Source of the DNA: Gammaproteobacteria bacterium | GTDB lineage: Bacteria; Pseudomonadota; Gammaproteobacteria; Eutrophobiales; Eutrophobiaceae | Reading direction: 5' to 3' | Length of the DNA stretch: 64,000 nt | NCBI GenBank assembly: GCA_965200295.1 | Contig: OZ241347.1 | Span: 2,615,272-2,679,271, forward strand | Shown here: positions 1 to 64,000 of the stretch, one piece after another | Position numbering within the stretch: position 1 is the first letter of the stretch | Layout of the letters: each line of letters starts with the position of its first letter | The notes under the pieces: generated by a model | The model's input: the letters and a program-made list of their open reading frames with translations, nothing else | Told to the model about the DNA's origin: nothing | Databases searched by the model: none | Position numbers and translations under genes: made by a program

Positions 1-39
1 AGAGGTGGCCTTGACTCATAACTTACAACCGGACCTGAC

Positions 40-1161
40 ATGAGTATTGACATAATTAACCTGGCAGCTCCCGGCATCGCCGGCTTGCCTACCTACAAAC
101 CCGGCAAGTCTGCCGAAGAGGTGGGGCGGGAACTCGGCTTGCAGCATGTGATCAAGCTGGCTTCGAATGAAAATTCCTTGGGTCCCAGCGCCAGGGTGCT
201 GACTGCCTTAGCAGACGGCAGCTTCGACCTGTGCCGTTATCCGGACGGTTCCGGTGCGGCGCTGAAGCGGGCGCTGGCGGACTATCACGGCATTACCCCC
301 GCGCAAATCACTCTGGGTAACGGTTCCAACGATGTGCTGGAACTGGCTGCGCGCTGCATCGTGACCAACGCCCATGAGGTAATCTATTCGGAAAACGCCT
401 TCATCGTCTATCACCTGGCAACCCATTCCATCGGCGCCACGCCGGTGGTCATACCCACCCGTGAGCATAAGCACGACCTGACCGCAATGGTGGACGCCGT
501 CACGCCGCGCACCCGTCTGATCTTCCTGGATAACCCGGGCAATCCGACCGGCAGCTGGATCGACCGGGCGCAGTTGCGCGCGTTCCTGGAGGCGGTGCCG
601 GAAAACGTGATCGTGGTTGTTGACGAGGCCTATTACGAGTATGGCGCGTCACTGCGCGCGGACTACCCGAATTCGATTGAATACCTGCCGGACTTCCCCA
701 ACCTGGTCACCACCCGCACCTTTTCCAAAGCCTATGGCCTGGCCGGGCTGCGGGTCGGTTACGCCGTCAGTCACCCCGAGTTGGCGGATTTGATGAACCG
801 GGTGCGGCAACCGTTCAATGTCAACACCCTGGCCTTGCTGGCCGCCGAGGTCGCCTTGCAGGACCAGGAGCACCTGCGCCGTGGCGTAGCCTTGAACGCG
901 CAAGGCATGGCCGACCTCACCGCAGCGTTTGCCCGGTTGGGACTGAACTGGTTTGAATCCATCGCCAACTTCGTCAGCTTCGACCTGGGCCGACCGGCAC
1001 ACGCCGTGTATCAGGCGCTACTGCACGAAGGCGTCGTGGTGCGTCCCATCGTCGAATACGGCCTGCCCGACCACCTGCGCGTCACCATCGGCCAGGAACA
1101 CGAAAACACTATGTTTGTCAAGGCACTGGAGAAGGTTTTAGAGGCTGGAAATGCGGCCTAG
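40..1161 (+). CDS. hisC: histidinol-phosphate aminotransferase (class II PLP aminotransferase)
   Basis: 373 aa; aminotransferase I/II fold motifs (SNENSLGPS, KAYGLAGLRVGY); upstream of tyrA-aroA as in many proteobacteria. Confidence 0.85.
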   Translation: MSIDIINLAAPGIAGLPTYKPGKSAEEVGRELGLQHVIKLASNENSLGPSARVLTALADGSFDLCRYPDGSGAALKRALADYHGITPAQITLGNGSNDVLELAARCIVTNAHEVIYSENAFIVYHLATHSIGATPVVIPTREHKHDLTAMVDAVTPRTRLIFLDNPGNPTGSWIDRAQLRAFLEAVPENVIVVVDEAYYEYGASLRADYPNSIEYLPDFPNLVTTRTFSKAYGLAGLRVGYAVSHPELADLMNRVRQPFNVNTLALLAAEVALQDQEHLRRGVALNAQGMADLTAAFARLGLNWFESIANFVSFDLGRPAHAVYQALLHEGVVVRPIVEYGLPDHLRVTIGQEHENTMFVKALEKVLEAGNAA

Positions 1162-1173
1162 GCGGGGCTTGTA

Positions 1174-2052
1174 GTGGCGCTGTTTGAGAAGGTCGCCATA
1201 GTCGGCCTGGGGCTTATCGGCGGATCGCTGGCACGGGCCTTGCGGCGCGCTGATCAGTGCGCTTCGATAAGCGCTTACGGGCGCCGCGCCGCGGCGTTGC
1301 AGCAGGCCGTGGAGCAGGGCATCATCGACCATTACTGCCTGGATGTGCGAGCAGCAGTGCGCGGCGCCGACCTGGTGGTGCTGGCGACGCCACTGTCCAC
1401 CACTGAACCGCTGTTACGGGCTATGCGCGAGGTCTTGCAGCCAGGCTGCATCATCACCGATGTTGGCAGCGCCAAGGGCGTGGTGGTTGCTGCGGCCAGG
1501 GCCGCGCTCAGCCCTGAGCAACTGGCCCTGTTTGTCCCGGCCCATCCTATCGCGGGCACTGAGCAGAGCGGCGTGGAAGCGTCATTCGCCGAGTTGTTCG
1601 AAGACCATGTCGTCATCACCACGCCATTGGCCGAGACTGACCGCGCGGCCGTGCAGCGTATTACGCAGCTGTGGCAGGGAACCGGCGCGCGCGTGGTTGA
1701 GCTCAGCGTCGAACACCATGACGAAGTGCTGGCCGCAACCAGCCACCTGCCGCATGTGCTGGTTTATACCCTGATAGATTGTCTGGCGCGGCTGCAGGAT
1801 CAGGCCGAAATCTTCGCCTATGCCGCCGGCGGCTTTGCCGATTTCACCCGGGTTGCCTCCAGCAGCCCGGAAATGTGGCGCGATATCTGCCTGGCCAATG
1901 CCGACCCGTTGCTCACAGTTCTGGACCGGTTTGAAGAGCACCTGCAAGACGCCAGACAAGCCATTGCCGCTGCCGACGGCGCGCGCTTGTTGGAGATTTT
2001 CAGTCGCGCCAAGCAATGCCGGGATGACTTTGCGCAAGCCAGGGGGCGGTAG
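1174..2052 (+). CDS. tyrA: prephenate/arogenate dehydrogenase
   Basis: GTG start; N-terminal Rossmann motif VAIVGLGLIGGSLA; placed between hisC and aroA. Confidence 0.85.
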   Translation: MALFEKVAIVGLGLIGGSLARALRRADQCASISAYGRRAAALQQAVEQGIIDHYCLDVRAAVRGADLVVLATPLSTTEPLLRAMREVLQPGCIITDVGSAKGVVVAAARAALSPEQLALFVPAHPIAGTEQSGVEASFAELFEDHVVITTPLAETDRAAVQRITQLWQGTGARVVELSVEHHDEVLAATSHLPHVLVYTLIDCLARLQDQAEIFAYAAGGFADFTRVASSSPEMWRDICLANADPLLTVLDRFEEHLQDARQAIAAADGARLLEIFSRAKQCRDDFAQARGR

Positions 2053-2059
2053 TCTGGTA

Positions 2060-3373
2060 ATGGAACAGCAGCGTCGGCTCGACTACCTCATCCATCCCGC
2101 GACCTCGGCGTTGCAAGGCAGGATACAGGTACCCGGCGATAAATCCATTTCTCACCGGGCCGTGATATTGGGCGCGCTGGCTGCCGGCGCCAGCGAATGC
2201 CGTGGTTTTCTGGACAGCGCCGACACCCGCGCTACCATGGCTGCATTGCGGCAGATGGGGGTACAGATGAGCCTGGAGGGTGAACACCTGTGCGTAAACG
2301 GAGTTGGCTTGCACGGGCTGTCAGCGCCGCCCGCGGCGCTGGATCTGGGCAATTCCGGCACCTCCGCGCGCCTGCTGTTGGGCGTGCTGGCCGGACAGCG
2401 ATTTTCCACCACCTTGTGCGGGGATGAATCATTGCAGCGCCGGCCGATGCGACGCGTGGCCGATCCGCTGAATGCGATGCAGGCCGAGGTGCAAATCACC
2501 CCGGACGGCGCCTTGCCGGCGCGCATTACCGGCAACCGGCGCCTGCGCGCAATCCGCTATGAGTTGCCCGTCGCCAGCGCCCAACTGAAGTCGGCGTTGC
2601 TGTTGGCAGGCCTGTACGCAGAGGGTGAAACCGTTCTCACCGAACCGGCGCCGACCCGCGACCATACGGAACGCATGCTGGCGCATTTTGGTTGCCCGAT
2701 CGCTCGTGCGGGCGTACAGCTCAGGCTCAGCAGCCGCCCGTTACAGGCCAACGCGCTGCAAATCCCCGGCGATATTTCCTCCGCCGCGTTCCTGCTGGTC
2801 GCAGCCAGTATCGTGCCTGGTTCCGATGTGCTGATTGAAGGCGTCGGGCTCAACCCTACGCGTGACGCCGTGCTCGAAATTCTCAGACTGATGGGCGCCG
2901 ACCTCAGCCTTAACAACAGGGTCGAGGGCAACGGCGAACCGCGCGCCGACCTGCGGGTAAAATACCGGCCGTTACAGGGCATCACCATCCCGCCCGCACT
3001 GGTACCTGTCGCCATAGACGAATTCCCGGCCATCATGGCCGCGGCCGCCCATGCCCGTGGCGAGACCGTGTTGCACGGCGCCGCGGAATTACGCGTCAAG
3101 GAAAGCGACCGCATTGCCGCCCTGGCCGCGGGGCTGCAAAACCTGGGCCTGCGCGTGGCAACATCTCCCGACGGGCTGCGCGTCCAAGGTGGGCGCCCCG
3201 ACGCCGGCGTGGTGCACAGCTACGGCGACCACCGCATCGCCATGGCTTTCGCCATAACCGCCCTGGCCGCTACCGGCCCGGTTACCGTGCAAGACTGCAA
3301 AAATATCGACACCTCATTCCCCGGCTTTAGCGCGCGTTGCCGACAACTGGGCTGTGAAATCAGCGCAATATGA
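2060..3373 (+). CDS. aroA: 3-phosphoshikimate 1-carboxyvinyltransferase (EPSP synthase)
   Basis: internal ATG at 2060 (MEQQRRLDY...) follows the tyrA stop; EPSPS motifs GDKSISHR and LGNSGTSARLL. Confidence 0.9.
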   Translation: MEQQRRLDYLIHPATSALQGRIQVPGDKSISHRAVILGALAAGASECRGFLDSADTRATMAALRQMGVQMSLEGEHLCVNGVGLHGLSAPPAALDLGNSGTSARLLLGVLAGQRFSTTLCGDESLQRRPMRRVADPLNAMQAEVQITPDGALPARITGNRRLRAIRYELPVASAQLKSALLLAGLYAEGETVLTEPAPTRDHTERMLAHFGCPIARAGVQLRLSSRPLQANALQIPGDISSAAFLLVAASIVPGSDVLIEGVGLNPTRDAVLEILRLMGADLSLNNRVEGNGEPRADLRVKYRPLQGITIPPALVPVAIDEFPAIMAAAAHARGETVLHGAAELRVKESDRIAALAAGLQNLGLRVATSPDGLRVQGGRPDAGVVHSYGDHRIAMAFAITALAATGPVTVQDCKNIDTSFPGFSARCRQLGCEISAI

Positions 3374-3411
3374 TGTCTGGTATCAGCCCTTAAGGATACG
3401 GAACTCACAAC

Positions 3412-4119
3412 ATGACCATGAACAACGCGCCCGTCATCACCATAGACGGCCCTAGTGGCACCGGGAAGGGCACCTTGTGCAGTCGTCTCAGCCGCTGGCT
3501 GGGCTGGAACCTACTCGATAGCGGCGCCTTGTACCGGATCCTGGCTTTGCTGGGGCAGCGCGCCGGCTTGCCGGTGACGGATGCCGACGGGGTCGCAGCG
3601 CTGGTGTGGGAGCGGTTTCCTGAAGTGCAATTTACCGGCACGGGCGCAGACGATCCGGTGTCGGTGAGCCTTGATGGAGTTGACGTCGGCGCCCGTATCC
3701 GCCTGGAAGACTGTGGCAACGCAGCCTCCGCGCTGGCGGCGCACGGGGTCGTGCGTGCGTCCATACTGGCTTGGCAGCGCAGCTTTCAGCGCCCGCCCGG
3801 ACTGGTGACGGATGGGCGCGATATGGGCACCGTGGTGTTCCCGGATGCCGAATTGAAGATATTTTTGACGGCGAATCCCCGGGAACGTGCAAAAAGAAGA
3901 TATAACCAGTTGAGTGCAAAAGGGATTGATGTTAACCTAGCGGAGCTTGCAGAGGTGATTGCCGAACGGGACAGGCGGGACACCCGCCGGCGCCTGTCTC
4001 CCCTGAAACCGGCAGCCGACGCGGTTATTGTCGATACCTCCGGCAGCGGGAAGGATGAGGTGTTCGCACGGGTGACGCAGATCATCAGTAACCATAGCGA
4101 TTTGGGCCTGAACATTTGA
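3412..4119 (+). CDS. cmk: cytidylate kinase
   Basis: P-loop ITIDGPSGTGKGT; 235 aa; conserved aroA-cmk-rpsA order. Confidence 0.9.
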   Translation: MTMNNAPVITIDGPSGTGKGTLCSRLSRWLGWNLLDSGALYRILALLGQRAGLPVTDADGVAALVWERFPEVQFTGTGADDPVSVSLDGVDVGARIRLEDCGNAASALAAHGVVRASILAWQRSFQRPPGLVTDGRDMGTVVFPDAELKIFLTANPRERAKRRYNQLSAKGIDVNLAELAEVIAERDRRDTRRRLSPLKPAADAVIVDTSGSGKDEVFARVTQIISNHSDLGLNI

Positions 4120-4156
4120 CAACATTAAACATTAACACACTGAGATAACCTACTAA

Positions 4157-5839
4157 ATGACTGAAAGTTTTGCTGAATTATTTGAACAGAGCCAAGTCGA
4201 GACAAAAATGCGGCTTGGCGCTATTCTGAACGGGACCGTCGTTGACGTTTACCAGGATAACGTAATCGTCAGCGCCGGTTTGAAATCGGAGTCCTGGATA
4301 CCCATTGACCAGTTTTATGATGATCAGGGCGAGTTGGAAGTTGCTATCGGTGACGAGGTCGAAGTGGCGCTGGATGCAATAGAAGACGGGCATGGTGAAA
4401 CCCGGTTATCCAGGGAAAAGGCCAAACGGCTGATGGCATGGAACAAGCTGGAGCAGGTCCATGACGAAGATGGGACCGTGTCGGGCATGATCTCCGAGCG
4501 GGTGAAGGGTGGTTTCACCGTTGACGTGGAAGGCATCAGGGCGTTCCTGCCCGGGTCTCTGGTGGATGTGCGTCCGGTCAAGGATACCAGTTACCTGGAG
4601 GGCAAGCCGCTGGAGTTCAAGGTCATCAAGATTGACCGCAAGCGCAGCAACGTAGTGGTGTCGCGCCGGGCCGTGGTGGAAAGCGAAAACATCGCTGAGC
4701 GGCAAAACCTGCTGGACCGTCTGAAAGAAGGAGCCGTCGTCAGGGGCGTGGTCAAGAACCTGACGGATTACGGCGCCTTCCTGGACCTGGGAGGCATCGA
4801 CGGGTTGCTGCATATTACCGACATGGCCTGGAAGCGGGTTAAAGATCCCTCCGAGGTGGTCAGCATCGGCGATGAGATCGACGTCAAGGTGCTGAAGTTC
4901 GACCGTGAACGCAGCCGGGTATCGCTGGGCTTAAAGCAGATGGGTGATGACCCCTGGGGCGATCTGGCCAGACGTTTCTCCGAAGGTTCGCGGTTGCGCG
5001 GCGCGGTCACCAATCTGGCTGACTACGGTTGCTTCGTCGAATTGGAAGAAGGTGTGGAAGGGCTGGTGCATGTATCGGAAATGGACTGGACCAACAAAAA
5101 CATCCATCCCTCGAAACTGGTGCAAACGGGTCAGGAGGTGGATGTTGTGGTGCTGGATATCGACCAGGAACGCCGCCGCATCTCGCTGGGCATGAAACAA
5201 TGCCAACCGAATCCCTGGGAGGAGTTTGCCGCGCTGCATAACAAGGGCGACCGGGTGAGCGGGCAAATCAAGTCCATTACCGACTTCGGCATCTTTATCG
5301 GCCTGCCCGGCGGTATCGACGGTCTGGTGCATTTGTCGGATGTTTCCTGGATGGATGAGGGTGAGCAAGCCCTGAGGAATTACAAGAAAGGCACCCAGAT
5401 GGAAACGGTCGTGCTGGCCGTTGACACCGAGCGGGAACGCATTTCGCTGGGGATAAAGCAACTGGAAAGAGACCCGTTCACGTCTTATGTGGCAGAACAT
5501 CCCAAAGGGACTATCGTTACCGCCAAGGTGATGGCCGTTGAAACCAGATATATCATGGTTGAACTGGCGCAGGGAGTGGATGGGCAGCTGAAGGTATCCG
5601 AGTTGTCGGGAGATCAGAAAACCAGAGACGCAAAAAGCAGCGGCGTGAAAGAAGGGGATGAGCTCGAGGTCAAAATTACTGCCGTGGACAGAAAAAAACG
5701 CACTATTGCCGTCTCCGTAAGGGCGAAAGAATCAGACGAGGAGTCCGCGGCTATCAAGGAGTACACGCCGGATACTTCCTCCGGAGCAAAGCTGGGCGAC
5801 TTGTTGAAAAAGCACCTGGATAACGACGGCGGCAGCTGA
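4157..5839 (+). CDS. rpsA: 30S ribosomal protein S1
   Basis: 560 aa with six S1 repeats; highly conserved N-terminus [10 protein letters not shown]. Confidence 0.95.
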
Positions 5840-5870
5840 CCCGGACGCACAAGAGCGAGGAATAGAATTC

Positions 5871-6152
5871 ATGACCAAATCTGAACTGATCGAAGCGTTG
5901 GCCCGGCAGCAGCCCCAGTTTACCTCCAGGGACATCGAATCGGCGGTGAAAACCATTCTGGAAGCCATGTCCCGGAGTCTGGCCAGTGGGGAGCGCATTG
6001 AGATTCGCGGGTTCGGTAGTTTTTCTCTTCATTACCGGCCGCCCAGAATGGGTCGTAACCCCAAATCCGGTGAGGCGGTGTCGCTACCGCCCAAGCACGT
6101 TCCTTATTTCAAACCGGGGAAGCTGTTGCGGGAACGCGTCGACCGGACCTGA
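5871..6152 (+). CDS. ihfB: integration host factor subunit beta
   Basis: 93 aa; conserved MTKSELIE...GFGSF; directly after rpsA. Confidence 0.9.
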
Positions 6153-6162
6153 GGGCCCGTTG

Positions 6163-6444
6163 ATGTTCTACGTTAAGCTGACGCTGGCCCTGTGCATTGT
6201 CTTGGCCGGGCTGGCGTTTCATGTCCGTAACGCACAGCCGGTGGTTATTGATTTCTATCTGGCCAGCTATGAAATACCCATGTCCCTGCTTGTCGCCGTT
6301 GCTCTGCTTATCGGCGCCCTCCTGGGGGTCTTAGCGAGCCTGCCCGCCCGCTTGAAACTGCAACGCGACAAGGCCAGACTTGGCAGGGAACTCAAAAAGA
6401 TTCAGCCTCAAGGGCAGGATCCATCCGTAGATGATGCAGATTAA
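6163..6444 (+). CDS. lapA: lipopolysaccharide assembly protein LapA-like (DUF1049) small inner-membrane protein
   Basis: internal ATG at 6163 (MFYVKLTLALC...); two TM helices; position after ihfB typical of lapA/yciS. Confidence 0.65.
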   Translation: MFYVKLTLALCIVLAGLAFHVRNAQPVVIDFYLASYEIPMSLLVAVALLIGALLGVLASLPARLKLQRDKARLGRELKKIQPQGQDPSVDDAD

Positions 6445-6478
6445 CGCAGATATTTTTGTAACTACTCGCCCCCTGGTC

Positions 6479-6504
6479 GTCATTCCTGCATTCGCAGGAA
6501 TGAC
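6479..6504. terminator. perfect 11-bp-stem inverted repeat (gtcattcctgc-attc-gcaggaatgac) in the lapA-mfd spacer
   Basis: seen directly; no T-run follows, so it may be a REP-like hairpin rather than an intrinsic terminator. Confidence 0.3.
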
Positions 6505-6575
6505 GGTGAGGAGAGCGGAACAACCTGAAAACTCTTCTTAAAACATCTGCGTTATCTGCGCATAAACTCCATTTC

Positions 6576-9500
6576 ATGTCAGTAAGTCCTCTGCAGCCTG
6601 TGGTGCCGGTGACGGCGCGTGAACGGGTAGTCTGGGAAGGGTTGCCCGGGTGCGGTAAGGCGTTGGCGTTGGCGACAGCAGCCCGGGAACGGGACTCGCT
6701 GTTTGTAGTGATTGCCGCAGACCAGGCCGGCGCGCAGAGGCTCATGGAAGAGTTGGCTTTTTTCAATTCGCCCGGTTCAGGGCTGCCCCTGCGCTCATTC
6801 CCGGACTGGGAGACGCTCCCCTACGATCGCTTTTCCCCCTATCAGGATATCGTTTCCGAACGGCTGGCGACACTGGTGGAACTGCGCGCCATGCGCGCCG
6901 GTATCCTGGTCGTGGCCGTGTCCACCCTGATGCAACGCCTGCCGCCCGCGGCTTACCTGCATGCGCACAGCCTCATGCTGCGCGCCGGGCAGGTCTTAGA
7001 TACAGACAATTTCCGGCAGGAACTGGAGCATAACGGTTATCGGAGTGTGTCCCAGGTCATGGAACATGGCGATGTGGCTGTGCGTGGTTCGATTATCGAT
7101 ATTTACCCCATGGGCGCCGACACGCCGTTCCGGCTTGACCTGTTGGACAATGAGATCGACAGCATTCGTACTTTCGATGCCGAGACGCAACGCTCTCTGC
7201 AGCAAATGCGCGAACTCCGGGTACTGCCGGCTCGGGAAGTACCGTTGACTGCGGCTGCCATTGATCTGTTTCGCAGCAACTGGCGCCAGCGCTTTGCCGG
7301 TAATCCCGGCAACAACCCGGTGTACAACGACGTCAGTAACGGTATTGCCCCGGCCGGCATTGAGTACTACCTGCCCTTGTTCTACGACCATACCAGCGGT
7401 CTTAAGGATTATTTCCCGGCCAACCCCACCATGGTGCCGGATGAGGGCGTTTACGCCGCGGCGCAGGCCTTCCATGAGCTGGCGCAGACCCGTTATGAGC
7501 AGGGGCAACATGACAGTGAGCGCCCGTTGCTGGCGCCGGCGGAGCTGATTTACTCGCCGCTGCAGCTGTTCGAGTTGTTGGCGCCCTATCCGCAAATCCA
7601 CCTCGGCGCTACCGGTCTTGACTCCGGCGCTGTAAAAACTGTGCGCTACCACGCCACCGCGCCGCAGAAATATCCCGTCAATGCGCGCGCGCAGGACCCC
7701 CTGGCTTTGTTGCGCGCGTTCATGCAGGAGTTTGACGGACGTATGCTGCTGGTGGCGGAGTCGCTGGGCCGCCGTGAAACGATCCTGGAATTATTTCAGG
7801 CTGAAAAAACCAGGCCGTCCCCATGCCGGGACTGGGATGAGTTCCGGGCCGGCAACACGCGCTTTGGCCTGACCGTGGCGCCGCTGGAACGAGGGGTGAC
7901 ACTGGCGCGTACGGGTATTGCCATCATCAGCGAGACGCAGTTGTTCGGTGAGCGGGTGCAACAGCGCCGGTTACGAAAAAAAGCCCGACATCTCACTGAC
8001 TCCATTGTCAACAACCTGACCGAGTTATCCATAGGCGCGCCGGTGGTGCATGAGGAACACGGCGTGGGACGTTATCAAGGCCTGGTCACACTCACGGTGA
8101 ACGAGCTGGATACGGAATTCATCTGCCTGGAATACGACCAGGGCGACAAGTTGTATGTGCCGGTGACGGCGCTGGACCGGGTCAGCCGCTTTGTCGGCGC
8201 AGATGCCGAACAGGCGCCCTTGCATCGGCTTGGCAGCGGCCATTGGCTCAAGGCGAAACAAAAAGCCTTGAAACGGGTCTATGACGTGGCTGCGGAATTA
8301 CTGGCATTACATGCCCGCCGCGCCGCGCAGCAGGGGCATGAATTTCGTGTGGATAACAATGCCTATCAGGCATTTGCTCAGGACTTTCCCTTTGAAGAAA
8401 CACCGGGCCAGGCTGAAGCCATCGCCAAGGTGCTGGAGGACATGCGCGCGCAAACCCCTATGGATCGGCTGATCTGTGGCGATTCCGGCTTCGGCAAGAC
8501 CGAAGTGGCCATGCGCGCCGCATTTATCGCGGTGGAAAACCACAAGCAGGTAGCTGTGCTGGCGCCCACCACCTTGCTCGCGCAGCAGCATTACCGTAAT
8601 TTCAGCGACCGCTTCGCAGACTGGCCGGTGCGGCTGGCAGCGCTGTCCCGGTTTGTCTCGCGCAAAGACCAGACTGCGATTTGTGCGGATCTGAACACCG
8701 GCAAAATCGACATCGTCATCGGCACGCATAAATTGCTGCAGGACGGGCTGGCCTTCCACAATCTCGGTCTGATCATCATTGATGAGGAACACCGTTTCGG
8801 GGTGCGGCAAAAGGAAAAACTGAAGTCCTTGCGCGCCCAGGTCGATGTTCTGACGCTGACCGCCACGCCCATCCCGCGCACACTTAACCTGGCCTTGTCT
8901 GACTTGCAGTCCCTGTCCATTATCGCCACGCCGCCGTCGCGACGCCTGCCGATAAAAATTTTTATCAGGGAGTGGGATGAGGTGTGGCTGGCCGAGGCCA
9001 TGTTGCGCGAGCTCAAGCGCGGCGGGCAGGTGTATTTTGTGCATAATGAGATCAGCAGCATAGAAAAAACCGCCAACGAGGTCGCCAGACTGGCGCCGGA
9101 TGCCCGACTGCGCATTGCGCACGGGCAGATGCCGGAGCAACAACTGGAACAGGTAATGCTGGACTTCTACCACCAGCGCTTTAACGTGCTGGTGTGCACC
9201 ACTATTATCGAGACCGGCATCGACGTGCCCAGCGCCAACACCATCATCATCAACCGCGCCGACAAGTTCGGGTTGGCGCAACTGTACCAGTTACGCGGCC
9301 GGGTCGGACGTTCCCACCACCGCGCCTACGCCTACCTGGTGAAACCGGACCGGGGCGCGGTCAGCGACAGCGCGGCGCGGCGTTTCGAGGCCATGGCGGC
9401 GCTGGAGGAGCTGGGTACAGGCTTTACCCTGGCGACGCACGATATGGAAATTCGCGGCGTGGGCGAGATCCTGGGCGATGAGCAGAGCGGCCATGTACAG

Positions 9501-10034
9501 GAAGTAGGGTTTGGCCTGTACATGAACCTGCTGGAACGGGCCGTGGCTTCGCTCAAGGCCGGGCGCCAACCGGAACTGGACCGCCCGCTGGACCACGGCA
9601 CGGAAATAGACCTGCATGTCCCCGCGCTGATACCGGCGGATTACCTGCCCGACGTACACACCCGGCTGGTCATGTACAAGCGCATCGCCGGGGCCGATGC
9701 CGAGCGCGCGCTGTGGGACCTGCAGGAAGAATGTATAGACCGCTTCGGCCTGCTGCCGGAGGCGCTCAGGAATCTGTTCCGCATCGCCCAACTCAAGCAA
9801 GGCGCCCAAGCCCTGGGGATACGCAAGATTGACTTAGCCGCCAAGGGCGGCCGCATACAGTTTGACGAGAACGCAGAGTTCGACCGGGTAAGGCTGATCA
9901 AACTGATCCAGGCTCACCCCGGCCGATACAAATTCGCCCAGGGCGGCAAACTCAGCATCAACCACGAGCTCGCCGACGCCGCCGCGCGCTTCAGTTTTCT
10001 TGAAGGTTTTTTAGGCGAACTAGCCCAACCTTAA
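6576..10034 (+). CDS. mfd: transcription-repair coupling factor
   Basis: 1152 aa; UvrB-homology N-terminus; DEAD/DEAH helicase motifs (GDSGFGKTEVA, DEEHRFG); TRG/TRCF C-terminus. Confidence 0.95.
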   Translation: MSVSPLQPVVPVTARERVVWEGLPGCGKALALATAARERDSLFVVIAADQAGAQRLMEELAFFNSPGSGLPLRSFPDWETLPYDRFSPYQDIVSERLATLVELRAMRAGILVVAVSTLMQRLPPAAYLHAHSLMLRAGQVLDTDNFRQELEHNGYRSVSQVMEHGDVAVRGSIIDIYPMGADTPFRLDLLDNEIDSIRTFDAETQRSLQQMRELRVLPAREVPLTAAAIDLFRSNWRQRFAGNPGNNPVYNDVSNGIAPAGIEYYLPLFYDHTSGLKDYFPANPTMVPDEGVYAAAQAFHELAQTRYEQGQHDSERPLLAPAELIYSPLQLFELLAPYPQIHLGATGLDSGAVKTVRYHATAPQKYPVNARAQDPLALLRAFMQEFDGRMLLVAESLGRRETILELFQAEKTRPSPCRDWDEFRAGNTRFGLTVAPLERGVTLARTGIAIISETQLFGERVQQRRLRKKARHLTDSIVNNLTELSIGAPVVHEEHGVGRYQGLVTLTVNELDTEFICLEYDQGDKLYVPVTALDRVSRFVGADAEQAPLHRLGSGHWLKAKQKALKRVYDVAAELLALHARRAAQQGHEFRVDNNAYQAFAQDFPFEETPGQAEAIAKVLEDMRAQTPMDRLICGDSGFGKTEVAMRAAFIAVENHKQVAVLAPTTLLAQQHYRNFSDRFADWPVRLAALSRFVSRKDQTAICADLNTGKIDIVIGTHKLLQDGLAFHNLGLIIIDEEHRFGVRQKEKLKSLRAQVDVLTLTATPIPRTLNLALSDLQSLSIIATPPSRRLPIKIFIREWDEVWLAEAMLRELKRGGQVYFVHNEISSIEKTANEVARLAPDARLRIAHGQMPEQQLEQVMLDFYHQRFNVLVCTTIIETGIDVPSANTIIINRADKFGLAQLYQLRGRVGRSHHRAYAYLVKPDRGAVSDSAARRFEAMAALEELGTGFTLATHDMEIRGVGEILGDEQSGHVQEVGFGLYMNLLERAVASLKAGRQPELDRPLDHGTEIDLHVPALIPADYLPDVHTRLVMYKRIAGADAERALWDLQEECIDRFGLLPEALRNLFRIAQLKQGAQALGIRKIDLAAKGGRIQFDENAEFDRVRLIKLIQAHPGRYKFAQGGKLSINHELADAAARFSFLEGFLGELAQP

Positions 10035-10042
10035 AGAAAATA

Positions 10043-10123
10043 TCAGTCAATCTTTAATACGCCGTAAAGCAGGACAGCCACATAAAAGGCTACACTTGCC
10101 GTCAGGGCTATAAAGGCAATCAT
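10043..10123 (-). CDS. small hydrophobic peptide (26 aa, MIAFIALTASVAFYVAVLLYGVLKID), copy 1
   Basis: ATG preceded by AGGAAA 5 nt upstream; single predicted TM helix; tandem paralog of the next peptide. Confidence 0.4.
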   Translation of the reverse strand: MIAFIALTASVAFYVAVLLYGVLKID

Positions 10124-10158
10124 ATTTTTCCTGCATGCTTCATATTACAGCGTGTCAA

Positions 10159-10236
10159 TCAAATTGTCAGTGCGCCGTAAAGCAGAACACCAACAAAAAA
10201 GACTGCACATGCTGTCAATGCAATAAATGCCATCAT
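10159..10236 (-). CDS. small hydrophobic peptide (25 aa, MMAFIALTACAVFFVGVLLYGALTI), copy 2
   Basis: ATG preceded by GAGAGGTGG; paralog of copy 1 (about 60% identical) with the conserved core AFIALTA...LLYG. Confidence 0.4.
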   Translation of the reverse strand: MMAFIALTACAVFFVGVLLYGALTI

Positions 10237-10387
10237 GTCTTGCCCACCTCTCTGATATGTTTTTGAATGCGTAGAAAAAGTACTAAATTGGCGCATCCCA
10301 ACATGGAAAGAAGCGCCACACCCGCCCAAAAAACCTCATTGATATTGTCAGACAGGTACAAACTCACCAGCCCGCTTATTATAAGGG

Positions 10388-10417
10388 AACCTCTAAAAAT
10401 GCCCTCCGTGGCATTTT
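10388..10417. repeat. left piece of a palindromic MITE-like element (cctctaaaaatgccctccgtggcatttt) interrupted by the IS110 element
   Basis: the right arm stops after ggcatttt; the missing tagag... resumes at 12204. Confidence 0.7.
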
Positions 10418-12203
10418 GCTATGTAACTTAATTATACCACTCTGTCATTAGGGCGCGCGCGGGTGGGTCTGCACAATGTGAGACCGTGAAGGGCGCCGGC
10501 GTTGCGGCGTGGCTCGCTCTGGCGTATGAGGTGGCCCCGCGTTGGCCTGTGGCCGTGAGGGAGCGTTGCGGCGACGCTGGCAGGTTGACCGGGGGATGTC
10601 AGGCGGCTTCGGGCATGTCAGGGGCTCTGTTGGGGGTGGGGTAGCCATATTTCTGTAGCATTTTGACCCAGCGCGGGGCATTGCGTTTGACCATGAGGGC
10701 CTCGTAGTCGGTGTGCGGGTCCTGGTAGGGCTGGCCGGTAATGAGCATGCGGTAGAGGGTACGCAGCAGTTTGTGTGCGGTGGCGACGGTGGCACGTTTG
10801 TAGCCGCGGCGCACGGTGAGGGCTTTATGGTAGCCTTGGAACTGGCAGTGGTGGGTGCGAGCGGCGCCGTGGGCGCACTCGATGAGCAGGGTGCGCAGGT
10901 GCGGGTTGCCCTGTCGGGTTCGGCCGTGGCGGCGTTTGCCGGCGCTTTCGTTGTTGCCGGGGCACAGGCCGGCCCAGGCGGCGCAGTGGCGGGCGGTGGG
11001 GAAGACCTTCACATCGGGGCCGAGTTCGATGAGCAGCGCGCGTGCGGCGGCGTGGTCGATGCCCGGCAGGGTCATCAGCAGGTCGAGTTGGGCCTGGTAG
11101 GGGGCGAGGTGTTGCCGGATGAAGGCATCGTACTGGGCGATACGGGCGTTGGCGTTGTCGAAGGCGGCGAGTTGGTCTTGGAGGACGAAGCGGGCCTCGG
11201 GGCGCAGGGTGGCGCTGAGTGCGTCGCCCAGGGCTGCCAGTCGGGGACGGACATGGCCGGAGAGGGTGGGCAGGATAGCTGCCGGGGTCAGTCCGGCGAC
11301 CAGGCCGTCGAGGATACGGCGACCGTTGACGCCGAACAGGTCTGAGAGGACTCCGCCGACCCGGAGACCGGCACCGTCGAGGCATTGATGGATGCGGGTC
11401 CGCAGGGTGGCGCGCAGGCGCACCACCTTGTGGCGTTGCCGTGACACCTTGCGCAGGGCGCGAAAGTCGGCGGGCGGCACGAAGCTGGGGCGGCACAGCC
11501 CGAACTGGCAGATACGCGCCAGCCACAGGCTGTCGGCGATGTCGGTCTTACGACCTTTGAGCTGCTTGACGTGCTGGGCATGCACTAAGAGGGGTTCGAT
11601 GCCGGCGCTCTCTAAGGCCTCGAAGACCACCTCCCAATAGATGCCCGTAGCTTCCATCACGGCGGCGCTGACCCGGTGCTCAAGCAGCCAGCCGGTCAGC
11701 TCGCGCAGGCCACTGGGCAGGGCGTTGAAGGTGCGGGTGTGAGTCTCGGCCGCCACGCCGGACTGTGCCAGACGCACGCTGGCAGTGATTTGCATCTTGT
11801 GTACGTCCAGACCCGCCGCGCGGGCGTGGATGACGTGTAAGGTATCAGTGTGTATAGTGTCAGGCATAACGCGTCCTCCGAAGTAAGTGCAAGTGTAGTC
11901 AGGGGCAAGCGCGGGCGGTCAACGGTTAGCAGGCTCGTTTCCGGGTGGGAAACGGCGCATTTTGCTATGCGTCCTCGACGACCTGCGTCGGGTACAAGGC
12001 GGGGCACGATGCCGTTGACCGGGAACAGTTTAGAGACGGGCTTATCAAGCACCGTAAAAAAGAGCGTTCTCGTTTCCCGCGCCTGCCCCGATAGTGTGCA
12101 TCAGGATGAGGCGTTAGCCAACGTCGGGGCTGCGGGGTGCCCGTACCCCCGGCGTTTCTCAGTTACATACCGGCGGGGTGTGCAGCGCTCTGATCATGAA
12201 GGT
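10418..12203 (-). mobile_element. IS110-family insertion sequence (~1.79 kb, no terminal inverted repeats) inserted into a palindromic repeat element
   Basis: boundaries inferred from the split repeat element (10388-10417 and 12204-12322); one internal DEDD-transposase gene. Confidence 0.7.
10599..11867 (-). CDS. IS110-family transposase (DEDD N-terminal domain plus transposase_20 C-terminal domain)
   Basis: 422 aa; GLDVHK motif near the N-terminus; typical IS110/IS1111 architecture. Confidence 0.9.
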   Translation of the reverse strand: MPDTIHTDTLHVIHARAAGLDVHKMQITASVRLAQSGVAAETHTRTFNALPSGLRELTGWLLEHRVSAAVMEATGIYWEVVFEALESAGIEPLLVHAQHVKQLKGRKTDIADSLWLARICQFGLCRPSFVPPADFRALRKVSRQRHKVVRLRATLRTRIHQCLDGAGLRVGGVLSDLFGVNGRRILDGLVAGLTPAAILPTLSGHVRPRLAALGDALSATLRPEARFVLQDQLAAFDNANARIAQYDAFIRQHLAPYQAQLDLLMTLPGIDHAAARALLIELGPDVKVFPTARHCAAWAGLCPGNNESAGKRRHGRTRQGNPHLRTLLIECAHGAARTHHCQFQGYHKALTVRRGYKRATVATAHKLLRTLYRMLITGQPYQDPHTDYEALMVKRNAPRWVKMLQKYGYPTPNRAPDMPEAA

Positions 12204-12322
12204 TTAGAGACGGAAACGAAAAAATGTGATTTTTCGTTTCCTTCATTTTCAAACACTTACGTGCTTAAAAATGGCAGCATGTCCCTATGCTGCACGGCCA
12301 CCTCTAATTTTTAGAGGTGGCC
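12204..12322. repeat. remainder of the long (five-hairpin) composite palindromic element, reverse orientation, ending in the gccacctctaatttttagaggtggc hairpin
   Basis: reverse complement matches the long copies at 38385-38526 and 51573-51720 almost base for base. Confidence 0.75.
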
Positions 12323-12377
12323 TAATGATTAACATCAAGCACACTGTTGCGGCGTTAGGTCATAGGAGTTATCGTTT

Positions 12378-13748
12378 ATGATTGGCATATTGCAAATGCT
12401 GCTGGCGTTCATCGTGGCGCTGGGAGTCCTGATCACGTTCCATGAGTTCGGCCACTTCTGGGTGGCTCGACGTTGTAACGTCAAGGTCCTGCAATTTGCG
12501 GTGGGCTTCGGGCGGCCGTTGTGGCGGCGCAAGTTCGGCGCTGATGACACCGAATTTGTCATTGGCATGGTGCCGTTGGGCGGCTACGTGAGAATGCTGG
12601 ATGAACGCGAGGCGCCGGTGTCGGCAGCCGAGCAGGGCCGGGCCTTTAACAACAAATCGCTGGGGCAACGATTCGCCATTGTTGCCGCCGGCCCCATTTT
12701 CAATTTCATCTTTGCCATCCTGGCGTACTGGCTGGTCTTCATAATTGGCATTACCGGGCTCAAGCCGGTGCTGGGTTCGGTGCAGGACGGCAAGCCGGTG
12801 GCGCAGTCCGGTTTGCAGGCGGGCGATGAGATTATTGCCATCGACGGGCAGGCGACGCCGACCTGGAATACCGCCTTGGAATATCTGGTGGCCGGCGTGG
12901 TCGAAGGCGATACTGCGGCGCTACGGGTACGCGACGGGCGCGGCGCCGAGCGGGCGCTGACGCTGGACCTGGGCGCCATTTCTATCGACGCAATGGCCGC
13001 GGGCAACCTGCTGGACTTGCTGGGTTTCGAGCCGGCGCGCCCGCGCGCGCCGGCGACGCTGGGGCAGGTCAGCTACCAGGGCGCGGCCTGGTGGGGCGGT
13101 CTGCGTGAGGCTGATGAAATCGTGGCCGTTGACGGCGTGCCCGTGCAGGGTTGGCAGCACTGGGTTGAGCTGATCAGGGCGGCGCCTGATACGCCTATGA
13201 CTGTCACCATAGCCAGAGACGGCGCCACCATAGACATGGTAGTCACGCCCGAGGCAAAGACCAGTGAGCAGGGCGAACGCATCGGCTTTATCGGGGTCGG
13301 TCTCGACCCTGCGGCCGGTATGGATGACTCCCTGTTGGCACGCGAAGCCTATCCCTGGCATCAGGCGGCATGGAAAGGAGTAGTTAAAACCATTGATATG
13401 TCTGTTATGACCCTGCAGATATTAGGGCGCATGATTACCGGTCAGGCCTCCCTGAAGAACCTCAGCGGCCCGGTCAGCATTGCCCAGTACGCAGGACAGA
13501 CCGCGCAACTGGGTATAGTTGCATTCCTGGGTTTCCTGGCGCTGGTCAGCATCAGCCTGGGGATTTTGAATCTGCTGCCGATTCCCATGCTCGACGGCGG
13601 TCACCTGTGTTACTATCTGGTAGAGTTTGTCAAAGGCAGCCCGGTGTCGGACGCGGTGCAACTGCTGGCCCAGCGCGTGGGGCTGGTGCTGTTGTTCAGC
13701 CTGATGGCGCTGGCGATTTACAATGACGTCCTGAGACTGGTCGGTTAA
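12378..13748 (+). CDS. rseP: sigma-E regulator site-2 protease RseP (zinc metalloprotease)
   Basis: HEFGH zinc motif at the N-terminus; PDZ domains; C-terminal LDGG motif; AGGAG RBS. Confidence 0.9.
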   Translation: MIGILQMLLAFIVALGVLITFHEFGHFWVARRCNVKVLQFAVGFGRPLWRRKFGADDTEFVIGMVPLGGYVRMLDEREAPVSAAEQGRAFNNKSLGQRFAIVAAGPIFNFIFAILAYWLVFIIGITGLKPVLGSVQDGKPVAQSGLQAGDEIIAIDGQATPTWNTALEYLVAGVVEGDTAALRVRDGRGAERALTLDLGAISIDAMAAGNLLDLLGFEPARPRAPATLGQVSYQGAAWWGGLREADEIVAVDGVPVQGWQHWVELIRAAPDTPMTVTIARDGATIDMVVTPEAKTSEQGERIGFIGVGLDPAAGMDDSLLAREAYPWHQAAWKGVVKTIDMSVMTLQILGRMITGQASLKNLSGPVSIAQYAGQTAQLGIVAFLGFLALVSISLGILNLLPIPMLDGGHLCYYLVEFVKGSPVSDAVQLLAQRVGLVLLFSLMALAIYNDVLRLVG

Positions 13749-13772
13749 AATAGCTCGTAGCTTTGCTTATTT

Positions 13773-16700
13773 ATGGCGAGAGACAGGCAAAATCCTGCGT
13801 GGCTTGCTGCCTTGTTGGCGGCATCGCTGCTCATCCTGACCAGCCTGCCTGCCCAAGTCCTGGCGCAGCAGGTGCTCGTCAGCAACCTCGGCCAAGCCGA
13901 CTTCGCCACCGCCAGCCCCATTGCCAGCTTGCTTGGCGTGTTCGATCACGCCCAGCAATTCACCACTGGCAGCAACAGCGCAGGCTACTGGCTGAGCAGC
14001 GTCGAGATTGAATTCGGCCGACTCGACGCCGGCTTCCCTTTTTCGGTGTCGATTCGCACCAATGCCAGCGGCTCGCCGGGAACAGTGGTGGGTACACTGG
14101 CGAATCCCTCCTACACCGCGTTCACCACCGACACGGTGCTGAAGTTCACGGCGGCGGGCGACGGCATCGCCCTTGCGGCCAGCACGTCGTATTTCCTCGT
14201 CCTCGACGTCACTAGCGACTCCGGCAGCAACTTCGCCACTTGGCGGGTCACCACCTCAATGAGCGAGGACAGCGGCGGCGCCAGCGGCTGGAGCATCGCC
14301 GATCTGCACCGCTTACGGCAGAACGTGGCTGACGCTGCATGGGTCAACAACGTAGTCACCTCCACCCTCAAGATCCGCATCAACGGCTCGGCCGTCACCC
14401 TCCCCACGGTCACCATCGCCCGCGTTGCCACGCCGGTCACCGAAGGCGCGGCTGCCCGCTTCACCGTCAGCCGCACGGGCGCGACCACGGGGGCGTTGGC
14501 GGTGCAAGTGTCGGTGTCCGAGAACAGTGCTGGCGGGCAGAACTTCGTGGCGTCAACCAACGAAGGCGCTAAATCAGTCAGCATTCCTATGGGTTCCGCA
14601 TCGGCGGTCTATTCCGTGGCGACCGTGGGCGATGCCATCGACGAGCCGGACGGCGCGGTGACCGTGACGCTGGCGAGCGGTTCCGGCTATACCGTCGGCA
14701 GCCCGTCAACGGCGAGCGTGATGGTCAACGACGACGACCTGCCGGTTGTCACCATTACCAGCGGTGCATCGTCGGTGACGGAGGGCACGGCGGCAAGCTT
14801 CACGGTGACCCGCGCCGGTCTGACGACGGCGGCGCTGACGGTGAACGTCAATGTCGCGGATGTCGCGGGCAGCGATTTCGTGGCGTCGGACGACGAAGGC
14901 GCGGACACGGTGACGATCCAGGCGGGACAAGCCTCGGCAGCCTACAGCGTCGCCACCGTGGCGGACAGAGTGGTTGAGGCGAGTGGAAATGTGATAGTTA
15001 CCGTATCGACGGGCACGGGCTATACCGTCGGTAGTCCGCCATCCGCGAACGTGATGGTTAACGACGACGATACCGCTGCCGTGCTCATCAACGGCGCGGA
15101 CAGCAACATCACGCTTTCAGTCGGCGAGGACGACGGCACCGCCACCTACACCATCCGGCTCGACAGTCAGCCGAGCCACAATGTCACGGTCACAGTGAGT
15201 TCGGCCAGCGAAAACACAGCCACCGTGAACAAGGCGGGCGGCTCGGCCGGCGAGACGCAGACGCTCACCTTCACGCCGAGCGGCACCGGCGCGTGGAATG
15301 TCGCGCAGACCATCACTATAACCGGTGTCAACAACACTAGCGACGATGCCAACAACCGGCGCACTTCGCTCATCACCCACACGGCGGCTTCGAGCGACGC
15401 CAATTACAGCGGCATCACCCCCATCCCGACCGTCACAGTCACGGTGACCGACGACGACACGCCCGAGTTGACCGTGTCGGCACAGGGCGGCGTCACAACC
15501 GTCAACGAGAACGGCGCCGCCGCGACGATCATCGTCACCTCGAATATTCAAGTCGACGGCTCAATCGACTACGGCCAGCCGAGCGTGTCCACGGGCGGCG
15601 CCGTCAGTGCCGACGGAACGACTATTGCTGGCGGCAACACGAGCAACACCTATACCGTCAGCGCGAGCGACAACAACCGCGACGAGGCCGACTGGTCGAT
15701 CACCACCGGCATTGCCGCCGGCACTGGCTACACACTCGGCTCGCCGAGCGCCGTCATGCTCACTGTTCGCGACGACGACCCGACGGTCGTCTCGCTCGCT
15801 GGCGGTGGCCGCGTGTTCGAAGGCGAGGGGACGACATTCACGGTCACGCTTGGTCGCGACCTCGCCGCCGGCGAGATCATTGACGTGCCGCTGGCCATCA
15901 CCGGTGCTGGCATCACCCCGAGCGACTGGCGTTTGGCGCTTGCGAGCGGCATGGGTCTCAACACAGGCGTGACGCTGAATGGCGCCAACACAGCCACGCC
16001 GCAGCTTCGCTTCGCAGGCGCCGGCGCGCGCACGGCGACGCTGACGCTGACCGCCGAGGCGAGTAGCGGCGGCAAGACAATACGAGTGGAGCTAGGACCG
16101 GATGGCAGCGGCGCCAACGGGTTTGATCGCAGCGGTCTTGGCACCAACGTCGGCGGCGGCGCGGACCCGCACGCCACGGCTCTTCGAATCATGCTGGTGG
16201 TCACTGCCGATACCGTCGTCAACGACCGCGACTTCCTCGCTTTTGTGCGTGCCCCTGGCGAAACATCGGCATCCAGGCGGACTGAAGGCTCGCGTCTGAC
16301 GCTGTCCGTCCACCGTATCGCCTTCACGTCCGACAACAACAACCTGCACACGCCAGACGACTGGGGGTTCCGGCTCTGCTTCACCGGCGCCGCGACGCCC
16401 GGCGCGGACTTTTCGGTCAGCCACGGCGGCGGGCGCACATCGCTCGATCAAGAGGGCTGCACACGGACGAACAGCGCGGAGGACGGCACCGCGTTGCCCG
16501 CGCGACTGAGCGTCGCGCGCTTCTACATCAAGCTCTTGCACGACGATTTGGACGAGAGCGATGAGCGCGTTGTCGCGACCTTGACGCGAACGATTAACAC
16601 CGGGGTTTCCGGGCAAGGATTGAGTGAGTTTCGCTTCACCATCAGCGAGCCGCCCCTGATCGACAAGGTGCGCCACTACACCAGTGAAATTTGGCGCGGC

Positions 16701-19568
16701 TACGATCATGTCCTGCGTTGGCAGCGTGTGCTCTTTGCGCTCAGCGACGGCAGCGAAGGCGAAGGCCCGGCCATGACCGCAACCGAGGCGCAAGACTATG
16801 CGAATCGCGGCATGACCCGCTGGGCGCCAGTGGCGGCGGCGCTCTCACCGCTGCAGACGCAATCGGCAAGCCCACAGGGTGAGGGCAGCGAGGCAAGCTC
16901 ACAGGATGAGGATAGCGAGGCAAGCTCACAGGATGAGGATAGCGAGGCAAGCTCACAGGATGAGGATAGCGAGGCAAGCTCACAGGATGAGGATAGCGAG
17001 GCAAGCTCACAGGATGAGGATAGCGAGGCAAGCCCGCAGAGTGAGGGCAACGAGGTAACCCCGGATAGCGAGACCGAGGGTGAGGCGCCCGCAGACGATG
17101 ATGTGCAGGGTGACGCGCCTTCGGATAGCGAAGCGCCGGTCGAGCCGGTTGCAGCAGAGGACACGTTCGTGCCGGATGCCGCGCTGGTCGCGAACATCCG
17201 TGCCTGGCGCAGCGAGACCCAGCACGGTCAGGCGCATGTGGATCGGTGGACGCGGGTGCTGATCGCGTTCAAAGTAGAAACCGGTAGCCTCGCGCCGATG
17301 AGTGCGGCCGAGGCGCAGACATACCTCGACAAAGGCTGGACGCGCTGGGAACCCGTGGTGACGGCGCTTAAGTCGATGCAAGCTGACACGCAGCAAGCGG
17401 CCGCCTCGGAGCAGAACGACACGCAAGCGACTACCGAGCAAGACGAGGCGCCGCAAGCCACAGACGAGGAGAACGAACCCGCGCCCACAGAGCAGGACGA
17501 AGCGCCAGCGGCCGAGGACGAGCAGGACGAGCCCGTGACCATGGCACAGGGCGATGAACCCGCCCCCACCCCGGCATTGTCGGTCTCGGATGCGAGCGGC
17601 GCAGAAGGTTCGACCATAAAGTTCACCATCACGCTTGCCCCGGCCGCAACAGACACCGTGAGCGTGTGGGTGTCCACCAGAGAGTCGCAGCCGGTGTCCG
17701 CGCATAAGAACAGGGACTACCAGCACAACGGCGAGTGGCTGACGTTCAAGCCCGGCGAGACCCGGCAGCACCACCGGGTTTACACCCTTGACGATGCGCA
17801 CGACGACTCGGGAGAAACTTTCGAGCTGGTACTGTCACAGGCGCGTGGCGCGGTGATCGCCGATGCAGTAGGTGTGGGCACGATCATGAACGACGACCCA
17901 CTGCCGGCGGCCCACCTCGCACGGTTCGGACGCACCGTGGCCGAGCACGCGCTCGGCGGCATCGCCGGGCGCTTGGAGGCACCGCGCGCGCCGGGGCTGC
18001 GCGGTGTGTTTGCCGGCCGGGCATTCAGCGCGGCGCCGGGGAGTAAGACCGGCCACCGGCGGCGTAGCGGGGGGGGTACCGGCGCGCCGAACGGGCTCGA
18101 TGGCTTCCATACCCCCGGCGGGGGCGTCGGCGTGAACCCATCGTCGAGACGATCAGCCTTGGCGGGCGACCTCCATTCAGCCGTTGCTCAGTCACTCGAT
18201 GCCCAATCATTTGATACCCAGTCACCCGACGCTGGCGCCTCCATGACCGCGCGTGCAGTACTGTTAGGGTCGAGCTTCACGCTGACCCGGGCCGCCGACG
18301 GCGCCGGCGGCAGTCTGGCTTTCTGGGGCCGCGCCGCGCAAAGTCACTTTGACGGCGTTGACCGCGGCCACGGTACCGATGTGACTCTCAACGGTAAGGT
18401 CACCACCGCCATGCTGGGCGCCGACTACGCCCGGGGCGACTGGCTCGTCGGCCTGGCGCTGACCGAGACCGCGTCCACAGGCGGCTATAGCGCCGCCGCC
18501 GGTAATCCCTGTATGGGTGAGATCGGAGCCGGGGCTATGGCCGATACTATGGACAGCCCCCCGGAATTGTGCGCTACGGACGGCCCTGGCGCTGCGGCTG
18601 GTCTCGGTGCTACGGCAGGCCTGGGCGCCGGTGAGGTAGAGTCTTCCCTGACGGCCGTCATTCCCTACGCCACGCGCCGGGTCGCCGAGCGGCTGACATT
18701 GTGGGGCGCCACCGGCTATGGCCGAGGCGCAGTGACACTGACGCCGGGCGCCGGTGAAACCCTCACCGGCGACGCCCCCCTCAGTGCTGACACCGACTTT
18801 ACCCTGGCCGCGGTAGGCCTGCGCGGTGACCTGCTCGCTCCCGTCGGATTCGGGCCGGCGCTGGCGCTCACCTCCGATGCCCTGTGGACGCGTACGACCT
18901 CAGCGGGGACGCACGGCCTCCTGGCCTCAGCATCCGCCGTGACCCGGCTGCGGCTGGGTCTGGAGGGCAGCTGGGCGCTGGACTTTGCCGGCGCCCGGCG
19001 TGTTACGCCGACGCTGGCCGTCGGCGCCCGCCACGACGGTGGCGACGCCGAGACCGGCTTTGGTATTGAGCTTGGCGGTGGCGTGCAGTGGATCGAGCCG
19101 CGCCTCGGCCTGACGCTCGACATCTCGGCCCGCACGCTGCTGGCGCATGGAGATGACGACATCAAAGACCGGGGCGTCTCCGCGGCGCTGACCTTCGACC
19201 CGGCGCCGGGGACGCCCTTCGGCCCCCGGCTCAGCCTGCGCCAGGACTTCGGTGGGCCGGCTCAGGGCGGCCTTGATGCACTGTTCCGACCGGAGACGCC
19301 GCAGCCGCGGCACGGCGCTCATGACGCCGCCCGTTGGACGCTGGAGGCGGACTACGGCCTGCCCGCCTTGCAGGGGCGCTTCAGCGCCCGCCCGCTGGCC
19401 GGTATCGGACGCGCCGGCGGGGTGCAGGACTACCACCTCGGCTGGCAGTTGACGCCGGCGGCGGCGCACGCCCCCGACATCTCTTTCAGTGCACGCGCAG
19501 TGCGGCGTGTACCGGCGCGGGCCGCGGCTGAACATGGGATTGAACTCAGGCTCAACTGGCAGTGGTAG
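13773..19568 (+). CDS. giant (1931 aa) surface protein: signal peptide, N-terminal domain, five or more Calx-beta-like ~110-aa repeats, duplicated unknown domain, acidic 9-aa tandem tract, C-terminal autotransporter beta-barrel
   Basis: repeats ending in VNDDD with TEG...F.V.R motifs (Calx-beta-like); C-terminal ~300 aa with alternating beta-strand pattern ending LRLNWQW (type Va translocator signature). Confidence 0.8.
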   Translation: MARDRQNPAWLAALLAASLLILTSLPAQVLAQQVLVSNLGQADFATASPIASLLGVFDHAQQFTTGSNSAGYWLSSVEIEFGRLDAGFPFSVSIRTNASGSPGTVVGTLANPSYTAFTTDTVLKFTAAGDGIALAASTSYFLVLDVTSDSGSNFATWRVTTSMSEDSGGASGWSIADLHRLRQNVADAAWVNNVVTSTLKIRINGSAVTLPTVTIARVATPVTEGAAARFTVSRTGATTGALAVQVSVSENSAGGQNFVASTNEGAKSVSIPMGSASAVYSVATVGDAIDEPDGAVTVTLASGSGYTVGSPSTASVMVNDDDLPVVTITSGASSVTEGTAASFTVTRAGLTTAALTVNVNVADVAGSDFVASDDEGADTVTIQAGQASAAYSVATVADRVVEASGNVIVTVSTGTGYTVGSPPSANVMVNDDDTAAVLINGADSNITLSVGEDDGTATYTIRLDSQPSHNVTVTVSSASENTATVNKAGGSAGETQTLTFTPSGTGAWNVAQTITITGVNNTSDDANNRRTSLITHTAASSDANYSGITPIPTVTVTVTDDDTPELTVSAQGGVTTVNENGAAATIIVTSNIQVDGSIDYGQPSVSTGGAVSADGTTIAGGNTSNTYTVSASDNNRDEADWSITTGIAAGTGYTLGSPSAVMLTVRDDDPTVVSLAGGGRVFEGEGTTFTVTLGRDLAAGEIIDVPLAITGAGITPSDWRLALASGMGLNTGVTLNGANTATPQLRFAGAGARTATLTLTAEASSGGKTIRVELGPDGSGANGFDRSGLGTNVGGGADPHATALRIMLVVTADTVVNDRDFLAFVRAPGETSASRRTEGSRLTLSVHRIAFTSDNNNLHTPDDWGFRLCFTGAATPGADFSVSHGGGRTSLDQEGCTRTNSAEDGTALPARLSVARFYIKLLHDDLDESDERVVATLTRTINTGVSGQGLSEFRFTISEPPLIDKVRHYTSEIWRGYDHVLRWQRVLFALSDGSEGEGPAMTATEAQDYANRGMTRWAPVAAALSPLQTQSASPQGEGSEASSQDEDSEASSQDEDSEASSQDEDSEASSQDEDSEASSQDEDSEASPQSEGNEVTPDSETEGEAPADDDVQGDAPSDSEAPVEPVAAEDTFVPDAALVANIRAWRSETQHGQAHVDRWTRVLIAFKVETGSLAPMSAAEAQTYLDKGWTRWEPVVTALKSMQADTQQAAASEQNDTQATTEQDEAPQATDEENEPAPTEQDEAPAAEDEQDEPVTMAQGDEPAPTPALSVSDASGAEGSTIKFTITLAPAATDTVSVWVSTRESQPVSAHKNRDYQHNGEWLTFKPGETRQHHRVYTLDDAHDDSGETFELVLSQARGAVIADAVGVGTIMNDDPLPAAHLARFGRTVAEHALGGIAGRLEAPRAPGLRGVFAGRAFSAAPGSKTGHRRRSGGGTGAPNGLDGFHTPGGGVGVNPSSRRSALAGDLHSAVAQSLDAQSFDTQSPDAGASMTARAVLLGSSFTLTRAADGAGGSLAFWGRAAQSHFDGVDRGHGTDVTLNGKVTTAMLGADYARGDWLVGLALTETASTGGYSAAAGNPCMGEIGAGAMADTMDSPPELCATDGPGAAAGLGATAGLGAGEVESSLTAVIPYATRRVAERLTLWGATGYGRGAVTLTPGAGETLTGDAPLSADTDFTLAAVGLRGDLLAPVGFGPALALTSDALWTRTTSAGTHGLLASASAVTRLRLGLEGSWALDFAGARRVTPTLAVGARHDGGDAETGFGIELGGGVQWIEPRLGLTLDISARTLLAHGDDDIKDRGVSAALTFDPAPGTPFGPRLSLRQDFGGPAQGGLDALFRPETPQPRHGAHDAARWTLEADYGLPALQGRFSARPLAGIGRAGGVQDYHLGWQLTPAAAHAPDISFSARAVRRVPARAAAEHGIELRLNWQW
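16880..17040. repeat. perfect 27-bp tandem repeat x5 (caggatgaggatagcgaggcaagctca) encoding (SSQDEDSEA)n inside the giant gene
   Basis: seen directly; in-frame acidic low-complexity linker. Confidence 0.9.
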
Positions 19569-19663
19569 GCGCGGCCGGGGGCGGTTCCGGCATTTGGCGG
19601 GAATGGCTGAGTGTGATAAATGAGTGTTGATTTTTTAGTCGTAGTGTTTCAGTATAAGCCGCT

Positions 19664-21982
19664 ATGTTAGTAGAAAGATTGAAAGCCTGCCTGATTTTGG
19701 CGGCGTTGTTTTTGCCTTGCGTGTCTGGCGGGCTTGTGGCGCAGGAATTTGTCATCGAGGATATCCGGGTCGAGGGCTTGCAGCGCCTGACTCCGGGCAC
19801 CGTATTTAACTACCTGCCGCTGGAAGTGGGCGATAAATTTAATCCGGAAGTGTCGTCCGAGGCGGTCAGCGCCTTGTTCAAAACCGGTTTTTTCGATGAC
19901 GTGCAACTGCAACGGGACGGCAATGTGCTGGTGCTGGTGCTCAGGGAGCGGGCGGCCATCGGCAGTATCGAGATCAGCGGCAACAAGGACATCAAGACCG
20001 AAGACCTGCTGGACGGGCTGAACCAGATCGGCTTTGCCGAAGGGCGAGTGTTTGACCAGTCGCAACTCGATGGCCTGGAACGGGAGTTGCGCCGCCAGTA
20101 TTTTTCCGCCGGTAAATACGCGGTAAACATCAATTCTGAGGTAACGCCGCTATCCAATAATCGGGTGGCGGTCGCCATCGACATTTCGGAAGGCAAGGCC
20201 GCGCGTATCAAGCAAATCAATATCGTTGGTAACCAGTCGTTTCGGGAAGGTGATTTGCTGGACCAGTTTGAGTTGTCCAAACCCACCCTGTTTTCGTTTT
20301 TTACCAAGGACGACCAGTATTCACGACAGAAGCTGTCCGGCGACCTGGAAACCCTGCGCTCGTTTTACCTGGACCGGGGTTACGTCAATTTCAGCATCGA
20401 TTCCACCCAGGTATCCATCACCCCCGACAAGAAAGATATTTACATCACCATCAATATCACCGAAGGCGGGCAATATACCATCTCCGGGGTGAAACTGGCG
20501 GGCGAGTTCATCCTGCCGGAAGCAAGCCTGTATAACCTCATCAGCGTCACCCGGGGCAGCCTGTTCTCGCGCAAGCAGGTGACCGATAGCAGCGAGCGTA
20601 TGACCGAGCGCTTAGGCGGTTCCGGTTACGCGTTTGCCAACGTCAATTCCATCCCCGACATCAATGAGGACGACAACACGGTAGAGGTCACGTTTTTTGT
20701 GGACCCGGGCAAGCGGGTGTATGTGAGGCGCATCAATTTTTCCGGCAACACCCGCACCCGGGACGAGGTGCTGCGTCGGGAAATGCGTCAGCATGAGGCC
20801 GGCTGGATTTCCACCCCCAAGGTGGAGCGCGGCAAGATCCGCTTGCAGCGGCTGGGCTTTTTCGAGGAAGTGAACGTGGAAACACCGGCCATCGCCGGTT
20901 CCGCCGACCAGGTTGACGTCGATTATACCGTTACCGAGAAGCCGTTCGGCAACTTTCTGGCGGGCCTGGGGTTTTCCCAGAACCAGGGGTTGATCTTCCA
21001 GACCAGCATCACTCAGGATAATTTTCTGGGTTCCGGCAAGCGCATACAGTTTGCCTTTAACAACAGCGACATCAATCGCCGCTTTGCCTTGGGCTACGTC
21101 AACCCCTACTACACCGTGGACGGGATCAGCCGCGGGTTTAACCTGAATTACCAGGAAACGGAGGCCTATGACGCCAACATCACCGCGTTCGATAGCCGGG
21201 TGATAGGGGCTGGTGTGAGTTTTGGCCTACCGGTGACGGAGTATAATTTCGTCAGCACCGCCTTCGGCTATGAAAATACGCGCCTGTCCGAAGATCGTTT
21301 CTTCGCCCAACAGGTGGTGGATTTTATTGAACGGGAAGGCAGCAAGTTCGATATTCTGCGTCTGTCTGCGGCGTTTTCCTACGACACGCGCAACCGGGCG
21401 ATATTGCCCACCCGCGGCGTGCAGCACCGCTTCAGTTCGGAGATATCCATACCGTCATTCGGTAATTCCCTGGAATTTTTCAAGGTAGGCTACCGCACTC
21501 AGTGGTATTATCCGGTATTGCGTGAATTCATTTTTACCGTAAAGGGAGATTTCGGCTATGGTGACGGTCTGTTCGGCACCGATGAACTGCCGTTCTTTGA
21601 GAACTTCTATGCTGGCGGCCCGCGTTCGGTGCGCGGCTACGAGGAAAATACTTTGGGTCCCAAGGATACGCCGGTGCGGGGCGGCACCCGGCGGCGGCCG
21701 CTGGGCGGCAATATCAAGGTGGTCGGCGGCGCCGAGATGATCTTTCCGCTGCCGTTTCTCAAGGACTTCAAGCAGGTCCGGTTTGCCGCATTTTTTGACG
21801 GCGGCAACGTGTATTCCAGCGATGAGTCGTTTGAATTCAGTGAGCTCAGGTACTCCACCGGCCTGAGCGGCATCTGGATCTCACCTTTTGGCCTGGTAAG
21901 TGTTAGTATAGCCAGACCCATTGGTGACAAGGCAGGTGATGAGACGCAACCGTTCCAGTTTACTTTTGGTTCAACTTTTTAG
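19664..21982 (+). CDS. bamA: outer membrane protein assembly factor BamA
   Basis: 772 aa; five POTRA repeats plus Omp85 barrel; C-terminal ...FQFTFGSTF. Confidence 0.95.
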   Translation: MLVERLKACLILAALFLPCVSGGLVAQEFVIEDIRVEGLQRLTPGTVFNYLPLEVGDKFNPEVSSEAVSALFKTGFFDDVQLQRDGNVLVLVLRERAAIGSIEISGNKDIKTEDLLDGLNQIGFAEGRVFDQSQLDGLERELRRQYFSAGKYAVNINSEVTPLSNNRVAVAIDISEGKAARIKQINIVGNQSFREGDLLDQFELSKPTLFSFFTKDDQYSRQKLSGDLETLRSFYLDRGYVNFSIDSTQVSITPDKKDIYITINITEGGQYTISGVKLAGEFILPEASLYNLISVTRGSLFSRKQVTDSSERMTERLGGSGYAFANVNSIPDINEDDNTVEVTFFVDPGKRVYVRRINFSGNTRTRDEVLRREMRQHEAGWISTPKVERGKIRLQRLGFFEEVNVETPAIAGSADQVDVDYTVTEKPFGNFLAGLGFSQNQGLIFQTSITQDNFLGSGKRIQFAFNNSDINRRFALGYVNPYYTVDGISRGFNLNYQETEAYDANITAFDSRVIGAGVSFGLPVTEYNFVSTAFGYENTRLSEDRFFAQQVVDFIEREGSKFDILRLSAAFSYDTRNRAILPTRGVQHRFSSEISIPSFGNSLEFFKVGYRTQWYYPVLREFIFTVKGDFGYGDGLFGTDELPFFENFYAGGPRSVRGYEENTLGPKDTPVRGGTRRRPLGGNIKVVGGAEMIFPLPFLKDFKQVRFAAFFDGGNVYSSDESFEFSELRYSTGLSGIWISPFGLVSVSIARPIGDKAGDETQPFQFTFGSTF

Positions 21983-22021
21983 ATAATGGTGGTTCTATTT
22001 ATTCCGGGGTTTGTGAGCGCT

Positions 22022-22558
22022 ATGAGGCTGAGCCGTTTTTTAATATGTTTTTGTCTGGCCTGTTTTATCTCCGCGGCGAGTGCGGAGGACTACAAGATAG
22101 GCGCTGTTAACGCGATACGCATCCTGGAGCAGTCGCCCCAGGCCGAGAGAATGCGCAACCTGCTGGAAAAGGAATTTGCCCCGCGCGACCGGGAACTGGT
22201 CGAGGCGCAGAAGTCCTTAAAGGAAATGGAAGACCGGTTGACCAAGGATGCGCCTATTATGAGTGAGGCGGAACGCAGCAAGCTCGAGCGCGATATCGTG
22301 AATGCGCGCCGCGACTTAAAGCGCAACCAGGACGAGTTTCGCGAAGACCTGACCTTTCGTCGGAACGAGGAAATCGCAAAGATTCAAAAAGACATTGTCG
22401 ATGCCATTAACACCGTCGCCCGCACCAACAACTTCGACATGATTTTGAACGAAGGCGTGATTTACGCCAGCCCCAAGGTGGATGTCTCGCAGCTGGTTAT
22501 TGACCAGTTGAAACAGGAAAATGACTCGGGGAAGAATATTGAGGGCGCCCAGGAGTAA
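22022..22558 (+). CDS. skp: periplasmic chaperone Skp (OmpH)
   Basis: signal peptide then Lys/Glu-rich coiled-coil; downstream of bamA. Confidence 0.85.
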   Translation: MRLSRFLICFCLACFISAASAEDYKIGAVNAIRILEQSPQAERMRNLLEKEFAPRDRELVEAQKSLKEMEDRLTKDAPIMSEAERSKLERDIVNARRDLKRNQDEFREDLTFRRNEEIAKIQKDIVDAINTVARTNNFDMILNEGVIYASPKVDVSQLVIDQLKQENDSGKNIEGAQE

Positions 22559-22584
22559 CAGCCCCGGCGGATGACGGCCAGCAG

Positions 22585-23598
22585 ATGACGGCCACCCTGG
22601 GTGATATTGCCGAGCATGTCGATGCGCAACTGCAAGGCGACCCTGCCGTTGAGATAAGCGGTGTTGCCAGCCTGCGCCGGGCGGCGCCGGGCCAACTCAG
22701 CTTCTATACCCACAAACGTTATGCCGCCGATCTGGCTGCGACGCGCGCCGCGGCGGTGGTGCTCAATGCCGCCGCGGCGCCGGCTAGCCCGGTGGCGAGC
22801 TTAATCGTCGCAGACCCTTATCTGGCTTATACCAGGGCGGCCGCGTTGCTGCACCCGCCGCCGCCATTCTCCCCCGGCATTCACCCGAGTGCGGCGCTTG
22901 ACGCCGGTGCGCAGGTCGCCGCCGACTGTTTTGTCGGCGCCAACACTGTCATCGGCAACAATGTCAGCATCGGCGCCGGGACTTATATCGGGCCCGGCTG
23001 TGTGATCGATGCCGACGTGAGTATCGATACGCATTGCCGCCTGCACCCGGGGGTTACCGTAATGGCTGGCGCCAAACTCGGCAAGCGGGTATTGCTGCAC
23101 CCCGGTGTGGTTATCGGGGCGGATGGCTTCGGCCTCGCTAACGATGCCGGACGCTGGCTGAAAATCCCGCAACTCGGCAGCGTTGTCATCGGCGCTGACG
23201 TTGAGATCGGCGCTAATACGACCATCGACCGCGGCGCGCTTGAGGATACTGTGATAGGCGCCGGCGTGAAAATCGATAACCAGGTGCAGATAGGGCATAA
23301 TGTGCGCATTGGCGAGCATACCGCCATCGCCGGCGGCGTCGTGATTGCCGGCAGCGCCAGCCTCGGGCGCAGGTGCATGATCGGCGGCGGCGGCGCCATT
23401 GCCGGTCATATCGATATCGCCGATGACGTGATCATCGCCGGCATGTCGGGCGTGCCCAACAGTATCCGGCAGCCCGGCGCCTATGCCTCCGGCGTGCCGA
23501 TCACAGAGCAGCAGACCTGGCGTAAAAACATGGCGCGATTCAGAAAACTCGATGCGCTGGCAAGGAGAGTTTTTCGGCTGGAAAAGCTGGTAGAATAA
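22585..23598 (+). CDS. lpxD: UDP-3-O-(3-hydroxyacyl)glucosamine N-acyltransferase
   Basis: 337 aa; left-handed beta-helix hexapeptide repeats; bamA-skp-lpxD-fabZ-lpxA-lpxB order. Confidence 0.9.
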   Translation: MTATLGDIAEHVDAQLQGDPAVEISGVASLRRAAPGQLSFYTHKRYAADLAATRAAAVVLNAAAAPASPVASLIVADPYLAYTRAAALLHPPPPFSPGIHPSAALDAGAQVAADCFVGANTVIGNNVSIGAGTYIGPGCVIDADVSIDTHCRLHPGVTVMAGAKLGKRVLLHPGVVIGADGFGLANDAGRWLKIPQLGSVVIGADVEIGANTTIDRGALEDTVIGAGVKIDNQVQIGHNVRIGEHTAIAGGVVIAGSASLGRRCMIGGGGAIAGHIDIADDVIIAGMSGVPNSIRQPGAYASGVPITEQQTWRKNMARFRKLDALARRVFRLEKLVE

Positions 23599-23666
23599 GG
23601 AGAGCCGCTGATTTTCAGGGGCGCCTTAAAAGCAATTTCGAGCCACACAACGAAGGTTACGCTGCT

Positions 23667-24116
23667 ATGCCGGAACTGGATATTGAACAGATAAAACAGG
23701 CATTGCCGCATCGTTATCCGATGCTGCTGCTGGATAAGGTAACGGATTATGAGCCGGGCGTGTCCTTAACTGCGATCAAAAACGTGACTGTAAACGAGCC
23801 TTTCTTCCAGGGACATTTCCCGCAGCAGCCAATCATGCCGGGGGTGTTCGTGGTGGAGGCCATGGCCCAGGCGTCCGCAGTGCTGGGGCTGTTGTCAGCA
23901 CAAGGCGACGAGCACTGGAATAAGCTGTATTACCTGGTGGGTATTGACAAGGCCCGGTTCAGAAAGACCGTGGGGCCTGGCGATCAACTGGTGATTGAGG
24001 CCAGGTTTGTGGCCTTGCGCAGAAATATCTGGCGTTTCTCCTGCGTGGCAAAAGTTGATGATGTTGTCGTCGCCGACACGGAATTGTTGACAACCATAGC
24101 GGATCGGGAGACTTGA
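23667..24116 (+). CDS. fabZ: 3-hydroxyacyl-ACP dehydratase FabZ
   Basis: 149 aa; hot-dog fold motifs [11 protein letters not shown]. Confidence 0.9.
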
Positions 24117-24886
24117 TCGAAGCCACTGCCAAAGTGCACGCCGGCGCCGAGCTTGGAGCCGGGGTCAGCATTGGCGCTTATGCTGTGATTGGCGATCAGG
24201 TTCGCATTGATGATGACTGTGTCATCGGTCCCCATGCAGTAGTCACCGGCCCCACCCGGATTGGCGCTGCCAGCAGCATCTCTCCGTTCTGCTCAATCGG
24301 GTCTAATCCGCAGGACAAGAAATACCGGGGCGAGGCTGAGTCATTTCTGGAGATAGGTTGCAACAACGTTATCCGCGAGTTCTGCAGCATTAACCGCGGC
24401 ACTGTGCAGGGTGGCGGCGTCACGCGCATAGGCAACGACAACTGGATCATGGCTTACGTGCACATCGCCCATGACTGCCGGGTGGGCAACCACACCATCT
24501 TCGCCAACAACGCCACCCTGGCCGGCCATGTGCACATCGACGATTATGCCATCTTAGGGGGGTTTACCGGCGTGCACCAGTTTTGCCGTGTCGGCGCCCA
24601 CAGTATTTCTGCCATTGCTTCTATTATCCTCAAGGATGTGCCACCGTACCTGATGGTGTCCGGCAACAGCGCCAGACCGAATGGCCTGAACCGGGTGGGT
24701 CTCAGGCGCAACGGATTTTCAGAGCAGGCGCTACAAGCGCTCAGGAAAGCTTATCGACTTGTTTATCGTGAAGGGCTGTTACTGAAAGATGCGCTGAGGG
24801 CACTGCGCGCGCTGGCCGCCGAGAGTGAGGAAGTCGCCCGCTTTGCGCGCTTCATAGCAGAGTCCGAGCGCGGGATTGTCAGGTGA
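24113..24886 (+). CDS. lpxA: UDP-N-acetylglucosamine O-acyltransferase
   Basis: TTG start overlapping the fabZ stop (TTGA); hexapeptide repeats. Confidence 0.9.
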   Translation: MIEATAKVHAGAELGAGVSIGAYAVIGDQVRIDDDCVIGPHAVVTGPTRIGAASSISPFCSIGSNPQDKKYRGEAESFLEIGCNNVIREFCSINRGTVQGGGVTRIGNDNWIMAYVHIAHDCRVGNHTIFANNATLAGHVHIDDYAILGGFTGVHQFCRVGAHSISAIASIILKDVPPYLMVSGNSARPNGLNRVGLRRNGFSEQALQALRKAYRLVYREGLLLKDALRALRALAAESEEVARFARFIAESERGIVR

Positions 24887-26013
24887 AAGTCGGCATTGTA
24901 GCAGGGGAGCCGTCGGGGGACTTTCTGGGCGCGCAGCTGATTGCAGACCTCAGGGCACAACGGCCCGGCCTCAAGGTGGCCGGCATAGGCGGCCCGGCGT
25001 TGCGCGCGGCAGGTTGTGAAGTCCTGTACCCGATGGAAAAACTGGCGGTGATGGGCCTGGTGGAAGTGCTGGGGAAGTTATGGGCGCTGAGCCGGTTGCG
25101 CGCGCGTCTGGCAGACTACTTCAGCAATGATCCGCCGGATGTGTTCATCGGCGTGGACGCGCCTGATTTCAACCTTGGTCTGGAACGGAAGCTGCGTGAA
25201 AAAGGCGTTAAGACAGTGCATTACGTCTGTCCCACAGCCTGGGCCTGGCGTCCCTGGCGGACCTATGGCATCAAGCGCGCGGCGCAGCGCTTGCTGTCCT
25301 TGTTTCCCTTCGAGGAAGCATTTTTCCGCAGCCGTGGGGTTAACGTCCATTATGTCGGGCATCCCCTGGCGCGCCAGGTGGCGTTGGCAGCGGACGCGGC
25401 CGGCGCGCGTCAACGTCTGGGGCTGGCGGCTGACGTGCTTACGGTAGCCTTGTTGCCGGGCAGCCGCGCGGCGGAATTAAACAGGCTGGTGCGTCCGTTT
25501 ATCGACGCTGCAGCCTGGCTGGCTGCGCGCCATGAGCAGATCTGTTTCATCAGCAATGCCATCAATGCCGAGGCGGCACAACAGCTGCGCGCGGCGGCCG
25601 CGCGCCGGGGCATACAGTTGCTGGTGGTGCGCGACCGTAGCGCCGATACCCTGGCCGCGGCGGATGTCGCCCTGGTTGCTTCGGGTACGGTCACCTTGGA
25701 GGCCATGCTGCACAAGACGCCGCTGGTCGTGGCTTACCGGATGCACAGCCTGTCTTACTGGCTGCTGCGAGCCATGATCAGGGTAAAATTTGTTGCCCTG
25801 CCCAACCTGCTGGCGCAGACGCGGCTGGCGCCCGAATATTTCCAGTCGGATTGTCGGGCGGAGGTGCTGGGCCCGGCCCTGCAATACTGGCTGGAGCATC
25901 CGCAGCAGACGCAAGCCTTAATGCGCCGTTTCACCGAATTGCACTATGCACTGCGCAATGCCGATGCCAGCGCCGCACAAGTAGTGCTGGATTTGATTGA
26001 TGGGAACCTCTAA
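24883..26013 (+). CDS. lpxB: lipid-A-disaccharide synthase
   Basis: GTG start overlapping the lpxA stop; conserved [13 protein letters not shown]. Confidence 0.9.
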
Positions 26014-26027
26014 TTTTAGAGGTGGCC
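26003..26027. repeat. short palindromic element (gaacctctaattttagaggtggcc) in the lpxB-rnhB junction
   Basis: minimal form of the repeat family; abuts the rnhB start codon. Confidence 0.7.
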
Positions 26028-26029
26028 TG

Positions 26030-26683
26030 ATGATGTTGATAGCCGGCGTTGACGAGGCGGGCAGGGGGCCGCTGGCGGGGCCCGTTATTGCCGCGGCGGT
26101 GATACTCGATGCGCGCCGCAGCATTGCCGGGCTGGCCGATTCCAAGCTGTTGTCGGCCGCGCGCCGGGAGCGGCTGGCCGCGCACATTCAGGCGCAGGCG
26201 CGGGCCTGGTCCATCGGTCGCGCCGACCCGGAGGAGATCGACCGCTTGAATATACTGAATGCCAGCCTGCTGGCCATGCAACGGGCAATCGCCGGCTTGA
26301 CCGTAGCGCCGGCGCAGGTGCTGGTGGACGGCAATCGGTGTCCCGTTACCCGCTATCCGGTGCGCGCCATTGTGCAGGGCGATAAGACCGAACCCTGCAT
26401 CAGCGCGGCGTCAATTCTGGCAAAGGTCTGCCGCGACCGGGAGCTGCTGGCCCTGGAGCAACGCTACCCGGGCTACGGCTTTGCCCGGCACAAGGGCTAT
26501 CCGACCCGGCAACACCTACAGGCCCTGGCCGAACTCGGCCCTTGCCCAAGCCATCGCCGCAGCTTCGCGCCGGTGCGGAAGTTGCTGTCAGTCGCCGCAG
26601 GGGCACAGAGTGAGGGTAATGACGCACAGGTGGCCGTCCACGCGGGGTCTTCTGCGGCTGTTGCTTGCAAGCCATGGACTTGA
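26030..26683 (+). CDS. rnhB: ribonuclease HII
   Basis: internal ATG ([19 protein letters not shown]...); RNase HII catalytic DEAGRG motif. Confidence 0.9.
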
Positions 26684-29600
26684 CAGAAAACGGCTTTGTG
26701 CACCTGCATGTGCACACCGAACATTCTCTGGTGGACGGTTTGTTGCGGGTGGACGATTACGTTGAGGCGCTGGTGGCAGGCGGCATGTGGAGCGGGGCGG
26801 TCACGGAATTGTACAACGTTTTCTCCATGGTCAAGTTTTACCGCAAATGCTTAGCGCGCGGCATCAAACCCGTTATCGGCGCGGAAATCAACCTGACAGA
26901 TGACAACGGCGCCGACCAGGACCAGCGGCTGGTGCTGCTGTGCCAGGATCATACCGGCTTTAACAATCTGTCGCAGTTGCTCACCCTGAGTTTCACCGAG
27001 GGGCAGCAAGGCCGCACGCCTGCCGTGCACAGGGACTGGTTGGCGACGCGTGCGCACGGGTTGATCGCCCTGTCCGCCGGGGTGTACGGCGCCATCGGTC
27101 AGGCGCTGCTGCATAACCAGCTGCAGCAGGCCAGGGCGCAACTGGCGTTCTTCAGGGATTTGTTTCCACAACGTTTTTACCTGGAATTGCAGCGCACCGC
27201 GCGTGCAGAAGAGGAAGTGTACATCCGCTATGCCATCGAACTTGCCGAAGAATTTGACCTGCCGCTGGTGGCGACCAATGATGCAAGATTCCTGACCTCC
27301 GACGATTTCAATGCCCATGAAGCCCGGGTCTGCATTCAGAACGGCTATACCCTCAATGACCCTAAACGCCCGCGCGGCTACAGCAGCGAACAATACCTGA
27401 AGACGCCGGAGCAGATGCGGGAATTGTTCCAGGACCTGCCGGAAGCCGTGGAAAACAGCGTTAATATTGCCATGCGTTGCAACCTGGAGCTGGAGTTTGA
27501 TCAGTATTACCTGCCTGAGTTTCCCGTACCGGAAGGGTTTGACCAGGCGGCCTGGCTGCGCCGGGAGGCACAGGCCGGCTTGGAGCAGCTGCACGCCGGG
27601 CAACAGGCTTCAGGGCGCGCCCCGGATACCGGGCGCTATGCTCAACGCCTGGATGATGAACTTGAGGTGATTACCAGGATGGGGTTTCCGGGCTATTTTC
27701 TCATCGTCGCCGATTTTATCCGCTGGGCCAAACAACAAGGGATACCGGTCGGCCCGGGACGCGGGTCCGGGGGTGGCTCCCTGGTCGCCTACGTGCTGGG
27801 TATCACCGACCTGGACCCCATTTATCATGACCTGTTGTTTGAGCGTTTTCTGAATCCCGAGCGGGTATCTTTGCCTGATTTTGACGTGGATTTTTGCATG
27901 GACCGGCGTGATGAGGTCATCGAATACGTCTCCCAGCGTTATGGCCGTGAACGGGTCTCGCAGATCATCACCTTCGGCAGTATGCAGGCGAAAGCGGTGG
28001 TGCGCGATGTCGGCAGGGTGCTGGGACACCCCTACGGCTTCGTTGACAAGATCGCCAAACTCATCCCGTTCGAGCTGGACATGACGCTGGACAAGGCCCT
28101 GGCGGCGGAGGCAGCGCTGGCGCAACGCTATGCCGAAGAAGAGGAGGTGAAGATACTCATCGATCTGGCCAAAAAGCTGGAAGGGCTGGCGCGCAACGCC
28201 GGCAAACACGCCGGCGGCATCGTCATTGCGCCGCAGCCCTTGACCGAGTTTTTGCCGCTGTACTGTGAGCGCAATACCCGGGTGACGTCAACTCAGTTCG
28301 ATATGGGTGATGTGGAAGCCGTGGGCCTGGTCAAGTTCGACTTCCTGGGTTTACGTACCCTCACTATCATCGACTGGGCGGTGAAGGACGTAAACAGATT
28401 GCTGGCAGACAAGAGTGAGGCCAGTGTGGATATCAGCGCCATTGCGCTGAACGACGCCGACACCTACGCCACCATCCGGCGCACCGACACCATGGCCATA
28501 TTCCAGCTGGAATCGGACGGTATGCGCAAGCTGATCAAACGGCTGGAGCCGGATAAATTCGATGACTTAGTGGCGCTGGTGGCCCTGTTCCGACCCGGCC
28601 CGCTCGATTCGGGCATGGTCGATGATTTCATCGACCGCAAGAAGGGCCGGGCGCAGGTGCGTTATCCGCACCCGGCGCTGGAACCCGTGCTGCAGCCGAC
28701 TTACGGGGTCATCCTGTATCAGGAGCAGGTGATGGAGATAGCGCGTATCCTGGGTGGCTATACCCTGGGGGCTGCAGACCTGCTGCGCCGCGCCATGGGC
28801 AAGAAAAAGCGTGAAGAAATGGCCCAACAACGGGATATATTTGTCAACGGCGCGCTGCAAAATGAAATCAAGGAAAAGGTCGCCACCTCCATCTTCGATT
28901 TGATGGAAAAATTTGCCGGTTACGGATTTAACAAGTCCCACTCGGTCGCCTATGCCCTGCTGGCGTACCAGACGGCCTGGTTGAAGACCCATTATCCGGC
29001 GGCATTCATGGCCGCAGTGCTGTCTTCGGATATGAATAATACGGACAAGATTGTCAGGCTGATCGAGGAGCTGAGAAGGATGCAGCTGGTTATCAAACCA
29101 CCTTCCATCAATCACAGCGACTACAAGTTCAGGGTGTTGGACCACAAGACCATCCTGTTCGGTCTGGGCGCTATCAAGGGTGTCGGTCGCGCCGCGCTGG
29201 TCAACGTGTGCGAGGCGCGGGAGGAACACGGCGCGTTCCCCGACCTGTTTGAGTTCTGCCGGCGCATTGATACGCGCCGCACCAACAAGCGGGTGTTAGA
29301 AGCGCTGCTACGCGCTGGCGCGCTGGATGACTTCAAGCAACCGCGTAGCGTGCTCATGGCCAGCATGGACAAGGCGCTCAGGTTCGCCGAACAATATACC
29401 AGCAATGCCGATACCGGCCAGGATGACCTGTTCGGCGCCGAGCTGTTGACCCTGCCGACCGCGTCCGCCGACGCAGTCGAAACGCCATATATACAAGCGC
29501 CGGACTGGGAAGACCTGGAACGCCTGCAAGGTGAGAAGGAGACCCTGGGGTTTTACCTGGTCGGTCATCCCATCACGCGCCATGAACGCGAACTGTCACC

Positions 29601-30159
29601 TTTTATCACCGCCCGCCTGCACAAGGTGAAGCCGGGCATGGCGCTGACCGTGGCCGGATATATTGAAACCGTGCGCATGCGCAGTAGCGCCAGAGGGCGC
29701 ATGGCAGAGCTCGTGCTGGATGACAAAACAGCCCGCATCCAGGTTACCGTTTACAGTGAAAACTATTCCAAATACAGTGATTTGCTGCAAAAAGATAAAC
29801 TGGTTATCATAAAAGGCGAAGCAGTGGAGGACAGCTACTACGAAACCGGAGTGGCAATTGTTGCCGCCGAGGTTTTCTCACTTGCCCGGTTGCGCCGGCA
29901 ATTTGCGTCCGTGAGCCTGAAAATTCATAAAAACATGTTGAGCAACGGGCTGGCGCCTGAACTGAAAACGGTTTTGTCGCGTTACGGCAGTGGGACAAAC
30001 CCGGTGTCAATGGAATATAATGACGGCAACTTATGCACCGTACTGAAGTTCGGGCGCGACTGGACGGTAGCTGTCAGTGATGAATTGCTGGCCGAACTCG
30101 CCGCGATGCTGGGCGCGGCCAACGTTGACCTGGATTTTCCAGAGCGGGTAAAACTGTGA
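26665..30159 (+). CDS. dnaE: DNA polymerase III subunit alpha
   Basis: 1164 aa; PHP domain HLHVHTEHS; polymerase core; OB fold. Confidence 0.95.
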
Positions 30160-31127
30160 ACGATTCGCAACAAGCAGTCAATTTTCTTGATTTTGAGCAG
30201 CCTATTGCCGAACTGGAGGCCAAGATCGAGGAGTTGCGCCACGTCAGTGAAGACGGCGAGTTGAACATACATGATGAAATTATCCGCCTGCAGAAACGCA
30301 GCACGGAGCTGACCCGCTCGATCTTTTCCAATCTTGACGCCTGGCAGGTTGCCCAGCTGGCGCGTCACCCTCTCAGGCCCTATACCCTGGACTACGTAAA
30401 CCGGATTTTTACTGATTTCATCGAACTGCACGGCGACCGCAACTTTGCCGACGACCCTGCGATACTGGCCGGTATCGCGCGTTTTGCAGGGGAGCCGGTG
30501 GCAGTTATAGGCCACCAGAAAGGACGCGATATCAAGGCGCGCATTCACCGCAATTACGGTATGCCACGTCCGGAAGGGTATCGTAAAGCCCTGCGCATCA
30601 TGCAGCTTGCGGAACGGTTTGCACTGCCGTTGCTGACCTTTATCGACACGCCCGGCGCCTACCCGGGCATCGGCGCCGAAGAACGCGGGCAGAGCGAGGC
30701 CATCGCCAGGAACCTGATGGTGATGTCGGCGTTGCGCACCCCGATCATCGCCGTGGTCATCGGTGAAGGCGGCTCCGGCGGAGCGCTGGCTATCGGCGTG
30801 GGCGACAGGCTGAACATGCTGCAATACAGCACTTACTCGGTCATATCGCCCGAAGGCTGCGCCTCTATCCTGTGGAAGGACGCGGCCCGGGCCAGGGAAG
30901 CAGCCGAGGCCATGGGAGTGACTGCCGCCAGATTGCGGCAACTGGATGTCATCGACAGCATCATCGACGAACCTTTGGGCGGCGCCCACCGGGGGTATGA
31001 CGCCGCCGCCGCCAACATAAGCGCACAGCTCGACCCACAACTGCGCGAGCTCAAGCAGTTGAGTGTTGACGAGCTGCTGGCAAGCCGGCAGCAACGCTTG
31101 CGCGCGTACGGGCATTTTTCCGAGTAA
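30156..31127 (+). CDS. accA: acetyl-CoA carboxylase carboxyltransferase subunit alpha
   Basis: GTG start overlapping the dnaE stop; conserved [17 protein letters not shown]. Confidence 0.9.
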
Positions 31128-31208
31128 CTCCAGCCTGTTTCGTGTTACCTCCACTTTCCCCTGGCCTGCTTGCGCCTGGAGTTGCGTGGGGGATGATAGG
31201 AACGCGGC

Positions 31209-32183
31209 GTGACAAAGCAACCGATACCACTGAGCCAGGCAGGCATTGCCACAGCGCTGGACGCGCGTGCTGACACTCGCCACTATCTGGTCGCGTACAG
31301 TGGCGGCATGGATTCCCACGTGCTGCTGTGGCTGCTGGCCGGTCTGGCCCGGGATGCCGGCTACCGCGTGCGGGCGGTGCATGTGAACCATAATATCCAC
31401 CCGCACAGTCAGGATTGGGCACGGCACTGCCGGGCGACCTGCCAGGCCCTGGAGGTGGAGCTGACAGTGCTTGATGTCGATGCCAGCGCGCCGGGGCGGG
31501 AAAGCCCGGAGAACTGGGCCAGGGAAAAACGTTATGGCGCGCTACGGGAGATTTTGGCTGCGGATGAAGTTTTGCTCACTGCGCATCATCAGGACGACCA
31601 ACTGGAAACCTTGCTGCTGCGCCTGCTGCGCGGGGCCGGGGTGTTGGGGCTGGCGGCCATGCGTCCGCTACGGGAATTCGGGCCGGGGTTTCATGCGCGC
31701 CCGTTACTGCACTATTCCCGCGCGCAGCTGCTGGACTACGCACAGCGTCATAACTTGTGTTGGCTAGAAGACCCCTCCAATGCCGATACACAGCTTGACC
31801 GCAACTATCTGCGCCACGAAGTGCTGCCTGCGCTGAGGCACAGATGGCCGGCGCTGGCGCTGCCGGTCAGCCGCACCGCGCAAGCCTGCGCCGAGGCGCA
31901 GGAACTGCTCGATGAGCTGGCGCGCCGGGATTTGCAGGATTGCGCCACGCAAGACCCGGACGCCTTGCGGGTGGACCGGATACAGGAGTTATCGGCGCCC
32001 AGACAGAAAAACCTGATCCGCCATTGGTGCCGGGTACTCGACCTGCCCACGCCCAACAGCCGCCACCTGGCCCACATCATCAGCGATGTCATTCAGGCAA
32101 GGCCGGACGCCCGCCCCCGGGTAAACTGGAAAGGCGCCGAACTGCGGCGCCAACGGAATTACCTGTATCTCACTGCTTCATAA
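31209..32183 (+). CDS. tilS: tRNA(Ile)-lysidine synthetase
   Basis: PP-loop SGGMDS; downstream of accA as in E. coli. Confidence 0.85.
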   Translation: MTKQPIPLSQAGIATALDARADTRHYLVAYSGGMDSHVLLWLLAGLARDAGYRVRAVHVNHNIHPHSQDWARHCRATCQALEVELTVLDVDASAPGRESPENWAREKRYGALREILAADEVLLTAHHQDDQLETLLLRLLRGAGVLGLAAMRPLREFGPGFHARPLLHYSRAQLLDYAQRHNLCWLEDPSNADTQLDRNYLRHEVLPALRHRWPALALPVSRTAQACAEAQELLDELARRDLQDCATQDPDALRVDRIQELSAPRQKNLIRHWCRVLDLPTPNSRHLAHIISDVIQARPDARPRVNWKGAELRRQRNYLYLTAS

Positions 32184-32193
32184 CCTGACACCC

Positions 32194-33513
32194 TCACACC
32201 CGAGGCGCAGATAACGCTTGCCGGTAAACTCGCAAGGCCCGTTCCCGGGCGGCCTTGTGCTCGACCATGGGCGGCGGATAGTCCGGGGAATCGTATTCGG
32301 GCACCCAGCGGCATATATATTTTCTGTCTCGATCGAACCTGTCGGCCTGGGTGTACGGGTTAAAAATTCTGAAGTAGGGCGCGGCATCCGTGCCGGTGCC
32401 TGCCGCCCACTGCCAGCCACCGATATTGCTTGCCGGTTCGTAGTCCAGCAGTCGCTCTGCAAAATAACGTTCACCCCAGCGCCAATCGATGAGCAGGTGC
32501 TTGCTGAGGAAACTTGCTGTGATCATGCGTAACCGGTTGTGCATGTGCCCACTCTGATTCAACTCGCGCATGCCGGCATCGACCAGTGGGAAGCCGGTCA
32601 TGCCGGCACACCACTTGTCAAATTCCGCGCGATTATTTCTCCATTCAATGGCATCGTATCCGGCATTGAAATTATGGGTTGCCGAGCGCGGGAAATGACG
32701 CAGAATCGCCTGATAGAAATCGCGCCAGATCAGTTCGTTCAGGTAGGTTTCATTGCTTTGCACAGCCAGTGCAGCCAAGGCCCGCGCGCTGATTGTGCCA
32801 AAGCGCAGGTGCACACCCATACGCGTGGTGCCATGCAGAGCGGGAATGTCGCGCATTTTGTGGTAGTTGCGGATGATGTTGCGATCCGGTTGGCGCGGTG
32901 GAAATTCAATGCCAGCCGGCTTGAAGCCCAACTGATGCAGGCTGGGGAGCGGCGCAGCGGCGCGCGGCAGCCAGTTGTGTTGTGCCGCGGATGGAAATGG
33001 CAGCAACTGCCGGTCTGTCAACCTGTCCTTCCAGGCCTTGCTGTAGGGTGTATAAACGAGGTAGGGGGAGCCGTCTTTTTTCAGTATTTCGTTCCATTCG
33101 AATAACGTATGGTCTTTTACGGTGGTGAACGGAATGCCCTTGTCCTGCAACAATGCGCCTATTGCCTGATCCCGGTGCGTGGAGTATGGCGTATAGTCGC
33201 GGTTCGCCCAGACTGACCCAATGACGTAATCGGCACACAATGCCTGCCACACCTCAAGCGGGTTGCCGATTCTGACGTCCAGCGCGGCGCCGCGCACTTG
33301 CAGCTCACCTTGAAGCCGGGACAGTTCCCGCTGAATAAACTCAACGCGGGCATTTGTTTTGTGTTTGATCCCGTTCAGGATATTGCTGTCAAAGATGAAT
33401 ACCGGCTGCACCGGGCCTCGTTCCCGGTGTGCGTGATACAGCCCGCAGTTGTCTTCCAGCCTGAGATCCCGCCTGAACCAGAAAATCGTTACTTTGCTTG
33501 TCTGTGTTTGCAT
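32194..33513 (-). CDS. phrB: deoxyribodipyrimidine photolyase (class I CPD photolyase/cryptochrome family)
   Basis: N-terminal [13 protein letters not shown]; FAD-binding C-terminal domain ([14 protein letters not shown]). Confidence 0.85.
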
Positions 33514-33544
33514 TGCTGAACATCGGTCGGACATTTGAATATAA

Positions 33545-33587
33545 GGCCACCTCTAAAAATGCCACGGAGGGCATTTTTAGAGGTTCC
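33545..33587. repeat. short palindromic element (ggccacctctaaaaatgccacggagggcatttttagaggttcc) between the divergent phrB and argC
   Basis: canonical 14-bp-arm form with a 7-nt loop. Confidence 0.8.
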
Positions 33588-33647
33588 CATAATATGGGGA
33601 TAAGGTTATCATCTCAACTGGCACACAGATTTCAGGCATGTGACAGA

Positions 33648-34679
33648 ATGATCAGGGTTTCCATAGTTGGCGCAACCGGTTATACCGGCGTTGAATTGGT
33701 GCGTCTGCTGGCCACACACCCGGAGGTGGAGTTGGCGGCAGTCACCTCCAGGGGTGAACGAGGCAAACCTGTTGCCGACATATTTCCCTCACTGCGCGGG
33801 GTGATCGACCTGGACTATTCCGATCCGGAAGACGCAGCGCTGGCTGACAGCGATGTGGTATTTTTTGCAACGCCGAACGGCACGGCCATGCACCAGGCCC
33901 CGGCGTTGCTCGAGGCGGGCGCCAAGGTCATTGACCTGTCGGCGGATTATCGACTGCGCGACCCGGCGCAATGGGAGCATTGGTACGGTCAACAGCACGC
34001 CAGCCCCGGTTATTTGGATGAAGCCGTGTACGGGTTGCCGGAAATGAATCGGAAACTGATCGGCCAGACGCGCCTGGTAGCTAACCCTGGTTGCTACCCG
34101 ACCGTGGTGCAACTGGGTTTTATGCCGTTGCTGGAAAACGACCTGGTGGCAACTGATAGCCTCATCGCCGATGTCAAGTCCGGCGTCAGTGGGGCCGGTC
34201 GCAAGCTGACGCCGGCCACTCAGTTCTGCGCCGCCGCCGAGTCATTTTCCGCATACGCTGCCGCCGGCCATCGTCACTTGCCGGAGATTAAGAACGGGTT
34301 GTCTGCGATGACCGGAGATACGGTCGGTCTGGTTTTTGTGCCGCACCTGCTGCCCATTATTCGCGGCATACATGCGACCTTGTATGCCCGGTTGCAAGAC
34401 CCCGGCACGGATCTGTATGAGCTCTATGCCCGACGTTATGCCCGGGAACAGTTTGTTGATGTGCTGCCGCAAGGCGCGCATCCCGACACGGCCTCAGTTA
34501 AGGGTTCCAATTCCTGCAGGATAGCCGTTTTTCAACCCCAGGGAGGCGCCACGGCCGTTGTGCTCGCGGTGGAGGATAACCTGGTAAAGGGCGCTGCGGG
34601 CCAGGCAATCCAGAATATGAATATATTGTTCGGTCTGCCCGAGGCGACTGGCCTGACGCAAATCGCGCTGTGGCCGTGA
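33648..34679 (+). CDS. argC: N-acetyl-gamma-glutamyl-phosphate reductase
   Basis: internal ATG ([14 protein letters not shown]); the upstream in-frame extension only reads through the repeat element. Confidence 0.9.
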
Positions 34680-34710
34680 CCGAATTGAACGCGCGCGAGG
34701 TGATGGGTTT

Positions 34711-35433
34711 TTGCAGAACTTCACCATAAAACCACAGCGCTCCTGGCGTGCTCGGGCGCTGTTACTGCTGGCGCTGATAACGTTGCCGCCCTTGTTGTTA
34801 TTGATTTTCTTAGGGCGAGTGGATGTCGATTGGAAGCTGACCTTGCCGCGGGGTTTGGTCGGGCAGACCTCCCCTGAGGAATTGCTTGCTGAAAACGTCC
34901 GCCTCAAGGAGCAACTGCTGGCGCTGGAGCAGAACAGCCAGGTAGATAAGCAGGCCGCAGCCCTGTTGCAGCAGGAATTGGTCGAGGCCCAGGAGCAGAA
35001 CTTCCGGTTACGCCAGGACCTGGAGTTCTACCAGGGGGTCATGGATGTCAAAAATGATAAGAATTCACCGTTGATACAAGGGGTTAGAATTAAACCGTTG
35101 GCGCAAAACAACGGTTATCGACTGGAATTGATACTGTTGCATATCACCAATAAAGACAAACTGTTTGAAGGGGTGCTGGATATTGTGCTGGCAGGTGTTC
35201 AGGATGGTGAAACGAAGCGACTGCCGTTACGCGGGATCAGCCTTGACCATAACAAGGATTACGCGGTGAGGTTCAGGAATTTCCAGCGCTTCGAGAATAA
35301 TTTTGTTCTGCCAGATGAATTTCAAGCGCAGAGTATTGTGGTAACCGTATCCATCAGTGGACAGGAAGAGGGCAAACTGGAGAAAATGTTTGATTGGCCA
35401 ACAACTAACGGGGAGGCTGAAAATGTTGGGTAG
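34711..35433 (+). CDS. membrane-anchored coiled-coil protein (DUF6776-like) encoded next to bactofilin
   Basis: TTG start; N-terminal TM helix then Q/E-rich coiled coil; overlaps the following bactofilin gene by 11 nt. Confidence 0.5.
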   Translation: MQNFTIKPQRSWRARALLLLALITLPPLLLLIFLGRVDVDWKLTLPRGLVGQTSPEELLAENVRLKEQLLALEQNSQVDKQAAALLQQELVEAQEQNFRLRQDLEFYQGVMDVKNDKNSPLIQGVRIKPLAQNNGYRLELILLHITNKDKLFEGVLDIVLAGVQDGETKRLPLRGISLDHNKDYAVRFRNFQRFENNFVLPDEFQAQSIVVTVSISGQEEGKLEKMFDWPTTNGEAENVG

Positions 35434-35839
35434 TAGCAAAAAGCAAAAAGCTGCAAAAATCGTCTCGTTAATCGGGGACAACACTGAAATTAACGGCGAC
35501 ATAAGGTTTGCCAGCGGCTTGCATGTGGATGGTATCGTCAGGGGGAACATTGTCGCGGAAGACAACGACAAGTCGGTATTGTCCCTCAGTGAGCAGGGGA
35601 TGATAGAGGGAGAGATACATTCTCCTTATAACATTATCGACGGAACGGTGAATGGCAATGTGCACAGCAGCGAACATATTGAGCTCAAACCCGGGGCACG
35701 CATCACCGGCGATGTCTATTACAACATGCTGGAGATGTCCGGCGGCGCCCAGGTGAGTGGCCGGCTGATCCACACCCAGGCCGACGCTGAGACCGCAGCA
35801 CGGACTGTGGAGCCGGATTTGGATAGTGACTCTCTCTGA
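35423..35839 (+). CDS. bactofilin (DUF583/CcmA) cytoskeletal protein
   Basis: internal ATG (MLGSSKKQKAAKIVSLIGDN...); beta-helical bactofilin repeats with IDG/ING spacing. Confidence 0.8.
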   Translation: MLGSSKKQKAAKIVSLIGDNTEINGDIRFASGLHVDGIVRGNIVAEDNDKSVLSLSEQGMIEGEIHSPYNIIDGTVNGNVHSSEHIELKPGARITGDVYYNMLEMSGGAQVSGRLIHTQADAETAARTVEPDLDSDSL

Positions 35840-35908
35840 CGCGTGCGCGTCAAGTAGCGTTTCGCATCATTGATGTTGCGCGGCAACAAAACAGCGTATA
35901 TACTGCAC

Positions 35909-35935
35909 GGGCGCCTCTGATTTTTAGCGGCGCCC
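35909..35935. repeat. diverged short palindrome (gggcgcctctgatttttagcggcgccc) upstream of the TBDR
   Basis: same GC-clamp/AT-core architecture as the repeat family. Confidence 0.5.
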
Positions 35936-36025
35936 TTAGGATAGCAGCTTGCGGGCGATGACCAAGCTGTGAACACCTCAACACAGCCCCCTGGGGCATT
36001 TTGCAACCTACATGGTAATAAAATC

Positions 36026-38317
36026 ATGCACAAATCATATTTCATTTCCACCCTGTTGGGTGCTGCCGCCGTTCTCACAGCCGTTACGGTCACGGCCCAG
36101 GAGCAGGGTTCCTTGTTGGAAGAGGTGATCGTTACCGCCGAGAAACGTTCTGAAAGCCTGCAAGACTTATCCCAGGCTGTCACCGCACTGTCGGGTGAGG
36201 AAATAGATAACCGCAACCTCACTACCTTCGTGGACCTGAGCAGCATTGCCCCCGGCGTGACGGTCGCCAAGAACGAGGGCTTTAAGACCGTCATCGCCAT
36301 CCGCGGTGTGGGCAATGAGGCCAACCAGAATGCAATCGCCAACCCTTCTGTTTCCTACCATCTGGACGGCATCTACGTGGCCTCGCCGTATGCCTTGCAG
36401 ACGGATTTTTTGGATCTGGAACGCATCGAAGTGTTGCGCGGGCCGCAAGGCACTCTGTTCGGTCAGAACTCTACCGGCGGCGCCATCAACGTGATCACGA
36501 AGGCGCCGGATACGGAGGAATTTTCCGGCAAGGCTGACCTCACCGTGGGTAACTACAACCTGATACGGGCGCGTGGTTCGGTCAATATCCCCATCAGTGA
36601 TACCCTGGCTCTGCGCGCTTCGGCTGCGTCTCATAACCATGACGGTTTCAGTAGAAATATTACCCTGGACCAGGGGCTGGACCAGGCCGACAGTTTCTCC
36701 GGGCGGGCGCGCCTGCTGTGGGCGCCTGCGGACAACCTGCGTTTTAATCTCACCGCCCAGTATTACGATGAAAACACCAACGGCGCCGCGCAAAAAGGCC
36801 TCCTTGACACCACCCCCAACCCGCGCCGGCTGCGGCAGGACTGGGATAACAGTTACCAGCTGGAGAGCCAGCTTTACAGTCTGGTCGCGGAATGGGACTT
36901 GCCCGTGTTCACGGTCAAATCATTGACCAGCTATCAGGATGACGATGTAGCCGTAGTGCGCGACAACGATCGCCATGACTTCGGCGACCTGATCAGTCGG
37001 GGCACCTTCCTGCTGCCCTCGATCTTCGACCCGGAGTCCAACCGGCAGAAGACCTTTACCCAGGAACTCAATCTGATTTCCTCCGAGCCCCTGTTCGGCA
37101 AGCTGGACTGGACGGCCGGGGTGTTCTACCTGGATACCGAGGTGGACATCTTCATTCGCGAGTACCTGGACTTCAACACCGACGGCGTTTATGGCCCCGG
37201 TACGGTGACCGTGGAGGAGGTGCTTGCCTTTGGCGGCGAGGTTGGCTTCATCTCCGATTCCAAACCGCAACGGGAATCGATCTCCGTCTATGGTCAGGGC
37301 ACTTATAACCTTACTGACTCCTTACGCTTGATCGCCGGCCTGCGCTATACCGACGACGAAGTCTATTCCGAGGTGACCAACTTCTTCGGCCGCGGCGGCA
37401 CCGCCATACTGGAAACCAGCAGTGACAAGCTCACCGGACGCGGTGTGGTGGAAATGGACCTGAACGACACCACTATGGTTTATGCCTCTTACACGCGCGG
37501 CTTCAAGCCGGGTGGCAGCAACCTGACCTACGGTCGCGAAGACATCATCGCCCCCATAGTCGTGCTGCCCACCTACGCCGATGAAACAGTCGATGCCTGG
37601 GAGCTCGGTATCAAGACCGACTTTGCCGACAACCGGGTGCGTGTGAATGCCGCGGCCTTTTATTACGACTACAAAAATCTGCAATACCAGGCCACTGACC
37701 CGGAGCTGTTTGAAGGTGGAGTCGGTAACCTGCCTGCGTCCGAAATCTATGGCGCCGAACTGGAGCTGCTGGCTTTCATCACTGACAGCCTGACCCTGGA
37801 CGCGCGTCTGGCCTGGTTGGAAACGGAGATTACGGAGTCGCATCTGGCCCTGGACAACGTGCGCTCCGACGACGCCACCAATGCACTGTTGGCGCAAGGC
37901 GCCAATCAATTTTCCGATGAGGTGCAGCGCGCCCGCGCCGCCGCCGTTACCGACGTGAAGGGCAATGAACTGGCCAAAACCCCCAACTTTACCGCCGATG
38001 TGATGCTGCGCTACCGCGGCCGCTTGGGTGATTGGGGCGGTTTCTCTGCCAGCGCGCAATACATCCATCGGGACGGTTTCCAGCACCGCATCTTCAATAA
38101 CCCCAGAACCGATGATGTGCCCAGCTATGACGTTGTTAATCTGATGCTGACCATTACCCCGGACGGGTATCCCTGGTACGTCGAACTGATGGGCATGAAC
38201 CTGACGGACGAGGACGGCATCAACGCCCGCTTTACCGATGTGTTTGGCGTTGGCGCCACCGGCGACGAACTGATCGCACCTCGGCAGTACATGGCGCGCT
38301 TCGGGGTTGAGTTTTAG
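36026..38317 (+). CDS. TonB-dependent outer-membrane receptor
   Basis: signal peptide; TonB box/plug region (EEVIVTAEKRSESLQD); C-terminal ...ARFGVEF. Confidence 0.85.
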   Translation: MHKSYFISTLLGAAAVLTAVTVTAQEQGSLLEEVIVTAEKRSESLQDLSQAVTALSGEEIDNRNLTTFVDLSSIAPGVTVAKNEGFKTVIAIRGVGNEANQNAIANPSVSYHLDGIYVASPYALQTDFLDLERIEVLRGPQGTLFGQNSTGGAINVITKAPDTEEFSGKADLTVGNYNLIRARGSVNIPISDTLALRASAASHNHDGFSRNITLDQGLDQADSFSGRARLLWAPADNLRFNLTAQYYDENTNGAAQKGLLDTTPNPRRLRQDWDNSYQLESQLYSLVAEWDLPVFTVKSLTSYQDDDVAVVRDNDRHDFGDLISRGTFLLPSIFDPESNRQKTFTQELNLISSEPLFGKLDWTAGVFYLDTEVDIFIREYLDFNTDGVYGPGTVTVEEVLAFGGEVGFISDSKPQRESISVYGQGTYNLTDSLRLIAGLRYTDDEVYSEVTNFFGRGGTAILETSSDKLTGRGVVEMDLNDTTMVYASYTRGFKPGGSNLTYGREDIIAPIVVLPTYADETVDAWELGIKTDFADNRVRVNAAAFYYDYKNLQYQATDPELFEGGVGNLPASEIYGAELELLAFITDSLTLDARLAWLETEITESHLALDNVRSDDATNALLAQGANQFSDEVQRARAAAVTDVKGNELAKTPNFTADVMLRYRGRLGDWGGFSASAQYIHRDGFQHRIFNNPRTDDVPSYDVVNLMLTITPDGYPWYVELMGMNLTDEDGINARFTDVFGVGATGDELIAPRQYMARFGVEF

Positions 38318-38332
38318 GGAGTTTTTTTGGCG

Positions 38333-38366
38333 CCCCTGAAAATGCCCGTCCGGGCATTTTCAGGGG
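38333..38366. terminator. diverged palindrome cccctgaaaatgcccgtccgggcattttcagggg directly after the TBDR stop (bidirectional hairpin)
   Basis: 14-bp perfect stem in the repeat-family style; likely acts as a terminator. Confidence 0.45.
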
Positions 38367-38384
38367 ATGCTACAGCAGTTACAG

Positions 38385-38526
38385 GGCGCCTCTAAAAATT
38401 AGAGGCGCCCGTGCAGCATAAGGATATGCTGCCATTTTTAAGCACGTTAGTGCTTGAAAATGAAGGAAACGAAAAATCATACTTTTTCGTTTCCGTCCCT
38501 AAAAATGCCATGAATGGCATTTTTAG
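38385..38526. repeat. long composite palindromic element (five consecutive hairpins, ~142 bp), + orientation
   Basis: near-identical to 51573-51720 and to the reverse complement of 12204-12322. Confidence 0.85.
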
Positions 38527-38531
38527 GTTGC

Positions 38532-39848
38532 CTACAGATCAATAAACAGGAAGCGGGCCAGGAAAATCAGCGCCAACAACCACACCCCCGCGCTGATATC
38601 TGCCCGCTGCCCGCGTGCCAGTTTCATGCTCACGTAGGTGATGAAGCCCACCGCAATGCCGTCCGCGATGGAAAAGGTCAACGGGATTGCCACGATGGTG
38701 AGCAGCGCCGGGAGCAGTTCGGTGGCATCGTCCCAATCCAGCGCTTGCATGCCGCTCAGCATCAGTAACGCGACATAGATCAGGGCGCCAGAGGTGGCAA
38801 ACTCCGGCACCATGCGCGCCAGCGGCGCCAGGAATATGGCCAGCAGGAACAGCAGGCCCACCGTCACCGCGCTCAGTCCGGTGCGGCCGCCGCCGGCAAT
38901 ACCTGCCACGCTTTCCACGTAGCTGGTGACCGGTGTGCAACCCAGGCCGGCGCCGACTACGCTGGCGCAACTGTCGGCCTTCAACGCCCGGCTCAGGTTC
39001 TGTACCCGGCCGTCCTCGTCCACCAGGCCGGCGCGGTGGGCGACGCCCATCAGGGTGCCGGTGGTGTCGAACAGGTTCACGAACAGGAATGCCGCGATGA
39101 TGCTGACCATGGCTACGTCCAAGGCGCCGATAATATCCAGTTGCAACAGGGTTGGCGCCAGGTTCGGTGGCGCCGACACCAGCCCCTGGTAGTTGGTCAG
39201 CCCGGCCAGCAGGCCGACGCCGGTCAGCGCCAGGATGCCGAGCAGGATGGCGCCGGGCACGGCGCGCACGGCCAGGCTGGCGATCAGCAGGAAACCCAGC
39301 GCCGCCAGCATGGGCTCAGGCCGGGTCAGGTCACCCAGGGTCAGGATAGTGGCAGGATTGGCGACCACGATGCCACCGTTCTGCAGGCCGATAAAGCCAA
39401 TGAACAGGCCCACGCCACAGCCCATGGCCAGACGCAGGTTCATGGGGATGCTGTTCAGCATCCAGGCACGCAGGCGGGTGACGCTGATCACCACGAACAA
39501 CACACCGGACAGGAACACCGCACCCAGGCCCACCTGCCAGCTGTAACCCAGACTCCCGACCACCGTGTAGGTGAAGAACGCGTTCATGCCCATGCCCGGT
39601 GCCAGACCCACGGGCCAGTTTGCGTATAACCCCATGATCAGGCAAGCCAGCGCCGAGGCCAGACAGGTTGCGGCAAAACTGGCGCCGTAGTCCATACCCG
39701 CAGCCGCCATCAACTGCGGGTTGACAAAGATAATGTAGGCCATGGTAACAAACGTGGTGCACCCGGCCAGCAGTTCCACGCGCACGCTCGTGCCGTGTGC
39801 GGCAAGCCGGAAACGGCGTTCCATAAAGCCGGAGATTATATTCGTCAT
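38532..39848 (-). CDS. NCS2-family nucleobase permease (AzgA/GhxP-type adenine/guanine/hypoxanthine transporter)
   Basis: 438 aa; ~13 TM segments; N-terminal TTFVTMAYIIFVNP typical of the AzgA clade. Confidence 0.8.
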   Translation of the reverse strand: MTNIISGFMERRFRLAAHGTSVRVELLAGCTTFVTMAYIIFVNPQLMAAAGMDYGASFAATCLASALACLIMGLYANWPVGLAPGMGMNAFFTYTVVGSLGYSWQVGLGAVFLSGVLFVVISVTRLRAWMLNSIPMNLRLAMGCGVGLFIGFIGLQNGGIVVANPATILTLGDLTRPEPMLAALGFLLIASLAVRAVPGAILLGILALTGVGLLAGLTNYQGLVSAPPNLAPTLLQLDIIGALDVAMVSIIAAFLFVNLFDTTGTLMGVAHRAGLVDEDGRVQNLSRALKADSCASVVGAGLGCTPVTSYVESVAGIAGGGRTGLSAVTVGLLFLLAIFLAPLARMVPEFATSGALIYVALLMLSGMQALDWDDATELLPALLTIVAIPLTFSIADGIAVGFITYVSMKLARGQRADISAGVWLLALIFLARFLFIDL

Positions 39849-39904
39849 GACGCCAGCGCTTTTTGCAAGGGCGGCAAACCAGGGTGTTGGCGCTGTTCCG
39901 GTTG

Positions 39905-41265
<1,361 letters not shown>

Positions 41266-41269
<4 letters not shown>

Positions 41270-41556
41270 TGTCCTTCACCCTCTTTCTTCCTGAACATGG
41301 ATAACATGCGGTTGGTCACCATGTAGCCGCCCACCACGTTGATGGTGGCAAAGGTGACGCCCAGAACGCCAAGCACGGTCGCCAGTTCGGCGCTGCCGGC
41401 GCCGGCGGAGCCAAGCGCTCCGACCAGGGTGATGCCGGAGATGGCGTTGGCGCCGGACATCAGTGGCGTATGCAAGGTGGCGGGTACTTTACTGATCAGT
41501 TCAAAGCCCAGGAATATGGCCAGGACCAGGATGAAGGTGAGATAGACGGCTTCCAT
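41266..41556 (-). CDS. pntAB: NAD(P) transhydrogenase alpha subunit, part 2 (membrane segment)
   Basis: 96 aa; three TM helices; split-alpha arrangement. Confidence 0.85.
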
Positions 41557-41566
41557 TGATGGCTCC

Positions 41567-42700
41567 TCAGCGTTGCAGGTTCTTGATGGTGTCGTTGACG
41601 ATGGCGCCGCCGTGGGTGATCAGGCAGCCTTTGATAATGTCGTTGTCCTGGTCCAGCGCCAGCGATTTGTTGTCTTTGTCCCAGTATTCGTTCACCATGT
41701 TGAACAGGTTGGACGAATACATTGCGCTGGCGTCCCGGCACACGAAGTTGGGCCAGTTGCCGTGCCCGATGATGGCGACCCCGTTGACGTTGACTTCCTG
41801 ACCGGCCACCGAGCCTGCCACATTGCCACCGGTTTCCGCGGCCATATCCACGATAACACTGCCCGGCTGCATGGCTTCGACCATGTCCCGGGTGACCAGC
41901 ACCGGCGCCTTGCGCCCGAATACCTGCGCGGTGGTGATGACAATATCGGACTCGGCAATGGCGGCCTTCTGCCCCAGGCGTTGTTGCTCAATTTGTTCCG
42001 GGGTCAGTTCCTGCGCGTAGCCGTCTTGGGTCTGTCCTGTTTCGCCCAGGTCGATCTCCAGGAATTTGGCGCCTACTGAACGCACCTGCTCGGCCACCAC
42101 CGGGCGGGTGTCGAACGCGGTGACCTTGGCGCCCAACCGCTTGGCTGTGGCAATGGCTTGCAGACCGGCGACGCCGGCGCCGATTACGAACACCCTGGCC
42201 GGCTTAATGGTGCCGGCAGGCGTCATCATCATGGGTAGCAGGCGGTCCAGCCGGTTGGCGGCCATCATCACTGCGACATAACCGGCCAGATTAGCCTGGG
42301 AGCTGAGCGCGTCCATCTTCTGCGACAAGGTGGTGCGCGGAATCATTTCCATACTGATGGCGCTGACCCCCTGTTGCGCCAGGGCCGTCACCAGTTCGCC
42401 TTCGTTGAATGGGTCCAGGTAGCTGATATGAATGCAGCCCTGTTTTAGCTGTCCTACCTCGTCGGCATCCGGCTTGCGGATACGCAGGATAATGTCGGAC
42501 TGTCCCAGCAGGGCGCTGCGGTCGGAACTGACCCCGGCGCCAGCGTCGGTATAGTCGGTATCGGTAAAGCCGGCGCCTTGCCCCAGCGCGGCCTCAACGG
42601 CGATATCCGCACCCAGTTTAACCAGTTTTTTTACCGTATCGGGCACCAGCGCAACCCGATTTTCTCCCGGATGTGTTTCCTTCAGTACACCAATTTGCAT
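41567..42700 (-). CDS. pntAA: NAD(P) transhydrogenase alpha subunit, part 1 (dI, alanine-dehydrogenase-like)
   Basis: 377 aa; Rossmann motif VFVIGAGVAGLQA. Confidence 0.9.
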   Translation of the reverse strand: MQIGVLKETHPGENRVALVPDTVKKLVKLGADIAVEAALGQGAGFTDTDYTDAGAGVSSDRSALLGQSDIILRIRKPDADEVGQLKQGCIHISYLDPFNEGELVTALAQQGVSAISMEMIPRTTLSQKMDALSSQANLAGYVAVMMAANRLDRLLPMMMTPAGTIKPARVFVIGAGVAGLQAIATAKRLGAKVTAFDTRPVVAEQVRSVGAKFLEIDLGETGQTQDGYAQELTPEQIEQQRLGQKAAIAESDIVITTAQVFGRKAPVLVTRDMVEAMQPGSVIVDMAAETGGNVAGSVAGQEVNVNGVAIIGHGNWPNFVCRDASAMYSSNLFNMVNEYWDKDNKSLALDQDNDIIKGCLITHGGAIVNDTIKNLQR

Positions 42701-42798
42701 AATAAGCCCCTCTGGCAGGTTTGTTGCTCATGCTATCATAGAGAAGAACGGGAAACTACCCGGATACGGCAGGCGCGGCGCAGTGTGTGACAGGACAA

Positions 42799-42842
42799 GG
42801 GCGCCTCTAAAAATGCCACGGAAGGCATTTTTAGAGGTTGCC
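42799..42842. repeat. short palindromic element (gggcgcctctaaaaatgccacggaaggcatttttagaggttgcc)
   Basis: canonical form; lies between the pnt operon and the ATP-grasp gene. Confidence 0.8.
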
Positions 42843-42964
42843 ACAAGTGACTTGAGCGTGTAGCTGCAGTATAATGGTTCGGCATCGCTACTGCAGCGCC
42901 GTTTTCGATACCCGCTGACGCAAGTAAATTCCCGCACCGGAATAAAACCCGTAACGAGCATGAC

Positions 42965-44020
42965 ATGAACAAAGGTACAGGAACAAGTTCTCTCCACCCG
43001 CGTTGCCTGCAAATTTCCCAGGTCCATAAGGATACCTTGCACTTCCTGTTCCTTGCCAAACACGCGCTCGGCAGCGGCTTGCCCGATGCTGAAGATGGCA
43101 ACCACGCGGTGTACCACTACGACATCCTGCAAAAACTGCGCGGCATCGGTTTGCGGGTCACGCCGGCGAACACGTTTGAGGCGCTGTACGGCAAGCCTGA
43201 TTTTGATTTTTTGATTACGCTGTTCAACCGCGCCGGTTTCAGGAACAGCGAAATGTTTGCGCCGCTGTTTGGTGAGTATCATCGCATCCCCTATCTGGGC
43301 GGCTCGCCCATTGTGCGCGGGGTCTCCGATGATAAACACGTGACCAAGCGCATCGTGCAGGCCTTAGGGATTGCTACGCTGCCGTGGAAGTATTACCCCA
43401 TGGGCGGTCTGGATAATGCCGCGCCTGAGTTCGGCCCCGACTTTCACGACCATGCGTTCATCGTCAAGCCCAACGCCAGTTCCGGTTCCTGGGGCGTGCG
43501 CCAGCTTGCCTGCCGGAATGAAGCGGCGCGGCATATTGCAGAGCTGCACGGGCAGGGCCATGACGTGATCGTGGAGCCCTGCATCGACGGCGCTGATTTT
43601 GCCGTGCCCGTCATTGGCGCGCGCAAGCCCTGGATGCTGCCGATCATCCAATACCAGTACGCTCAGGGCAACATGCGCACTTACGAGCAGAAGCGCGGCC
43701 TGCTCCATGAACATACCCCAACCGAGTGTGTGACGCTGAATGACGCGCGCCTGGAACAGCGGTTCCACCCGCCGTGCCGGCAGATTATCGCCGAGTTCTG
43801 GCCGTTCGACCACGCCCGCATCGAATTTCGGGTGGACAAGCGCACCGGCCAGGCCTATTTCATCGAAATCAACCTGAACTGCAATCTGGCCGCAGACAAG
43901 GCCATTGCCGTCAGCGCCGCCAGCTTGGGCGTCAGCCACGAGCAGCTTATCGAGACGGTTATCTGTAACAGCTTGCTGCGACAGGGCGTCATCAGCGAGG
44001 TTGCAACGATCGCGGCCTGA
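42965..44020 (+). CDS. ATP-grasp domain protein (D-Ala-D-Ala-ligase-like fold), function unknown
   Basis: 351 aa; C-terminal ATP-grasp signatures (IVEPCIDG, FIEINLN); no obvious ligase N-domain. Confidence 0.55.
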   Translation: MNKGTGTSSLHPRCLQISQVHKDTLHFLFLAKHALGSGLPDAEDGNHAVYHYDILQKLRGIGLRVTPANTFEALYGKPDFDFLITLFNRAGFRNSEMFAPLFGEYHRIPYLGGSPIVRGVSDDKHVTKRIVQALGIATLPWKYYPMGGLDNAAPEFGPDFHDHAFIVKPNASSGSWGVRQLACRNEAARHIAELHGQGHDVIVEPCIDGADFAVPVIGARKPWMLPIIQYQYAQGNMRTYEQKRGLLHEHTPTECVTLNDARLEQRFHPPCRQIIAEFWPFDHARIEFRVDKRTGQAYFIEINLNCNLAADKAIAVSAASLGVSHEQLIETVICNSLLRQGVISEVATIAA

Positions 44021-44022
44021 AC

Positions 44023-44856
44023 ATGGCGGAGTTAAAGGAACCTGCAAAAACACCCCCCGCGGCGGCTGCTCCGGCCTATACCGTACTCCTGCTCGCCGCG
44101 CAGCGCCGTGGCGACGACCGGCTGTCAGCCTTGACCGGCGCTCGCCACAAGTGCCTGATCGACCTTCATGGCCGCCCCATGATCGCTTGGGTGCTGGACA
44201 CCTTGCTGGCCGCGCCCATGGTCAGGCAGGTACTTATATCCATCGAGGACGCCTCAGTGCTGGCCGGCGTTTCTGAGGTCGCAGCTGCGCGGGTGCAGGT
44301 CATCACCAGCGCCGACAACCTCTATGCCAGCGTCGAACGCGCGCTGACGGGCGCCCCCGGCAACTGTCCGGCGCTCATCACCACGGCCGACAACCCGTTA
44401 CTCAGTGTGGAAATGTTGACGCATTTCTGCAGTGAACTGGAGCGGCGTCAGGCCGACGCCGCGGCAACAATGACCCGGGCCGAACTGATGCGGGCAAAAT
44501 ACCCAAAAGGTCAGCGCCGCTTCTACGCCTTTCGGGATGACGAGTATTCAAACTGCAACTTGTATGCACTGGCTAATGCCCGCGCCTTGCACGCTGCCAA
44601 AATCTTTCAACACGGCGGGCAGTTCAGGAAAAAAATCATCCGCACCCTGCGCGCCTTCGGCCTGTTTAATGTTATCCTCTACAAACTGCGCGCCCTGACC
44701 CTCAACGACCTCGCCGAACGCCTGTCCCACAGCTTCGGCCTCCGCCTCACCTTCATCACAATGCCCTTCCCGGAAGCCCCCATAGACGTGGACAACGAAC
44801 GCACTCTCAAGATCGCCCGCGCGATCATCGGCCAACGGCTGCAGGAAACATCCTGA
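44023..44856 (+). CDS. MobA-like NTP-transferase domain protein with ~80-aa C-terminal extension
   Basis: 277 aa; N-terminal LLLAAQRRGDDRL...GRPMIAWVLD resembles the nucleotidyltransferase GxGxR P-loop; starts 2 nt after the ATP-grasp gene. Confidence 0.5.
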   Translation: MAELKEPAKTPPAAAAPAYTVLLLAAQRRGDDRLSALTGARHKCLIDLHGRPMIAWVLDTLLAAPMVRQVLISIEDASVLAGVSEVAAARVQVITSADNLYASVERALTGAPGNCPALITTADNPLLSVEMLTHFCSELERRQADAAATMTRAELMRAKYPKGQRRFYAFRDDEYSNCNLYALANARALHAAKIFQHGGQFRKKIIRTLRAFGLFNVILYKLRALTLNDLAERLSHSFGLRLTFITMPFPEAPIDVDNERTLKIARAIIGQRLQETS

Positions 44857-44867
44857 CTCGATCAGCT

Positions 44868-45257
44868 TCATCCCACATTCAGGAATGCGAGCAGTTCCTG
44901 CGGGTCCAGACATTTTACGACTGAGTATTTAAACCCCTTCGTATCCCGGCTGACAATGGCCTGTGCGCCGACAAGGTACGCAGCTTGTTCTATGACAGCA
45001 TCTTCAAAGTCCTGTATCCGGCTTTTGATCGCCTCCTCAATGACAGGTCGATTAACCGGCGCGATTTCAAACAACTCCAGTAATCGCTGCAAAGCAGCGT
45101 GGGCGTCGGATTTTTCCAATACCTTTGATAACAGGTAGTCAATCGTTGTAACAGTGGTGGCACACAGGTAGGATTCAAGCTCTGACCGCTCAGTCAGGGC
45201 AAAGATTGTTGCAGCGGACTGCACAAACAGTTCCCGTGCGAGCAGGAGGTCGAGCAC
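44868..45257 (-). CDS. PIN-domain ribonuclease toxin (VapC-like)
   Basis: acidic PIN residues present (DTN at the N-terminus, internal E, D, SRD); the true N-terminus probably extends to ~45284 (in-frame LKILVDTNVV upstream of the called GTG), overlapping the antitoxin stop. Confidence 0.7.
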   Translation of the reverse strand: MLDLLLARELFVQSAATIFALTERSELESYLCATTVTTIDYLLSKVLEKSDAHAALQRLLELFEIAPVNRPVIEEAIKSRIQDFEDAVIEQAAYLVGAQAIVSRDTKGFKYSVVKCLDPQELLAFLNVG

Positions 45258-45280
45258 GACGTTGGTATCGACCAGTATTT

Positions 45281-45523
45281 TCAGAGATATTTCTCGCTGA
45301 GATGTTTCTTGTGAGCGGATTCGTCAATACTGTGTCCTTCAAGCGTGCCCAGCAGCGAGGCGGTAACGGGAGGCAAGCAATTCACAGCTTCACGATCGGG
45401 CACGCCAAGGGAATTAAAAAACTCTCCCACCATTTGGGAAACGGATTTACCGCGCCGACCCGCTTCGGATTTGGCTTTTTTAATAAGTGTCTCGTCCATT
45501 CGTAATGTAATCTTCGTATTCAT
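45281..45523 (-). CDS. ribbon-helix-helix (CopG/VapB-like) antitoxin
   Basis: 80 aa; N-terminal beta-strand TKITLRMDETLIKKAK typical of RHH; directly upstream of the PIN gene. Confidence 0.65.
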   Translation of the reverse strand: MNTKITLRMDETLIKKAKSEAGRRGKSVSQMVGEFFNSLGVPDREAVNCLPPVTASLLGTLEGHSIDESAHKKHLSEKYL

Positions 45524-45555
45524 GACGTACAAAATAAAAGAGTTTGTACGTCATG
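45521..45555. promoter_or_regulatory. 13-bp perfect inverted repeat (catgacgtacaaa-N9-tttgtacgtcatg) spanning the antitoxin start codon
   Basis: candidate autoregulatory operator of the RHH-PIN operon. Confidence 0.45.
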
Positions 45556-45732
45556 TCAAATATTATTCCGGTATTCGACTCCCGAATCTTGTGTCAGAGA
45601 TTTGAGGGGCAGTGGTGACGCATGCCCCGCCGCAGCCAGTCAATAAACCATTGGTGGTTGCGATGGTACAGGGTAAGACACGCACACCCGGCCGCTGCGT
45701 AACAACACCGCGGCCGGGTGGATGGGGAAGGC

Positions 45733-46404
45733 TTAGCGTTCCTGGCCGGCGAATACCGCCAGCAGGTGCAGCAGGCTGGTGAACAGGTTGAAGATGGCCA
45801 CGTACAAGGTGATCGTTGCCATGATGTAGTTGGTTTCACCGCCGTGGATCATTGCGCTGGTCTGATACAGGATCATGCCGGACATCAGCAGAATAAAGAT
45901 GGCCGATACCGCCAGCGCCATGGCTGGAATGCTGAAAATGGCGGCGCCGATACCGAGCAGGAACGCCACCAGTATCCCCACCATGAGGAACCCGCCCATG
46001 AAGCTGAAGTCCTTGCGGGTGGTCAGGGCATAACCCGACAGGCCAAGAAAGATCATGCCGGTGCCGCCCAGAGCCAGCATCACCAGTTGTCCGCCATTAC
46101 TGAAGAACTGCAAATACGCGTTCAGGAATGGCCCTAAGGTCAGCCCCATGAAACCGGTCAGGGCAAACACTGCGGCCAGCCCCCAGACGCTGTTTCTCAG
46201 TGCGGAGGTCAGGAACAACAGGCCAAAATAACCGCCCAGAGTGATGAGCAAACCCATACTGGGCAGATTCATGGCCATAGCCACAGCCGCCGTCAGCGCG
46301 CTGAACAGCAAGGTCATGGATAGCAGGATATAAGTGTTACGGATCAGCTTGTTGGTAGCCAGCGCCGACGGCGCCGGACTCGCGACTGCATACTGTTGAC
46401 TCAT
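45733..46404 (-). CDS. Bax-inhibitor-1/YccA-family membrane protein
   Basis: 223 aa; seven TM helices; BI-1 family pattern. Confidence 0.8.
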   Translation of the reverse strand: MSQQYAVASPAPSALATNKLIRNTYILLSMTLLFSALTAAVAMAMNLPSMGLLITLGGYFGLLFLTSALRNSVWGLAAVFALTGFMGLTLGPFLNAYLQFFSNGGQLVMLALGGTGMIFLGLSGYALTTRKDFSFMGGFLMVGILVAFLLGIGAAIFSIPAMALAVSAIFILLMSGMILYQTSAMIHGGETNYIMATITLYVAIFNLFTSLLHLLAVFAGQER

Positions 46405-46499
46405 TACAAACCTCCGATGGTTATGGTGACAATATGAATCATAGGGGCAATGGTGTTACTTTTCAAGATATTTCGGATAAAATGAGGTTTGTGCTGAAC

Positions 46500-46964
46500 G
46501 GAGAGGTGGCAGAGCGGTTGACAAATTCGCCGGGAGCGAATTTGGACAGCGTAGCTGGCCCCGCAGGGGTGACCTACATGGAGGTAGGTCACAGTGCACC
46601 GGGAACCGGTGCGTAGGTACTTGATGAGCTGATGAAGGATCGACAACTCCGAACGGAGAGGTGGCAGAGCGGTTGACAAATTCGCCGGGAGCGAATTTGG
46701 ACAGCGTAGCTGGCCCCGCAGGGGTGACCTACATGGAGGTAGGTCACAGTGCACCGGGAACCGGTGCGTAGGTACTTGATGAGCTGATGAAGGATCGACA
46801 ACTCCGAACGGAGAGGTGGCAGAGCGGTTGACAAATTCGCCGGGAGCGAATTTGGACAGCGTAGCTGGCCCCGCAGGGGTGACCTACATGGAGGTAGGTC
46901 ACAGTGCACCGGGAACCGGTGCGTAGGTACTTGATGAGCTGATGAAGGATCGACAACTCCGAAC
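46500..46964 (+). repeat. three perfect tandem copies of a 155-bp unit, each starting with the first 22 nt of tRNA-Ser (GGAGAGGTGGCAGAGCGGTTGA) followed by 133 nt of hairpin-rich sequence
   Basis: period 155 bp; the copies are identical; the fourth (partial) copy is the 5-prime end of the intact tRNA at 46965. Confidence 0.9.
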
Positions 46965-47055
46965 GGAGAGGTGGCAGAGCGGTTGAATGCACCGGTCTTG
47001 AAAACCGGCAAGGGTTGATAGCCCTTCGTGGGTTCGAATCCCACCCTCTCCGCCA
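46965..47055 (+). tRNA. tRNA-Ser (anticodon UGA), class II with long variable arm
   Basis: cloverleaf: acceptor GGAGAGG/CCUCUCC; anticodon loop CUUGAAA; T-loop GGTTCGAATCC; encoded CCA. Confidence 0.9.
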
Positions 47056-47067
47056 ATAACAACCATG

Positions 47068-47100
47068 AACAAGGGCGGTCATTGTGCCGCCCTTGTTTGG
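47068..47100. terminator. GC-rich hairpin (aacaagggcgg-N8-ccgcccttgtt) followed by TTTGGTTGG
   Basis: intrinsic-terminator-like; lies between the tRNA and the convergent Cys-rich gene. Confidence 0.45.
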
Positions 47101-47174
47101 TTGGGGTTGGTTGCGTTCATTGCAATAACGAATCTGTTTTGAGGGACGATCCGAAGACCGCCCCGGTGCGTCCG

Positions 47175-48098
47175 TCAATCACACCCATAGCCATTGTACT
47201 GGACCTCGAAGATCGCGCGTGGGTTGTTCACGACCCGGTAGTGCTGCGTGTTGTCGCGTAAGTTCACGGCGGTTGGCAGAGTCCAACCATATCCATAATT
47301 AGGGGTCGTATCACAGATCGGATCGCTGATTCTGTTCGGCACCGAATTGCACCATGGGCGGCCTGAGTTGACAGGTCCACTTACCGTACAACCATCCTGC
47401 CACGTATACGTCTCCGCGCCCGGCGCCTGGACACGCACCCGGCAATTTACTTCTTTGTTCGTTATAAAAGTGCACCACGCACCAGTGGCGTTACTGGGTG
47501 GGGTGGGGCAGCAATCATGCCCATTGCACTCGGTCTCCACTTTTCTGCCGGCCCCCGTAAACACCCCCCGCTGCGACGAGATCGCCGTCCCGCCCGGAGC
47601 GCCCCGGCAGTCGCTGCAGGAGGTCAGGAGGCTGACCCGGATCACCCGTCGTTCGGATACCGGCATGGGCGCGTAAGAAGATGCCTTCTGCCTGAAACGG
47701 ATGATGTTGTCCCCTTTTCGGAATGTCACTTTTGCCTGCCCATTGGCCAAATTCGCCCCATCAACAAACACGCCGCCGCCGACATTGTACTCTATAACGT
47801 CGTGGGGGCTGAACTGGAGCCGCGCCTGTGCCCAACCGTCCGTGTAGTCCGATCCCGGTTCAAAGAACCCGCCCCACGCCTCGACATTCACCGCCGATTC
47901 CGTGCTGGGCATTCCCGGATCGCAGGCGTCCAGAACCTGCGGCCCCTTGTATTCGAGCCAGATTTTCGCCTGGCCCTGTGTGTTCTGAGAGGTGGCCCAC
48001 ACCGGCGCGGCCATCACCGTCGCCACCAGCGCGGCGGTTACTGCGGCTAATTTAGCAAGGGGGGGGGGGGGGGGGGGGGGGGTAAGTAAGTGTTTCAT
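47175..48098 (-). CDS. secreted cysteine-rich protein of unknown function with a poly-Pro stretch in the signal-peptide region
   Basis: 307 aa; MKHLLT-P7-LAKLAAVTAALVATVMAAPVWA signal; ~20 Cys; no recognisable family. Confidence 0.55.
   Translation of the reverse strand: MKHLLTPPPPPPPLAKLAAVTAALVATVMAAPVWATSQNTQGQAKIWLEYKGPQVLDACDPGMPSTESAVNVEAWGGFFEPGSDYTDGWAQARLQFSPHDVIEYNVGGGVFVDGANLANGQAKVTFRKGDNIIRFRQKASSYAPMPVSERRVIRVSLLTSCSDCRGAPGGTAISSQRGVFTGAGRKVETECNGHDCCPTPPSNATGAWCTFITNKEVNCRVRVQAPGAETYTWQDGCTVSGPVNSGRPWCNSVPNRISDPICDTTPNYGYGWTLPTAVNLRDNTQHYRVVNNPRAIFEVQYNGYGCD
48059..48082. repeat. 24-nt G homopolymer (poly-C on the coding strand) within codons 6-14 of the Cys-rich protein gene
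   Basis: seen directly; encodes T-P7; slipped-strand contingency-locus candidate. Confidence 0.9.
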
Positions 48099-48306
48099 TG
48101 TTTTGCTCCTGTGTCAGGTTGATGCGGCCCGTTTATGCCATTTAAGGGCAGTTTGGGTCGCCGGGTCAGCAAAATAATCTTCGATGGCGCCCTCGGCACA
48201 GCCGTAAACTACCCTGTGCCCACGACAACGCCTTTCATGCTACACCTGACTCATCTTCAAAGCAAGCGTGAAACAAAACCTGATATTGCACATCAAAATT
48301 CTTTGA

Positions 48307-48576
48307 GTGCCGCTGGCGCGGGACGTGGAAGACTGCGCCTTATTGTTGTCGGTACTGGCCGGCCCGGATGCGCGCGACCCATGTTCACTGCCGGAAAGTG
48401 GCGGGCAGTTTAGCGCTGGCTTGCCGGCCGTTTCCGTGCCGGCCGGGTTCACTGCCAGCGGCCTGCCCGTCGATTCGCAGATCGTCGGCCCGCCCCGGGC
48501 CGATGCGGCGGTGCTGGGCGCGGCCCGTGTGTTTGAACAGGCCACCGGGTTCGGCAAATGGCGCCCGCAGTTGTGA
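48307..48576 (+). pseudogene. amidase (amidase-signature family) remnant: a mid-domain piece fused to the C-terminal end
   Basis: DVEDCALLLSVLAGPDARD and LPVDSQIVGPPRADAAVLGAARVFEQ match amidase internal and C-terminal regions; the N-terminal ~350 aa are absent. Confidence 0.5.
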
Positions 48577-48578
48577 AC

Positions 48579-49628
48579 TCAGCACCCGCCCAGGCCGAAC
48601 AACTGCACCAGGTCGCGGCGGTATTGAATGGAAAATTTATCCGCGGGGATGGAGACTTCGGCGGCGGGGTTGAGCGGCACCGGGTAGGGTCGCTGGCTTT
48701 CCACGACCACGATATCCTCGGCGTTGGTCACTAACTGGTATTGGGCGTAATCCTCCGTGGTGGCGCCGGGGATGTTGGTCAGCGAAATCTGGTAGATGGC
48801 GGTCTCGACCGCGCTCACAGGCGCGGCAATGTCATAGAAATGGCTGGTCATTTCCTCTGTGTAGTCAACCTTGAGGTCGGTGGCGAACGGGTAGGTCAGG
48901 TCGTGGCTGTAATAGACCTCGCGCTCACCGATGTTGTCGTCGTTAAACCCCCGTTCCACCTCGATATAGGGCAGTTCCATGTGCAGGCCATAATCGGTGC
49001 GCCGCAGCAGGTAATCGTCCAGTTGCGGGCGCTGCCGGTTGCCGAAGGTTTTCATGTGTACCCAGGACAGGTGCGCGATGTCGTTGAAGTTTTCGCAATG
49101 GCGGCTGGCGGAGGTCTGCCACAAGCCCTTTGGAATCTCAATTCTGAGCCAACTTGCATCGTGGTTTTCCAGCAGCGGCCATTCGGGCAACGGCCGCAGT
49201 GGTTTATCCTTAAGGCAGACCCAGAGCAGGCCGTAGCGTTGCACGGTCTGGTACCGGGTCAGACGCATCTGTGTCGGGATGAGCTGGTTCGGGTTGGTGT
49301 AAGACGGTATTCTGGTGCACGCGCCCAGATGGTCGTAGTGGTGACCATGGAACGGGCAGACCACATTGGCGCGGTCATCATCGAGCCAGCCCAGACTGAG
49401 CTTGGCGCCGCGATGGGGGCACTGGTCTTTGGCAACTGTTATGTCCTGTCGGGTTTTATAGATGACCAGGTCGGTATCCAGCAATCTGGCAGCCAGAGGC
49501 TCAGCGCCAATCTCCGAGACAAAGGCCAACGGATGCCAGAACCCGGCGAGGATGTGCCAATCGTGTTCCGCAATGGCGCTGTCAGCCGGGTAATCGGTGG
49601 TATTGGCTTGAGTTGTCGGCAGGTACAT
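48579..49628 (-). CDS. Rieske [2Fe-2S] non-heme-iron oxygenase, alpha-subunit type (pair A, long form)
   Basis: Rieske CPHRG...CPFHGH; mononuclear Fe motif NFNDIAHLSWVH; 349 aa. Confidence 0.85.
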   Translation of the reverse strand: MYLPTTQANTTDYPADSAIAEHDWHILAGFWHPLAFVSEIGAEPLAARLLDTDLVIYKTRQDITVAKDQCPHRGAKLSLGWLDDDRANVVCPFHGHHYDHLGACTRIPSYTNPNQLIPTQMRLTRYQTVQRYGLLWVCLKDKPLRPLPEWPLLENHDASWLRIEIPKGLWQTSASRHCENFNDIAHLSWVHMKTFGNRQRPQLDDYLLRRTDYGLHMELPYIEVERGFNDDNIGEREVYYSHDLTYPFATDLKVDYTEEMTSHFYDIAAPVSAVETAIYQISLTNIPGATTEDYAQYQLVTNAEDIVVVESQRPYPVPLNPAAEVSIPADKFSIQYRRDLVQLFGLGGC

Positions 49629-49629
49629 G

Positions 49630-50598
49630 TCAATCTACTCCAAAATCCATGCCCAAGGCTTTGAGGTGGCGGCGATATTTTGAGGTGAACAGGTCAGAAC
49701 GCAGGTGTAGTTCCTCGCTTAAGTCCATGGGCAATAATTCCGGTCGCTGGGATTCCAGGATGGGGATGTCCTGACCGATGATCAGGTCGTGAAAGTCTTT
49801 GATGTCCTGCTCAGTCAAATCCGCCGCATAATTGTACGCGGCGATGAAGTGCGCCCAGGATTTAGTTTCACTTTCCGGCCTGACAGCGAACATCAGCACA
49901 AATTTCTCCTTATTGGCGCGCCCGCCGATGTGCTTGACGAAATAGACCGTCAACGGCGCCAGGATACCGAAGTCATACCAGGCATCGCCGCCTTTCCCGG
50001 TGCCGTCCGGATCGGGCTGGAAATAGCGTACATCCTTGACAAAAAAGCCGTCCTCATGTGCTTCCACCTGGTAATCATCAATGACCGCGTGGTCGCGCGC
50101 ACCCAATATGCCGTCGTGCAGAATGGGCGGGTGCGACAGATCCAGGAAGTTCTCCACCACCCGCGGCGCGGCGGCATTGATCTCGTAGGGACCGCAGGGG
50201 ATGACCCGGTAATCCGGGTCGTTGAACTGGGGCAAATCGGGCAATGGCCGGGTTGCATCACCCAGGTTGACCCAGATGAGGCCGGCATGTTCCTGCGCCT
50301 GATAGACTGCGGTCGCCCGGGCCTTGGCCGGTATTCTGAGATCAGGATGGGCGGGGATAAATTCACACTGGCCGTCCCGGTTGTATTCCCAGCCGTGATA
50401 AGCGCAACGCAAGCGGTTGTTGCAGACGCTGCCCAGGCTCAGCCTGACGCCGCGATGCACGCACAGGTCTTTCCAGGCGCAGACCTTGTCTCCCGCCCGC
50501 CACAGCACCAGGTCTTCGCCCAGCACGGTGGCTGGTTTGGGTTTGTCAGCGGCCAGGTCGCGGGCCAGACCTACCGGGTGCCAGTAGTGTTTAATCAT
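49630..50598 (-). CDS. Rieske [2Fe-2S] non-heme-iron oxygenase (pair A, short form)
   Basis: CVHRG...CAYHGW; ENFLDLSHPPILH; 322 aa; stop is 2 nt from the next gene start. Confidence 0.85.
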   Translation of the reverse strand: MIKHYWHPVGLARDLAADKPKPATVLGEDLVLWRAGDKVCAWKDLCVHRGVRLSLGSVCNNRLRCAYHGWEYNRDGQCEFIPAHPDLRIPAKARATAVYQAQEHAGLIWVNLGDATRPLPDLPQFNDPDYRVIPCGPYEINAAAPRVVENFLDLSHPPILHDGILGARDHAVIDDYQVEAHEDGFFVKDVRYFQPDPDGTGKGGDAWYDFGILAPLTVYFVKHIGGRANKEKFVLMFAVRPESETKSWAHFIAAYNYAADLTEQDIKDFHDLIIGQDIPILESQRPELLPMDLSEELHLRSDLFTSKYRRHLKALGMDFGVD

Positions 50599-50656
50599 CT
50601 GAAAAAATCCGAGTATCGCAGTATCGCCGTCCGCGGTGTAAAATGGAATGGTTGCA

Positions 50657-50684
50657 GGTAACGAGCATATACCTGAAATTCACT
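50657..50684. promoter_or_regulatory. conserved 28-bp upstream box, copy C (aggtaacgagcatatacctgaaattcac)
   Basis: shares aggtaac...aaattcac with the boxes at 55471 and 57738; ~70 nt upstream of Rieske pair A and 36 nt upstream of the divergent araC-family gene. Confidence 0.5.
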
Positions 50685-50719
50685 TCTTCAGAGTGTGTAC
50701 TGAAAGAAGCCCTGACTGC

Positions 50720-51550
50720 ATGAACATATTCAACAAAGATCAGCCATTCAAGTTCGGCAAAGCGGTTTTCCCGAACGGCGGTCGTTATGGTCCGGTCACC
50801 CATGAACACCTGGACATTACCGTGATTCTGCAAGGGGAGGCGACGGTAGTTATTGATGAGGCAGAACACCGTTGTGTTGCCGGTTATGCGGTGTTCGCCT
50901 ATTCCGAACAACGCTATGAAATGATTTTCCCCAAGGGCACCGGCCATTATGTCCGTTGGTGCCACACCGGCGAGCTGGTCATGCCGCAACAGTATAAGAC
51001 CTGGCTTAAATCAGTACCGCACTGTATCCCAACGTCAAAATTAGTCTCGTGGCTCATAGACGAGGGCATCGCCTTGGGGCATGGTGAGGGCGTGAGCCTG
51101 GATCGATTACGCAATTCCATGGGCGAGGCTGTTTTTAACGACTATTTCTACCGGGCCAACCTCGAAGAGGAAGACAGCAGGTATCCGCGCGCGGTGGCGC
51201 GGGCCAAACGTTATATTGACAACAATTTCGCCTCCCATTGCGACCTGGACAAAATCGCAGACTTTGCCAACTTGAACCCCCGCTATCTGCTGCGCCTGTT
51301 CAAACAGCACATCGGTATCACCCCCACCCGTTATCTATGGCGTTTGCGGGCCGAAAAAGGGGTTTACCTGCTGCATCAGTCCAAGCTGAGTGTGTACCAG
51401 ATCGCCGAACAATGCGGTTTCCAATCCGCCCATCATTTCTCACGCCATATCAAAGAGCAATACGGTTTGCCCCCGACCAACCTGAGACAGGCAACAAAAA
51501 ACCGTAACCCTTTCGAGTTTAACCGGGACGTACCCGACGTGCGTTACTGA
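50720..51550 (+). CDS. AraC/XylS-family transcriptional regulator
   Basis: C-terminal double HTH (YQIAEQCGFQSAHHFSRHIKEQYGLPP); start trimmed to the ATG at 50720 because the upstream extension covers the conserved box. Confidence 0.8.
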   Translation: MNIFNKDQPFKFGKAVFPNGGRYGPVTHEHLDITVILQGEATVVIDEAEHRCVAGYAVFAYSEQRYEMIFPKGTGHYVRWCHTGELVMPQQYKTWLKSVPHCIPTSKLVSWLIDEGIALGHGEGVSLDRLRNSMGEAVFNDYFYRANLEEEDSRYPRAVARAKRYIDNNFASHCDLDKIADFANLNPRYLLRLFKQHIGITPTRYLWRLRAEKGVYLLHQSKLSVYQIAEQCGFQSAHHFSRHIKEQYGLPPTNLRQATKNRNPFEFNRDVPDVRY

Positions 51551-51572
51551 CGGTGGGTCGCGTCCACTTGTG

Positions 51573-51720
51573 GGCACCTCTAAAAATTAGAGGTGGCCGT
51601 GCAGCATAGGGATATGCTGCCATTTTTAAGCACGTAAGTGATTGAAAATGAAGGAAACGGGAAATCGCACTTTTCCGTTTCCGTTTCTATAAATGCCACG
51701 GAGGGCATTTAAGAGGTTCC
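51573..51720. repeat. long composite palindromic element (five hairpins, 148 bp), + orientation
   Basis: near-identical to 38385-38526; terminal repeats cctctaaaaat / atttaagagg. Confidence 0.85.
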
Positions 51721-51729
51721 CTTGTGTTA

Positions 51730-51942
51730 TCATGCAGCCGCCTTGATAATTTCTATCCCGGAAAATGCTGCCGCAGTTGTCTCATCATCACTATTCAGCA
51801 TATCAACGTGGATTGCTATAGCCTCACTGATAAGTTTTTTTACTTCTTCCTCCGTCGCTCCTACAGCAAAACAACCGGGCAGATCAGGGACATGTGCGCC
51901 AAAACTGTTTTCACCTTGTTCCAGGATCACGGTATATTTCAT
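51730..51942 (-). CDS. HicB-family antitoxin-like protein (no cognate HicA)
   Basis: 70 aa; MKYTVILEQGENSFGAHVPDLPGCFAVGAT matches HicB-like proteins; no room for a hicA neighbour. Confidence 0.6.
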   Translation of the reverse strand: MKYTVILEQGENSFGAHVPDLPGCFAVGATEEEVKKLISEAIAIHVDMLNSDDETTAAAFSGIEIIKAAA

Positions 51943-51974
51943 ATCCGTTCTCTCATCTCTTCAATCCGGTCTGT

Positions 51975-53108
51975 CTAAGGGTGGCATGCAGCGTACCCTA
52001 AATTCCTGACCACCACCAGCAATAACACGCAGGCCAGGGTGGCGGCGATGACGGCGGCTATGCCTAAGCCGAGGTAGTCGTACCATTCGATCATGGCGCC
52101 GGCAAATGCCGGGCCTACGGCAAAACCCAGTAAATAGGCAGAGCCGGCTGCTGCGGCCCAGCGGCCTTGTTGGTCCAGCGCTGCGGCCAGGCCGAACAGG
52201 TAGGGGACGGAGAAATAGAAGAACAATACAGACAGCACCAGCGCCACCACGAACACGACGGGATGGGTATTAGTACATAACACCAGTGCGATGATGGAAA
52301 AGGCCGCCAGGAAGGCCGCTATGGGCAGGGCCCGGCCCTTGCGCACGTTCAGCCAGGTGGCCAGGCCGGCGCCGGTAAAACCGACCACGGCGCCCGCGGT
52401 CAGCGCATAACCGACCTGACTGGTTGACAGCCCGGCGCGTTCGCCCAACGGCGCCGTGAACGTATATACGGCGGCGGACGCGGTCAGGTAGATAAATATC
52501 CCCGCCAGGGTAGCCAGCCCCAGCCATGACGGGGCTGCGGGCTGGTCGGTTTTTATGGTTGCCGCTACTGCGTGACCCGCGCTCGGCAACCAGCGGAAAC
52601 ATAGCATCAGCGCCAGGGTCAAGCCGGCGATCATGCCGTAGATCCCCCGGTGGGCATACAGGTCGGTCAGGTAGCCGCCGAGGCTGAACAGGATGGTACT
52701 CAGGACGGCCCAGGTGACCTGGATATAGCCGTACAGCTTGTCGGGGTTGGTAGAGCGTGACGCCACCGCCGCCAGGGATGCGGCATACACCAGACCGGCG
52801 CCGGCGCCGGCAATACATCGCATTGCCACCAGCAGGGCGAGTTCGTTGGTTGTTATCGAAAGCAGCTGGGCTGACACTGCGGCTGCCGCAGCGACCAGAC
52901 ACAAGCGGCGGCACGACAGCTTTGGCAGGAACGGGGCGATGACGATAGCGGTTATCGCTAACACCATAAACTCCGCAAAGGCGACGAAACCGGCCTGTTG
53001 CTCCGTCAGTTCCAGGCCGATGATGACGCCACCCACCACCAGCGGCGACATTTGCGTAACCAGCCCGCCCGCCAACTGGGCGGCGATAACGGCCAGGACA
53101 AACTTCAT
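51975..53108 (-). CDS. MFS transporter
   Basis: 377 aa; 12 predicted TM segments. Confidence 0.8.
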   Translation of the reverse strand: MKFVLAVIAAQLAGGLVTQMSPLVVGGVIIGLELTEQQAGFVAFAEFMVLAITAIVIAPFLPKLSCRRLCLVAAAAAVSAQLLSITTNELALLVAMRCIAGAGAGLVYAASLAAVASRSTNPDKLYGYIQVTWAVLSTILFSLGGYLTDLYAHRGIYGMIAGLTLALMLCFRWLPSAGHAVAATIKTDQPAAPSWLGLATLAGIFIYLTASAAVYTFTAPLGERAGLSTSQVGYALTAGAVVGFTGAGLATWLNVRKGRALPIAAFLAAFSIIALVLCTNTHPVVFVVALVLSVLFFYFSVPYLFGLAAALDQQGRWAAAAGSAYLLGFAVGPAFAGAMIEWYDYLGLGIAAVIAATLACVLLLVVVRNLGYAACHP

Positions 53109-53111
53109 TGA

Positions 53112-55377
53112 CTACCAACTATATACAATCTCCCCACCCACCATGCGCGGGGTATTGGGCACCAGGGTGTGCCAGCCGGAGTTGCGGAAGTCGAAGGTCT
53201 GTACCCGATAAGCAGTATTGGACAGGTTTTTGCCCCAGAACGCGAGTTCCAGGCTTTCGTCCGCGGAGAACCAGGACACGCGGGCGCCCACCAGCCAGTG
53301 GCTCTTGGCGCGCACATCGCTGCGGTTTTCTATGGTATGGAATACCTCATCGGTCCAGCTCCAGTTGAAGGAGGCGGCGACCTTGCCGCCTATCAAGGCC
53401 GGCGTCGGCCATTCGTAGCGCGCCAGACCGGTAAACTTCCATTCCGGTGAATACACGTTGCTGTTGCCGGTTAAGTCTTCCCCGGTGATGGGGCGTCCGA
53501 AGGCGCCGAACTCGGTATCGAGGTGGCTCAAGCCGAACAGCACTTCCAGCCGTTGTGCCGGATTGACCAGAAATTCCACCTCAGCGCCGTAATAGTCGGC
53601 CTGGGGCGCGTTGCCGATTATCAATATCGCGCCAAACGGCCCCTGGGTCTGGTCGAACACCTGCAAGTCCTCATAGTCGTAGTAAAACGCCGAGACGTTG
53701 AGCCGGGCGCGGCCGTCCCACCAGGTGGACTTGAAGCCGCCTTCCACCGCCAGCAGCGTTTCCTCGTCATAGATGTTGAATTCCTCCGGGCTGGCGAAAC
53801 CGACGTTGATGCCACCACTCTTGTAGCCGGTGCCGACGCTGGCATACACCAACCAGTCGTCATTGGGGGTGTAGTCGATGCCCACCTTCCAGCTCACGTC
53901 TTCATAAGTCCTGGCGCCGCTGGTGCCGGGGTCGAACGGTACCTGGGGGATGGGGGGCACGAAATCATTCGGGTCGGGATGCGTACTGCGATGCCTCAGG
54001 TCAACCTCATCGCGGGTGTAGCGCAACCCGGCGCTGAGTTTCAGCCGGTCATTGAGTTGAAAACCGGCGTTGGCGAACACCGCCAGCGCTTCCTGGTTTT
54101 GATCGAACCACTGGAACGTGGAACCGAAAGTGCGGAATTGATATTCATTGTACGAGTTCAGTTCATCTTCGGCGTAATAAAAACCCAGCAGCCAGTCAAA
54201 CAGGCCGTCCGTCGTGGACGCGGCGCGCAACTCCTGTGACCAACCGTCGGTATCGTGGCGATAAAAGTTGTGCGTGAGCAGGTAGGGGGAGCCATCTTCC
54301 TCGCCGGGCAGGTAGCGTTGGAACTTGTTATAGGCGCTGATCGAGGTGACGGTAAAGTACTGTAAGTCCCACTCCAGGCGCAAGGTCGTGCCGATAGTCT
54401 CGAAATCGACTTCGTCATGCAGGTCGAAATCACCGGCGGTGGGGTCGCCGCGTTCCTCCACGCCGTCCGGGTCCTGGTAGCCGAAGAAATTCACACAGTC
54501 ATCGCGTAAGGTTGCATCACACAACTCGAAGGTTTCGGCAAAGGTCACGGGGTTAAATTCGTAGCTGCCCGGCACTGCCACGCCGGCGTGCTGGTAGCTG
54601 TAGGCGTCGGAGCGATCCTGGGAGCCGTTTACTGACCATAATACCTGTACATTATCCTGCGGCGCCCATTCCAGCGTGCCGCGCCAGGAGTAAAAATCCA
54701 CCTCGTTGAAATCGCCGCCGACCGTGCCGGGCAGGTCGGTTCGACCCTTCATCCAGCCGCCGCCGTTGCTGTAGGTGCCGGCGATGCGCCCGGCCAGGGT
54801 ATCGGTGAGGGGGCCGGATACGGCGCCCTCGAATTTCACCGCGTCATAGCTGCCATAGCCGGCCTGAGCATAGCCGGAAAACTCCTGTGTGGGCTTGGCG
54901 GTGATGTAATTGATGGCGCCGCCGGTGGCGTTGCGGCCGTACAAGGTGCCCTGGGGGCCGCGCAACACCTCGATCCGTTCCAGGTCAAAGGTTTGCATGG
55001 TGTGCATGAACGTGTTGTGCAGATAGACCTCATCGACATAGACGCCCACTGTGGTTTGCGTGTTGGCGGCAAAATCGACTGCGCCCGACCCGCGTATGAA
55101 TGATTTAGCCTGCTGGTTGCCGGACGGCGGTGCGATAACCACGCCGGGTACGTACTGGCCCAGGTCGTTGCTGTTGGTTAACCCGATGTCGCGCAGCACC
55201 TCCCTGGAAAATGCCGTGACTGACACGCTCACGTCCTGCAGGCTTTCTTCCCGTTTTTGCGCGGTAACAATCACTTCTTCGAGAAGATCTGCCGCTACCG
55301 GCGCCGGCGCCAGCAATGCCGCCAGGATCGGTAAAAAAATGGCGCTGGAACGCATATTACAAAATTTGAAGTTGAGC
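53112..55377 (-). CDS. TonB-dependent outer-membrane receptor
   Basis: start trimmed to MLNFKFCNMRSSAIFLPILAALLAPAPVAA (signal peptide); plug motif EEVIVTAQKREESLQD; C-terminal GGEIVYSW. Confidence 0.85.
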
Positions 55378-55470
55378 ATGGGGCATCCTCCACTAATAGT
55401 TGCGCTACCGGAGTAACGGCTGCCGAGCCTCCCCATGATTGACGAAAACGAACAACGGGTAAATCTATCC

Positions 55471-55498
55471 AGGTAACGAACCTGTATCTTAAATTCAC
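55471..55498. promoter_or_regulatory. conserved 28-bp upstream box, copy A (aggtaacgaacctgtatcttaaattcac)
   Basis: ~94 nt upstream of the TBDR start; 26/28 identical to copy B. Confidence 0.5.
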
Positions 55499-55570
55499 CT
55501 TTCTGGTAAGAAACACCTGAAATTGACCTCCCTGACACCTAAGCAGACACGGCACATCCATAATGCTGCG

Positions 55571-55598
55571 CGGGCGCCTCTAATTTTTAGAGGTGGCC
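55571..55598. repeat. short palindromic element (gggcgcctctaatttttagaggtggccc)
   Basis: minimal form; immediately 3-prime of the Rieske B1 gene. Confidence 0.75.
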
Positions 55599-56582
55599 CT
55601 AACACGTCCCATATCTCAAGCCCAGTTCCTTTAACCAGCGCCGGTAGGCGTTGGAGGACTTGTCGGCCGGTTGATGCAGTTCGGCGGTGGGGTTTAAGGG
55701 CAGGCATTGGGGGCGTTGGGATTCCAGCACCGCCTGGTCTTGCAGGAAGATGGTGTCCTGGAAATCCCGGAAATATGCCTCTGGTTCGTCGTGACCGTAG
55801 TTCATGGCCAGCACGAACCAGGCGCGAATGCGGGTTTCTGCCAACGGTTGAATGGACAACAGGATCAGGTCGGACGGCTGCTCGCCGGCGGCGCCGGGTT
55901 CCTTGGTCAGCATTACGGTCAATGGTTGCAGTACCCGGTAGGAGTAAGCCACCTTGACGCCGCCCGCGCTGTTGACGTTGGCGCGAGGTTGCCAGGCGCT
56001 GACATTGGTGACCCGAATCTCGTTGTCCACCACTGCCACTTCATAGTCATCCATCTCCGTGTAGGGTTCTTCACCCAGGTAGCCGCTATGGACAAAGGGA
56101 AAGTGGGACAGGTCCAGAAAGTTTTCCACTGCGCGCGGGCCGCTGGTGGCGACGTCATAAGGGCCGGTGATGACCAGGTGATAATCCTCATCCACGCCGT
56201 GAAACTCAGGCGCCTCGCCGGCTGGGTCGCCAAGACAGACCCAGACCAGACCGTATTTTTCCCGTACCTGCAGGGTTGTAACCCGGGCCCGCCCGGAAAT
56301 GGGTTGCTGCGGGTGGGCCGGCATGAGGGTGCATTGCCCGGCGCTATTGAAATGCCAGCCGTGGTAGGGACAGACCAGGGTGTCACCTCCCCTGATCTCG
56401 CCCAGCGACAGCTTGCTGCCGCGATGGGGGCAACGGTCCAGCCAGGCGTGCAGCTGGCCGTTGCTGCGCCACAGCAGCAGGTCGCGCTCCAGCAGCTGCG
56501 TGGCGATCTTGCCGCCTTCGGGTACATCGTTGACATTGGCCACTACGTGCCAGTCGTTAAGCATGATGGGGTCGTCGGTCAT
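55599..56582 (-). CDS. Rieske non-heme-iron oxygenase (pair B, short form; paralog of 49630-50598)
   Basis: CPHRG...CPYHGW; ENFLDLSHFPFVH; 327 aa. Confidence 0.85.
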   Translation of the reverse strand: MTDDPIMLNDWHVVANVNDVPEGGKIATQLLERDLLLWRSNGQLHAWLDRCPHRGSKLSLGEIRGGDTLVCPYHGWHFNSAGQCTLMPAHPQQPISGRARVTTLQVREKYGLVWVCLGDPAGEAPEFHGVDEDYHLVITGPYDVATSGPRAVENFLDLSHFPFVHSGYLGEEPYTEMDDYEVAVVDNEIRVTNVSAWQPRANVNSAGGVKVAYSYRVLQPLTVMLTKEPGAAGEQPSDLILLSIQPLAETRIRAWFVLAMNYGHDEPEAYFRDFQDTIFLQDQAVLESQRPQCLPLNPTAELHQPADKSSNAYRRWLKELGLRYGTC

Positions 56583-56587
56583 CGTTA

Positions 56588-57652
56588 TTAAGTTCCTGCC
56601 ATGGGCGCGCCCAGGTTGAATTTCTCTGCCAGCGCCTTGCGGTATGCCAGCGACATGCGGTCGGCGGGGATATTGATCTCTTCCCGCAAGTCCAGGGGCA
56701 GTTCCTGCGGGTATTGTGATTCCACCAAGGGTTGGTCTTCGTCGTTAATAGCGACGGTTTCCTGCACCTGCTCTGCGGGGTTGGGGTTGCCGAAGTTATC
56801 GGCGGTAATCTGGAAGATGCCGCTCTGCCGCGCGGAAATCGGACATACCGTGTCCAGGATCACCTGGATATAATCGGATTCCTGCACCGCCACTTCCAGC
56901 AGGGTGGAAAACGGAAACGTCAGTTCGTAGCTGTACACGACTTCCCGTTGCTGCAAGTCGTCCCTGCCGTCGGGAAAGCGATTCAGCAGTTCCAGATAAG
57001 GGATGTGGAAACTCAAGCCGTAATCGGTGTGCTGCACCTGATAGCGCGGATAAGCCGCGTCCGGGCCGCCACCAAACGTGGCGCCGTGCACCCAGGGGAA
57101 ATGCGCTACGTCATTGAAGTTTTCCACGTGGCGTCCGGCGGCGACCTGCCAGGCGCCCGGCGGCACATAGTTGGGTTGATATACAGGGTCTTCCAGGTGG
57201 CGCCAATACGGTAGCGGCCAGATCGGTTCGTCCTTGAGACACACCCAGAGGATGCCGTAACGCACCTCGCTGCGGTAGGTGCGCAAGCGCAACTTGTCCG
57301 GTATGGCGGCCGTGGGGTCGGCGATGGAGGGTATCTTGCGACACACCCCGTTGCCGTCATAATGCAGGCCGTGCATGGGGCAGATGAGCAGGTCATCCTG
57401 CACGCGGCCGAGGCTTATTTTTACCCCCCGGTGCGGGCACTGGTCTTTGGCCACGGTGATGCCGGTGCCGGTGCGGTAGAGCGCCAGGTTCACGTCCAGC
57501 AACTTTGCTGCGAGCGGTCGGTCTGTTATATCATGGACAAAGGCAACCGGATGCCAGAATGCAGCCAGAATGTGCCAGTCACTTTCCCGAAAGCTGCAAC
57601 CAGGAGGCAGGTCGGTAGCTGTGAGCGTCGATTGATTGGTAGTCCGAAACAT
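56588..57652 (-). CDS. Rieske non-heme-iron oxygenase (pair B, long form; paralog of 48579-49628)
   Basis: CPHRG...CPMHGLHY; ENFNDVAHFPWVH; 354 aa. Confidence 0.85.
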   Translation of the reverse strand: MFRTTNQSTLTATDLPPGCSFRESDWHILAAFWHPVAFVHDITDRPLAAKLLDVNLALYRTGTGITVAKDQCPHRGVKISLGRVQDDLLICPMHGLHYDGNGVCRKIPSIADPTAAIPDKLRLRTYRSEVRYGILWVCLKDEPIWPLPYWRHLEDPVYQPNYVPPGAWQVAAGRHVENFNDVAHFPWVHGATFGGGPDAAYPRYQVQHTDYGLSFHIPYLELLNRFPDGRDDLQQREVVYSYELTFPFSTLLEVAVQESDYIQVILDTVCPISARQSGIFQITADNFGNPNPAEQVQETVAINDEDQPLVESQYPQELPLDLREEINIPADRMSLAYRKALAEKFNLGAPMAGT

Positions 57653-57737
57653 CAGTGATCAGGGGTGTCAAAAGGTCGCACTATGCCTTGCATTGTCAGC
57701 GATAACAAGCGCCGGATGAATAGCCCCAGGTAACAAA

Positions 57738-57765
57738 TCTGTATCTTAAATTCACATCAGGGCGC
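57738..57765. promoter_or_regulatory. conserved 28-bp upstream box, copy B (aggtaacaaatctgtatcttaaattcac)
   Basis: ~86 nt upstream of the Rieske B2 start. Confidence 0.5.
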
Positions 57766-57767
57766 CT

Positions 57768-57816
57768 CTAAAAATGCCCTCCATGGCATTTTTAGAGGCG
57801 CCCTGATGTGATATGC
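57768..57816. repeat. short palindromic element (cagggcgcctctaaaaatgccctccatggcatttttagaggcgccctg)
   Basis: canonical form with extended GC clamp; between the divergent Rieske operon and the HDAC-like gene. Confidence 0.8.
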
Positions 57817-57981
57817 TGCAAGGGCGTCTTTGATCATGAGGGTTCAGGTGTTTGTATATCTGATGTATGCGTGAATACCGTGAATCGTGCCCGTCGCACC
57901 CTGATAAAATCCCTGACGGCGACAGCGCTGCTGGCCGTGTGGTCCAGGCGCGCGCCCCCCGAACAGACGAGTGAGAACAAC

Positions 57982-58929
57982 GTGAACCTGTACGCCGACG
58001 ACAATCTGGCCGCCTACGGCTTTCCCGATGGTCATCCCTTCGGCATTGATCGCCAGGGTGAGTTCCTGCGCGAAGTTGCGGCGCGCGGCTTGCTTGATAG
58101 TGTAACCAGACCCGCGTCCCGGGCAGCATCACGCGCGGAAATAACCCGTTTTCACAGCGCCGAGTACGTGGAGCTGGTGGCCACTGCCGCGGCGCGTGGG
58201 CTAAGTACGCTGGACGGCGGCGATACGCCGGTGTTCCCCGGCATGTATGACACCGCCGCGCATGTGGTGGGCGCAGCGCTGGACGGGCTGGCTCAGGTCA
58301 TGGACGGGCGCTGCCGCCACACCATGCAGGCCATCGGCGGCCTGCACCATGCCGCACGCGACCATGCCGCCGGCTTTTGCGTGTTCAACGACCTGGGCGT
58401 GGTCATCGAAACCCTGCGCCAGGTGTATGGCGTGCAACGCGTCGCTTACCTTGACATAGACGTACACCACGGTGATGGGGTGTTCTATGCGTTTGAGGAC
58501 GACCCCGATCTGATCTTCGCCGATATTCACCAGGACAGTAACACACTGTACCCCGGCACCGGCCGGGCAGATGAGACCGGCACGGGTGAGGCGGCGGGCA
58601 CCAAGCTGAACATCGAACTACCGCCGTTTTCCGGCGATGCCGCGTTCCTGCAGGCGTGGGAACGGGTAGAGGCGCATTTCCGGGCGTTTGCGCCGGAGTT
58701 TTTCGTGTTCCAGTGCGGCGCCGACGGTCTTCAGGGCGACCCGCTGGCGCAGCTTGACTACACCCCGGCGGTGCATGCCCACGCGACGCGGCGCCTGATC
58801 GCACTGGCCGATGAGTTTGCCGACGGCCGCCTCATGGCCTTCGGCGGCGGCGGTTACCACCGCGACAATCTGGCACAAGCCTGGACGAATGTGCTTGCAG
58901 AACTTGTCACGGGAAGTGAACCCGCATAA
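57982..58929 (+). CDS. histone-deacetylase-family amidohydrolase (AcuC/acetylpolyamine-amidohydrolase-like)
   Basis: HDAC motifs (FCVFNDLG, DIDVHHGDG); start set to the in-frame GTG at 57982 (MNLYADDNLAAYGFPDGHPF); the ORF stays open upstream to 57808 (alternative GTG at 57871). Confidence 0.7.
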   Translation: MNLYADDNLAAYGFPDGHPFGIDRQGEFLREVAARGLLDSVTRPASRAASRAEITRFHSAEYVELVATAAARGLSTLDGGDTPVFPGMYDTAAHVVGAALDGLAQVMDGRCRHTMQAIGGLHHAARDHAAGFCVFNDLGVVIETLRQVYGVQRVAYLDIDVHHGDGVFYAFEDDPDLIFADIHQDSNTLYPGTGRADETGTGEAAGTKLNIELPPFSGDAAFLQAWERVEAHFRAFAPEFFVFQCGADGLQGDPLAQLDYTPAVHAHATRRLIALADEFADGRLMAFGGGGYHRDNLAQAWTNVLAELVTGSEPA

Positions 58930-58978
58930 CATGTCCGTGCAGTTGAGCCGACGCACACTTTATGATGAGGATAACAAC

Positions 58979-59821
58979 GTGAAAATAACAACATTACTCA
59001 TTGCCCTCCTGCTGTCAACCGCCGTCGGCGCGCAGGAACGGCTCAGACTGGCGACTACCACCAGCACGGAAAATTCCGGACTGCTCAAAGTGCTGCATCC
59101 GCCATTTGCCACGCGCTATAACGTCAGGGTGGACGTTATTGCCGTAGGCACCGGCAAGGCGCTGCGGCTGGGCGAGAACGGCGATGTGGATGTGTTACTG
59201 GTGCATGCGCCGGCCGCAGAGCAGGCGTTTATTGAGCAGGGCTTTGGTCGTGCACGGTTGCCGGTGATGCACAACGATTTCGTGCTGCTGGGGCCGCCCG
59301 CCGACCCCGCCGCCGTCAAATCCGCCGGGACTGTTACCACAGCTATGCAGCGGATCGCCGCCGGGGGTGCCGGTTCTGAATCAGGTTCCAGGGCAGGTTC
59401 CAGGTCAGGTTTCATATCGGGCTTCATATCAAGGGGCGATGATTCTGGTACCCACAAGAAGGAGTTGTCGCTGTGGCAGGCCGCCGGGCTGGCGCCGCGC
59501 GGCGAGTGGTACCTGTCAGTGGGGCAGGGCATGGGCGCAGTGATAAAAATCGCCGATGATAAACAAGCCTACACCCTGTCGGACCGCGGCACCTACCTGG
59601 CCTTTCGCGATAAAATCGGGTTAGAGATCGTGTATGCCGGCGCTGAGGTACTGTTCAATCCGTACCACGTTATCCTGTTGAATGAAGCAAGACACCCACA
59701 CATCAAAGCCGAGCTGGCGCAACGCTACGCCGACTTCATCCGCAGCCCCGAAGGTCAGCAACTCATCGCCGACTTCAAAATAGCCGGCGAGCAGCTATTT
59801 TATCCGGCTGTGGTGCAGTAG
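58979..59821 (+). CDS. TupA/WtpA-like periplasmic tungstate/oxyanion-binding protein (orphan, no permease/ATPase partner)
   Basis: GTG start; signal peptide; TTTSTENSGLL and SRGDDSGTH motifs; Gly/Ser-rich insertion. Confidence 0.65.
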   Translation: MKITTLLIALLLSTAVGAQERLRLATTTSTENSGLLKVLHPPFATRYNVRVDVIAVGTGKALRLGENGDVDVLLVHAPAAEQAFIEQGFGRARLPVMHNDFVLLGPPADPAAVKSAGTVTTAMQRIAAGGAGSESGSRAGSRSGFISGFISRGDDSGTHKKELSLWQAAGLAPRGEWYLSVGQGMGAVIKIADDKQAYTLSDRGTYLAFRDKIGLEIVYAGAEVLFNPYHVILLNEARHPHIKAELAQRYADFIRSPEGQQLIADFKIAGEQLFYPAVVQ

Positions 59822-59834
59822 CCCGTGCGTCGGC

Positions 59835-59847
59835 TTTAGAGGTGGCC
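59835..59847. repeat. solo terminal-repeat half (tttagaggtggcc) of the palindromic element family
   Basis: marks the left edge of the low-GC islet. Confidence 0.4.
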
Positions 59848-60992
59848 TATACTACAAAGCCGAGATAATTTTGCCGGTTAATTACCTCGAAGCTGGCATT
59901 GTCATAACTCTTCAGCCATTGTCCGGGAGCGTTTATTTTCTTGTCCGTATATTTGAACTCATACCCGAACAAACGTCCCTCGCGTTCTTCCACCCAATCG
60001 ATTTCTTTCTGGTCGTAAGTGCGCCAGAAGTAATTATTGGTGCGCCGCCGTGAATAGGCCTGTTTTTTTATCCGTTCCGACACCAGGTAATTTTCCCACA
60101 ACATGCCGGTGTCATTCCTTCGTTTAAGCGGATTGAAATTGTTAATGATTGCGTTGCGAATGCCGTTGTCATAAAAATAATAACGCGACGTTTTGGTCAC
60201 TTCCTTGCGCAAGTTGCGGCTGAACCCGCGGATATTGCGGATCACAAATGCTTTTTCGAGTAAATCCAGGTAGCGGGAAACTGTATTTTTGTGTAATTCG
60301 AGTTGATTGCCCAGTTCCGAGACTGACACTTCATTCCCCACCTGGAAGGCAAGCAGGGTCAGCAGGTCAACCAGTTTCCTGGCGTTGCGTATATTTTCCA
60401 GTTCCAGAATATCCTTGAACAGATATGAATCAACCAGCTCATGCAGGTATGCGTGTCGGTCCGGTTCCGAGTTAATTGAGTACAGTTCCGGGTAACTGCC
60501 CGTGATCAAGCGCTGTTCCAGCAGTGATTGGTGAAACTGCAAATCGAATGTTTCTATTTCCTCCGCGGCCGAGATGGGATAGAGATAAAAGGTTTTCTTT
60601 CTGCCGGTGAGAGGTTCACCCACGCTCCCCGCAAGTTCAAACGAAGCAGACCCGCTGGCAATGATTTTGAGTCCCGGGATATGATCGACGAGTAGCTTCA
60701 AATTAAGCCCGATCATGGGAACCTTTTGCGCCTCATCAATAATCATGAGCGAACAATTTCCCACAAACAACCTTAACTGTTCGATAATACAACTCGACAG
60801 GTTTTGCTGGGTTATCCGGTCTTCCCCGGAGAGCAGTTTGATGGCCTCGCCAGAGCCCAATTCCTGCCTGATTTTATCAAGCAGATAAGTTTTACCCACC
60901 CGGCGCGGGCCGTACAGCAGGCAGACCTTGCCAGCCTGCAACGCACTGAGTATTGCTCTCGATAGCTGTCGCTGTATGTCCAAGTTTTTCAA
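59847..60992 (-). CDS. AAA-family ATPase with C-terminal DUF4143 domain
   Basis: Walker A GPRRVGKT; Walker B MIIDEAQ; lower GC than the surroundings. Confidence 0.8.
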   Translation of the reverse strand: MKNLDIQRQLSRAILSALQAGKVCLLYGPRRVGKTYLLDKIRQELGSGEAIKLLSGEDRITQQNLSSCIIEQLRLFVGNCSLMIIDEAQKVPMIGLNLKLLVDHIPGLKIIASGSASFELAGSVGEPLTGRKKTFYLYPISAAEEIETFDLQFHQSLLEQRLITGSYPELYSINSEPDRHAYLHELVDSYLFKDILELENIRNARKLVDLLTLLAFQVGNEVSVSELGNQLELHKNTVSRYLDLLEKAFVIRNIRGFSRNLRKEVTKTSRYYFYDNGIRNAIINNFNPLKRRNDTGMLWENYLVSERIKKQAYSRRRTNNYFWRTYDQKEIDWVEEREGRLFGYEFKYTDKKINAPGQWLKSYDNASFEVINRQNYLGFVV

Positions 60993-61206
60993 AATTCAGG
61001 CAGTTGACTGCCCGAATTATAACAAATACCAGCATAAAGTAACCGGAAAACCGCAATATCTGATCTCGCTTTGGAAAGTCCGAGAAAAAATCTTGTTTGT
61101 ATCGGCCACCCTTCGCACAAAGAACATTCGCACTAAGAACCACTTTACAAGCGGGCAGGCATAACGTATAACTTGTATAGATGGTATTAACAAAGAGGCA
61201 CACGTA

Positions 61207-61452
61207 ATGGAAACACAGGTTATTGTTCGCATCGACTCGCGACTTAAACAGCAAGCTGTGGGCCTGGCCAAGGCCGAAGGTAAAAATGTAAGTCTGGTAA
61301 TCCGGGAACTACTTGAAAAATATGTAAAAGACCGGGATATATCACTGTATATTGATGATCTGTGGGCACGTATGGGTAACAATTTGAAAAATGCAGGGAA
61401 GACACAAAGTGATGTGGAGCAGGCTATCAGGGATGTGAGGAAGCGCTCTTGA
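61207..61452 (+). CDS. ribbon-helix-helix antitoxin-like protein
   Basis: 81 aa; N-terminal beta-strand VIVRIDSRLKQQA; 4-nt overlap (ATGA) with the downstream PIN gene. Confidence 0.6.
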   Translation: METQVIVRIDSRLKQQAVGLAKAEGKNVSLVIRELLEKYVKDRDISLYIDDLWARMGNNLKNAGKTQSDVEQAIRDVRKRS

Positions 61453-61865
61453 CAAGGGTAGTGGTTGATACAAATATTTTTGTATCTTCATTTTTTGGCG
61501 GGAAGCCGAAAAAGGTCATCGATTTATGGAAGCGGGGTCAAATCACGATTTGTTTATCCCGGCATATTATTGAAGAGTATGTCGAAGTTCTGATGAGGCT
61601 GGGTTTGCAAAATGAGCAGCAGATTGAAGCGCTGCTGGATGTATTTGCAAGGAATTATCATTCTGTTTACACGGCACAAACACCGGAGTTAGGCACAATC
61701 GTCAAGAATGATCCGGATGATGATAAGTTTTTAGAATGTGCGATAGCATTGCAGGCAGAGTATATTGTTTCAGGAGACAAGGCATTGCTGGAAGTTGAGA
61801 AGTACATGAATGTCTCAATCCTGTCACCTGCGGATTTTCTGCAAGAGACATGGCTTAAGGTATGA
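61449..61865 (+). CDS. PIN-domain toxin-like protein (PF13470-type)
   Basis: 138 aa; VVVDTNIFVS at the N-terminus; internal E and D residues at canonical PIN spacing. Confidence 0.75.
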   Translation: MTRVVVDTNIFVSSFFGGKPKKVIDLWKRGQITICLSRHIIEEYVEVLMRLGLQNEQQIEALLDVFARNYHSVYTAQTPELGTIVKNDPDDDKFLECAIALQAEYIVSGDKALLEVEKYMNVSILSPADFLQETWLKV

Positions 61866-61902
61866 AATGAACAGAACCGGCTGCTGTTGTTATTCGATTA
61901 TG

Positions 61903-61935
61903 GCCACCTCTAAATTCTCATGAAGATTTAGATGT
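61903..61935. repeat. diverged palindromic element (ggccacctctaaattctcatgaagatttagatg)
   Basis: right edge of the low-GC islet. Confidence 0.45.
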
Positions 61936-61939
61936 GTCC

Positions 61940-62968
61940 TCAGGAACAATACTGAACATGAAGCCGTATCGCTCCAATTCGATCGATGGATACTTCAAGT
62001 GTGTCCCCATGTTGATATTTCGGATATGCGACCGCGCGCAGCTGTTGAATATCAGTGAAGCCTGGGACTTCCACTATTTCCTCGTCTGCGGCAATTCCGC
62101 CACTTCCCAGCGCACCAACAAGAATGACGTCTCCTGCTTCCAGTTCATAGCTGGAGGTGACCAGACTGAGCGCGTCAGGGATCCCCAGTACATAATCGTC
62201 TGTGTAGCCTTTTTGATGTAGCCCGCCGTTGACTCTGAGGACAACCTCCATCAGTTCGTTATGATTGATGCCGGTTGCGATCCAGGGTCCAAGCGGGCAA
62301 AAGGCAGGGTAATTTTTAGCCTTGTCAAAATCGTCAACTGCGATTTCCGGAGCAAAACCGTCAAATGCGCAAGTGTATCCGAAAATGTAATTGCCGGCCT
62401 CGGTTGCGGATATATTACTGGCCCGGCGACTTATAATCACGGCCAACTCTGCGCTGCCGCTGATACCTGTAGCGCCTTCGGGGATACATACCCTGTCGCC
62501 AGGGCCTGCGACACTTGAGCTTGCTTTCTCAAATACCGCAGGCGGTTTCAGTGGTGACGCCGGCATACTGCCTTTGCCGGTAATATCTGCACCGGTCATC
62601 TTGCGTCGGTGCCAATAACTGTTACTGCCGAGGCCGATTATCCTGTTGGGTGTTACCGGGGCAAGCAGCTGAACATCAGCAAGCGCCAGCGCGCGCTCGG
62701 ACACTGACCAGTCGCCGAACAAGTCACCATCCAGGCCCATGACTGTTGCTCCTCGCACCAAGCCATATTCAACATTATTGCGGTATTCGTAGCGGGCGAT
62801 AAATTGCGGGGATTGGTTCGAAGCAGCTGCTGTATCGTAGGACCAGGAGGACTTGGCGCTACTGTCAGCTTCGACCTGCGCAAATGACAAGACAGGCTGC
62901 AATACCGCGGTTAAACCCGCGGCAGCGCCGGTTTTAAGCAGGCGGCGTCTGGTGTAATGATGAGTCAT
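61940..62968 (-). CDS. fumarylacetoacetate-hydrolase (FAH)-family protein with Tat signal peptide
   Basis: start at MTHHYTRRRLLKTGAAAGLTAVLQPVLSFAQ (twin-arginine motif); C-terminal FAH fold; 4-nt overlap with the upstream sulfatase gene. Confidence 0.7.
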   Translation of the reverse strand: MTHHYTRRRLLKTGAAAGLTAVLQPVLSFAQVEADSSAKSSWSYDTAAASNQSPQFIARYEYRNNVEYGLVRGATVMGLDGDLFGDWSVSERALALADVQLLAPVTPNRIIGLGSNSYWHRRKMTGADITGKGSMPASPLKPPAVFEKASSSVAGPGDRVCIPEGATGISGSAELAVIISRRASNISATEAGNYIFGYTCAFDGFAPEIAVDDFDKAKNYPAFCPLGPWIATGINHNELMEVVLRVNGGLHQKGYTDDYVLGIPDALSLVTSSYELEAGDVILVGALGSGGIAADEEIVEVPGFTDIQQLRAVAYPKYQHGDTLEVSIDRIGAIRLHVQYCS

Positions 62969-64000
62969 CGGTTTGGCGGAGCATTCGTATCGGGCAGATT
63001 GGAAGCGAGTTTCCGTTTGATTCCAGCCATAGCGTTGCTGCCGGCCAGATTCTTCCACTCCTGGGGGTCATTATAGTGGTCATATAATTCTTCTGAACCA
63101 TCTGACCAGCGCGTGTATCGATAACGTTCGTCCCTGACGCTGTGATTGCGAAAACCCGCAGTCGTCAGCGCCAGATGTTCCCAGGGGGCGCGGCTGTCTT
63201 CAAGCAACGGCACCAGGCTGTTGCCTTCAACATGCGGCGGTATATCCAGGCCGGCGAGTTCGGCCAGTGTCGGATAGATGTCCATCAGCGAGACCGGTCG
63301 ATTGCTGTGAGAAGCCGGGCTGGTAACACCCGGGGCGACAATAATAACGGGAACGCGTGTGGCTTCCTCCCATAACGTATCTTTGCGCCAGCGTTCCTTT
63401 TCACCCAGGTGAAATCCATGATCGGATATCAGTACAATGATGGTATTGTGTGCATGTCCGCTGGCATCAAGGGCCGCCATAATTCTGCCCACCTGGGCAT
63501 CGGCAAAACTGATGCTCGCAAGGTAAGCCTGTACTGCGTCCTGCCATTGTCCGGTTGCCACGACCCAACGGTGTTCGGCCATGGGCGGCTTGTCGGTCAA
63601 CTCCAGGAACGGGCGGGTAGCCATTGACGGCACGTCATCGAGATCATCAGCTATGGTTTCAGGTAATTTGATCGAGCCGGCCGGGTACAGGTCAAAGTAT
63701 TGCGCGGGTGTATACCAGGGCAGGTGGGGCCGATAGATGCCTGCGGCGATAAATCCTGGCCCGCCGTCTTTTTCAGTAATCTGCCTGGTAATCCAGGTTG
63801 TTACCCGGCCGTCTCCCAGCGTCTCGTCAGCCGTATCCAGGGCGGCCCAGTCAAAAGTAATTGCTACCGGGTTGCCATTGGCGGGTTGCCGCGGCGGCGT
63901 CATTTCTTCGGGCAGTTGCTGCGCGACCGAGGGATAAAAGCGGTCCCACGCCGTCAGGTCGTTGTATCCCTGCAAACCCTCGGGCGCGAAAGTATGTGCA
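62965..64000 (-). CDS. sulfatase (alkaline-phosphatase superfamily), 5-prime partial; N-terminus lies beyond the window edge
   Basis: C-terminal sulfatase motifs (ISDHG, DIYPTL); the reading frame stays open to position 64000. Confidence 0.8.
   Translation of the reverse strand, partial: AHTFAPEGLQGYNDLTAWDRFYPSVAQQLPEEMTPPRQPANGNPVAITFDWAALDTADETLGDGRVTTWITRQITEKDGGPGFIAAGIYRPHLPWYTPAQYFDLYPAGSIKLPETIADDLDDVPSMATRPFLELTDKPPMAEHRWVVATGQWQDAVQAYLASISFADAQVGRIMAALDASGHAHNTIIVLISDHGFHLGEKERWRKDTLWEEATRVPVIIVAPGVTSPASHSNRPVSLMDIYPTLAELAGLDIPPHVEGNSLVPLLEDSRAPWEHLALTTAGFRNHSVRDERYRYTRWSDGSEELYDHYNDPQEWKNLAGSNAMAGIKRKLASNLPDTNAPPNR

Follow-up and report, generated by a model that had tools for sequence, protein, structure and literature searches.

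A conserved ATP-grasp ligase and nucleotidyltransferase gene pair with a possible role in envelope lipid head-group synthesis

Introduction

What do an ATP-grasp ligase and a nucleotidyltransferase make together when their genes are separated by 2 nt? The question is posed by a gene pair in the 64,000-nt stretch of DNA analysed here (the window). The initial annotation of this stretch described a 351-aa ATP-grasp protein and a 277-aa MobA-like NTP-transferase of unassigned pathway, lying in one block with a toxin-antitoxin (TA) pair and bounded by a palindrome. Here, we ask what each of the two proteins is, whether they belong together, and what their gene neighbourhoods in other bacteria suggest about their product. 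The features discussed are collected in Table 1.

Table 1. Features of the gene pair and its surroundings (positions in the window).
Feature	Position	Strand	Details
ATP-grasp ligase gene	42965-44020	+	351 aa, ATG start; ORF list and Pfam
NTP-transferase gene	44023-44856	+	277 aa, ATG start; ORF list and Pfam
Promoter-like site	42847..42875	+	GTGACT, 17-nt spacer, TATAAT; consensus scan, 10/12 matches
REP-like palindrome	42804..42837	.	CCTCTAAAAATGCC-N6-GGCATTTTTAGAGG; pntAA / ATP-grasp intergenic region; inverted-repeat scan
PIN-domain toxin (VapC-like)	44868..45284	-	138 aa if started at CTG 45284; PIN_3
DUF6364 antitoxin-like protein	45281..45523	-	80 aa, ATG at 45523; PF19891
Promoter-like -35/-10 and 13-bp inverted repeat	45521..45559	-	repeat and consensus scan

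The two genes form a conserved unit

Both reading frames and their spacing are as first annotated: the ATP-grasp gene ends in a TGA (44018-44020), which is followed by the dinucleotide ac and then by the ATG of the NTP-transferase gene. Homology searches returned hundreds of homologues for each protein, with E-values down to 1e-100 and below, and both are therefore real genes, chance ORFs being excluded. The second gene has no obvious ribosome-binding site; this, together with the 2-nt gap, suggests that its translation is probably coupled to that of the first. A promoter-like site precedes the ATP-grasp gene by ~90 nt and, judged by its sequence, is likely the promoter of a two-gene operon. 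The stretch GTGACTT.AGCG.G.AGCT.CAGTATAAT is kept immediately before the orthologous ATP-grasp gene of a relative (L084). The two genes are one operon, and the conserved pair is still uncharacterised. In L084 an IS element is found upstream of the conserved promoter-like stretch.

To follow the pair across species we used a neighbourhood set of 80 species genomes that hold the NTP-transferase. The ATP-grasp gene sits directly upstream on the same strand in 66 of them (gap -33 to +107 nt), 2.6-3.6 kb from the NTP-transferase gene in 7, and is missing in the remaining 7. Both domains, in the order of the genes, are also joined in two fusion proteins, P0127 (604 aa) and P0361 (617 aa). Co-conservation, on which the initial annotation had staked the pairing, is thus seen in 73/80 genomes, where the genes are near each other, and in the two fusions. 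The two genes are an evolutionarily coupled unit.

The first enzyme resembles D-Ala-D-Ala ligase but has an altered pocket

The ATP-grasp protein matches PF07478 (Dala_Dala_lig_C, E=7e-13) in Pfam, and its AlphaFold model (pLDDT 88.8) has a D-Ala-D-Ala-ligase-like three-domain fold, with Ddl structures as the closest PDB matches (TM 0.72/0.82, ~20% identity). The family alignment contains 70 invariant columns; among these, K168, E204, K243, R285, E287, E301 and N303 align with K144, E180, K215, R255, D257, E270 and N272 of E. coli DdlB. The window ligase thus has in common with Ddl both the ATP/Mg2+ and catalytic residues and the three-domain ATP-grasp fold, which makes an acyl-phosphate mechanism likely. 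In contrast, the D-Ala contacts of Ddl (S150, Y216 and S281/L282) are not retained in the family: the S150 position is G174 in the window ligase and alanine in most relatives, the Y216 region reads R244-G245-L246 with an indel, and the S281 position is K312. The family also differs from Ddl and VanA in carrying highly conserved N-terminal motifs of its own (FLAKHA, DGxHAxYH and NRxGFxNSEM) and in lacking a cell-wall gene context. Among the NCBIfam models for Ddl, TIGR01205 gave 69.6 bits where its cut-off requires 245.65; the other Ddl/Van models scored lower still. These residues mark the first enzyme as a Ddl-type ATP-grasp ligase whose catalytic centre is intact but whose substrate pocket is altered, and D-Ala-D-Ala is predicted not to be its substrate.

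The second enzyme is a cytidylyltransferase-like nucleotidyltransferase

Pfam assigns the second protein to PF12804 (NTP_transf_3, E=6e-14, 52.9 bits vs a cut-off of 27), with further matches to CTP_transf_3 and IspD; the domain assignments originally made for the two proteins were correct. Its AlphaFold model has a pLDDT of 91.8. Foldseek placed PDB 2DPW first (TM 0.73/0.87), followed by KdsB, IspD, TarI and GlmU, with a probability of 1.0 to 2DPW, KdsB, IspD and TarI, so structure prediction bears out the NTP-transferase fold that had been left to it for checking. At the sequence level 2DPW is matched with E=2e-12 over residues 35-262 (8e-21 with the family profile), while the same profile gives E=1e-3 for CobY (3RSB) and E=0.46 for CofC (2I5E). 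2DPW is TTHA0179 of Thermus thermophilus, which aligns nearly full length with the window protein, C-terminal lobe included, at 24% identity. As TTHA0179 is a structural-genomics protein without described function or literature, no mechanistic information is gained from it.

The invariant residues R28, K43, D123, D255 and D257 of the family alignment are, by analogy, putative nucleotide/metal-binding catalytic residues. The NCBIfam models for MobA (TIGR02665, 24.2 bits vs 151.85), MocA (TIGR03310, 14.9 vs 186) and CofC (TIGR03552, 14.5 vs 105, E=0.02) were not reached by the protein. The earlier label "MobA-like" is accordingly misleading: this is an enzyme of normal size and of the TTHA0179 / CC_1153 type, with cytidylyltransferases as its nearest neighbours. 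Likewise, the C-terminal extension reported for it is real when measured against the length of MobA or CofC, but it is not novel, being the normal C-terminal lobe of nucleotidyltransferases of KdsB/IspD size. The most likely nucleotide is CTP, a specificity read from the nearest structures.

Could the pair nevertheless consist of a spare peptidoglycan ligase of the D-Ala-D-Ala or D-Ala-D-X kind and an ordinary MobA/MocA/CobY cofactor enzyme? Source annotations do read "D-alanine-D-alanine ligase", "phosphoribosylglycinamide synthetase", "MocA" and "CobY", and the ligase's top Pfam and PDB matches are to Ddl. Yet the Ddl, MobA and CofC model scores given above fall far below their cut-offs, the S150, Y216 and S281 positions are not conserved, the surroundings contain neither mur/fts nor molybdopterin/cobalamin genes, and neither tight coupling nor fusion would be expected for such roles. 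We consider this explanation very improbable; model scores, contacts, context and coupling bring it close to refuted.

Relation to CC_1153 and CpgD

Caulobacter requires CC_1153 to form CPG2; this genetic requirement is known from Caulobacter alone, and the protein has no biochemically known activity (PMC11324152). Like the window NTP-transferase family it is annotated as MobA/CobY/CofC-like (PMC11324152 S1 Text), and the CC_1153 / CCNA_01211 type has its length class and R...K...D...DxD layout in common with the window protein. In the Amphiplicatus CPG cluster (L089; cpgC, cpgB, cpgA, Metallophos, lptFG, NTP-transferase, CpgD-like, flippase) the protein P0262 holds the position that CC_1153 has in the canonical cluster. 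The window protein aligns with P0262 over its full length (32% identity over 259 aa, E=2e-31), so that the link to CC_1153 runs via positional orthologues and not via Caulobacter's own sequence. Across all loci, identity to the bcerS-adjacent copy of L087 is 26-34%, and in one gammaproteobacterium (L031) the position of CC_1153 beside bcerS is filled by a member of the window's own clade. However, a neighbour-joining tree separates this clade from the CC_1153 type, making it a paralogue and not an orthologue. Both types occur together, as two copies, in a marine Hyphomonadaceae-type group, in Sphingobium and in a Caulobacterales MAG, and the Caulobacter CC_1153 cluster lacks the ATP-grasp ligase to which the window NTP-transferase is coupled.

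CpgD (CCNA_01210), a CTP:phosphoglycerate cytidylyltransferase (PMC12275187), is like the window protein in general fold, reaction type and pathway neighbourhood. In sequence the two differ: BLASTP detected no similarity between the window protein and the CpgD-like protein of L089 (E=1.8), and Pfam gave no PF00483 match for the window protein. CpgD-type proteins, in contrast, carry PF00483 and match LicC (1JYK) and 4JD0, whereas the window protein matches 2DPW, KdsB and IspD. The same LicC and 4JD0 matches were obtained for the CpgD-like protein of L089, as published for CpgD (PMC12275187).

Gene neighbourhoods point to sphingolipid synthesis in other bacteria

The pair is held by Sphingomonadales, Hyphomonadaceae, Kordiimonas and a few Gammaproteobacteria; sphingolipids are made by Sphingomonadales and Caulobacterales (PMC11324152, PMC9393093). 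Three separate alphaproteobacterial gene orders place it inside sphingolipid clusters. In the marine Hyphomonadaceae-type group (L087, L013, L017, L018 and L019, several of these records being named Algimonas or Litorimonas) the order is spt, cpgC-like, DAGK (cpgB-like), two lptF/G genes, DUF2141 and bcerS-like, continuing with the CC_1153-type NTP-transferase, flippase, HAD-IB, ATP-grasp, NTP-transferase and LpxO-like genes. The Caulobacterales MAG (L029) has the pair between a flippase gene and CC_1153-type, Metallophos (CC_1158-like), DAGK and cpgC-like genes, and in four Novosphingobium loci (L050, L054, L077 and L081) it is divergent from an operon encoding a 490-aa protein, a flippase, DAGK and a cpgC-like protein. 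Finally, in gammaproteobacterium L031 an NTP-transferase of the window's clade belongs to a cluster with bcerS-like, LpxO-like, LptA-like, two lptF/G, cpgC-like and flippase genes together with Aminotran_1_2 (spt-like), epimerase (cerR-like) and AMP-binding (aasR-like) genes. The pathway is therefore no longer wholly unassigned, as the three alphaproteobacterial lineages and the L031 cluster point to ceramide/phosphosphingolipid genes.

Only 14/80 loci have a strict sphingolipid marker within 10 kb. As these loci represent about five lineages, the association reflects few independent events. In the 64-kb window itself, tblastn with 14 reference families found no recognisable sphingolipid gene, and a lipid role for the pair here consequently rests on association. 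The gammaproteobacterial relatives nearest the window have the pair in variable, unrelated contexts.

These contexts bear on a second explanation, namely that the two enzymes build or tailor a small molecule that is soluble and unrelated to membrane lipids, for instance a cofactor tail, a compatible solute or an amino acid or peptide conjugated to a nucleotide, and that the sphingolipid neighbourhoods are lineage-specific gene order. A self-sufficient module working on common metabolites could well stand alone in unrelated gammaproteobacterial contexts, as the pair does, and its gammaproteobacterial partners include a second ATP-grasp protein (ATPgrasp_ST) and a class-III aminotransferase that overlaps the 3' end. 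Ligases combined with a CofC-like nucleotidyltransferase also recall the synthesis of the cofactor F420 tail, in which CofC/FbiD, a MobA-like nucleotidyltransferase, acts on a small phospho-hydroxy-acid alongside ATP-dependent glutamyl ligases, and the weak TIGR03552 match fits this. The resemblance is one of enzyme-pair logic only, however: the window protein does not match the CofC models, F420 genes are not nearby, and in no locus do cofactor core-synthesis genes lie beside the pair. Against a soluble product there are also the three alphaproteobacterial gene orders, the presence of the NTP-transferase clade in the L031 cluster, and a taxonomic range that fits sphingolipid producers. On balance we regard a soluble product as unlikely, though it is the most probable of the alternatives.

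Could the product instead be a surface polysaccharide or oligosaccharide (capsule, EPS or O-antigen-like), modified for example by uronic-acid amidation and the supply of an NDP-activated substituent? Frequent partners of the pair are a Polysacc_synt (Wzx-like) flippase (23 loci), the "sugar-transfer associated" ligase ATPgrasp_ST (12 loci) and GT4 glycosyltransferases (7 loci), and in the close relative L084 the pair is followed, after a few kb, by GT2-GtrA and ManC genes. Campylobacter capsule amidoligase systems combine an ATP-grasp amidoligase with a HAD phosphatase, and in the marine Hyphomonadaceae-type group a HAD-IB gene immediately precedes the pair; this too is a resemblance only, and no capsule genes are nearby. 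The recurrent flippase type, however, also occurs in the sphingolipid cluster of Caulobacter (CC_1166; PMC11324152 S1 Text) and in the canonical cluster of L089, sugar-nucleotide synthesis genes are not consistently linked to the pair, and the window contains neither flippase nor ATPgrasp_ST nor GT4 genes. We judge a polysaccharide product to be somewhat less probable still than a soluble one. In Sphingomonadales glycosphingolipids are the main surface glycoconjugates, and there this explanation therefore largely merges with a lipid one.

Proposed function

The generic description of the pair as a ligase plus nucleotide-activation cassette stands, but where a modified nucleotide, a peptide-nucleotide conjugate or a cofactor had been suggested as its product, the context points instead to lipid head-group synthesis. 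Wide conservation together with placement in the sphingolipid clusters of other bacteria lends probability to head-group tailoring, and our tentative proposal, which we hold at slightly less than even confidence, is that the pair is a two-enzyme module by which an envelope (sphingo)lipid is tailored at its polar head group. The module would be soluble and would act on a single small, probably anionic, substrate. Going by the neighbourhoods, its product could be the head group of an outer-membrane sphingolipid of the ceramide-phosphoglycerate type, of a glycosphingolipid, or of a closely related envelope glycolipid. From the chemistry of its family, the NTP-transferase would join an NTP, most likely CTP, to a phosphorylated small acid or alcohol, giving an NDP-activated head-group donor; CofC similarly catalyses nucleotidyl transfer to phospholactate, and CpgD may serve as a working model for a reaction in which NTP and a small phospho-acid yield an NDP-acid head-group donor. 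The ATP-grasp enzyme, again from family chemistry, would use ATP to turn a carboxylate into an acyl phosphate, which would then be coupled to an amine or hydroxyl carried either by the same precursor or by the lipid head group. The bond formed might be an amide or a VanA-like ester, VanA being an example of a Ddl-family enzyme able to form esters to 2-hydroxy acids.

The neighbouring palindrome and toxin-antitoxin pair are not part of the cassette

The palindrome upstream of the ATP-grasp gene has perfect 14-nt arms (42804-42817 / 42824-42837). It does not bound a block: its family has 10 matches in the window vs 0.4 expected, and it is missing at this site in L084. Complete copies recur at 33550-33583 and 57765-57798, degenerate ones lie near 38333-38509, and a half-site is found at 10390. 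The palindrome is a dispersed REP-like repeat that is not specific to the cassette.

Downstream, the PIN toxin gene (PF13470, PIN_3) converges on the NTP-transferase gene, and the antitoxin gene (PF19891, DUF6364) lies with it on the minus strand. With stop codons 11 nt apart, the cassette might be thought to be cargo of this module or otherwise tied to it, for example in a defence island. The pair of TA genes is missing at the same place in a relative of 88-96% identity, where a different RHH gene and a truncated, decayed PIN remnant are found instead; none of the other 80 loci has a conserved toxin-antitoxin partner; and the GC content of the TA genes is 51% (0.51-0.52) vs 60-63% for their neighbours (0.60-0.63 for the pair and the pnt genes). 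A tie between cassette and TA module, to which we assign almost no probability, is refuted by this comparative context. The TA pair, once counted as part of the block, is an independent mobile insertion and a bystander to the cassette.

The non-ATG start first suspected for the PIN gene is borne out at the sequence level. When started at GTG 45257 (44868-45257), the canonical ORF misses the first 8 profile positions (64.2 bits) and loses the first conserved acidic residue (VDTN). When extended to the CTG at 45284, it gives a full PIN_3 match (profile 1-115, 80.4 bits, E=2.3e-22), and this CTG overlaps the antitoxin stop (TGA, 45283-45281) by 4 nt as CTGA. Since a full-length match is obtained only with the CTG, and with the CTGA overlap, the overlapping non-ATG start is confirmed. 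The antitoxin's own ATG is supported by its PF19891 match (E=3e-17, profile 1-70 vs residues 1-79), while its CopG_antitoxin match is weak (E=0.081). In its genes the module thus matches VapBC-type type II modules: the PIN domain is complete, the small partner gene upstream overlaps the toxin gene by 4 nt, and an inverted repeat lies over the promoter. It differs from them in its DUF6364 antitoxin with a weak CopG/RHH signal and in a toxin that apparently starts from CTG. The perfect inverted repeat described at the antitoxin start is likewise present, with 13-nt arms (45521-45533 / 45543-45555) that are unique in the window. It spans TTGACA (-35, 45559-45554), TATTTT (-10, 45536-45531) and the antitoxin ATG, making it a candidate autoregulatory operator, and with this arrangement the antitoxin mRNA may be leaderless.

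The gene pair and its surroundings in the window

The ATP-grasp and NTP-transferase genes of the pair lie on the same strand, 2 nt apart (see table), and the second protein has weaker Pfam matches to CTP_transf_3 and IspD. When both proteins were scored against the NCBI curated models (all those for D-Ala-D-Ala ligase, MobA, MocA, CofC, KdsB and IspD), the scores fell far under the cut-offs, and therefore neither protein belongs to any of the named equivalog families. These cut-offs, together with the substrate residues described below, rule out an identity as Ddl, MobA or CofC. The names under which the proteins appear publicly in genome annotation ('D-Ala-D-Ala ligase', 'phosphoribosylglycinamide synthetase', 'MocA' and 'CobY') are wrong for them.

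Upstream, on the opposite strand, are the transhydrogenase genes pntAA-pntAB-pntB, and downstream, convergent with the pair, are a PIN_3 gene, a DUF6364 gene and a gene of the Bax1-I family. A promoter-like element just upstream of the ATP-grasp gene is kept in L084, a related locus with the same pnt and Bax1-I flanks in which the two proteins are 96% and 88% identical to those of the window. The palindrome at 42804-42837, which had been taken to bound the block, turned out to be one copy of a dispersed REP-like family (CCTCTAAAAATGCC-N6-GGCATTTTTAGAGG; 10 arm matches in the window vs 0.4 expected by chance). It is missing at the corresponding site in L084. Because the family is dispersed, it is ruled out that this copy bounds the cassette or serves as its operator.

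Coordinates of features in the window and in related loci
Feature	Locus	Coordinates	Strand	Remarks
ATP-grasp ORF	window	42965-44020	+	351 aa, ATG; Pfam Dala_Dala_lig_C E=7e-13
NTP-transferase ORF	window	44023-44856	+	277 aa, ATG; NTP_transf_3 E=6e-14
Promoter-like element	window	42847-42875	+	GTGACT-17-TATAAT
Palindrome, full copies	window	33550-33583, 42804-42837, 57765-57798
Palindrome, degenerate copies	window	near 38333-38509
Palindrome, half-site	window	10390
NTP-transferase/PIN convergence	window	44856-44868		11 nt between stop codons
PIN start, canonical	window	45257	-	GTG
PIN start, full-length match	window	45284	-	CTG
Antitoxin start	window	45523	-	ATG
Inverted repeat, 13 bp	window	45521-45533 / 45543-45555		perfect
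Antitoxin promoter/start region	window	45521-45559	-	TTGACA-17-TATTTT
Tandem repeat	window	46496-46986		155-nt unit, 3.2 copies, 100% identity
tRNA-Ser(TGA)	window	46965-47055
307-aa ORF	window	47175-48098	-	N-terminus MKHLLTPPPPPPPLAKL...
Two NTP-transferase copies with ATP-grasp	L011	2265-5053
Two NTP-transferase copies with ATP-grasp	L028	841-3605
~490-aa protein, example	L056	7318-8808	-
Integrase; RHH-like gene and PIN remnant	L084	7512-8756 and 11116-11516
Gene 3' of the pair	L090	10852-12522
Gene 3' of the pair	L091	11056-12363
Sphingolipid-type cluster	L031	about 6800-20100		bcerS-like, LpxO-like, NTP-transferase, LptA-like, LptF/G x2, cpgC-like, flippase, spt-like, cerR-like epimerase, aasR-like AMP-binding
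Gene order, first part	L087 group			Aminotran_1_2 (spt-like), cpgC-like, DAGK_cat (cpgB-like ceramide kinase type), LptF/LptG permeases x2, DUF2141
Gene order, second part	L087 group			bcerS-like, second NTP_transf_3, flippase, HAD-IB phosphatase, ATP-grasp, NTP-transferase, LpxO-like hydroxylase

An intact ligase and an intact nucleotidyltransferase

The pair encodes a catalytically intact, coupled ligase and nucleotidyltransferase. The model of the ATP-grasp protein (pLDDT 88.8) superimposes on Ddl structures with TM 0.72/0.82 at about 20% identity. In a HMMER alignment with Yersinia Ddl, residues K168, E204, K243, R285, E287, E301 and N303 correspond to Ddl K144, E180, K215, R255, D257, E270 and N272, and these seven ATP/Mg2+ and catalytic residues are invariant in 25 family members. 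While this machinery is common to Ddl and the ligase family, the D-Ala contacts of Ddl are not kept: at S150 the window ligase has G and most relatives have A, the region around Y216 lies opposite R244-G245-L246 with an indel, and K312 takes the place of S281. The N-terminal domain has invariant motifs specific to the family. Judged from these alignments, the protein is a predicted active ligase with a substrate other than that of Ddl, and this substrate is probably anionic, since many of the invariant residues are basic.

The NTP-transferase fold proposed for the second protein was borne out by its model (pLDDT 91.8), for which the nearest structure is that of the uncharacterised Thermus protein TTHA0179 (2DPW; TM 0.73/0.87, profile E=8e-21), followed by the cytidylyltransferases KdsB, IspD and TarI and the GlmU N-domain. 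Residues R28, K43, D123, D255 and D257 are invariant in the family. The C-terminal extension described in the initial annotation is present but not special: it aligns with 2DPW throughout and corresponds to the second lobe that enzymes of such length normally have.

Coupling and distribution of the pair

When each GTDB species was represented by one genome, a pattern scan identified 473 genomes with a relative of the NTP-transferase. Most carriers belong to Sphingomonadales, Hyphomonadaceae (Hellea, Algimonas, Litorimonas, Hyphomonas) or Kordiimonas; a few are Gammaproteobacteria, the source of the window among them. For the best 80 of the 473, an ATP-grasp gene lies directly upstream on the same strand in 66 loci and 2.6-3.6 kb off in 7, and none was found within 10 kb in 7. 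Two independent fusion proteins, P0127 (604 aa) and P0361 (617 aa), hold both domains in the order of the gene pair and would be handy for biochemistry. These results show that the pair is co-conserved, and the two genes are very probably functionally coupled. A search of 1.84 billion cluster representatives with a ligase profile returned just 95 clusters at E<=1e-30, so the ligase family is compact. In some loci (L011 and L028) two window-type NTP-transferase copies flank or precede the ATP-grasp gene, the gene order being NTP-transferase, ATP-grasp, NTP-transferase.

In literature on TTHA0179, on ccna_01211/CpgE and on ATP-grasp proteins with sphingolipids, we found nothing on the pair. Both superfamilies and the logic of activation plus ligation are well known; what is new is a coupled pair without a described function in the literature, misnamed publicly and paralogous to an unexplained enzyme of an actively studied pathway.

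Sphingolipid-type neighbourhoods in other genomes

Bacterial sphingolipid head-group synthesis is partly solved: the reactions of Caulobacter CpgA, CpgC and CC_1153 are not known, and further head-group enzymes are expected (PMC12275187, PMC11324152). CC_1153 (CCNA_01211) is needed to form CPG2, the ceramide-diphosphoglycerate of Caulobacter (PMC11324152). Several loci with the pair or its NTP-transferase match in gene content the Caulobacter CC_1152-CC_1168 region (PMC11324152 including S1 Text, PMC9393093, PMC12275187). The first are L087, a JGI contig, and L013, L017, L018 and L019, which form a marine Hyphomonadaceae-type group with several records named Algimonas or Litorimonas. In L029, from a Caulobacterales MAG, the pair lies between a flippase gene and CC_1153-type, Metallophos, DAGK and cpgC-like genes. 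Four Novosphingobium genomes have the pair divergent from an operon that starts with the gene of a 490-aa protein (no family match) and also has flippase, DAGK (cpgB-like) and cpgC-like genes. Finally, in L031, from the MAG Gammaproteobacteria bacterium SJ34, an NTP-transferase of the window clade lies within a compact, complete-looking ceramide/phosphosphingolipid-type cluster, in which no ATP-grasp gene is present. A strict sphingolipid marker occurs within 10 kb in just 14 of the 80 genome loci, representing about five lineages, and tblastn with 14 reference sphingolipid families found none in the 64-kb window.

By its position, the NTP-transferase encoded beside bcerS in these clusters corresponds to CC_1153. 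As a protein search seeded with the Caulobacterales-MAG paralogue gave no named Caulobacter protein among the best 120 matches, CC_1153 was represented by its positional orthologue P0262 from the cultured Amphiplicatus metriothermophilus. The P0262 cluster is canonical (cpgC, cpgB, cpgA (CDP-OH_P_transf), Metallophos, lptFG, P0262, a CpgD-like PF00483 protein and a flippase). Over 259 residues, the window NTP-transferase and P0262 share 32% identity (E=2e-31). The ATP-grasp-linked NTP-transferases, including those of the window and L031, group in a clade of their own in a neighbour-joining tree, and the CC_1153 type forms another; since both types also occur together in several loci, they are paralogues. 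Orthology with the CTP:phosphoglycerate cytidylyltransferase CpgD is ruled out by the lack of similarity (E=1.8) and by differing Pfam and PDB profiles, the CpgD type matching LicC and 4JD0, in line with the published matches of CpgD. For Rhizorhabdus wittichii, orthologues of CC_1153 (Swit_1306) and CpgD (Swit_1309) have been published, and they flank cpgA and a HIT gene; the neighbours of the pair are instead AMP-binding, flippase, GT4 and ATPgrasp_ST genes, and its NTP-transferase is therefore a third nucleotidyltransferase in this species.

Elsewhere, the commonest partners are a conserved protein of about 490 aa (27 loci), a Wzx-like flippase (23) and an ATPgrasp_ST ligase (12), which are compatible with glycolipid or polysaccharide work. 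The gene of the ~490-aa protein, the commonest neighbour, is divergently transcribed, and all its 27 loci are from Sphingomonadales or unclassified alphaproteobacterial MAGs. Searches of Pfam, NCBIfam and PDB sequences gave no match for it; its motifs may presumably recall class-V PLP enzymes. The gammaproteobacterial relatives nearest the window have the complete pair in unrelated contexts, with a third gene that is sometimes ATPgrasp_ST or a class-III aminotransferase, and in the further gammaproteobacterial contexts examined no sphingolipid genes lie beside the complete pair. On the metagenome contigs L090 and L091, whose pairs fall on the gammaproteobacterial side of the family, the next gene encodes a 556-aa class-III aminotransferase and overlaps the 3' end of the pair, or encodes an Exo_endo_phos protein (EEP-family phosphoesterase).

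A possible role in head-group synthesis

From these neighbourhoods we tentatively suggest, at a little under an even chance, that the pair serves synthesis or tailoring of the head group of an envelope sphingolipid or related glycolipid. By family chemistry, the transferase would make an NDP-activated (probably CDP-activated) donor of a small phospho-acid or phospho-alcohol; CpgD activates phosphoglycerate in this manner (PMC12275187). The ligase would turn a carboxylate into an acyl phosphate and then link it, through an amide or ester bond, to the same precursor or to the lipid head group. Any specific chemistry for the pair is much less probable than the general role.

It is rather unlikely, taken as a whole, that the pair works with a variable third partner (ATPgrasp_ST ligase, HAD-IB phosphatase, 490-aa protein or aminotransferase) to build an undescribed head group on ceramide-phosphate or glycosphingolipids of bacteria. 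One possibility for such a group is an amino-acylated or esterified phosphoglycerate-type group from a CDP-activated donor. The route would be an alternative to the Caulobacter CpgA/CpgD branch in LPS-free Sphingomonadales, marine Hyphomonadaceae and some Gammaproteobacteria. If real, it would also offer an initial clue to the kind of reaction that enzymes of the unexplained CC_1153 family carry out.

The coupled module, whose NTP-transferase is a paralogue of CC_1153 and which is sometimes fused into a single protein, replaces or adjoins known head-group genes in several lineages. For bacteria in which sphingolipids take the place of LPS or add to it, the module is a concrete candidate for a new modification of outer-membrane lipids. 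Should the lipid link fail, the pair would still be a well-defined orphan module of two enzymes, found in about 470 species genomes.

The adjacent toxin-antitoxin genes

The initial annotation had proposed a non-ATG start for the PIN gene, and indeed only the ORF from the CTG codon gives a full-length PIN_3 match (80.4 vs 64.2 bits); from the canonical GTG the first eight profile positions are missing. This CTG and the stop codon of the antitoxin gene share bases in the sequence CTGA. Likewise confirmed was a 13-bp perfect inverted repeat, unique in the window, which lies over the promoter-like sequence and start codon of the antitoxin gene. The promoter-like -10 ends 7 nt before the ATG and there is no Shine-Dalgarno sequence; for this reason the DUF6364/PIN operon may be transcribed as a leaderless mRNA, with a candidate operator repeat that includes the start codon.

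GC content is 51-52% for the toxin-antitoxin pair vs 60-63% for the enzyme pair and pnt genes. L084 has a different RHH-like gene and a 39-aa PIN remnant at this site, and no toxin-antitoxin family recurs beside the pair in 80 other genomes. The module is therefore a bystander, and a functional link to the cassette is ruled out by the comparative locus and GC content. In L084 an rve IS-type integrase gene also lies between pntAA and the ATP-grasp gene, and the site resembles a hot spot for insertions. Between the convergent NTP-transferase and PIN genes there is no terminator-like site, and read-through and antisense interference are possible.

Other features of the window

The 307-aa ORF has a proline-run N-terminus, a signal-like stretch and many cysteines, and gave no match in a Pfam search. 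An Rfam scan of 42-48 kb picked up the tRNA-Ser region only; at the adjoining 155-nt repeat an sX4 sRNA model matches under its cut-off. The repeat unit starts with an apparent 5' part of tRNA-Ser, and the last copy continues into the tRNA gene proper. This tandem repeat could be an integration-site duplication or an assembly artefact.

Follow-up and report, generated by a model that had tools for sequence, protein, structure and literature searches.

A tandem array of tRNA-Ser(UGA) fragments carrying a small, putatively mobile hairpin element in a gammaproteobacterial genome

Work on E. coli has known tandem repeats linked to tRNA genes since the 1970s (the tyrT repeats and the rtT RNA), but how they arose is unexplained and no function is clearly established. 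The RtT repeats are 178-bp tandem units of the tyrT-tyrV operon (rttR, tpr ORF), and tyrT is said to carry 3.14 copies, a figure that reportedly goes back to Egan and Landy in 1978. An RtT repeat is annotated as the sRNA rttR of the tyrT operon (PMC3318445), and rttR is said to affect the stringent response by an unknown mode of action (bioRxiv 10.1101/2024.07.17.603846). Among mobile DNA, PATE (derived from IS200/IS605) and REP/REPIN with RAYT have neither terminal inverted repeats nor target duplication, like the element described below. Rickettsia palindromic elements are small palindromes that insert in protein and RNA genes, sometimes in frame; they are confined to Rickettsia and have no relation to our element in sequence or structure. 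The Dada transposons of eukaryotes have tRNA and snRNA genes as their specific targets (PMC3706591). They are also unrelated to it in sequence and structure, being autonomous DDE elements with target duplications.

The window analysed here (the whole stretch of DNA, 64,000 nucleotides) holds an array beside an intact tRNA-Ser(UGA) gene that resembles the RtT repeats in several respects. Both consist of tandem units of about 155 to 180 bp on a tRNA gene, the units of both lie within the tRNA transcription unit, and every unit holds a terminal fragment of the adjacent tRNA (the 5' 22 nt in the window, the 3' 18 to 19 nt in RtT). The copy number is 3.17 in the window, against 3.14 at tyrT. Whereas RtT units show a T-loop break, those of the window lie on the 5' side and show a D-loop break, so that the array is a mirror-image (5', D-loop) version of the tyrT-type repeats. 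We consider it likely that the 155-bp units are recently amplified dead tRNA fragments carrying a small, widespread, mobile element, called E here, that inserts at GA^A.

The array at tRNA-Ser(UGA)

Tandem Repeats Finder gave one array at 46496 to 46986 of the + strand (period 155, 3.2 copies, 100% matches, no indels), which on the sequence amounts to 3.17 perfect copies. A sequence-only reading of the same DNA had described three perfect 155-bp tandem units fused to the 5' end of the tRNA, and this is borne out. The units occupy 46500 to 46654, 46655 to 46809 and 46810 to 46964, and the final, partial copy coincides with the start of the real tRNA. The 22-nt 5' segment of the tRNA, GGAGAGGTGGCAGAGCGGTTGA, occurs at exactly four sites (46500, 46655, 46810 and 46965), with a chance expectation of none. 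The unit had been said to begin with these 22 nt; the 22-mer is present as claimed, but the true start of the repeat, GAAC, lies 4 nt further upstream of the tRNA. The four sites therefore have 26 bp in common, with 129 bp between them.

The intact tRNA-Ser(UGA) gene (46965 to 47055, + strand) was identified by ARAGORN and by the Rfam tRNA model at 62.2 bits, and is the sole real tRNA there. Directly 3' of it is a terminator-like hairpin at 47068 to 47097, which was scored on the minus strand, the hairpin being palindromic. On the other side of the array the divergent neighbour gene (45733 to 46404, - strand) encodes a protein of the Bax1-I/YccA family (BI-1) according to Pfam annotation, and the promoter scan placed a promoter-like site for it at 46466 to 46438 (-). 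The BI-1 gene was used as the anchor for locating the same locus in relatives. For the ORF at 47175 to 48098, downstream of the tRNA, no encoding contigs are on record.

Each unit has three parts, namely a 22-nt pseudo-tRNA 5' fragment, the 72-nt four-hairpin element E, and a degenerate remnant of tRNA and leader. The pseudo-tRNA-Ser fragment (46500 to 46521, again at 46655 to 46676 and 46810 to 46831, + strand) is identical to positions 46965 to 46986 of the tRNA and comprises the acceptor 5' strand, the D-stem 5' strand and the D-loop as far as GGTTGA. It breaks at GGTTGA^A in the D-loop, which is the E insertion site. The copies of E follow on the + strand at 46522 to 46593, 46677 to 46748 and 46832 to 46903, each matching covariance model R1 at 75.3 bits (E-value 5e-14 for copy 1). 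R1 found no E match in the whole window beyond these three.

Behind E stands a further hairpin, H5, of the form GTGCACCGG-GAA-CCGGTGC (46594 to 46612, again at 46749 to 46767 and 46904 to 46922, + strand), in which TGCACCGG is common to the real tRNA. The junction reads GGTTGA|E|(G)TGCACCGG in the units, whereas the intact tRNA, 132 nt downstream of copy 3, has GGTTGA-ATGCACCGG. Judged by its sequence, H5 is a remnant of the post-D-loop tRNA segment ATGCACCGG (D-stem 3' strand and anticodon-stem 5' strand) that has been remodelled to a perfect hairpin. The same remodelling is seen in the units of independent D-loop-type arrays beside tRNA genes at four other loci (L076, L126, L092 and L120). 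The unit then ends with its tail and the leader of the next copy, ..ACTTGATGAGCTGATGAAGGATCGACAACTCC-GAAC (46613 to 46654, again at 46768 to 46809 and 46923 to 46964, + strand). The tail is moderately conserved in an alignment with the related loci L152 and L153, and its CUCC can pair in the MFE fold with GGAG at the unit start. Aligned to the rest of the tRNA, the tail scored better than 1986 of 2000 shuffles. The idea of a degenerate tRNA thus stands in modified form, as it is only the 61 nt after E that derive from tRNA and leader.

The whole unit folds far better than shuffles as + strand RNA (z = -4.2), and the hairpins named in the sequence-only reading (caaattcgc/gcgaatttg, gacctac/gtaggtc and gcaccgg/ccggtgc) are real. 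Its suggestion that the array multiplies a promoter is unsupported, because no sigma-70-like promoter was found on the + strand inside the unit. Other candidate readings of the unit were rejected. An endless minus-strand ORF through the array was discarded on inspection, since the period of 155 is not divisible by 3 and each unit has one stop. The hammerhead-like CUGAUGA of the unit tail had no match among the Rfam ribozyme models (46300 to 47300, E-value <= 10), and a tmRNA-like reading of GGUUCGAC with a hairpin gave no tmRNA match and differs in helix polarity.

In long-read contigs of relatives the same locus carries 0, 1, 2 or 3 (plus one extra E) upstream units, and some relatives have instead two T-loop-type units downstream of the tRNA. 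The single-unit state occurs in strains with 88-93% identity in the neighbouring BI-1 protein. Since relatives have one to four units, or two downstream ones, the perfect triple is a product of recent expansion from an older single unit, in agreement with the recent amplification proposed earlier. The single-unit state would be old in the lineage, and the window strain would have enlarged it to three identical copies, with unequal recombination or slippage across the repeated units as the likeliest route. Perfect tandems are error-prone in assembly and the copies are 100% identical, so that an artificial expansion of one unit has to be weighed. We regard it as very improbable: the repeat totals just 465 bp, which long reads easily span, and related long-read genomes have 2, 3 or 4 copies of E in slightly different units. 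Three independent short-read metagenome contigs with an identical neighbour gene all break inside unit 1, as expected if at least two units exceed the k-mer length, and two of the three carry the insert with 0 to 2 SNPs. The array is thus no artefact of one assembly.

Element E, its family and its insertion sites

In the window E consists of H1, CAAATTCGC-CGGGA-GCGAATTTG; H2, CAGC-GTA-GCTG; H3, CCCC-GCA-GGGG; and H4, TGACCTAC-ATGGAG-GTAGGTCA; and it terminates in ..ACA. The family layout as defined by R1 is H1-GRAC-H2-H3-H4 with GGA in the H1 and H4 loops and a YA end, and all three window copies have it. Copies start with CAAAT... and finish with ...YA, without terminal inverted repeats and without target duplication; the ends are defined by head-to-tail E-E junctions at L155, L088, L120 and L132. 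Relative to shuffles, the fold of E has z = -6.3 as ssDNA and z = -4.0 as RNA.

More than 150 copies were retrieved in total. The R1 search gave 137 matches, spread over 100 sources. At least 120 metagenome contigs match E, and matches in viral contigs are also present. From a genome scan came 23 stretches, of which about a dozen lie in MAGs or genomes of Proteobacteria (mostly Gammaproteobacteria), and five of these loci were clear relatives of the insert core; the scan pattern had a 6-nt loop, against 5 nt in the window E, and it missed the window type and caught divergent relatives. A blastn search of the phage collection gave tRNA-Ser matches only and no E. No Rfam family covers E in the window at the gathering threshold, in 46300 to 47300 at E-value <= 10, in nine related loci or in E. 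coli rrnB. The sole E-related Rfam signal was a 17-bit hint of RtT. Searches of the literature by sequence string and by concept found no description of E.

The helices of E are strongly supported by covariation. In the alignment 92.3% of helix cells are paired, as compared with 74.9% in shuffles and 19-43% in slid controls, and 24 of the 25 pairs have changes on both sides, with strong covariation in all four helices. Compensatory changes were seen even between close relatives at the window locus, and E and H5 are more conserved between strains than the adjoining intergenic DNA (alignment with L152 and L153). The homology and covariance search that had been suggested for the 133-nt insert did find it, as E, in other genomes and metagenomes. 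The suggestion that the insert is a structured small RNA holds in part: the module is selected for pairing and its E. coli analogue RtT is annotated as an sRNA in the tyrT operon, but the 133 nt are not one unit-specific RNA, since they resolve into the 72-nt E, found in hundreds of unrelated contexts, and a decayed tRNA remnant.

Insertions of E were found at GA^A in tRNA T-loops, in tRNA D-loops, in a duplicated 5S rRNA end and in protein-coding genes. Among 124 distinct contexts, 108 have A at position -1 and 78 have G at position -2, while A stands at position +1 in 88 of 120. E is preceded by GTTCGA in 26 distinct contexts. T-loop insertions in tRNA account for 26 distinct sense contexts and no antisense ones. 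Forty-eight copies lie within 650 nt of a tRNA on the same strand (Ser, Gln, Pro, Thr, Arg and others). Within protein-coding genes both orientations occur (L110, L033), and E lies within IS91-like transposase genes at L147, L033 and L110. At L040 removal of E in silico restored a 348-aa rve transposase ORF, and at L120 one E is nested in another at a GA^A site. E behaves as mobile DNA, a discrete element spread over many unrelated contexts including protein-coding genes. We infer its mobility from the restored ORFs and from the paralogous intact genes.

Precise boundaries and positions in the T-loop and D-loop, where archaeal non-canonical tRNA introns also occur, would suit an intron-like intervening sequence that is removed from the RNA and leaves the interrupted tRNA copies functional, as would the in-frame E between two specificity domains of an HsdS gene (L039). 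We think this highly unlikely. Those portions of the tRNA that lie distal to E are truncated or decayed; in the window units only GAA is left of the anticodon loop, and the variable arm, T-arm and acceptor 3' strand are missing. There is always an intact copy alongside, E causes a frameshift in the interrupted genes of L040 and L147, and about 72 nt is far too small for a group I or group II ribozyme.

Genes for tRNA are also classic integration sites. The repeats could accordingly be scars of integrase-mediated insertion and excision of an island or satellite at the tRNA, that is, tandem att sites; two copies of E were first met in IMG/VR provirus contigs near the contig ends, and the T-loop-type units duplicate the tRNA 3' end, like attR. 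Such an origin has very little probability in our view. The part duplicated here is the 5' end, and the 3' 25-mer of the tRNA is single copy in 64 kb, so there is no attR-like repeat. Pfam searches of the window ORFs around the locus and in the low-GC region gave no recombinase, and the neighbouring ORFs include no integrase. Two further arrays (L008 and L016) are flanked by housekeeping genes (rplM-rpsI-tRNA-Gln and pyrD or rpiA), again without an integrase. The junctions share no core sequence on both sides of E, and E interrupts ORFs without tRNA homology too. The sequence-only reading was thus right that this is not a classic att scar, integrase and transposase being absent nearby and a second tRNA 3' end being absent from the window. 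Its further ideas, that the tRNA is an island integration site and that a duplicated tRNA 3' end might serve as attR, find no support in the window, where no island signature was found.

Formation of the units and possible roles of E

We return to E as a mobile element that interrupts dead tRNA copies. Each unit would be a dead partial tRNA-Ser gene, made up of the 5' leader and the first 22 nt and interrupted by E at GGTTGA^A, with a remodelled anticodon-arm remnant and then the old leader behind E. The family would be very small non-autonomous mobile DNA that inserts at GA^A without terminal inverted repeats or target-site duplication. Its preferred targets would be single-stranded loops in the genes of stable RNAs: in tRNA the T-loop GGTTCGA^ATCC and, for class II, the D-loop GGYYGA^A, and in 5S rRNA the 3' region. 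As an insertion into an essential RNA gene present once would be lethal, only insertions beside an intact copy would survive, and such a filter would account for the repeated finding of an intact RNA gene next to a fragment fused to E. In downstream units the tRNA 3' end occurs in inverted copies, and the tRNA fragments are trimmed strikingly regularly; a simple insertion into a duplicate followed by decay does not fully explain these two features. E is probably also made as RNA, like the related RtT repeats, because the array lies in a tRNA transcription unit.

Our best guess for the enzyme that may move E is an ssDNA-dependent (HUH-type) transposase acting in trans. Like the hairpin elements mobilised by HUH enzymes, E inserts seamlessly (the ORF is back once E is removed), has structured hairpins with similar loops at both ends, inserts with strong strand specificity and has a very stable ssDNA fold (z as above). 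Unlike them, it has a preference on both flanks (GA^A), and no TnpA, TnpB or RAYT is encoded near any copy (ORFs within 3 kb). Its hairpins begin 1 to 6 nt from the tips, closer than in IS608. The target comprises just some 3 nt plus context, and IS200/IS605 elements do not typically show a preference on both flanks. For an orientation biased towards the lagging-strand template, as in elements of the IS200/IS605 type, the one indirect cue is the sense-only insertion in tRNA genes. REPs differ from E in being extragenic and in having a GTAG head. Among 1497 clustered ORFs within 3 kb of E copies there was no recurrent enzyme or transposase, recurrence being due to orthologous loci only. The end rules of integron attC, IS91, IS110 and Helitron elements were compared by eye and rejected, as none fits the ends and target of E.

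Conservation of E and H5 and of the GGA in the loops suggests a function at the level of the host or of the RNA rather than pure selfish DNA, and the loops resemble binding sites of CsrA. Of 131 distinct copies, 124 have GGA in the H1 loop and 119 have it in the H4 loop, and in 123 the H4 loop is A(N)GGAU closed by C-G. The SELEX consensus is RUACARGGAUGU for CsrA and CANGGANG for RsmE, and we take the H4 loop to match both. Csr/Rsm sponges (CsrB, RsmX/Y/Z) likewise have GGA in hairpin loops with the ANGGAN, C-G-closed geometry and, like the E array, several sites per transcript. Tandem gene copies also occur for rsmX. E might then be mainly a functional sRNA module, a CsrA/RsmA decoy or RtT-like regulator in tRNA operons, highly transcribed and cut out by tRNA-processing enzymes, with the array as a dosage amplification. 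The strong covariation in four helices, the exclusively sense orientation in tRNA genes, the slower evolution of E than of the neighbouring spacer and the annotation of the related RtT repeat as sRNA rttR (PMC3318445) all speak for this.

As the main explanation we nevertheless judge the sRNA unlikely. E also occurs in protein-coding genes in both orientations and nested in itself, unlike a dedicated sRNA gene, and the E. coli rrnB copy sits behind the strong T1 terminator. H2 and H3 use C-GNA-G triloops, which are a hallmark of very stable ssDNA hairpins. Upstream of the array there is no GacA-type box, nor is there a + strand promoter inside the unit; the box TGTAAG-N6-CTTACA of GacA/UvrY-dependent promoters is absent near the array, and its matches across the window are at chance level. 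Unlike the Csr/Rsm sponges, E has no Rfam match, and the window had no match to the CsrB, RsmX, RsmY and RsmZ models. A role as sRNA is compatible with the mobile-element explanation as a secondary, co-opted one.

E in the rrnB T1-T2 spacer and its proposed link to RtT repeats

The E. coli rrnB T1-T2 spacer carries a canonical E (R1, 76-77 bits; NC_000913.3, about 4171839 to 4171911), flanked by a duplicated 5S 3' end. The region has no annotation in RefSeq. The layout is that of the window: an intact RNA gene with its terminator is followed by a short fragment that ends in GA and then by E, behind which stand a duplicate of the RNA 3' end (AACTGCCAGGCATCAAAT) and another terminator. Unlike in the window, 5S rRNA and not tRNA is the host gene, and E is single and downstream.

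The RtT repeats of E. coli tyrT, used as a positive control, matched RF00391 at 133-137 bits. This model (gathering threshold 45 bits) had no match in 46300 to 47300 at E-value <= 10, nor in the whole window at the gathering threshold. The RtT unit reads GGUUCGA|core|AUCCUUCCCCCACCACCA, with a T-loop break that follows the same GA^A rule and a hairpin-cluster core ending in GAGUA, from which the H1 hairpin and the GGA loops have been lost. R1 gave weak matches of 12.6-14 bits at every repeat. None of 2000 shuffles aligned as well as the rrnB E with the RtT core, and the same was true of the window E with the rrnB E. The direct alignment of the window E with the RtT core is not significant (436 of 2000 shuffles as good), and the putative homology between RtT and the window is therefore transitive, via the rrnB E.

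RtT-type repeats, the rrnB T1-T2 spacer of countless plasmids and hundreds of copies of the 72-nt E, which interrupts genes precisely, are hereby linked, and we found no such link in the sources searched. We tentatively propose, at somewhat short of an even chance, that E is a previously unrecognised class of mobile elements of about 70 nt in Proteobacteria that home to GA^A in exposed loops of stable RNAs and survive only as a fragment plus E beside an intact gene. The same proposal makes E the origin of the tyrT RtT repeats and of the rrnB T1-T2 spacer, with GGA loops that would serve a transposase or else CsrA-type regulators, the latter after transcription from strong RNA-gene promoters. 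If E moves by a new mechanism, it would be among the smallest known elements, with unusual targeting of the most conserved sequences of the genome. Should CsrA instead bind the GGA hairpins, the operons of tRNA and rRNA would hold a regulator decoy coupled to growth rate. Both readings are directly testable in E. coli. The rrnB T1-T2 spacer, which is also that of other rrn operons, is present in many cloning vectors.

The tRNA-Ser(UGA) repeats and their counterparts in relatives

Tandem Repeats Finder reported a single array at 46496-46986, with a period of 155, 3.2 copies, 100% identity and zero indels. The 22-nt tRNA start GGAGAGGTGGCAGAGCGGTTGA has four exact matches, at 46500, 46655, 46810 and 46965, which bears out the perfect tandem units described at the 5' end of tRNA-Ser(UGA) in the sequence-only reading. 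This tRNA (46965-47055) is the sole tRNA gene of the window. The repeat starts with GAAC, 4 nt upstream of the tRNA, giving a 26-bp sequence four times, separated by an identical 129 bp. The unit folded far better than shuffles on both strands. An identical protein of the Bax1-I/YccA family, encoded by the divergent neighbour gene (45733-46404, minus strand), was found on three independent metagenome contigs, and all three break off within unit 1: one stops at the branch point that follows GGTTGA, and two have the insert with 0-2 SNPs. Short-read assemblers are expected to break in this way at tandem repeats. The array is not confined to a single assembly.

The first unit consists of a fragment from the 5' end of the tRNA reaching as far as the D-loop site GGTTGA^A (46500-46521), a 72-nt element of four hairpins, here called E (46522-46593), the perfect hairpin GTGCACCGG-GAA-CCGGTGC, in which the anticodon loop is gone (46594-46612), and a leader-like tail ending in CUCC-GAAC (46613-46654). 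The third part opens with the exact nucleotides 3' of the GGTTGA^A site in the intact tRNA (ATGCACCGG), and the alignment of the unit tail with the remainder of the tRNA beat 1986 of 2000 shuffles. Equal remodelling of the anticodon arm was present in independent D-loop units of four loci from other contigs or genomes (L076, L126, L092 and L120). Given the tRNA-matching tail and this recurrent remodelling, the unit is, as judged from its sequence, a pseudo-tRNA interrupted by E and not a bespoke RNA gene.

Long-read contigs with the same locus were fetched via homologues of the Bax1-I/YccA protein (L151-L160), and copy number varied among strains. Ahead of the intact tRNA, L152, L153, L154, L156 and L159 had one unit, and L157, L158 and L160 had two. 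L155 had three units and an additional E abutting another E. In L151, where TTGA^A is missing from the D-loop, no unit lay upstream of the tRNA, and downstream of it were two units of the T-loop type. Units within relatives' arrays differed slightly. Compensatory changes across strains were seen in the first helix of E (C:G to T:A in L153, L155 and L160) and in the fourth (A:T to G:C in L152), and the flanking spacer was more diverged than E. These unit counts and the divergence of E indicate that the 1.17-copy state is old; the three identical units of the window have expanded recently, and unequal recombination or slippage would be the simplest route. The earlier suggestion of a recent amplification therefore stands when relatives' arrays are set against the window units, but not its part about promoter multiplication, as no plus-strand promoter was found in the unit.

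Downstream of the tRNA, the window showed neither an integrase or transposase nor a further copy of the tRNA's 3' end (a possible attR). This leaves the proposed use of the tRNA as an island integration site unsupported and agrees with the view that the repeats are not a classic att scar.

The repeats are traversed by three minus-strand ORFs that overlap one another (116-157 aa; 46404-47178), and each 155-nt unit has just one stop codon over all three frames. GC-rich hairpins probably give rise to these ORFs as an artefact. E. coli offers a comparison, with an annotated 'protamine-like' ORF of 29 aa (tpr) inside an RtT repeat. A PIN_3-domain gene (44868-45257, minus strand) adjoins a small upstream ORF, where a DUF6364 gene is seen in L001 and L003; the two are likely a toxin-antitoxin pair, between the Bax1-I/YccA gene and an IspD-like gene. 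This segment differs among close relatives, and L151-L160 have other small HTH or MqsA-like genes. GC content dips at 60001-62000 (45% vs about 59%), a region containing an AAA_14/DUF4143 ATPase gene (59847-60992, minus strand); in L157 and L158 a gene of this family adjoins the tRNA-Ser locus.

A structured element inserted at GA^A

An Rfam search with the 133-nt insert gave no family matches. In searches of public collections its first hairpin recurred in quite different contexts, where the next hairpins differ in sequence and keep the same layout. A covariance model of E, R1, was built from 28 copies (73 positions, helices H1-H4). Within the window it matched only 46522-46593, 46677-46748 and 46832-46903 (75.3 bits each); in all it found 137 copies in 100 sources (99 fetched loci and the window). 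H1 is C-AAATTCGC-CNGGA-GCGAATTT, followed by the linker GRAC. H2 is variable, often with a C-GNA-G triloop, and H3 is GCCC-GNA-GGGC. H4 has a variable stem, an A(N)GGAU loop with a C-G closing pair and then a short tail ending in YA. Paired cells made up 92.3%, vs 74.9% for column shuffles and 19-43% for slid partners, and both-side changes occurred in 24 of 25 helix pairs; the pairing is under clear selection. Of 131 distinct copies, 124 have GGA in the H1 loop and 119 have it in the H4 loop. The fold had z = -6.3 as ssDNA and z = -4.0 as RNA. G.T pairs exceeded A.C pairs about 2:1 (66 vs 29), which weakly favours structure of the top strand and does not separate RNA from ssDNA.

E was found in tRNA T-loops, with GGTTCGA before it and ATCC after it, in sequences of tRNA-Ser, Gln, Pro, Thr and Arg. 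This is its favourite target (GGTTCGA^ATCC, 26 distinct contexts), and no antisense T-loop insertion was seen, though TTCGAA is palindromic. In D-loops of class II tRNAs, E directly follows GGAGAGATGGCCGAGTGGCTGA in L076, GTGGTTGA in L126 and L120, and GTGGTCGA in L092, which has three tandem units; by their junction sequences these are independent analogues of the window array. Beside stable-RNA genes, E always occurs as a gene fragment plus E adjoining an intact gene. Among ORFs, L040 without E encodes an uninterrupted 348-aa rve-family transposase (..VLTDNGKE/FTDRF..), and L039 has a 78-nt copy (746-824), in frame, between two specificity/target-recognition domains of a type I restriction HsdS. 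IS91-like transposase genes contain one to five copies in both orientations (L147, L033, L110). Head-to-tail E-E junctions were found in L155, L088, L120 and L132, and in L120 one E is nested at a GA^A site within another. These several independent kinds of junction (T-loops, D-loops, ORFs, other E copies) fix the ends of E. No terminal inverted repeats or target duplication were found at E insertions. The flanks are biased (G at -2 in 78 of 124, A at -1 in 108 of 124 and A at +1 in 88 of 120 distinct contexts), which gives a target of about GA^A. E is a discrete, structurally constrained module, seamless at GA^A in many unrelated sequences. Its many contexts and the pseudo-tRNA anatomy speak against the earlier idea of the insert as one structured RNA specific to the unit; the observation in that reading was confirmed and its interpretation supported in part.

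If translated, the L039 copy would add 26 residues to HsdS (..TNSPGANLNAGQRAGGPKAEGRESPS..). The IS91-like genes are located in L110 (whole locus, minus strand), L033 (8100-8623) and L147 (730-801), with up to five E per 3.3 kb. L110 and L147 have one E at the identical codon just before the HUH motif, between LNL and N/S.HFH, which may reflect shared ancestry, a hotspot or involvement of the rolling-circle transposase. At tRNA-Ser(GGA) of L120 (2250-3450), an upstream D-loop-type unit holds the nested E, and several downstream T-loop-type units include E-E and E-E-E runs, head-to-tail. The rplM-rpsI-tRNA-Gln(CUG) operon is followed by four to five diverged T-loop-type units of ~185 nt (L008 5700-6720, minus strand; L016 2300-2960, plus strand), each with a terminator of its own and closed by a 10-bp helix (GGGACUAGGA/UCCUAGUCCC); their position between housekeeping genes marks them as old, maintained arrays, not fresh duplications. 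On Methylomonas-like contigs, E repeatedly lies within another conserved palindromic sequence, after GGATACTTTCTTTTGGCG.CGCA and before GCGAAAGTATC (L019 1740-1880 and about 15 similar loci, e.g. L047, L058, L082, L103, L115, L125), either a second repeat family as target or one composite element. Another multi-copy family (L006 3681, L010 4112, L011 2470, L021 7191, L024 1126), from Gammaproteobacteria MAGs JBNKDE01 / JBNKUM01 with at least four copies in one MAG, has in common with E only an H1-like hairpin, AAATTCGC-NNGGAN-GCGAATTT, which sits within a different long-range stem (CAAAAGTGCAGTCAAATCG...CGATTTGGCTGTGCTTTTG).

E. coli rrnB spacer and tyrT repeats

With a consensus-like copy (from L147) as blastn query, one to three chromosomal E copies were found in about 3945 of 5426 complete E. 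coli genomes, with up to nine places per genome. They lie in the spacer between two terminators (T1, T2) after 5S rRNA, and the order in K-12 rrnB is T1..GCTCTCCTGAGTAGGA/CAAATCCGCCGGGAGCGGATTTGAACGTTGCGAAGCAACGGCCCGGAGGGTGGCGGGCAGGACGCCCGCCATA/AACTGCCAGGCATCAAATTAAGC..T2. R1 scored this copy at 76-77 bits (L163 340-412, which is NC_000913.3 about 4171839-4171911; L161 1501-1573). It interrupts a duplicate of the 5S 3' end, which is broken at GGGA^AC, and has no annotation in RefSeq. The rrnB type also occurred on small plasmids and in engineered strains, where vector cassettes are the presumed source; the T1-T2 stretch with E is the one used as a cassette in many cloning vectors.

K-12 tyrT-tyrV gave four matches to RtT (RF00391), at 133-137 bits, with rttR and tpr annotated. 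The classical tyrT repeats are said to be of 178 bp in 3.14 copies, as Egan and Landy reportedly described in 1978. Each RtT unit reads ..GGUUCGA/CUCGAGCG..GAGUA/AUCCUUCCCCCACCACCA, with the T-loop break at the same position as in E insertions and a hairpin-cluster core. Downstream-type units, each of those in L120 among them, open with the tRNA 3' end in inverted copy, which pairs with the direct fragment; this pairing is the closing helix of the Rfam RtT consensus and may reflect either mechanism or selection. R1 scored the RtT core weakly (12.6-14 bits). The core aligned significantly with rrnB E, and rrnB E strongly with window E (0 of 2000 shuffles as good in each case); direct alignment of the core with window E was not significant, and the window array is not a formal member of RF00391. 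Through this chain of alignments we see in the window array a counterpart of the tyrT repeats on the 5' side (D-loop), both apparently built on members of one wider family. The array is RtT-like and linked to a tRNA, in a variant (5', D-loop) that is new. Sequence and concept searches found no description of E in the literature, and the family is widespread and apparently undescribed. It accounts for how two well-known E. coli sequences, the rrnB spacer and the tyrT repeats, are laid out, and E now poses a clear question that can be addressed by experiment in that species. A passage in PMC3318445 (citing Bosl and Kersten 1991) has one tyrT repeat unit encoding rttR, and a statement in bioRxiv 10.1101/2024.07.17.603846 has rtT RNA thought to modulate the stringent response, its mode of action being unknown.

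Possible movement and RNA role of E

E is probably a non-autonomous mobile element that is moved in trans. Insertion into a single essential RNA gene would be lethal, so that only insertions in tandem with an intact copy would be seen, and arrays would then grow and shrink by homologous recombination. A single-strand DNA mechanism is suggested by the loop-only, sense-only pattern in tRNA genes, by the C-GNA-G triloops (a typical feature of ssDNA mini-hairpins of high stability) and by the absence of both inverted repeats and target duplications. Movement of the HUH type, on a non-template or lagging-template strand able to fold like tRNA, is a tentative reading of fairly low probability, because no recurrent transposase was found among 1497 ORFs within 3 kb of E copies.

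A co-opted role as RNA, as a decoy or an RtT-like regulator, is a real possibility, though of fairly low probability. The GGA loops of E, which match the CsrA/RsmE hairpin consensus, and the position of the array within the tRNA transcription unit would suit it. A primary RNA role is opposed by the lack of a Gac box and of that plus-strand promoter, by E inside ORFs in both orientations and by the placing of rrnB E behind T1. The mobile-element reading is preferred. On an E-bearing viral contig (L005), 4865-4932 matched the type II hammerhead ribozyme (RF02276) at 42 bits vs a gathering threshold of 37.

Follow-up and report, generated by a model that had tools for sequence, protein, structure and literature searches.

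A pure poly-C tract in the export leader of an orphan secreted protein from uncultured marine proteobacteria: a probable phase-variation switch

The stretch of DNA analysed here (64,000 nt; hereafter "the window") carries, on the minus strand at 47175..48098, an open reading frame of 307 codons plus stop, which the assembly shows in frame (ON) and whose predicted product is exported and belongs to an orphan family. The 307-aa product is identical to protein record P0051; a paralogue of the latter, P0062, is a second family member in the same genome. The ATG (48098-48096) is preceded, 7 nt upstream, by a Shine–Dalgarno-like AGGAG read from the sequence (48106..48110, minus strand), and AGGAG, AAGGA or GGAGG occupies the same place in homologous loci. 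Residues 1–35 (47994..48098, minus strand) form a predicted Sec signal peptide, called by inspection and hydropathy only, without a dedicated predictor. It comprises a predicted n-region, MKHLLT-P7-LAK, with lysines at positions 2 and 16, a hydrophobic core at residues 17–34 (h-region LAAVTAALVATVMAAPVW) and a predicted cleavage site between VWA and TS; the motif AAPVWA followed by (S)SQNT is kept across the family.

On its 3' side, the gene is followed by a terminator-like hairpin with an 11-bp stem (47068..47097, minus strand), which lies in the gap between the gene and a tRNA and is also present in the Arenicellales locus L007 and in L006. This tRNA-Ser(UGA) (46965..47055, plus strand) and the gene are arranged with their 3' ends towards each other, the tRNA 3' end abutting the gene cassette. 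On the promoter side lies an amidase remnant of 89 aa (48307..48576, plus strand), whose counterpart in L006 has a weak PF01425 Amidase match; the remnant suggests that the cassette sits in a rearranged region. A consensus scan upstream of the gene gave no promoter, and an Rfam scan of positions 46300-48600 (gene, 5' UTR and flanks) returned the tRNA and no other RNA element.

Inside the sequence coding for the n-region lies a run of exactly 24 G on the plus strand (48059..48082), hence C24 on the coding strand, which is read from the sequence and proposed here as a slipped-strand switch. It extends from the second base of codon 6 to the first base of codon 14 and reads, on the minus strand, ACC-(CCC)7-C, corresponding to T6-P7..P13 of the 307-aa ORF. 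An earlier note on this DNA had reported both the run and the T-P7 stretch at residues 6–13; the count of the former and the minus-strand translation of the latter agree with it. Its view that the length is far beyond chance likewise holds, as base composition predicts 2.7e-8 occurrences of G24 in the 64-kb window, where the runner-up homopolymer is G8. The GC content of 62% given there has to be corrected to 59.1% for the window and 60.4% for the gene.

Selection at the run appears to target the DNA and not the peptide, since all proline codons within C24 are CCC (7/7), whereas CCC makes up only 36% of the proline codons in the window's long ORFs, since the tract is pure, without interruption, in all 12 tract-bearing loci described below, and since the only other C/G run of at least 9 nt in the 185 kb of DNA examined heads a neighbour gene with the same leader. 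It is highly improbable that the run is maintained for a peptide-level function, in which poly-proline would serve either as a rigid spacer in the n-region or, through an EF-P-dependent pause in translation, as a link between synthesis and Sec targeting. It is true that, when EF-P is absent, ribosomes stall at three or more consecutive prolines, and that the run is placed at the extreme N-terminus, where pausing affects initiation spacing. Yet, the proline run varies from 2 to 7 or more residues, it is absent from functional-looking paralogues, the body is not in frame with the run in most alleles and the CCC-only usage itself points to the DNA.

Immediately 3' of the tract, the segment TTGCTAAATTAG (48047..48058, minus strand) carries TAA (48054-48052) and TAG (48049-48047), one for each wrong frame, so that an OFF state would stop 2–3 codons past the tract. 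When tract lengths from 20 to 28 were translated in silico, lengths of 21, 24 and 27 gave the full protein and all others 14–17-aa peptides. The following course of events may thus be envisaged. Slipped-strand mispairing at replication would, as established for other homopolymers, lead to the gain or loss of C:G pairs. At 24 nt, plus or minus a multiple of three, translation from the Shine–Dalgarno-preceded ATG would run on from the poly-proline stretch to the signal peptide, and the precursor of 307 aa would be made and exported; at any other length, translation would end at the TAA or TAG, leaving a short peptide and no protein. As the tract is located upstream of the predicted signal-peptidase site, in-frame changes in its length would touch the discarded leader and leave the mature protein unaltered.

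The family to which this protein belongs (family A) is small. A search of 5.8e9 proteins gave no more than 27 homologues, and a profile search of 1.84e9 representatives gave only 13 matches, the large ones being spurious repeat matches; searches of metagenome contigs with a protein pattern and a conserved 32-mer, and of viral contigs, yielded no further loci. DNA was available for 14 loci, namely the window and L001-L013. In 12 of these, an uninterrupted poly-C tract is present at the same position, 4–8 codons past the start, with lengths of 9, 10, 11, 12, 13, 14, 14, 15, 15, 18, 24 and 27 nt. The tract-bearing loci come from MAGs of Arenicellales, Pseudomonadales, Paracoccaceae and Aestuariivita and from a phage-like 20-kb contig. 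Four of the 12 are in frame (the window, L005, L002 and L010) and eight are out of frame (L006, L001, L007, L013, L003, L004, L009 and L012). Both wrong frames are closed within 23 nt past the tract in 9 of 11 loci, the premature stops lying 3–23 nt after it.

In all eight OFF loci, the frame of the body is open over 865–892 nt, which bears on the possibility that the tract is a hypermutable accident on a mobile cassette and that out-of-frame copies are pseudogenes rather than reversible OFF alleles. Such neutral decay would suit an accessory orphan gene that is often found beside transposases, phage, toxin-antitoxin or restriction-modification genes, of which most sampled copies are OFF and of which tract-less paralogues exist. 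We nevertheless consider it quite unlikely, given that none of the eight OFF copies (about 870 nt each) has acquired a second lesion, that the tract stayed pure in 12 of 12 loci and was kept through between-class transfers and on a second gene family, and that its placement before the cleavage site, together with the flanking stops, resembles design.

Near-identical alleles differ in tract length. L002 (C14) and L013 (C13) share both 200-nt flanks without a single difference; L005 (C15) and L006 (C14) show no mismatch over the downstream 200 nt, and the window (C24) has two mismatches to each of them over the same distance, while the upstream flank of this set contains an indel. One species-level allele thus occurs with C24, C15 and C14, and another with C14, C13 and, judged from proteins, C11. 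Protein records of the same allele vary likewise, with P4 in P0004/P0047 versus P5 in P0046/P0048 and P4 in P0061 versus P5 in P0063; moreover, P0056 is the ON version of the L006 allele. The comparison of tract lengths across strains proposed in the earlier note hence came out in favour of its slipped-strand contingency locus, with a tract of variable length at the same place in 12 of 14 loci, both ON and OFF states, an always intact downstream ORF and near-identical flanks around unlike lengths.

How far these lengths can be trusted is a question in its own right. The assemblies are independent and apparently derive from different assemblers and from short as well as long reads (contig names of the NODE_ SPAdes-style, k141_ and ctg types, and OZ chromosomes), which argues that the tract itself is not an artefact. 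One-base differences (C15/C14, C14/C13, C12/C11) lie within the homopolymer error of long and short reads and are inseparable from it, so that the state of any single assembly, including the ON state of the window, is uncertain; the caution about homopolymer sequencing errors in the earlier note was justified. In an extended form, this argument would have a real tract with a gene that is always in frame, the OFF states and one-base differences being consensus errors. C/G homopolymers beyond 10 nt are indeed error-prone, several of the comparisons are only 1 nt apart between contigs whose names suggest different assemblers or read types (e.g., L002, an OZ chromosome-level record, and L013, a WGS contig of GCA_026709965.1), and in both L005 and L007 the contig breaks at the gene or close to it. 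Where near-identical alleles are 9–10 nt (24 versus 15/14) or 3 nt (14 versus 11) apart, however, the gap is not a consensus error, the short tracts C9 and C10 are likewise out of frame, and it is implausible that 8 of 12 consensus sequences are all wrong; we regard this explanation as very unlikely.

The out-of-frame consensus tolerated in 8 of 12 assemblies would also be explained by non-heritable slippage, in which RNA polymerase slips on the tract or the ribosome shifts by +1 on CCC-C, so that a mixture of frames is produced and tract length tunes the output. Tracts of 9–27 nt match or exceed the length of the RNA:DNA hybrid; CCC-C close to a start codon is a +1-prone site at which m1G37 tRNA-Pro and EF-P maintain the frame; and in some endosymbionts, genes with frameshifts are rescued by slippage during transcription. 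Productive cases of the latter are, however, documented mostly for A/T runs, immediate stops in both wrong frames would be purposeless if frames were mixed, and a 4:8 ratio of ON to OFF is the outcome of unconstrained drift in DNA length. As the sole basis of the observations, slippage at the RNA or ribosome level is therefore unlikely; such slippage is a complement to the DNA switch, not a substitute for it.

The C24 tract is, in our assessment, probably a simple-sequence contingency switch carried by the cleavable leader with which a secreted or periplasmic protein is exported, a reading that draws on sequence comparison. Contingency loci are recognised by a mononucleotide tract of about 8–9 nt or more in 5' coding sequence or in the promoter, by polymorphic length between conserved flanks and by frame toggling with otherwise intact OFF alleles; phase variation as such is defined by frequent, reversible length heterogeneity inside a clonal population, and the comparison made here covers assembly consensus sequences. 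Here, C24 is joined by pure tracts of C9–C27 in 11 further loci, lengths vary between conserved flanks, and four ON alleles stand beside eight intact OFF alleles. Switching is not obligatory for family A, as the tract is absent from two of the 14 DNA loci (L008 and L011) and from 11 of 56 protein records. The OFF state may furthermore be leaky or amount to a switch of starts, since L010 has an internal MKRL start 3' of the tract, since in L001 an upstream ATG in a different frame passes C12 in frame (P0050, 319 aa), and since the second family introduced below has two alternative upstream starts.

The protein contains 12 cysteines in its 307 residues, fewer than the approximately 20 counted earlier. 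Its N-terminal part (about residues 43–160; 47619..47972, minus strand) is a conserved beta-sandwich domain of Ig-like or Calx-beta-like type. The C-terminal Cys-rich domain (residues 172–307; 47178..47585, minus strand) is built as a mosaic, with hypervariable as well as conserved blocks, and the conserved VQYNGYGCD closes it. That no recognisable family could be named is upheld by the complete lack of matches in Pfam, PHROGs, NCBIfam and a PDB sequence-profile search; for the Calx-beta or Ig-like adhesin domains, too, there is no significant sequence match to a Pfam family. As to the fold, the N-domain is Ig-like, and no match was obtained for the Cys-rich C-domain; among BFVD viral structures, no fold matched at E <= 1e-3. 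The N-domain resembles adhesin modules, and the product, given its Sec-type leader, may end up in the periplasm, the outer membrane or the medium. The combination of a conserved Ig-like domain with a recombining, hypervariable Cys-rich domain leads us to infer a surface-interaction or target protein that it would sometimes be costly to express, for example, under recognition by phage or host.

Regarding its genomic context, the gene behaves, as far as sequence comparison tells, as a horizontally moving single-gene cassette. Identity at its synonymous sites is very high across bacterial classes, and its neighbours are often transposases or phage genes. L006 matches the window from position 52000 down to 47051 and diverges there, within about 5 nt of the tRNA 3' end, while L005 departs from the window upstream, at about 48265; both points are near contig ends. 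The earlier proposal of an island-borne gene is, thus, supported as to horizontal movement, by the synonymous-site identity, the transposase and phage neighbours and the break of the sister contig at the tRNA 3' end. It is not supported as to a classical tRNA island, which we reject: a second copy of the 28-nt tRNA-Ser 3' end, which would mark an att duplicate, was not found in the window with up to 3 mismatches allowed, the GC profile over 42–54 kb is unremarkable, and no integrase appears in the precomputed Pfam lists of called genes for about 6–8 kb on either side in the syntenic L005 and L006, lists that are drawn from these two relatives and cover part of the collection only.

The leader is also found on a second family. 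Family B, consisting of P0069 and 25 relatives, is likewise an orphan and occurs in the same organisms as family A, with which it has the leader (start, poly-C and signal peptide) alone in common (hhalign E = 2e-8 over 24 columns). The likeness is also seen in the DNA alignment, and leader peptides identical in both families include MNGPTLSP(n)GFRGSDMKR..., ..TP(n)LAKLAA.. and MKRLITP(n)... Remote homology of the mature parts was considered and rejected, as these regions do not align. Variation in the length of the proline run and N-terminally truncated gene calls recur in family B as in family A. We consider it possible, and put this forward tentatively, that start, poly-C and signal peptide constitute a portable phase-variable export leader, which recombination would have joined to no fewer than two families of small, Cys-containing secreted proteins that are unrelated to each other, and which would circulate with these genes within a single marine community, possibly one associated with sponges, between Alphaproteobacteria, Gammaproteobacteria and phage-like elements. 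The association with sponges is suggested only by the co-occurrence of taxa in the literature and by the naming of the MAGs, and is not claimed here; a literature search on the MAG names gave nothing on the sample environment. If true, this would be a community-level, shared contingency system in uncultured symbionts rather than a trait confined to a single lineage of pathogens.

Phase variation by homopolymer slippage is, as a mechanism, already known, and nearly all that has been established about it comes from pathogens that are host-adapted and grown in culture. In Campylobacter jejuni, Haemophilus influenzae, Helicobacter pylori and Bordetella, poly-G/C tracts of at least 8 nt are found in the 5' coding regions of genes for surface or secreted structures and are polymorphic between and within strains. 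Switching rates have been measured in these cultured, host-adapted pathogens, whereas the evidence presented here is comparative only; with C24–C27, the present loci lie at the long end of known homopolymeric contingency tracts. The variable lipoproteins of Mycoplasma (vlp of M. hyorhinis) carry a conserved 5' module, composed of a homopolymer switch and a signal peptide, on divergent mature regions, with several genes per genome. This module resembles the leader common to families A and B but differs in that its poly-A lies in the promoter and acts on transcription, that the mature regions belong to one repeat-rich lipoprotein family and that there is no transfer between classes.

In the opa genes of Neisseria, a CTCTT/CTTCT repeat is located in the coding region of the leader peptide. 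Here, too, a multigene family is governed by a repeat in the cleaved leader that sets the frame and leaves the mature protein unaltered, and the mature hypervariable regions are shuffled by recombination; in contrast to the present tract, the repeat is a pentamer and not a homopolymer, and Opa proteins are beta-barrel outer-membrane proteins of one genus. PMC5953494 lists the genic CTTCT repeat of Opa as (7–21) and gives 9–21 as the range of genic G or C tracts in the phase-variable genes known from Neisseria. The closest analogue is pilC1/pilC2 of N. gonorrhoeae and N. meningitidis, where a genic G/C homopolymer lies inside the signal-peptide sequence (PMC13017665) of an exported, surface-acting protein, frameshifts turn expression ON or OFF, and lengths of 9–20 overlap with the 9–27 of the present loci (PMC13017665; PMC5953494). 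The proteins themselves are unrelated, PilC being a pilus tip adhesin of about 110 kDa from a human pathogen and the present protein a 29-kDa orphan from uncultured marine Alpha- and Gammaproteobacteria. The tract described here, moreover, is transferred from class to class together with its gene and stands at the head of two families that are not related to each other, and the switching proposed for it is drawn from sequence comparison.

The same design—a tract in a cleaved leader, with stops in both wrong frames—is now seen in uncultured marine MAGs of two proteobacterial classes, on an orphan, mobile, mosaic secreted protein. Our comparison also flags a systematic annotation error in that the gene calls for many family members begin at an internal Met and thereby lose the signal peptide. 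Read-level spectra of tract length in existing metagenomes would offer a testable handle on the proteins that these bacteria need to hide or show, and the occurrence of the leader on two families suggests that a leader-borne switch may be exchanged between unrelated genes.

The minus strand of the window carries an ORF of 307 aa (47175..48098), the start of which reads ATG AAA CAC TTA CTT ACC (CCC)7 CTT GCT AAA (M-K-H-L-L-T-P7-L-A-K), with AGGAG situated 7 nt 5' of the ATG. On the plus strand, the run comprises exactly 24 G at 48059-48082, which confirms the observation made in an earlier note of a 24-G run encoding T-P7 at the start of this ORF. That such a tract is beyond chance, as also claimed there, is evident from an expectation of 2.7e-8 occurrences of G24 given the base composition of the 64-kb window, in which the second-longest homopolymer is only G8; furthermore, of all proline codons of the long ORFs in the window, only 36% are CCC, versus 7/7 in the tract. 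Two figures need correction—the protein has 12 cysteines and not about 20, and the GC content of the window is 59.1% and not 62%.

The sole strongly hydrophobic stretch of the protein spans residues 17-34 (LAAVTAALVATVMAAPVW), with K2 and K16 on its N-terminal side and V-W-A|T-S on its C-terminal side; AAPVWA and then (S)SQNTQGQAK are kept across the protein family (family A). Based on this predicted leader anatomy, the tract is therefore judged by inspection to sit in the n-region of a Sec-type signal peptide, 5' of the predicted cleavage site. When tract lengths of 20-28 are translated in silico, the full precursor results from 21, 24 and 27, and peptides of 14-17 aa from the remaining lengths, because TTGCTAAATTAG right behind the tract closes both wrong frames, with TAA in one and TAG in the other.

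Fourteen homologous loci for which DNA is available, i.e., the window and 13 others (L001-L013), were compared, and 12 of these contain uninterrupted poly-C at the equivalent place, 4-8 codons past a start preceded by a Shine-Dalgarno sequence and 100-126 nt 5' of the conserved EYKGPQVL codons. As assembled, the tract is in frame with the body of the ORF (ON) in the window (C24), L005 (GCA_026709915; C15; flank 99% identical to the window at the nucleotide level), L002 (Pseudomonadales; C14) and L010 (ERZ25067984; C18). Out-of-frame (OFF) tracts are found in L006 (ERZ27276879; C14; syntenic with the window on the other flank), L001 (Arenicellales; C12), L007 (GCA_026709405; C11), L013 (GCA_026709965; C13), L003 (Paracoccaceae; C10), L004 (Aestuariivita; C15) and, both from ERZ25067984, L009 (C9) and L012 (C27). 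L008 and L011 are devoid of a tract, and their signal peptides (MTRLMM or MKRLIT) are ordinary. The body frame of 865-892 nt is open in all eight OFF loci, and both wrong frames are shut at most 23 nt from the tract in 9 of 11 loci.

Length variation is present in each allele type sampled more than once. L002 and L013 (C14 vs. C13) are identical over 200 nt on either side, L005 and L006 (C15 vs. C14) show 0 mismatches in 200 nt downstream, and the window is separated from L005 or L006 by 2 substitutions per 200 nt, yet by 9-10 nt of tract. Among the protein records, P0004 and P0047 are C11-equivalents of the L002 allele (P4, versus P5 in P0046 and P0048), P0056 is the ON version of the L006 allele, and a third allele has P4 in P0061 and P5 in P0063. 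The earlier caution about homopolymer sequencing errors applies to the 1-nt differences, which could be consensus errors; those of 3, 9 and 10 nt cannot be.

The cross-strain comparison, with C9-C27 in 12 of 14 loci and intact bodies in the OFF alleles, favours the proposal that the tract is a slipped-strand contingency locus. As far as tract anatomy goes, this reading is supported by position, purity and length polymorphism, the existence of intact ON and OFF alleles, the flanking stops, and the place before the predicted cleavage site. Length changes would arise by replication slippage, frequently and reversibly within populations, and the OFF state would abolish export. The ON:OFF ratio of 4:8, as expected from unconstrained length drift, speaks against a constitutively required gene. 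L010 has a second possible start (MKRL) 3' of the tract, L001 has an ATG further 5', in another frame, from which C12 is read through in frame (P0050), and a second family sharing the leader (family B) has two alternative upstream starts; therefore, some OFF states may be leaky or may constitute start-codon switches. Slippage of RNA polymerase, and +1 shifting of ribosomes on CCC-C, could add leakiness. GC-rich hairpins are located just 5' of the Shine-Dalgarno sequence in L001 (5925-5975; stems GCCCGCTGG...CCAGCGGGC), L002 (5975-6000), L009 (3905-3945) and L012 (3880-3925; stems GCCCGCCGG...CCGGCGGGC), with no clear equivalent 5' of the window's gene; they could be upstream-gene terminators or regulatory elements.

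Consistent with the earlier description of a protein of no recognisable family, sequence searches of Pfam, PHROGs, NCBIfam and PDB returned no match; an AlphaFold model from a 27-sequence alignment (pLDDT 77) predicts an all-beta fold. Family A comprises 27 proteins among 5.8e9 searched and 13 representatives among 1.84e9. By record title, the hosts are MAGs of Arenicellales, Pseudomonadales, Paracoccaceae, Aestuariivita and unclassified Gammaproteobacteria, for which a sponge association is suspected. P0051, identical to the window's product, is encoded on a 3,519,297-bp contig together with a paralogue, P0062.

In a codon alignment of 10 diverse loci, the family A gene appears as a mosaic, in which conserved blocks (nucleotide identity 0.77-0.96) alternate with hypervariable ones (0.49-0.62). 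Third-position identity at identical residues of the conserved blocks is 0.84-0.95; synonymous sites this similar between Alpha- and Gammaproteobacteria imply that the gene was exchanged horizontally, or recombined, not long ago. L006, the sister contig at the window's locus, combines an N-domain as in the window with a C-domain of a different type (P0005, P0056). No partner gene is kept across the homologous loci. A DDE transposase lies directly 5' of the gene in L001, and the neighbours include IS110 (L013), a phage portal (L008), and restriction-modification and SocA genes (L010). Genes for a phage-type primase (D5_N), a holin and a head-tail adaptor lie on the L012 contig (ctg12298_10x_c; 20,278 bp), the name suffix of which suggests circularity; this contig may represent a small phage, or a satellite, with the gene as moron, and its C27 is the longest tract of the family.

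In the window, tRNA-Ser(UGA) (46965-47055, +) converges with the 3' end of the gene, with a terminator-like hairpin in between (47068-47097). The cassette extends from 47056 to ~48265, flanked by tRNA-Ser on one side and an amidase remnant on the other; L006 parts from the window at 47051, at the 3' end of tRNA-Ser, L005 at ~48265, and DNA-level homology with the Arenicellales loci runs from tract to terminator only. Regarding the suggestion that the gene is island-borne, horizontal movement is upheld by the cross-class synonymous identity and the transposase and phage neighbours, but not a classical island: no second copy of the tRNA-Ser 3' end was found in the window, there is no GC anomaly around the gene, and an integrase is absent from the Pfam lists of the syntenic contigs L005 and L006. 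Together, these absences point to a mobile single-gene cassette.

Several further features were noted. Two Rieske/VanA-type oxygenase genes (48579-50598, -) come after the 89-aa amidase remnant (48307-48576, +) directly on the promoter side, an arrangement also seen in L006. A perfect tandem array of 3.2 copies of a 155-nt unit (46496-46986, +) lies just 5' of and extends into tRNA-Ser; each unit opens with the first ~22 nt of tRNA-Ser, forms three perfect hairpins as RNA (z = -4.2), and matches no Rfam family above threshold, and the sister MAG (L005) has 2 units. A 1931-aa ORF (13773-19568, +) with a signal-peptide-like N-terminus appears, from its translation, to be of the autotransporter type, with beta-sandwich modules that repeat. 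Within it lie a 27-nt tandem repeat (6.3 copies, 16865-17033) coding SEASSQDED, the copy number of which could change in frame, and G8 at 18069-18076, the one other long homopolymer of the window.

The sole other C or G run of at least 9 in 185 kb of DNA examined is C11 at L009 2961-2971, starting 13 nt past the ATG of a neighbour gene (2948-3742, +) encoding the 264-aa protein P0069. Its mature part is unrelated to family A (BLASTP E = 0.47), only 24 leader columns align in a profile-profile comparison (E = 2e-8), and its leader DNA aligns with family A leaders; thus, at least two unrelated families of secreted proteins appear to share the leader, switch included, as a module. For family B, 26 homologues were found, in the taxa that also harbour family A; one of them, P0081, is on the window's source contig, outside the window. 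Leaders common to both families are MNGPTLSP(n)GFRGSDMKR.., ..TP(n)LAKLAA.. and MKRLITP(n).., and one-proline differences occur within family B clusters of 90% identity.

Regex-based classification of 56 distinct family A sequences yielded 16 with a Pro-run leader (P3-P7), 24 N-truncated calls, 11 with a full leader lacking the run, and 5 fragments; of the 75 sequences of family B, 26 carry Pro-run leaders (P2-P6) and 31 are N-truncated calls. Internal-Met starts ('..MAAPVWA') of many database proteins are the gene-caller response to OFF tracts, as verified for P0005, P0003, P0006, P0007, P0011, P0012 and P0039. Calls beginning at an internal Met or Val of the signal peptide are also seen in P0071 and P0077. 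Owing to these internal starts, the database proteins look cytoplasmic, and the N-truncated calls of both families represent a systematic annotation artefact.

In Neisseria, G or C tracts within known phase-variable genes measure 9-21 (PMC5953494), and the closest analogue is pilC, the tract of which likewise lies inside the signal-peptide sequence (PMC13017665). The window's gene adds a member to a well-known kind, in which a homopolymer switch lies in the region coding for a signal peptide; the interesting extensions are the cross-class mobility and the shared leader.
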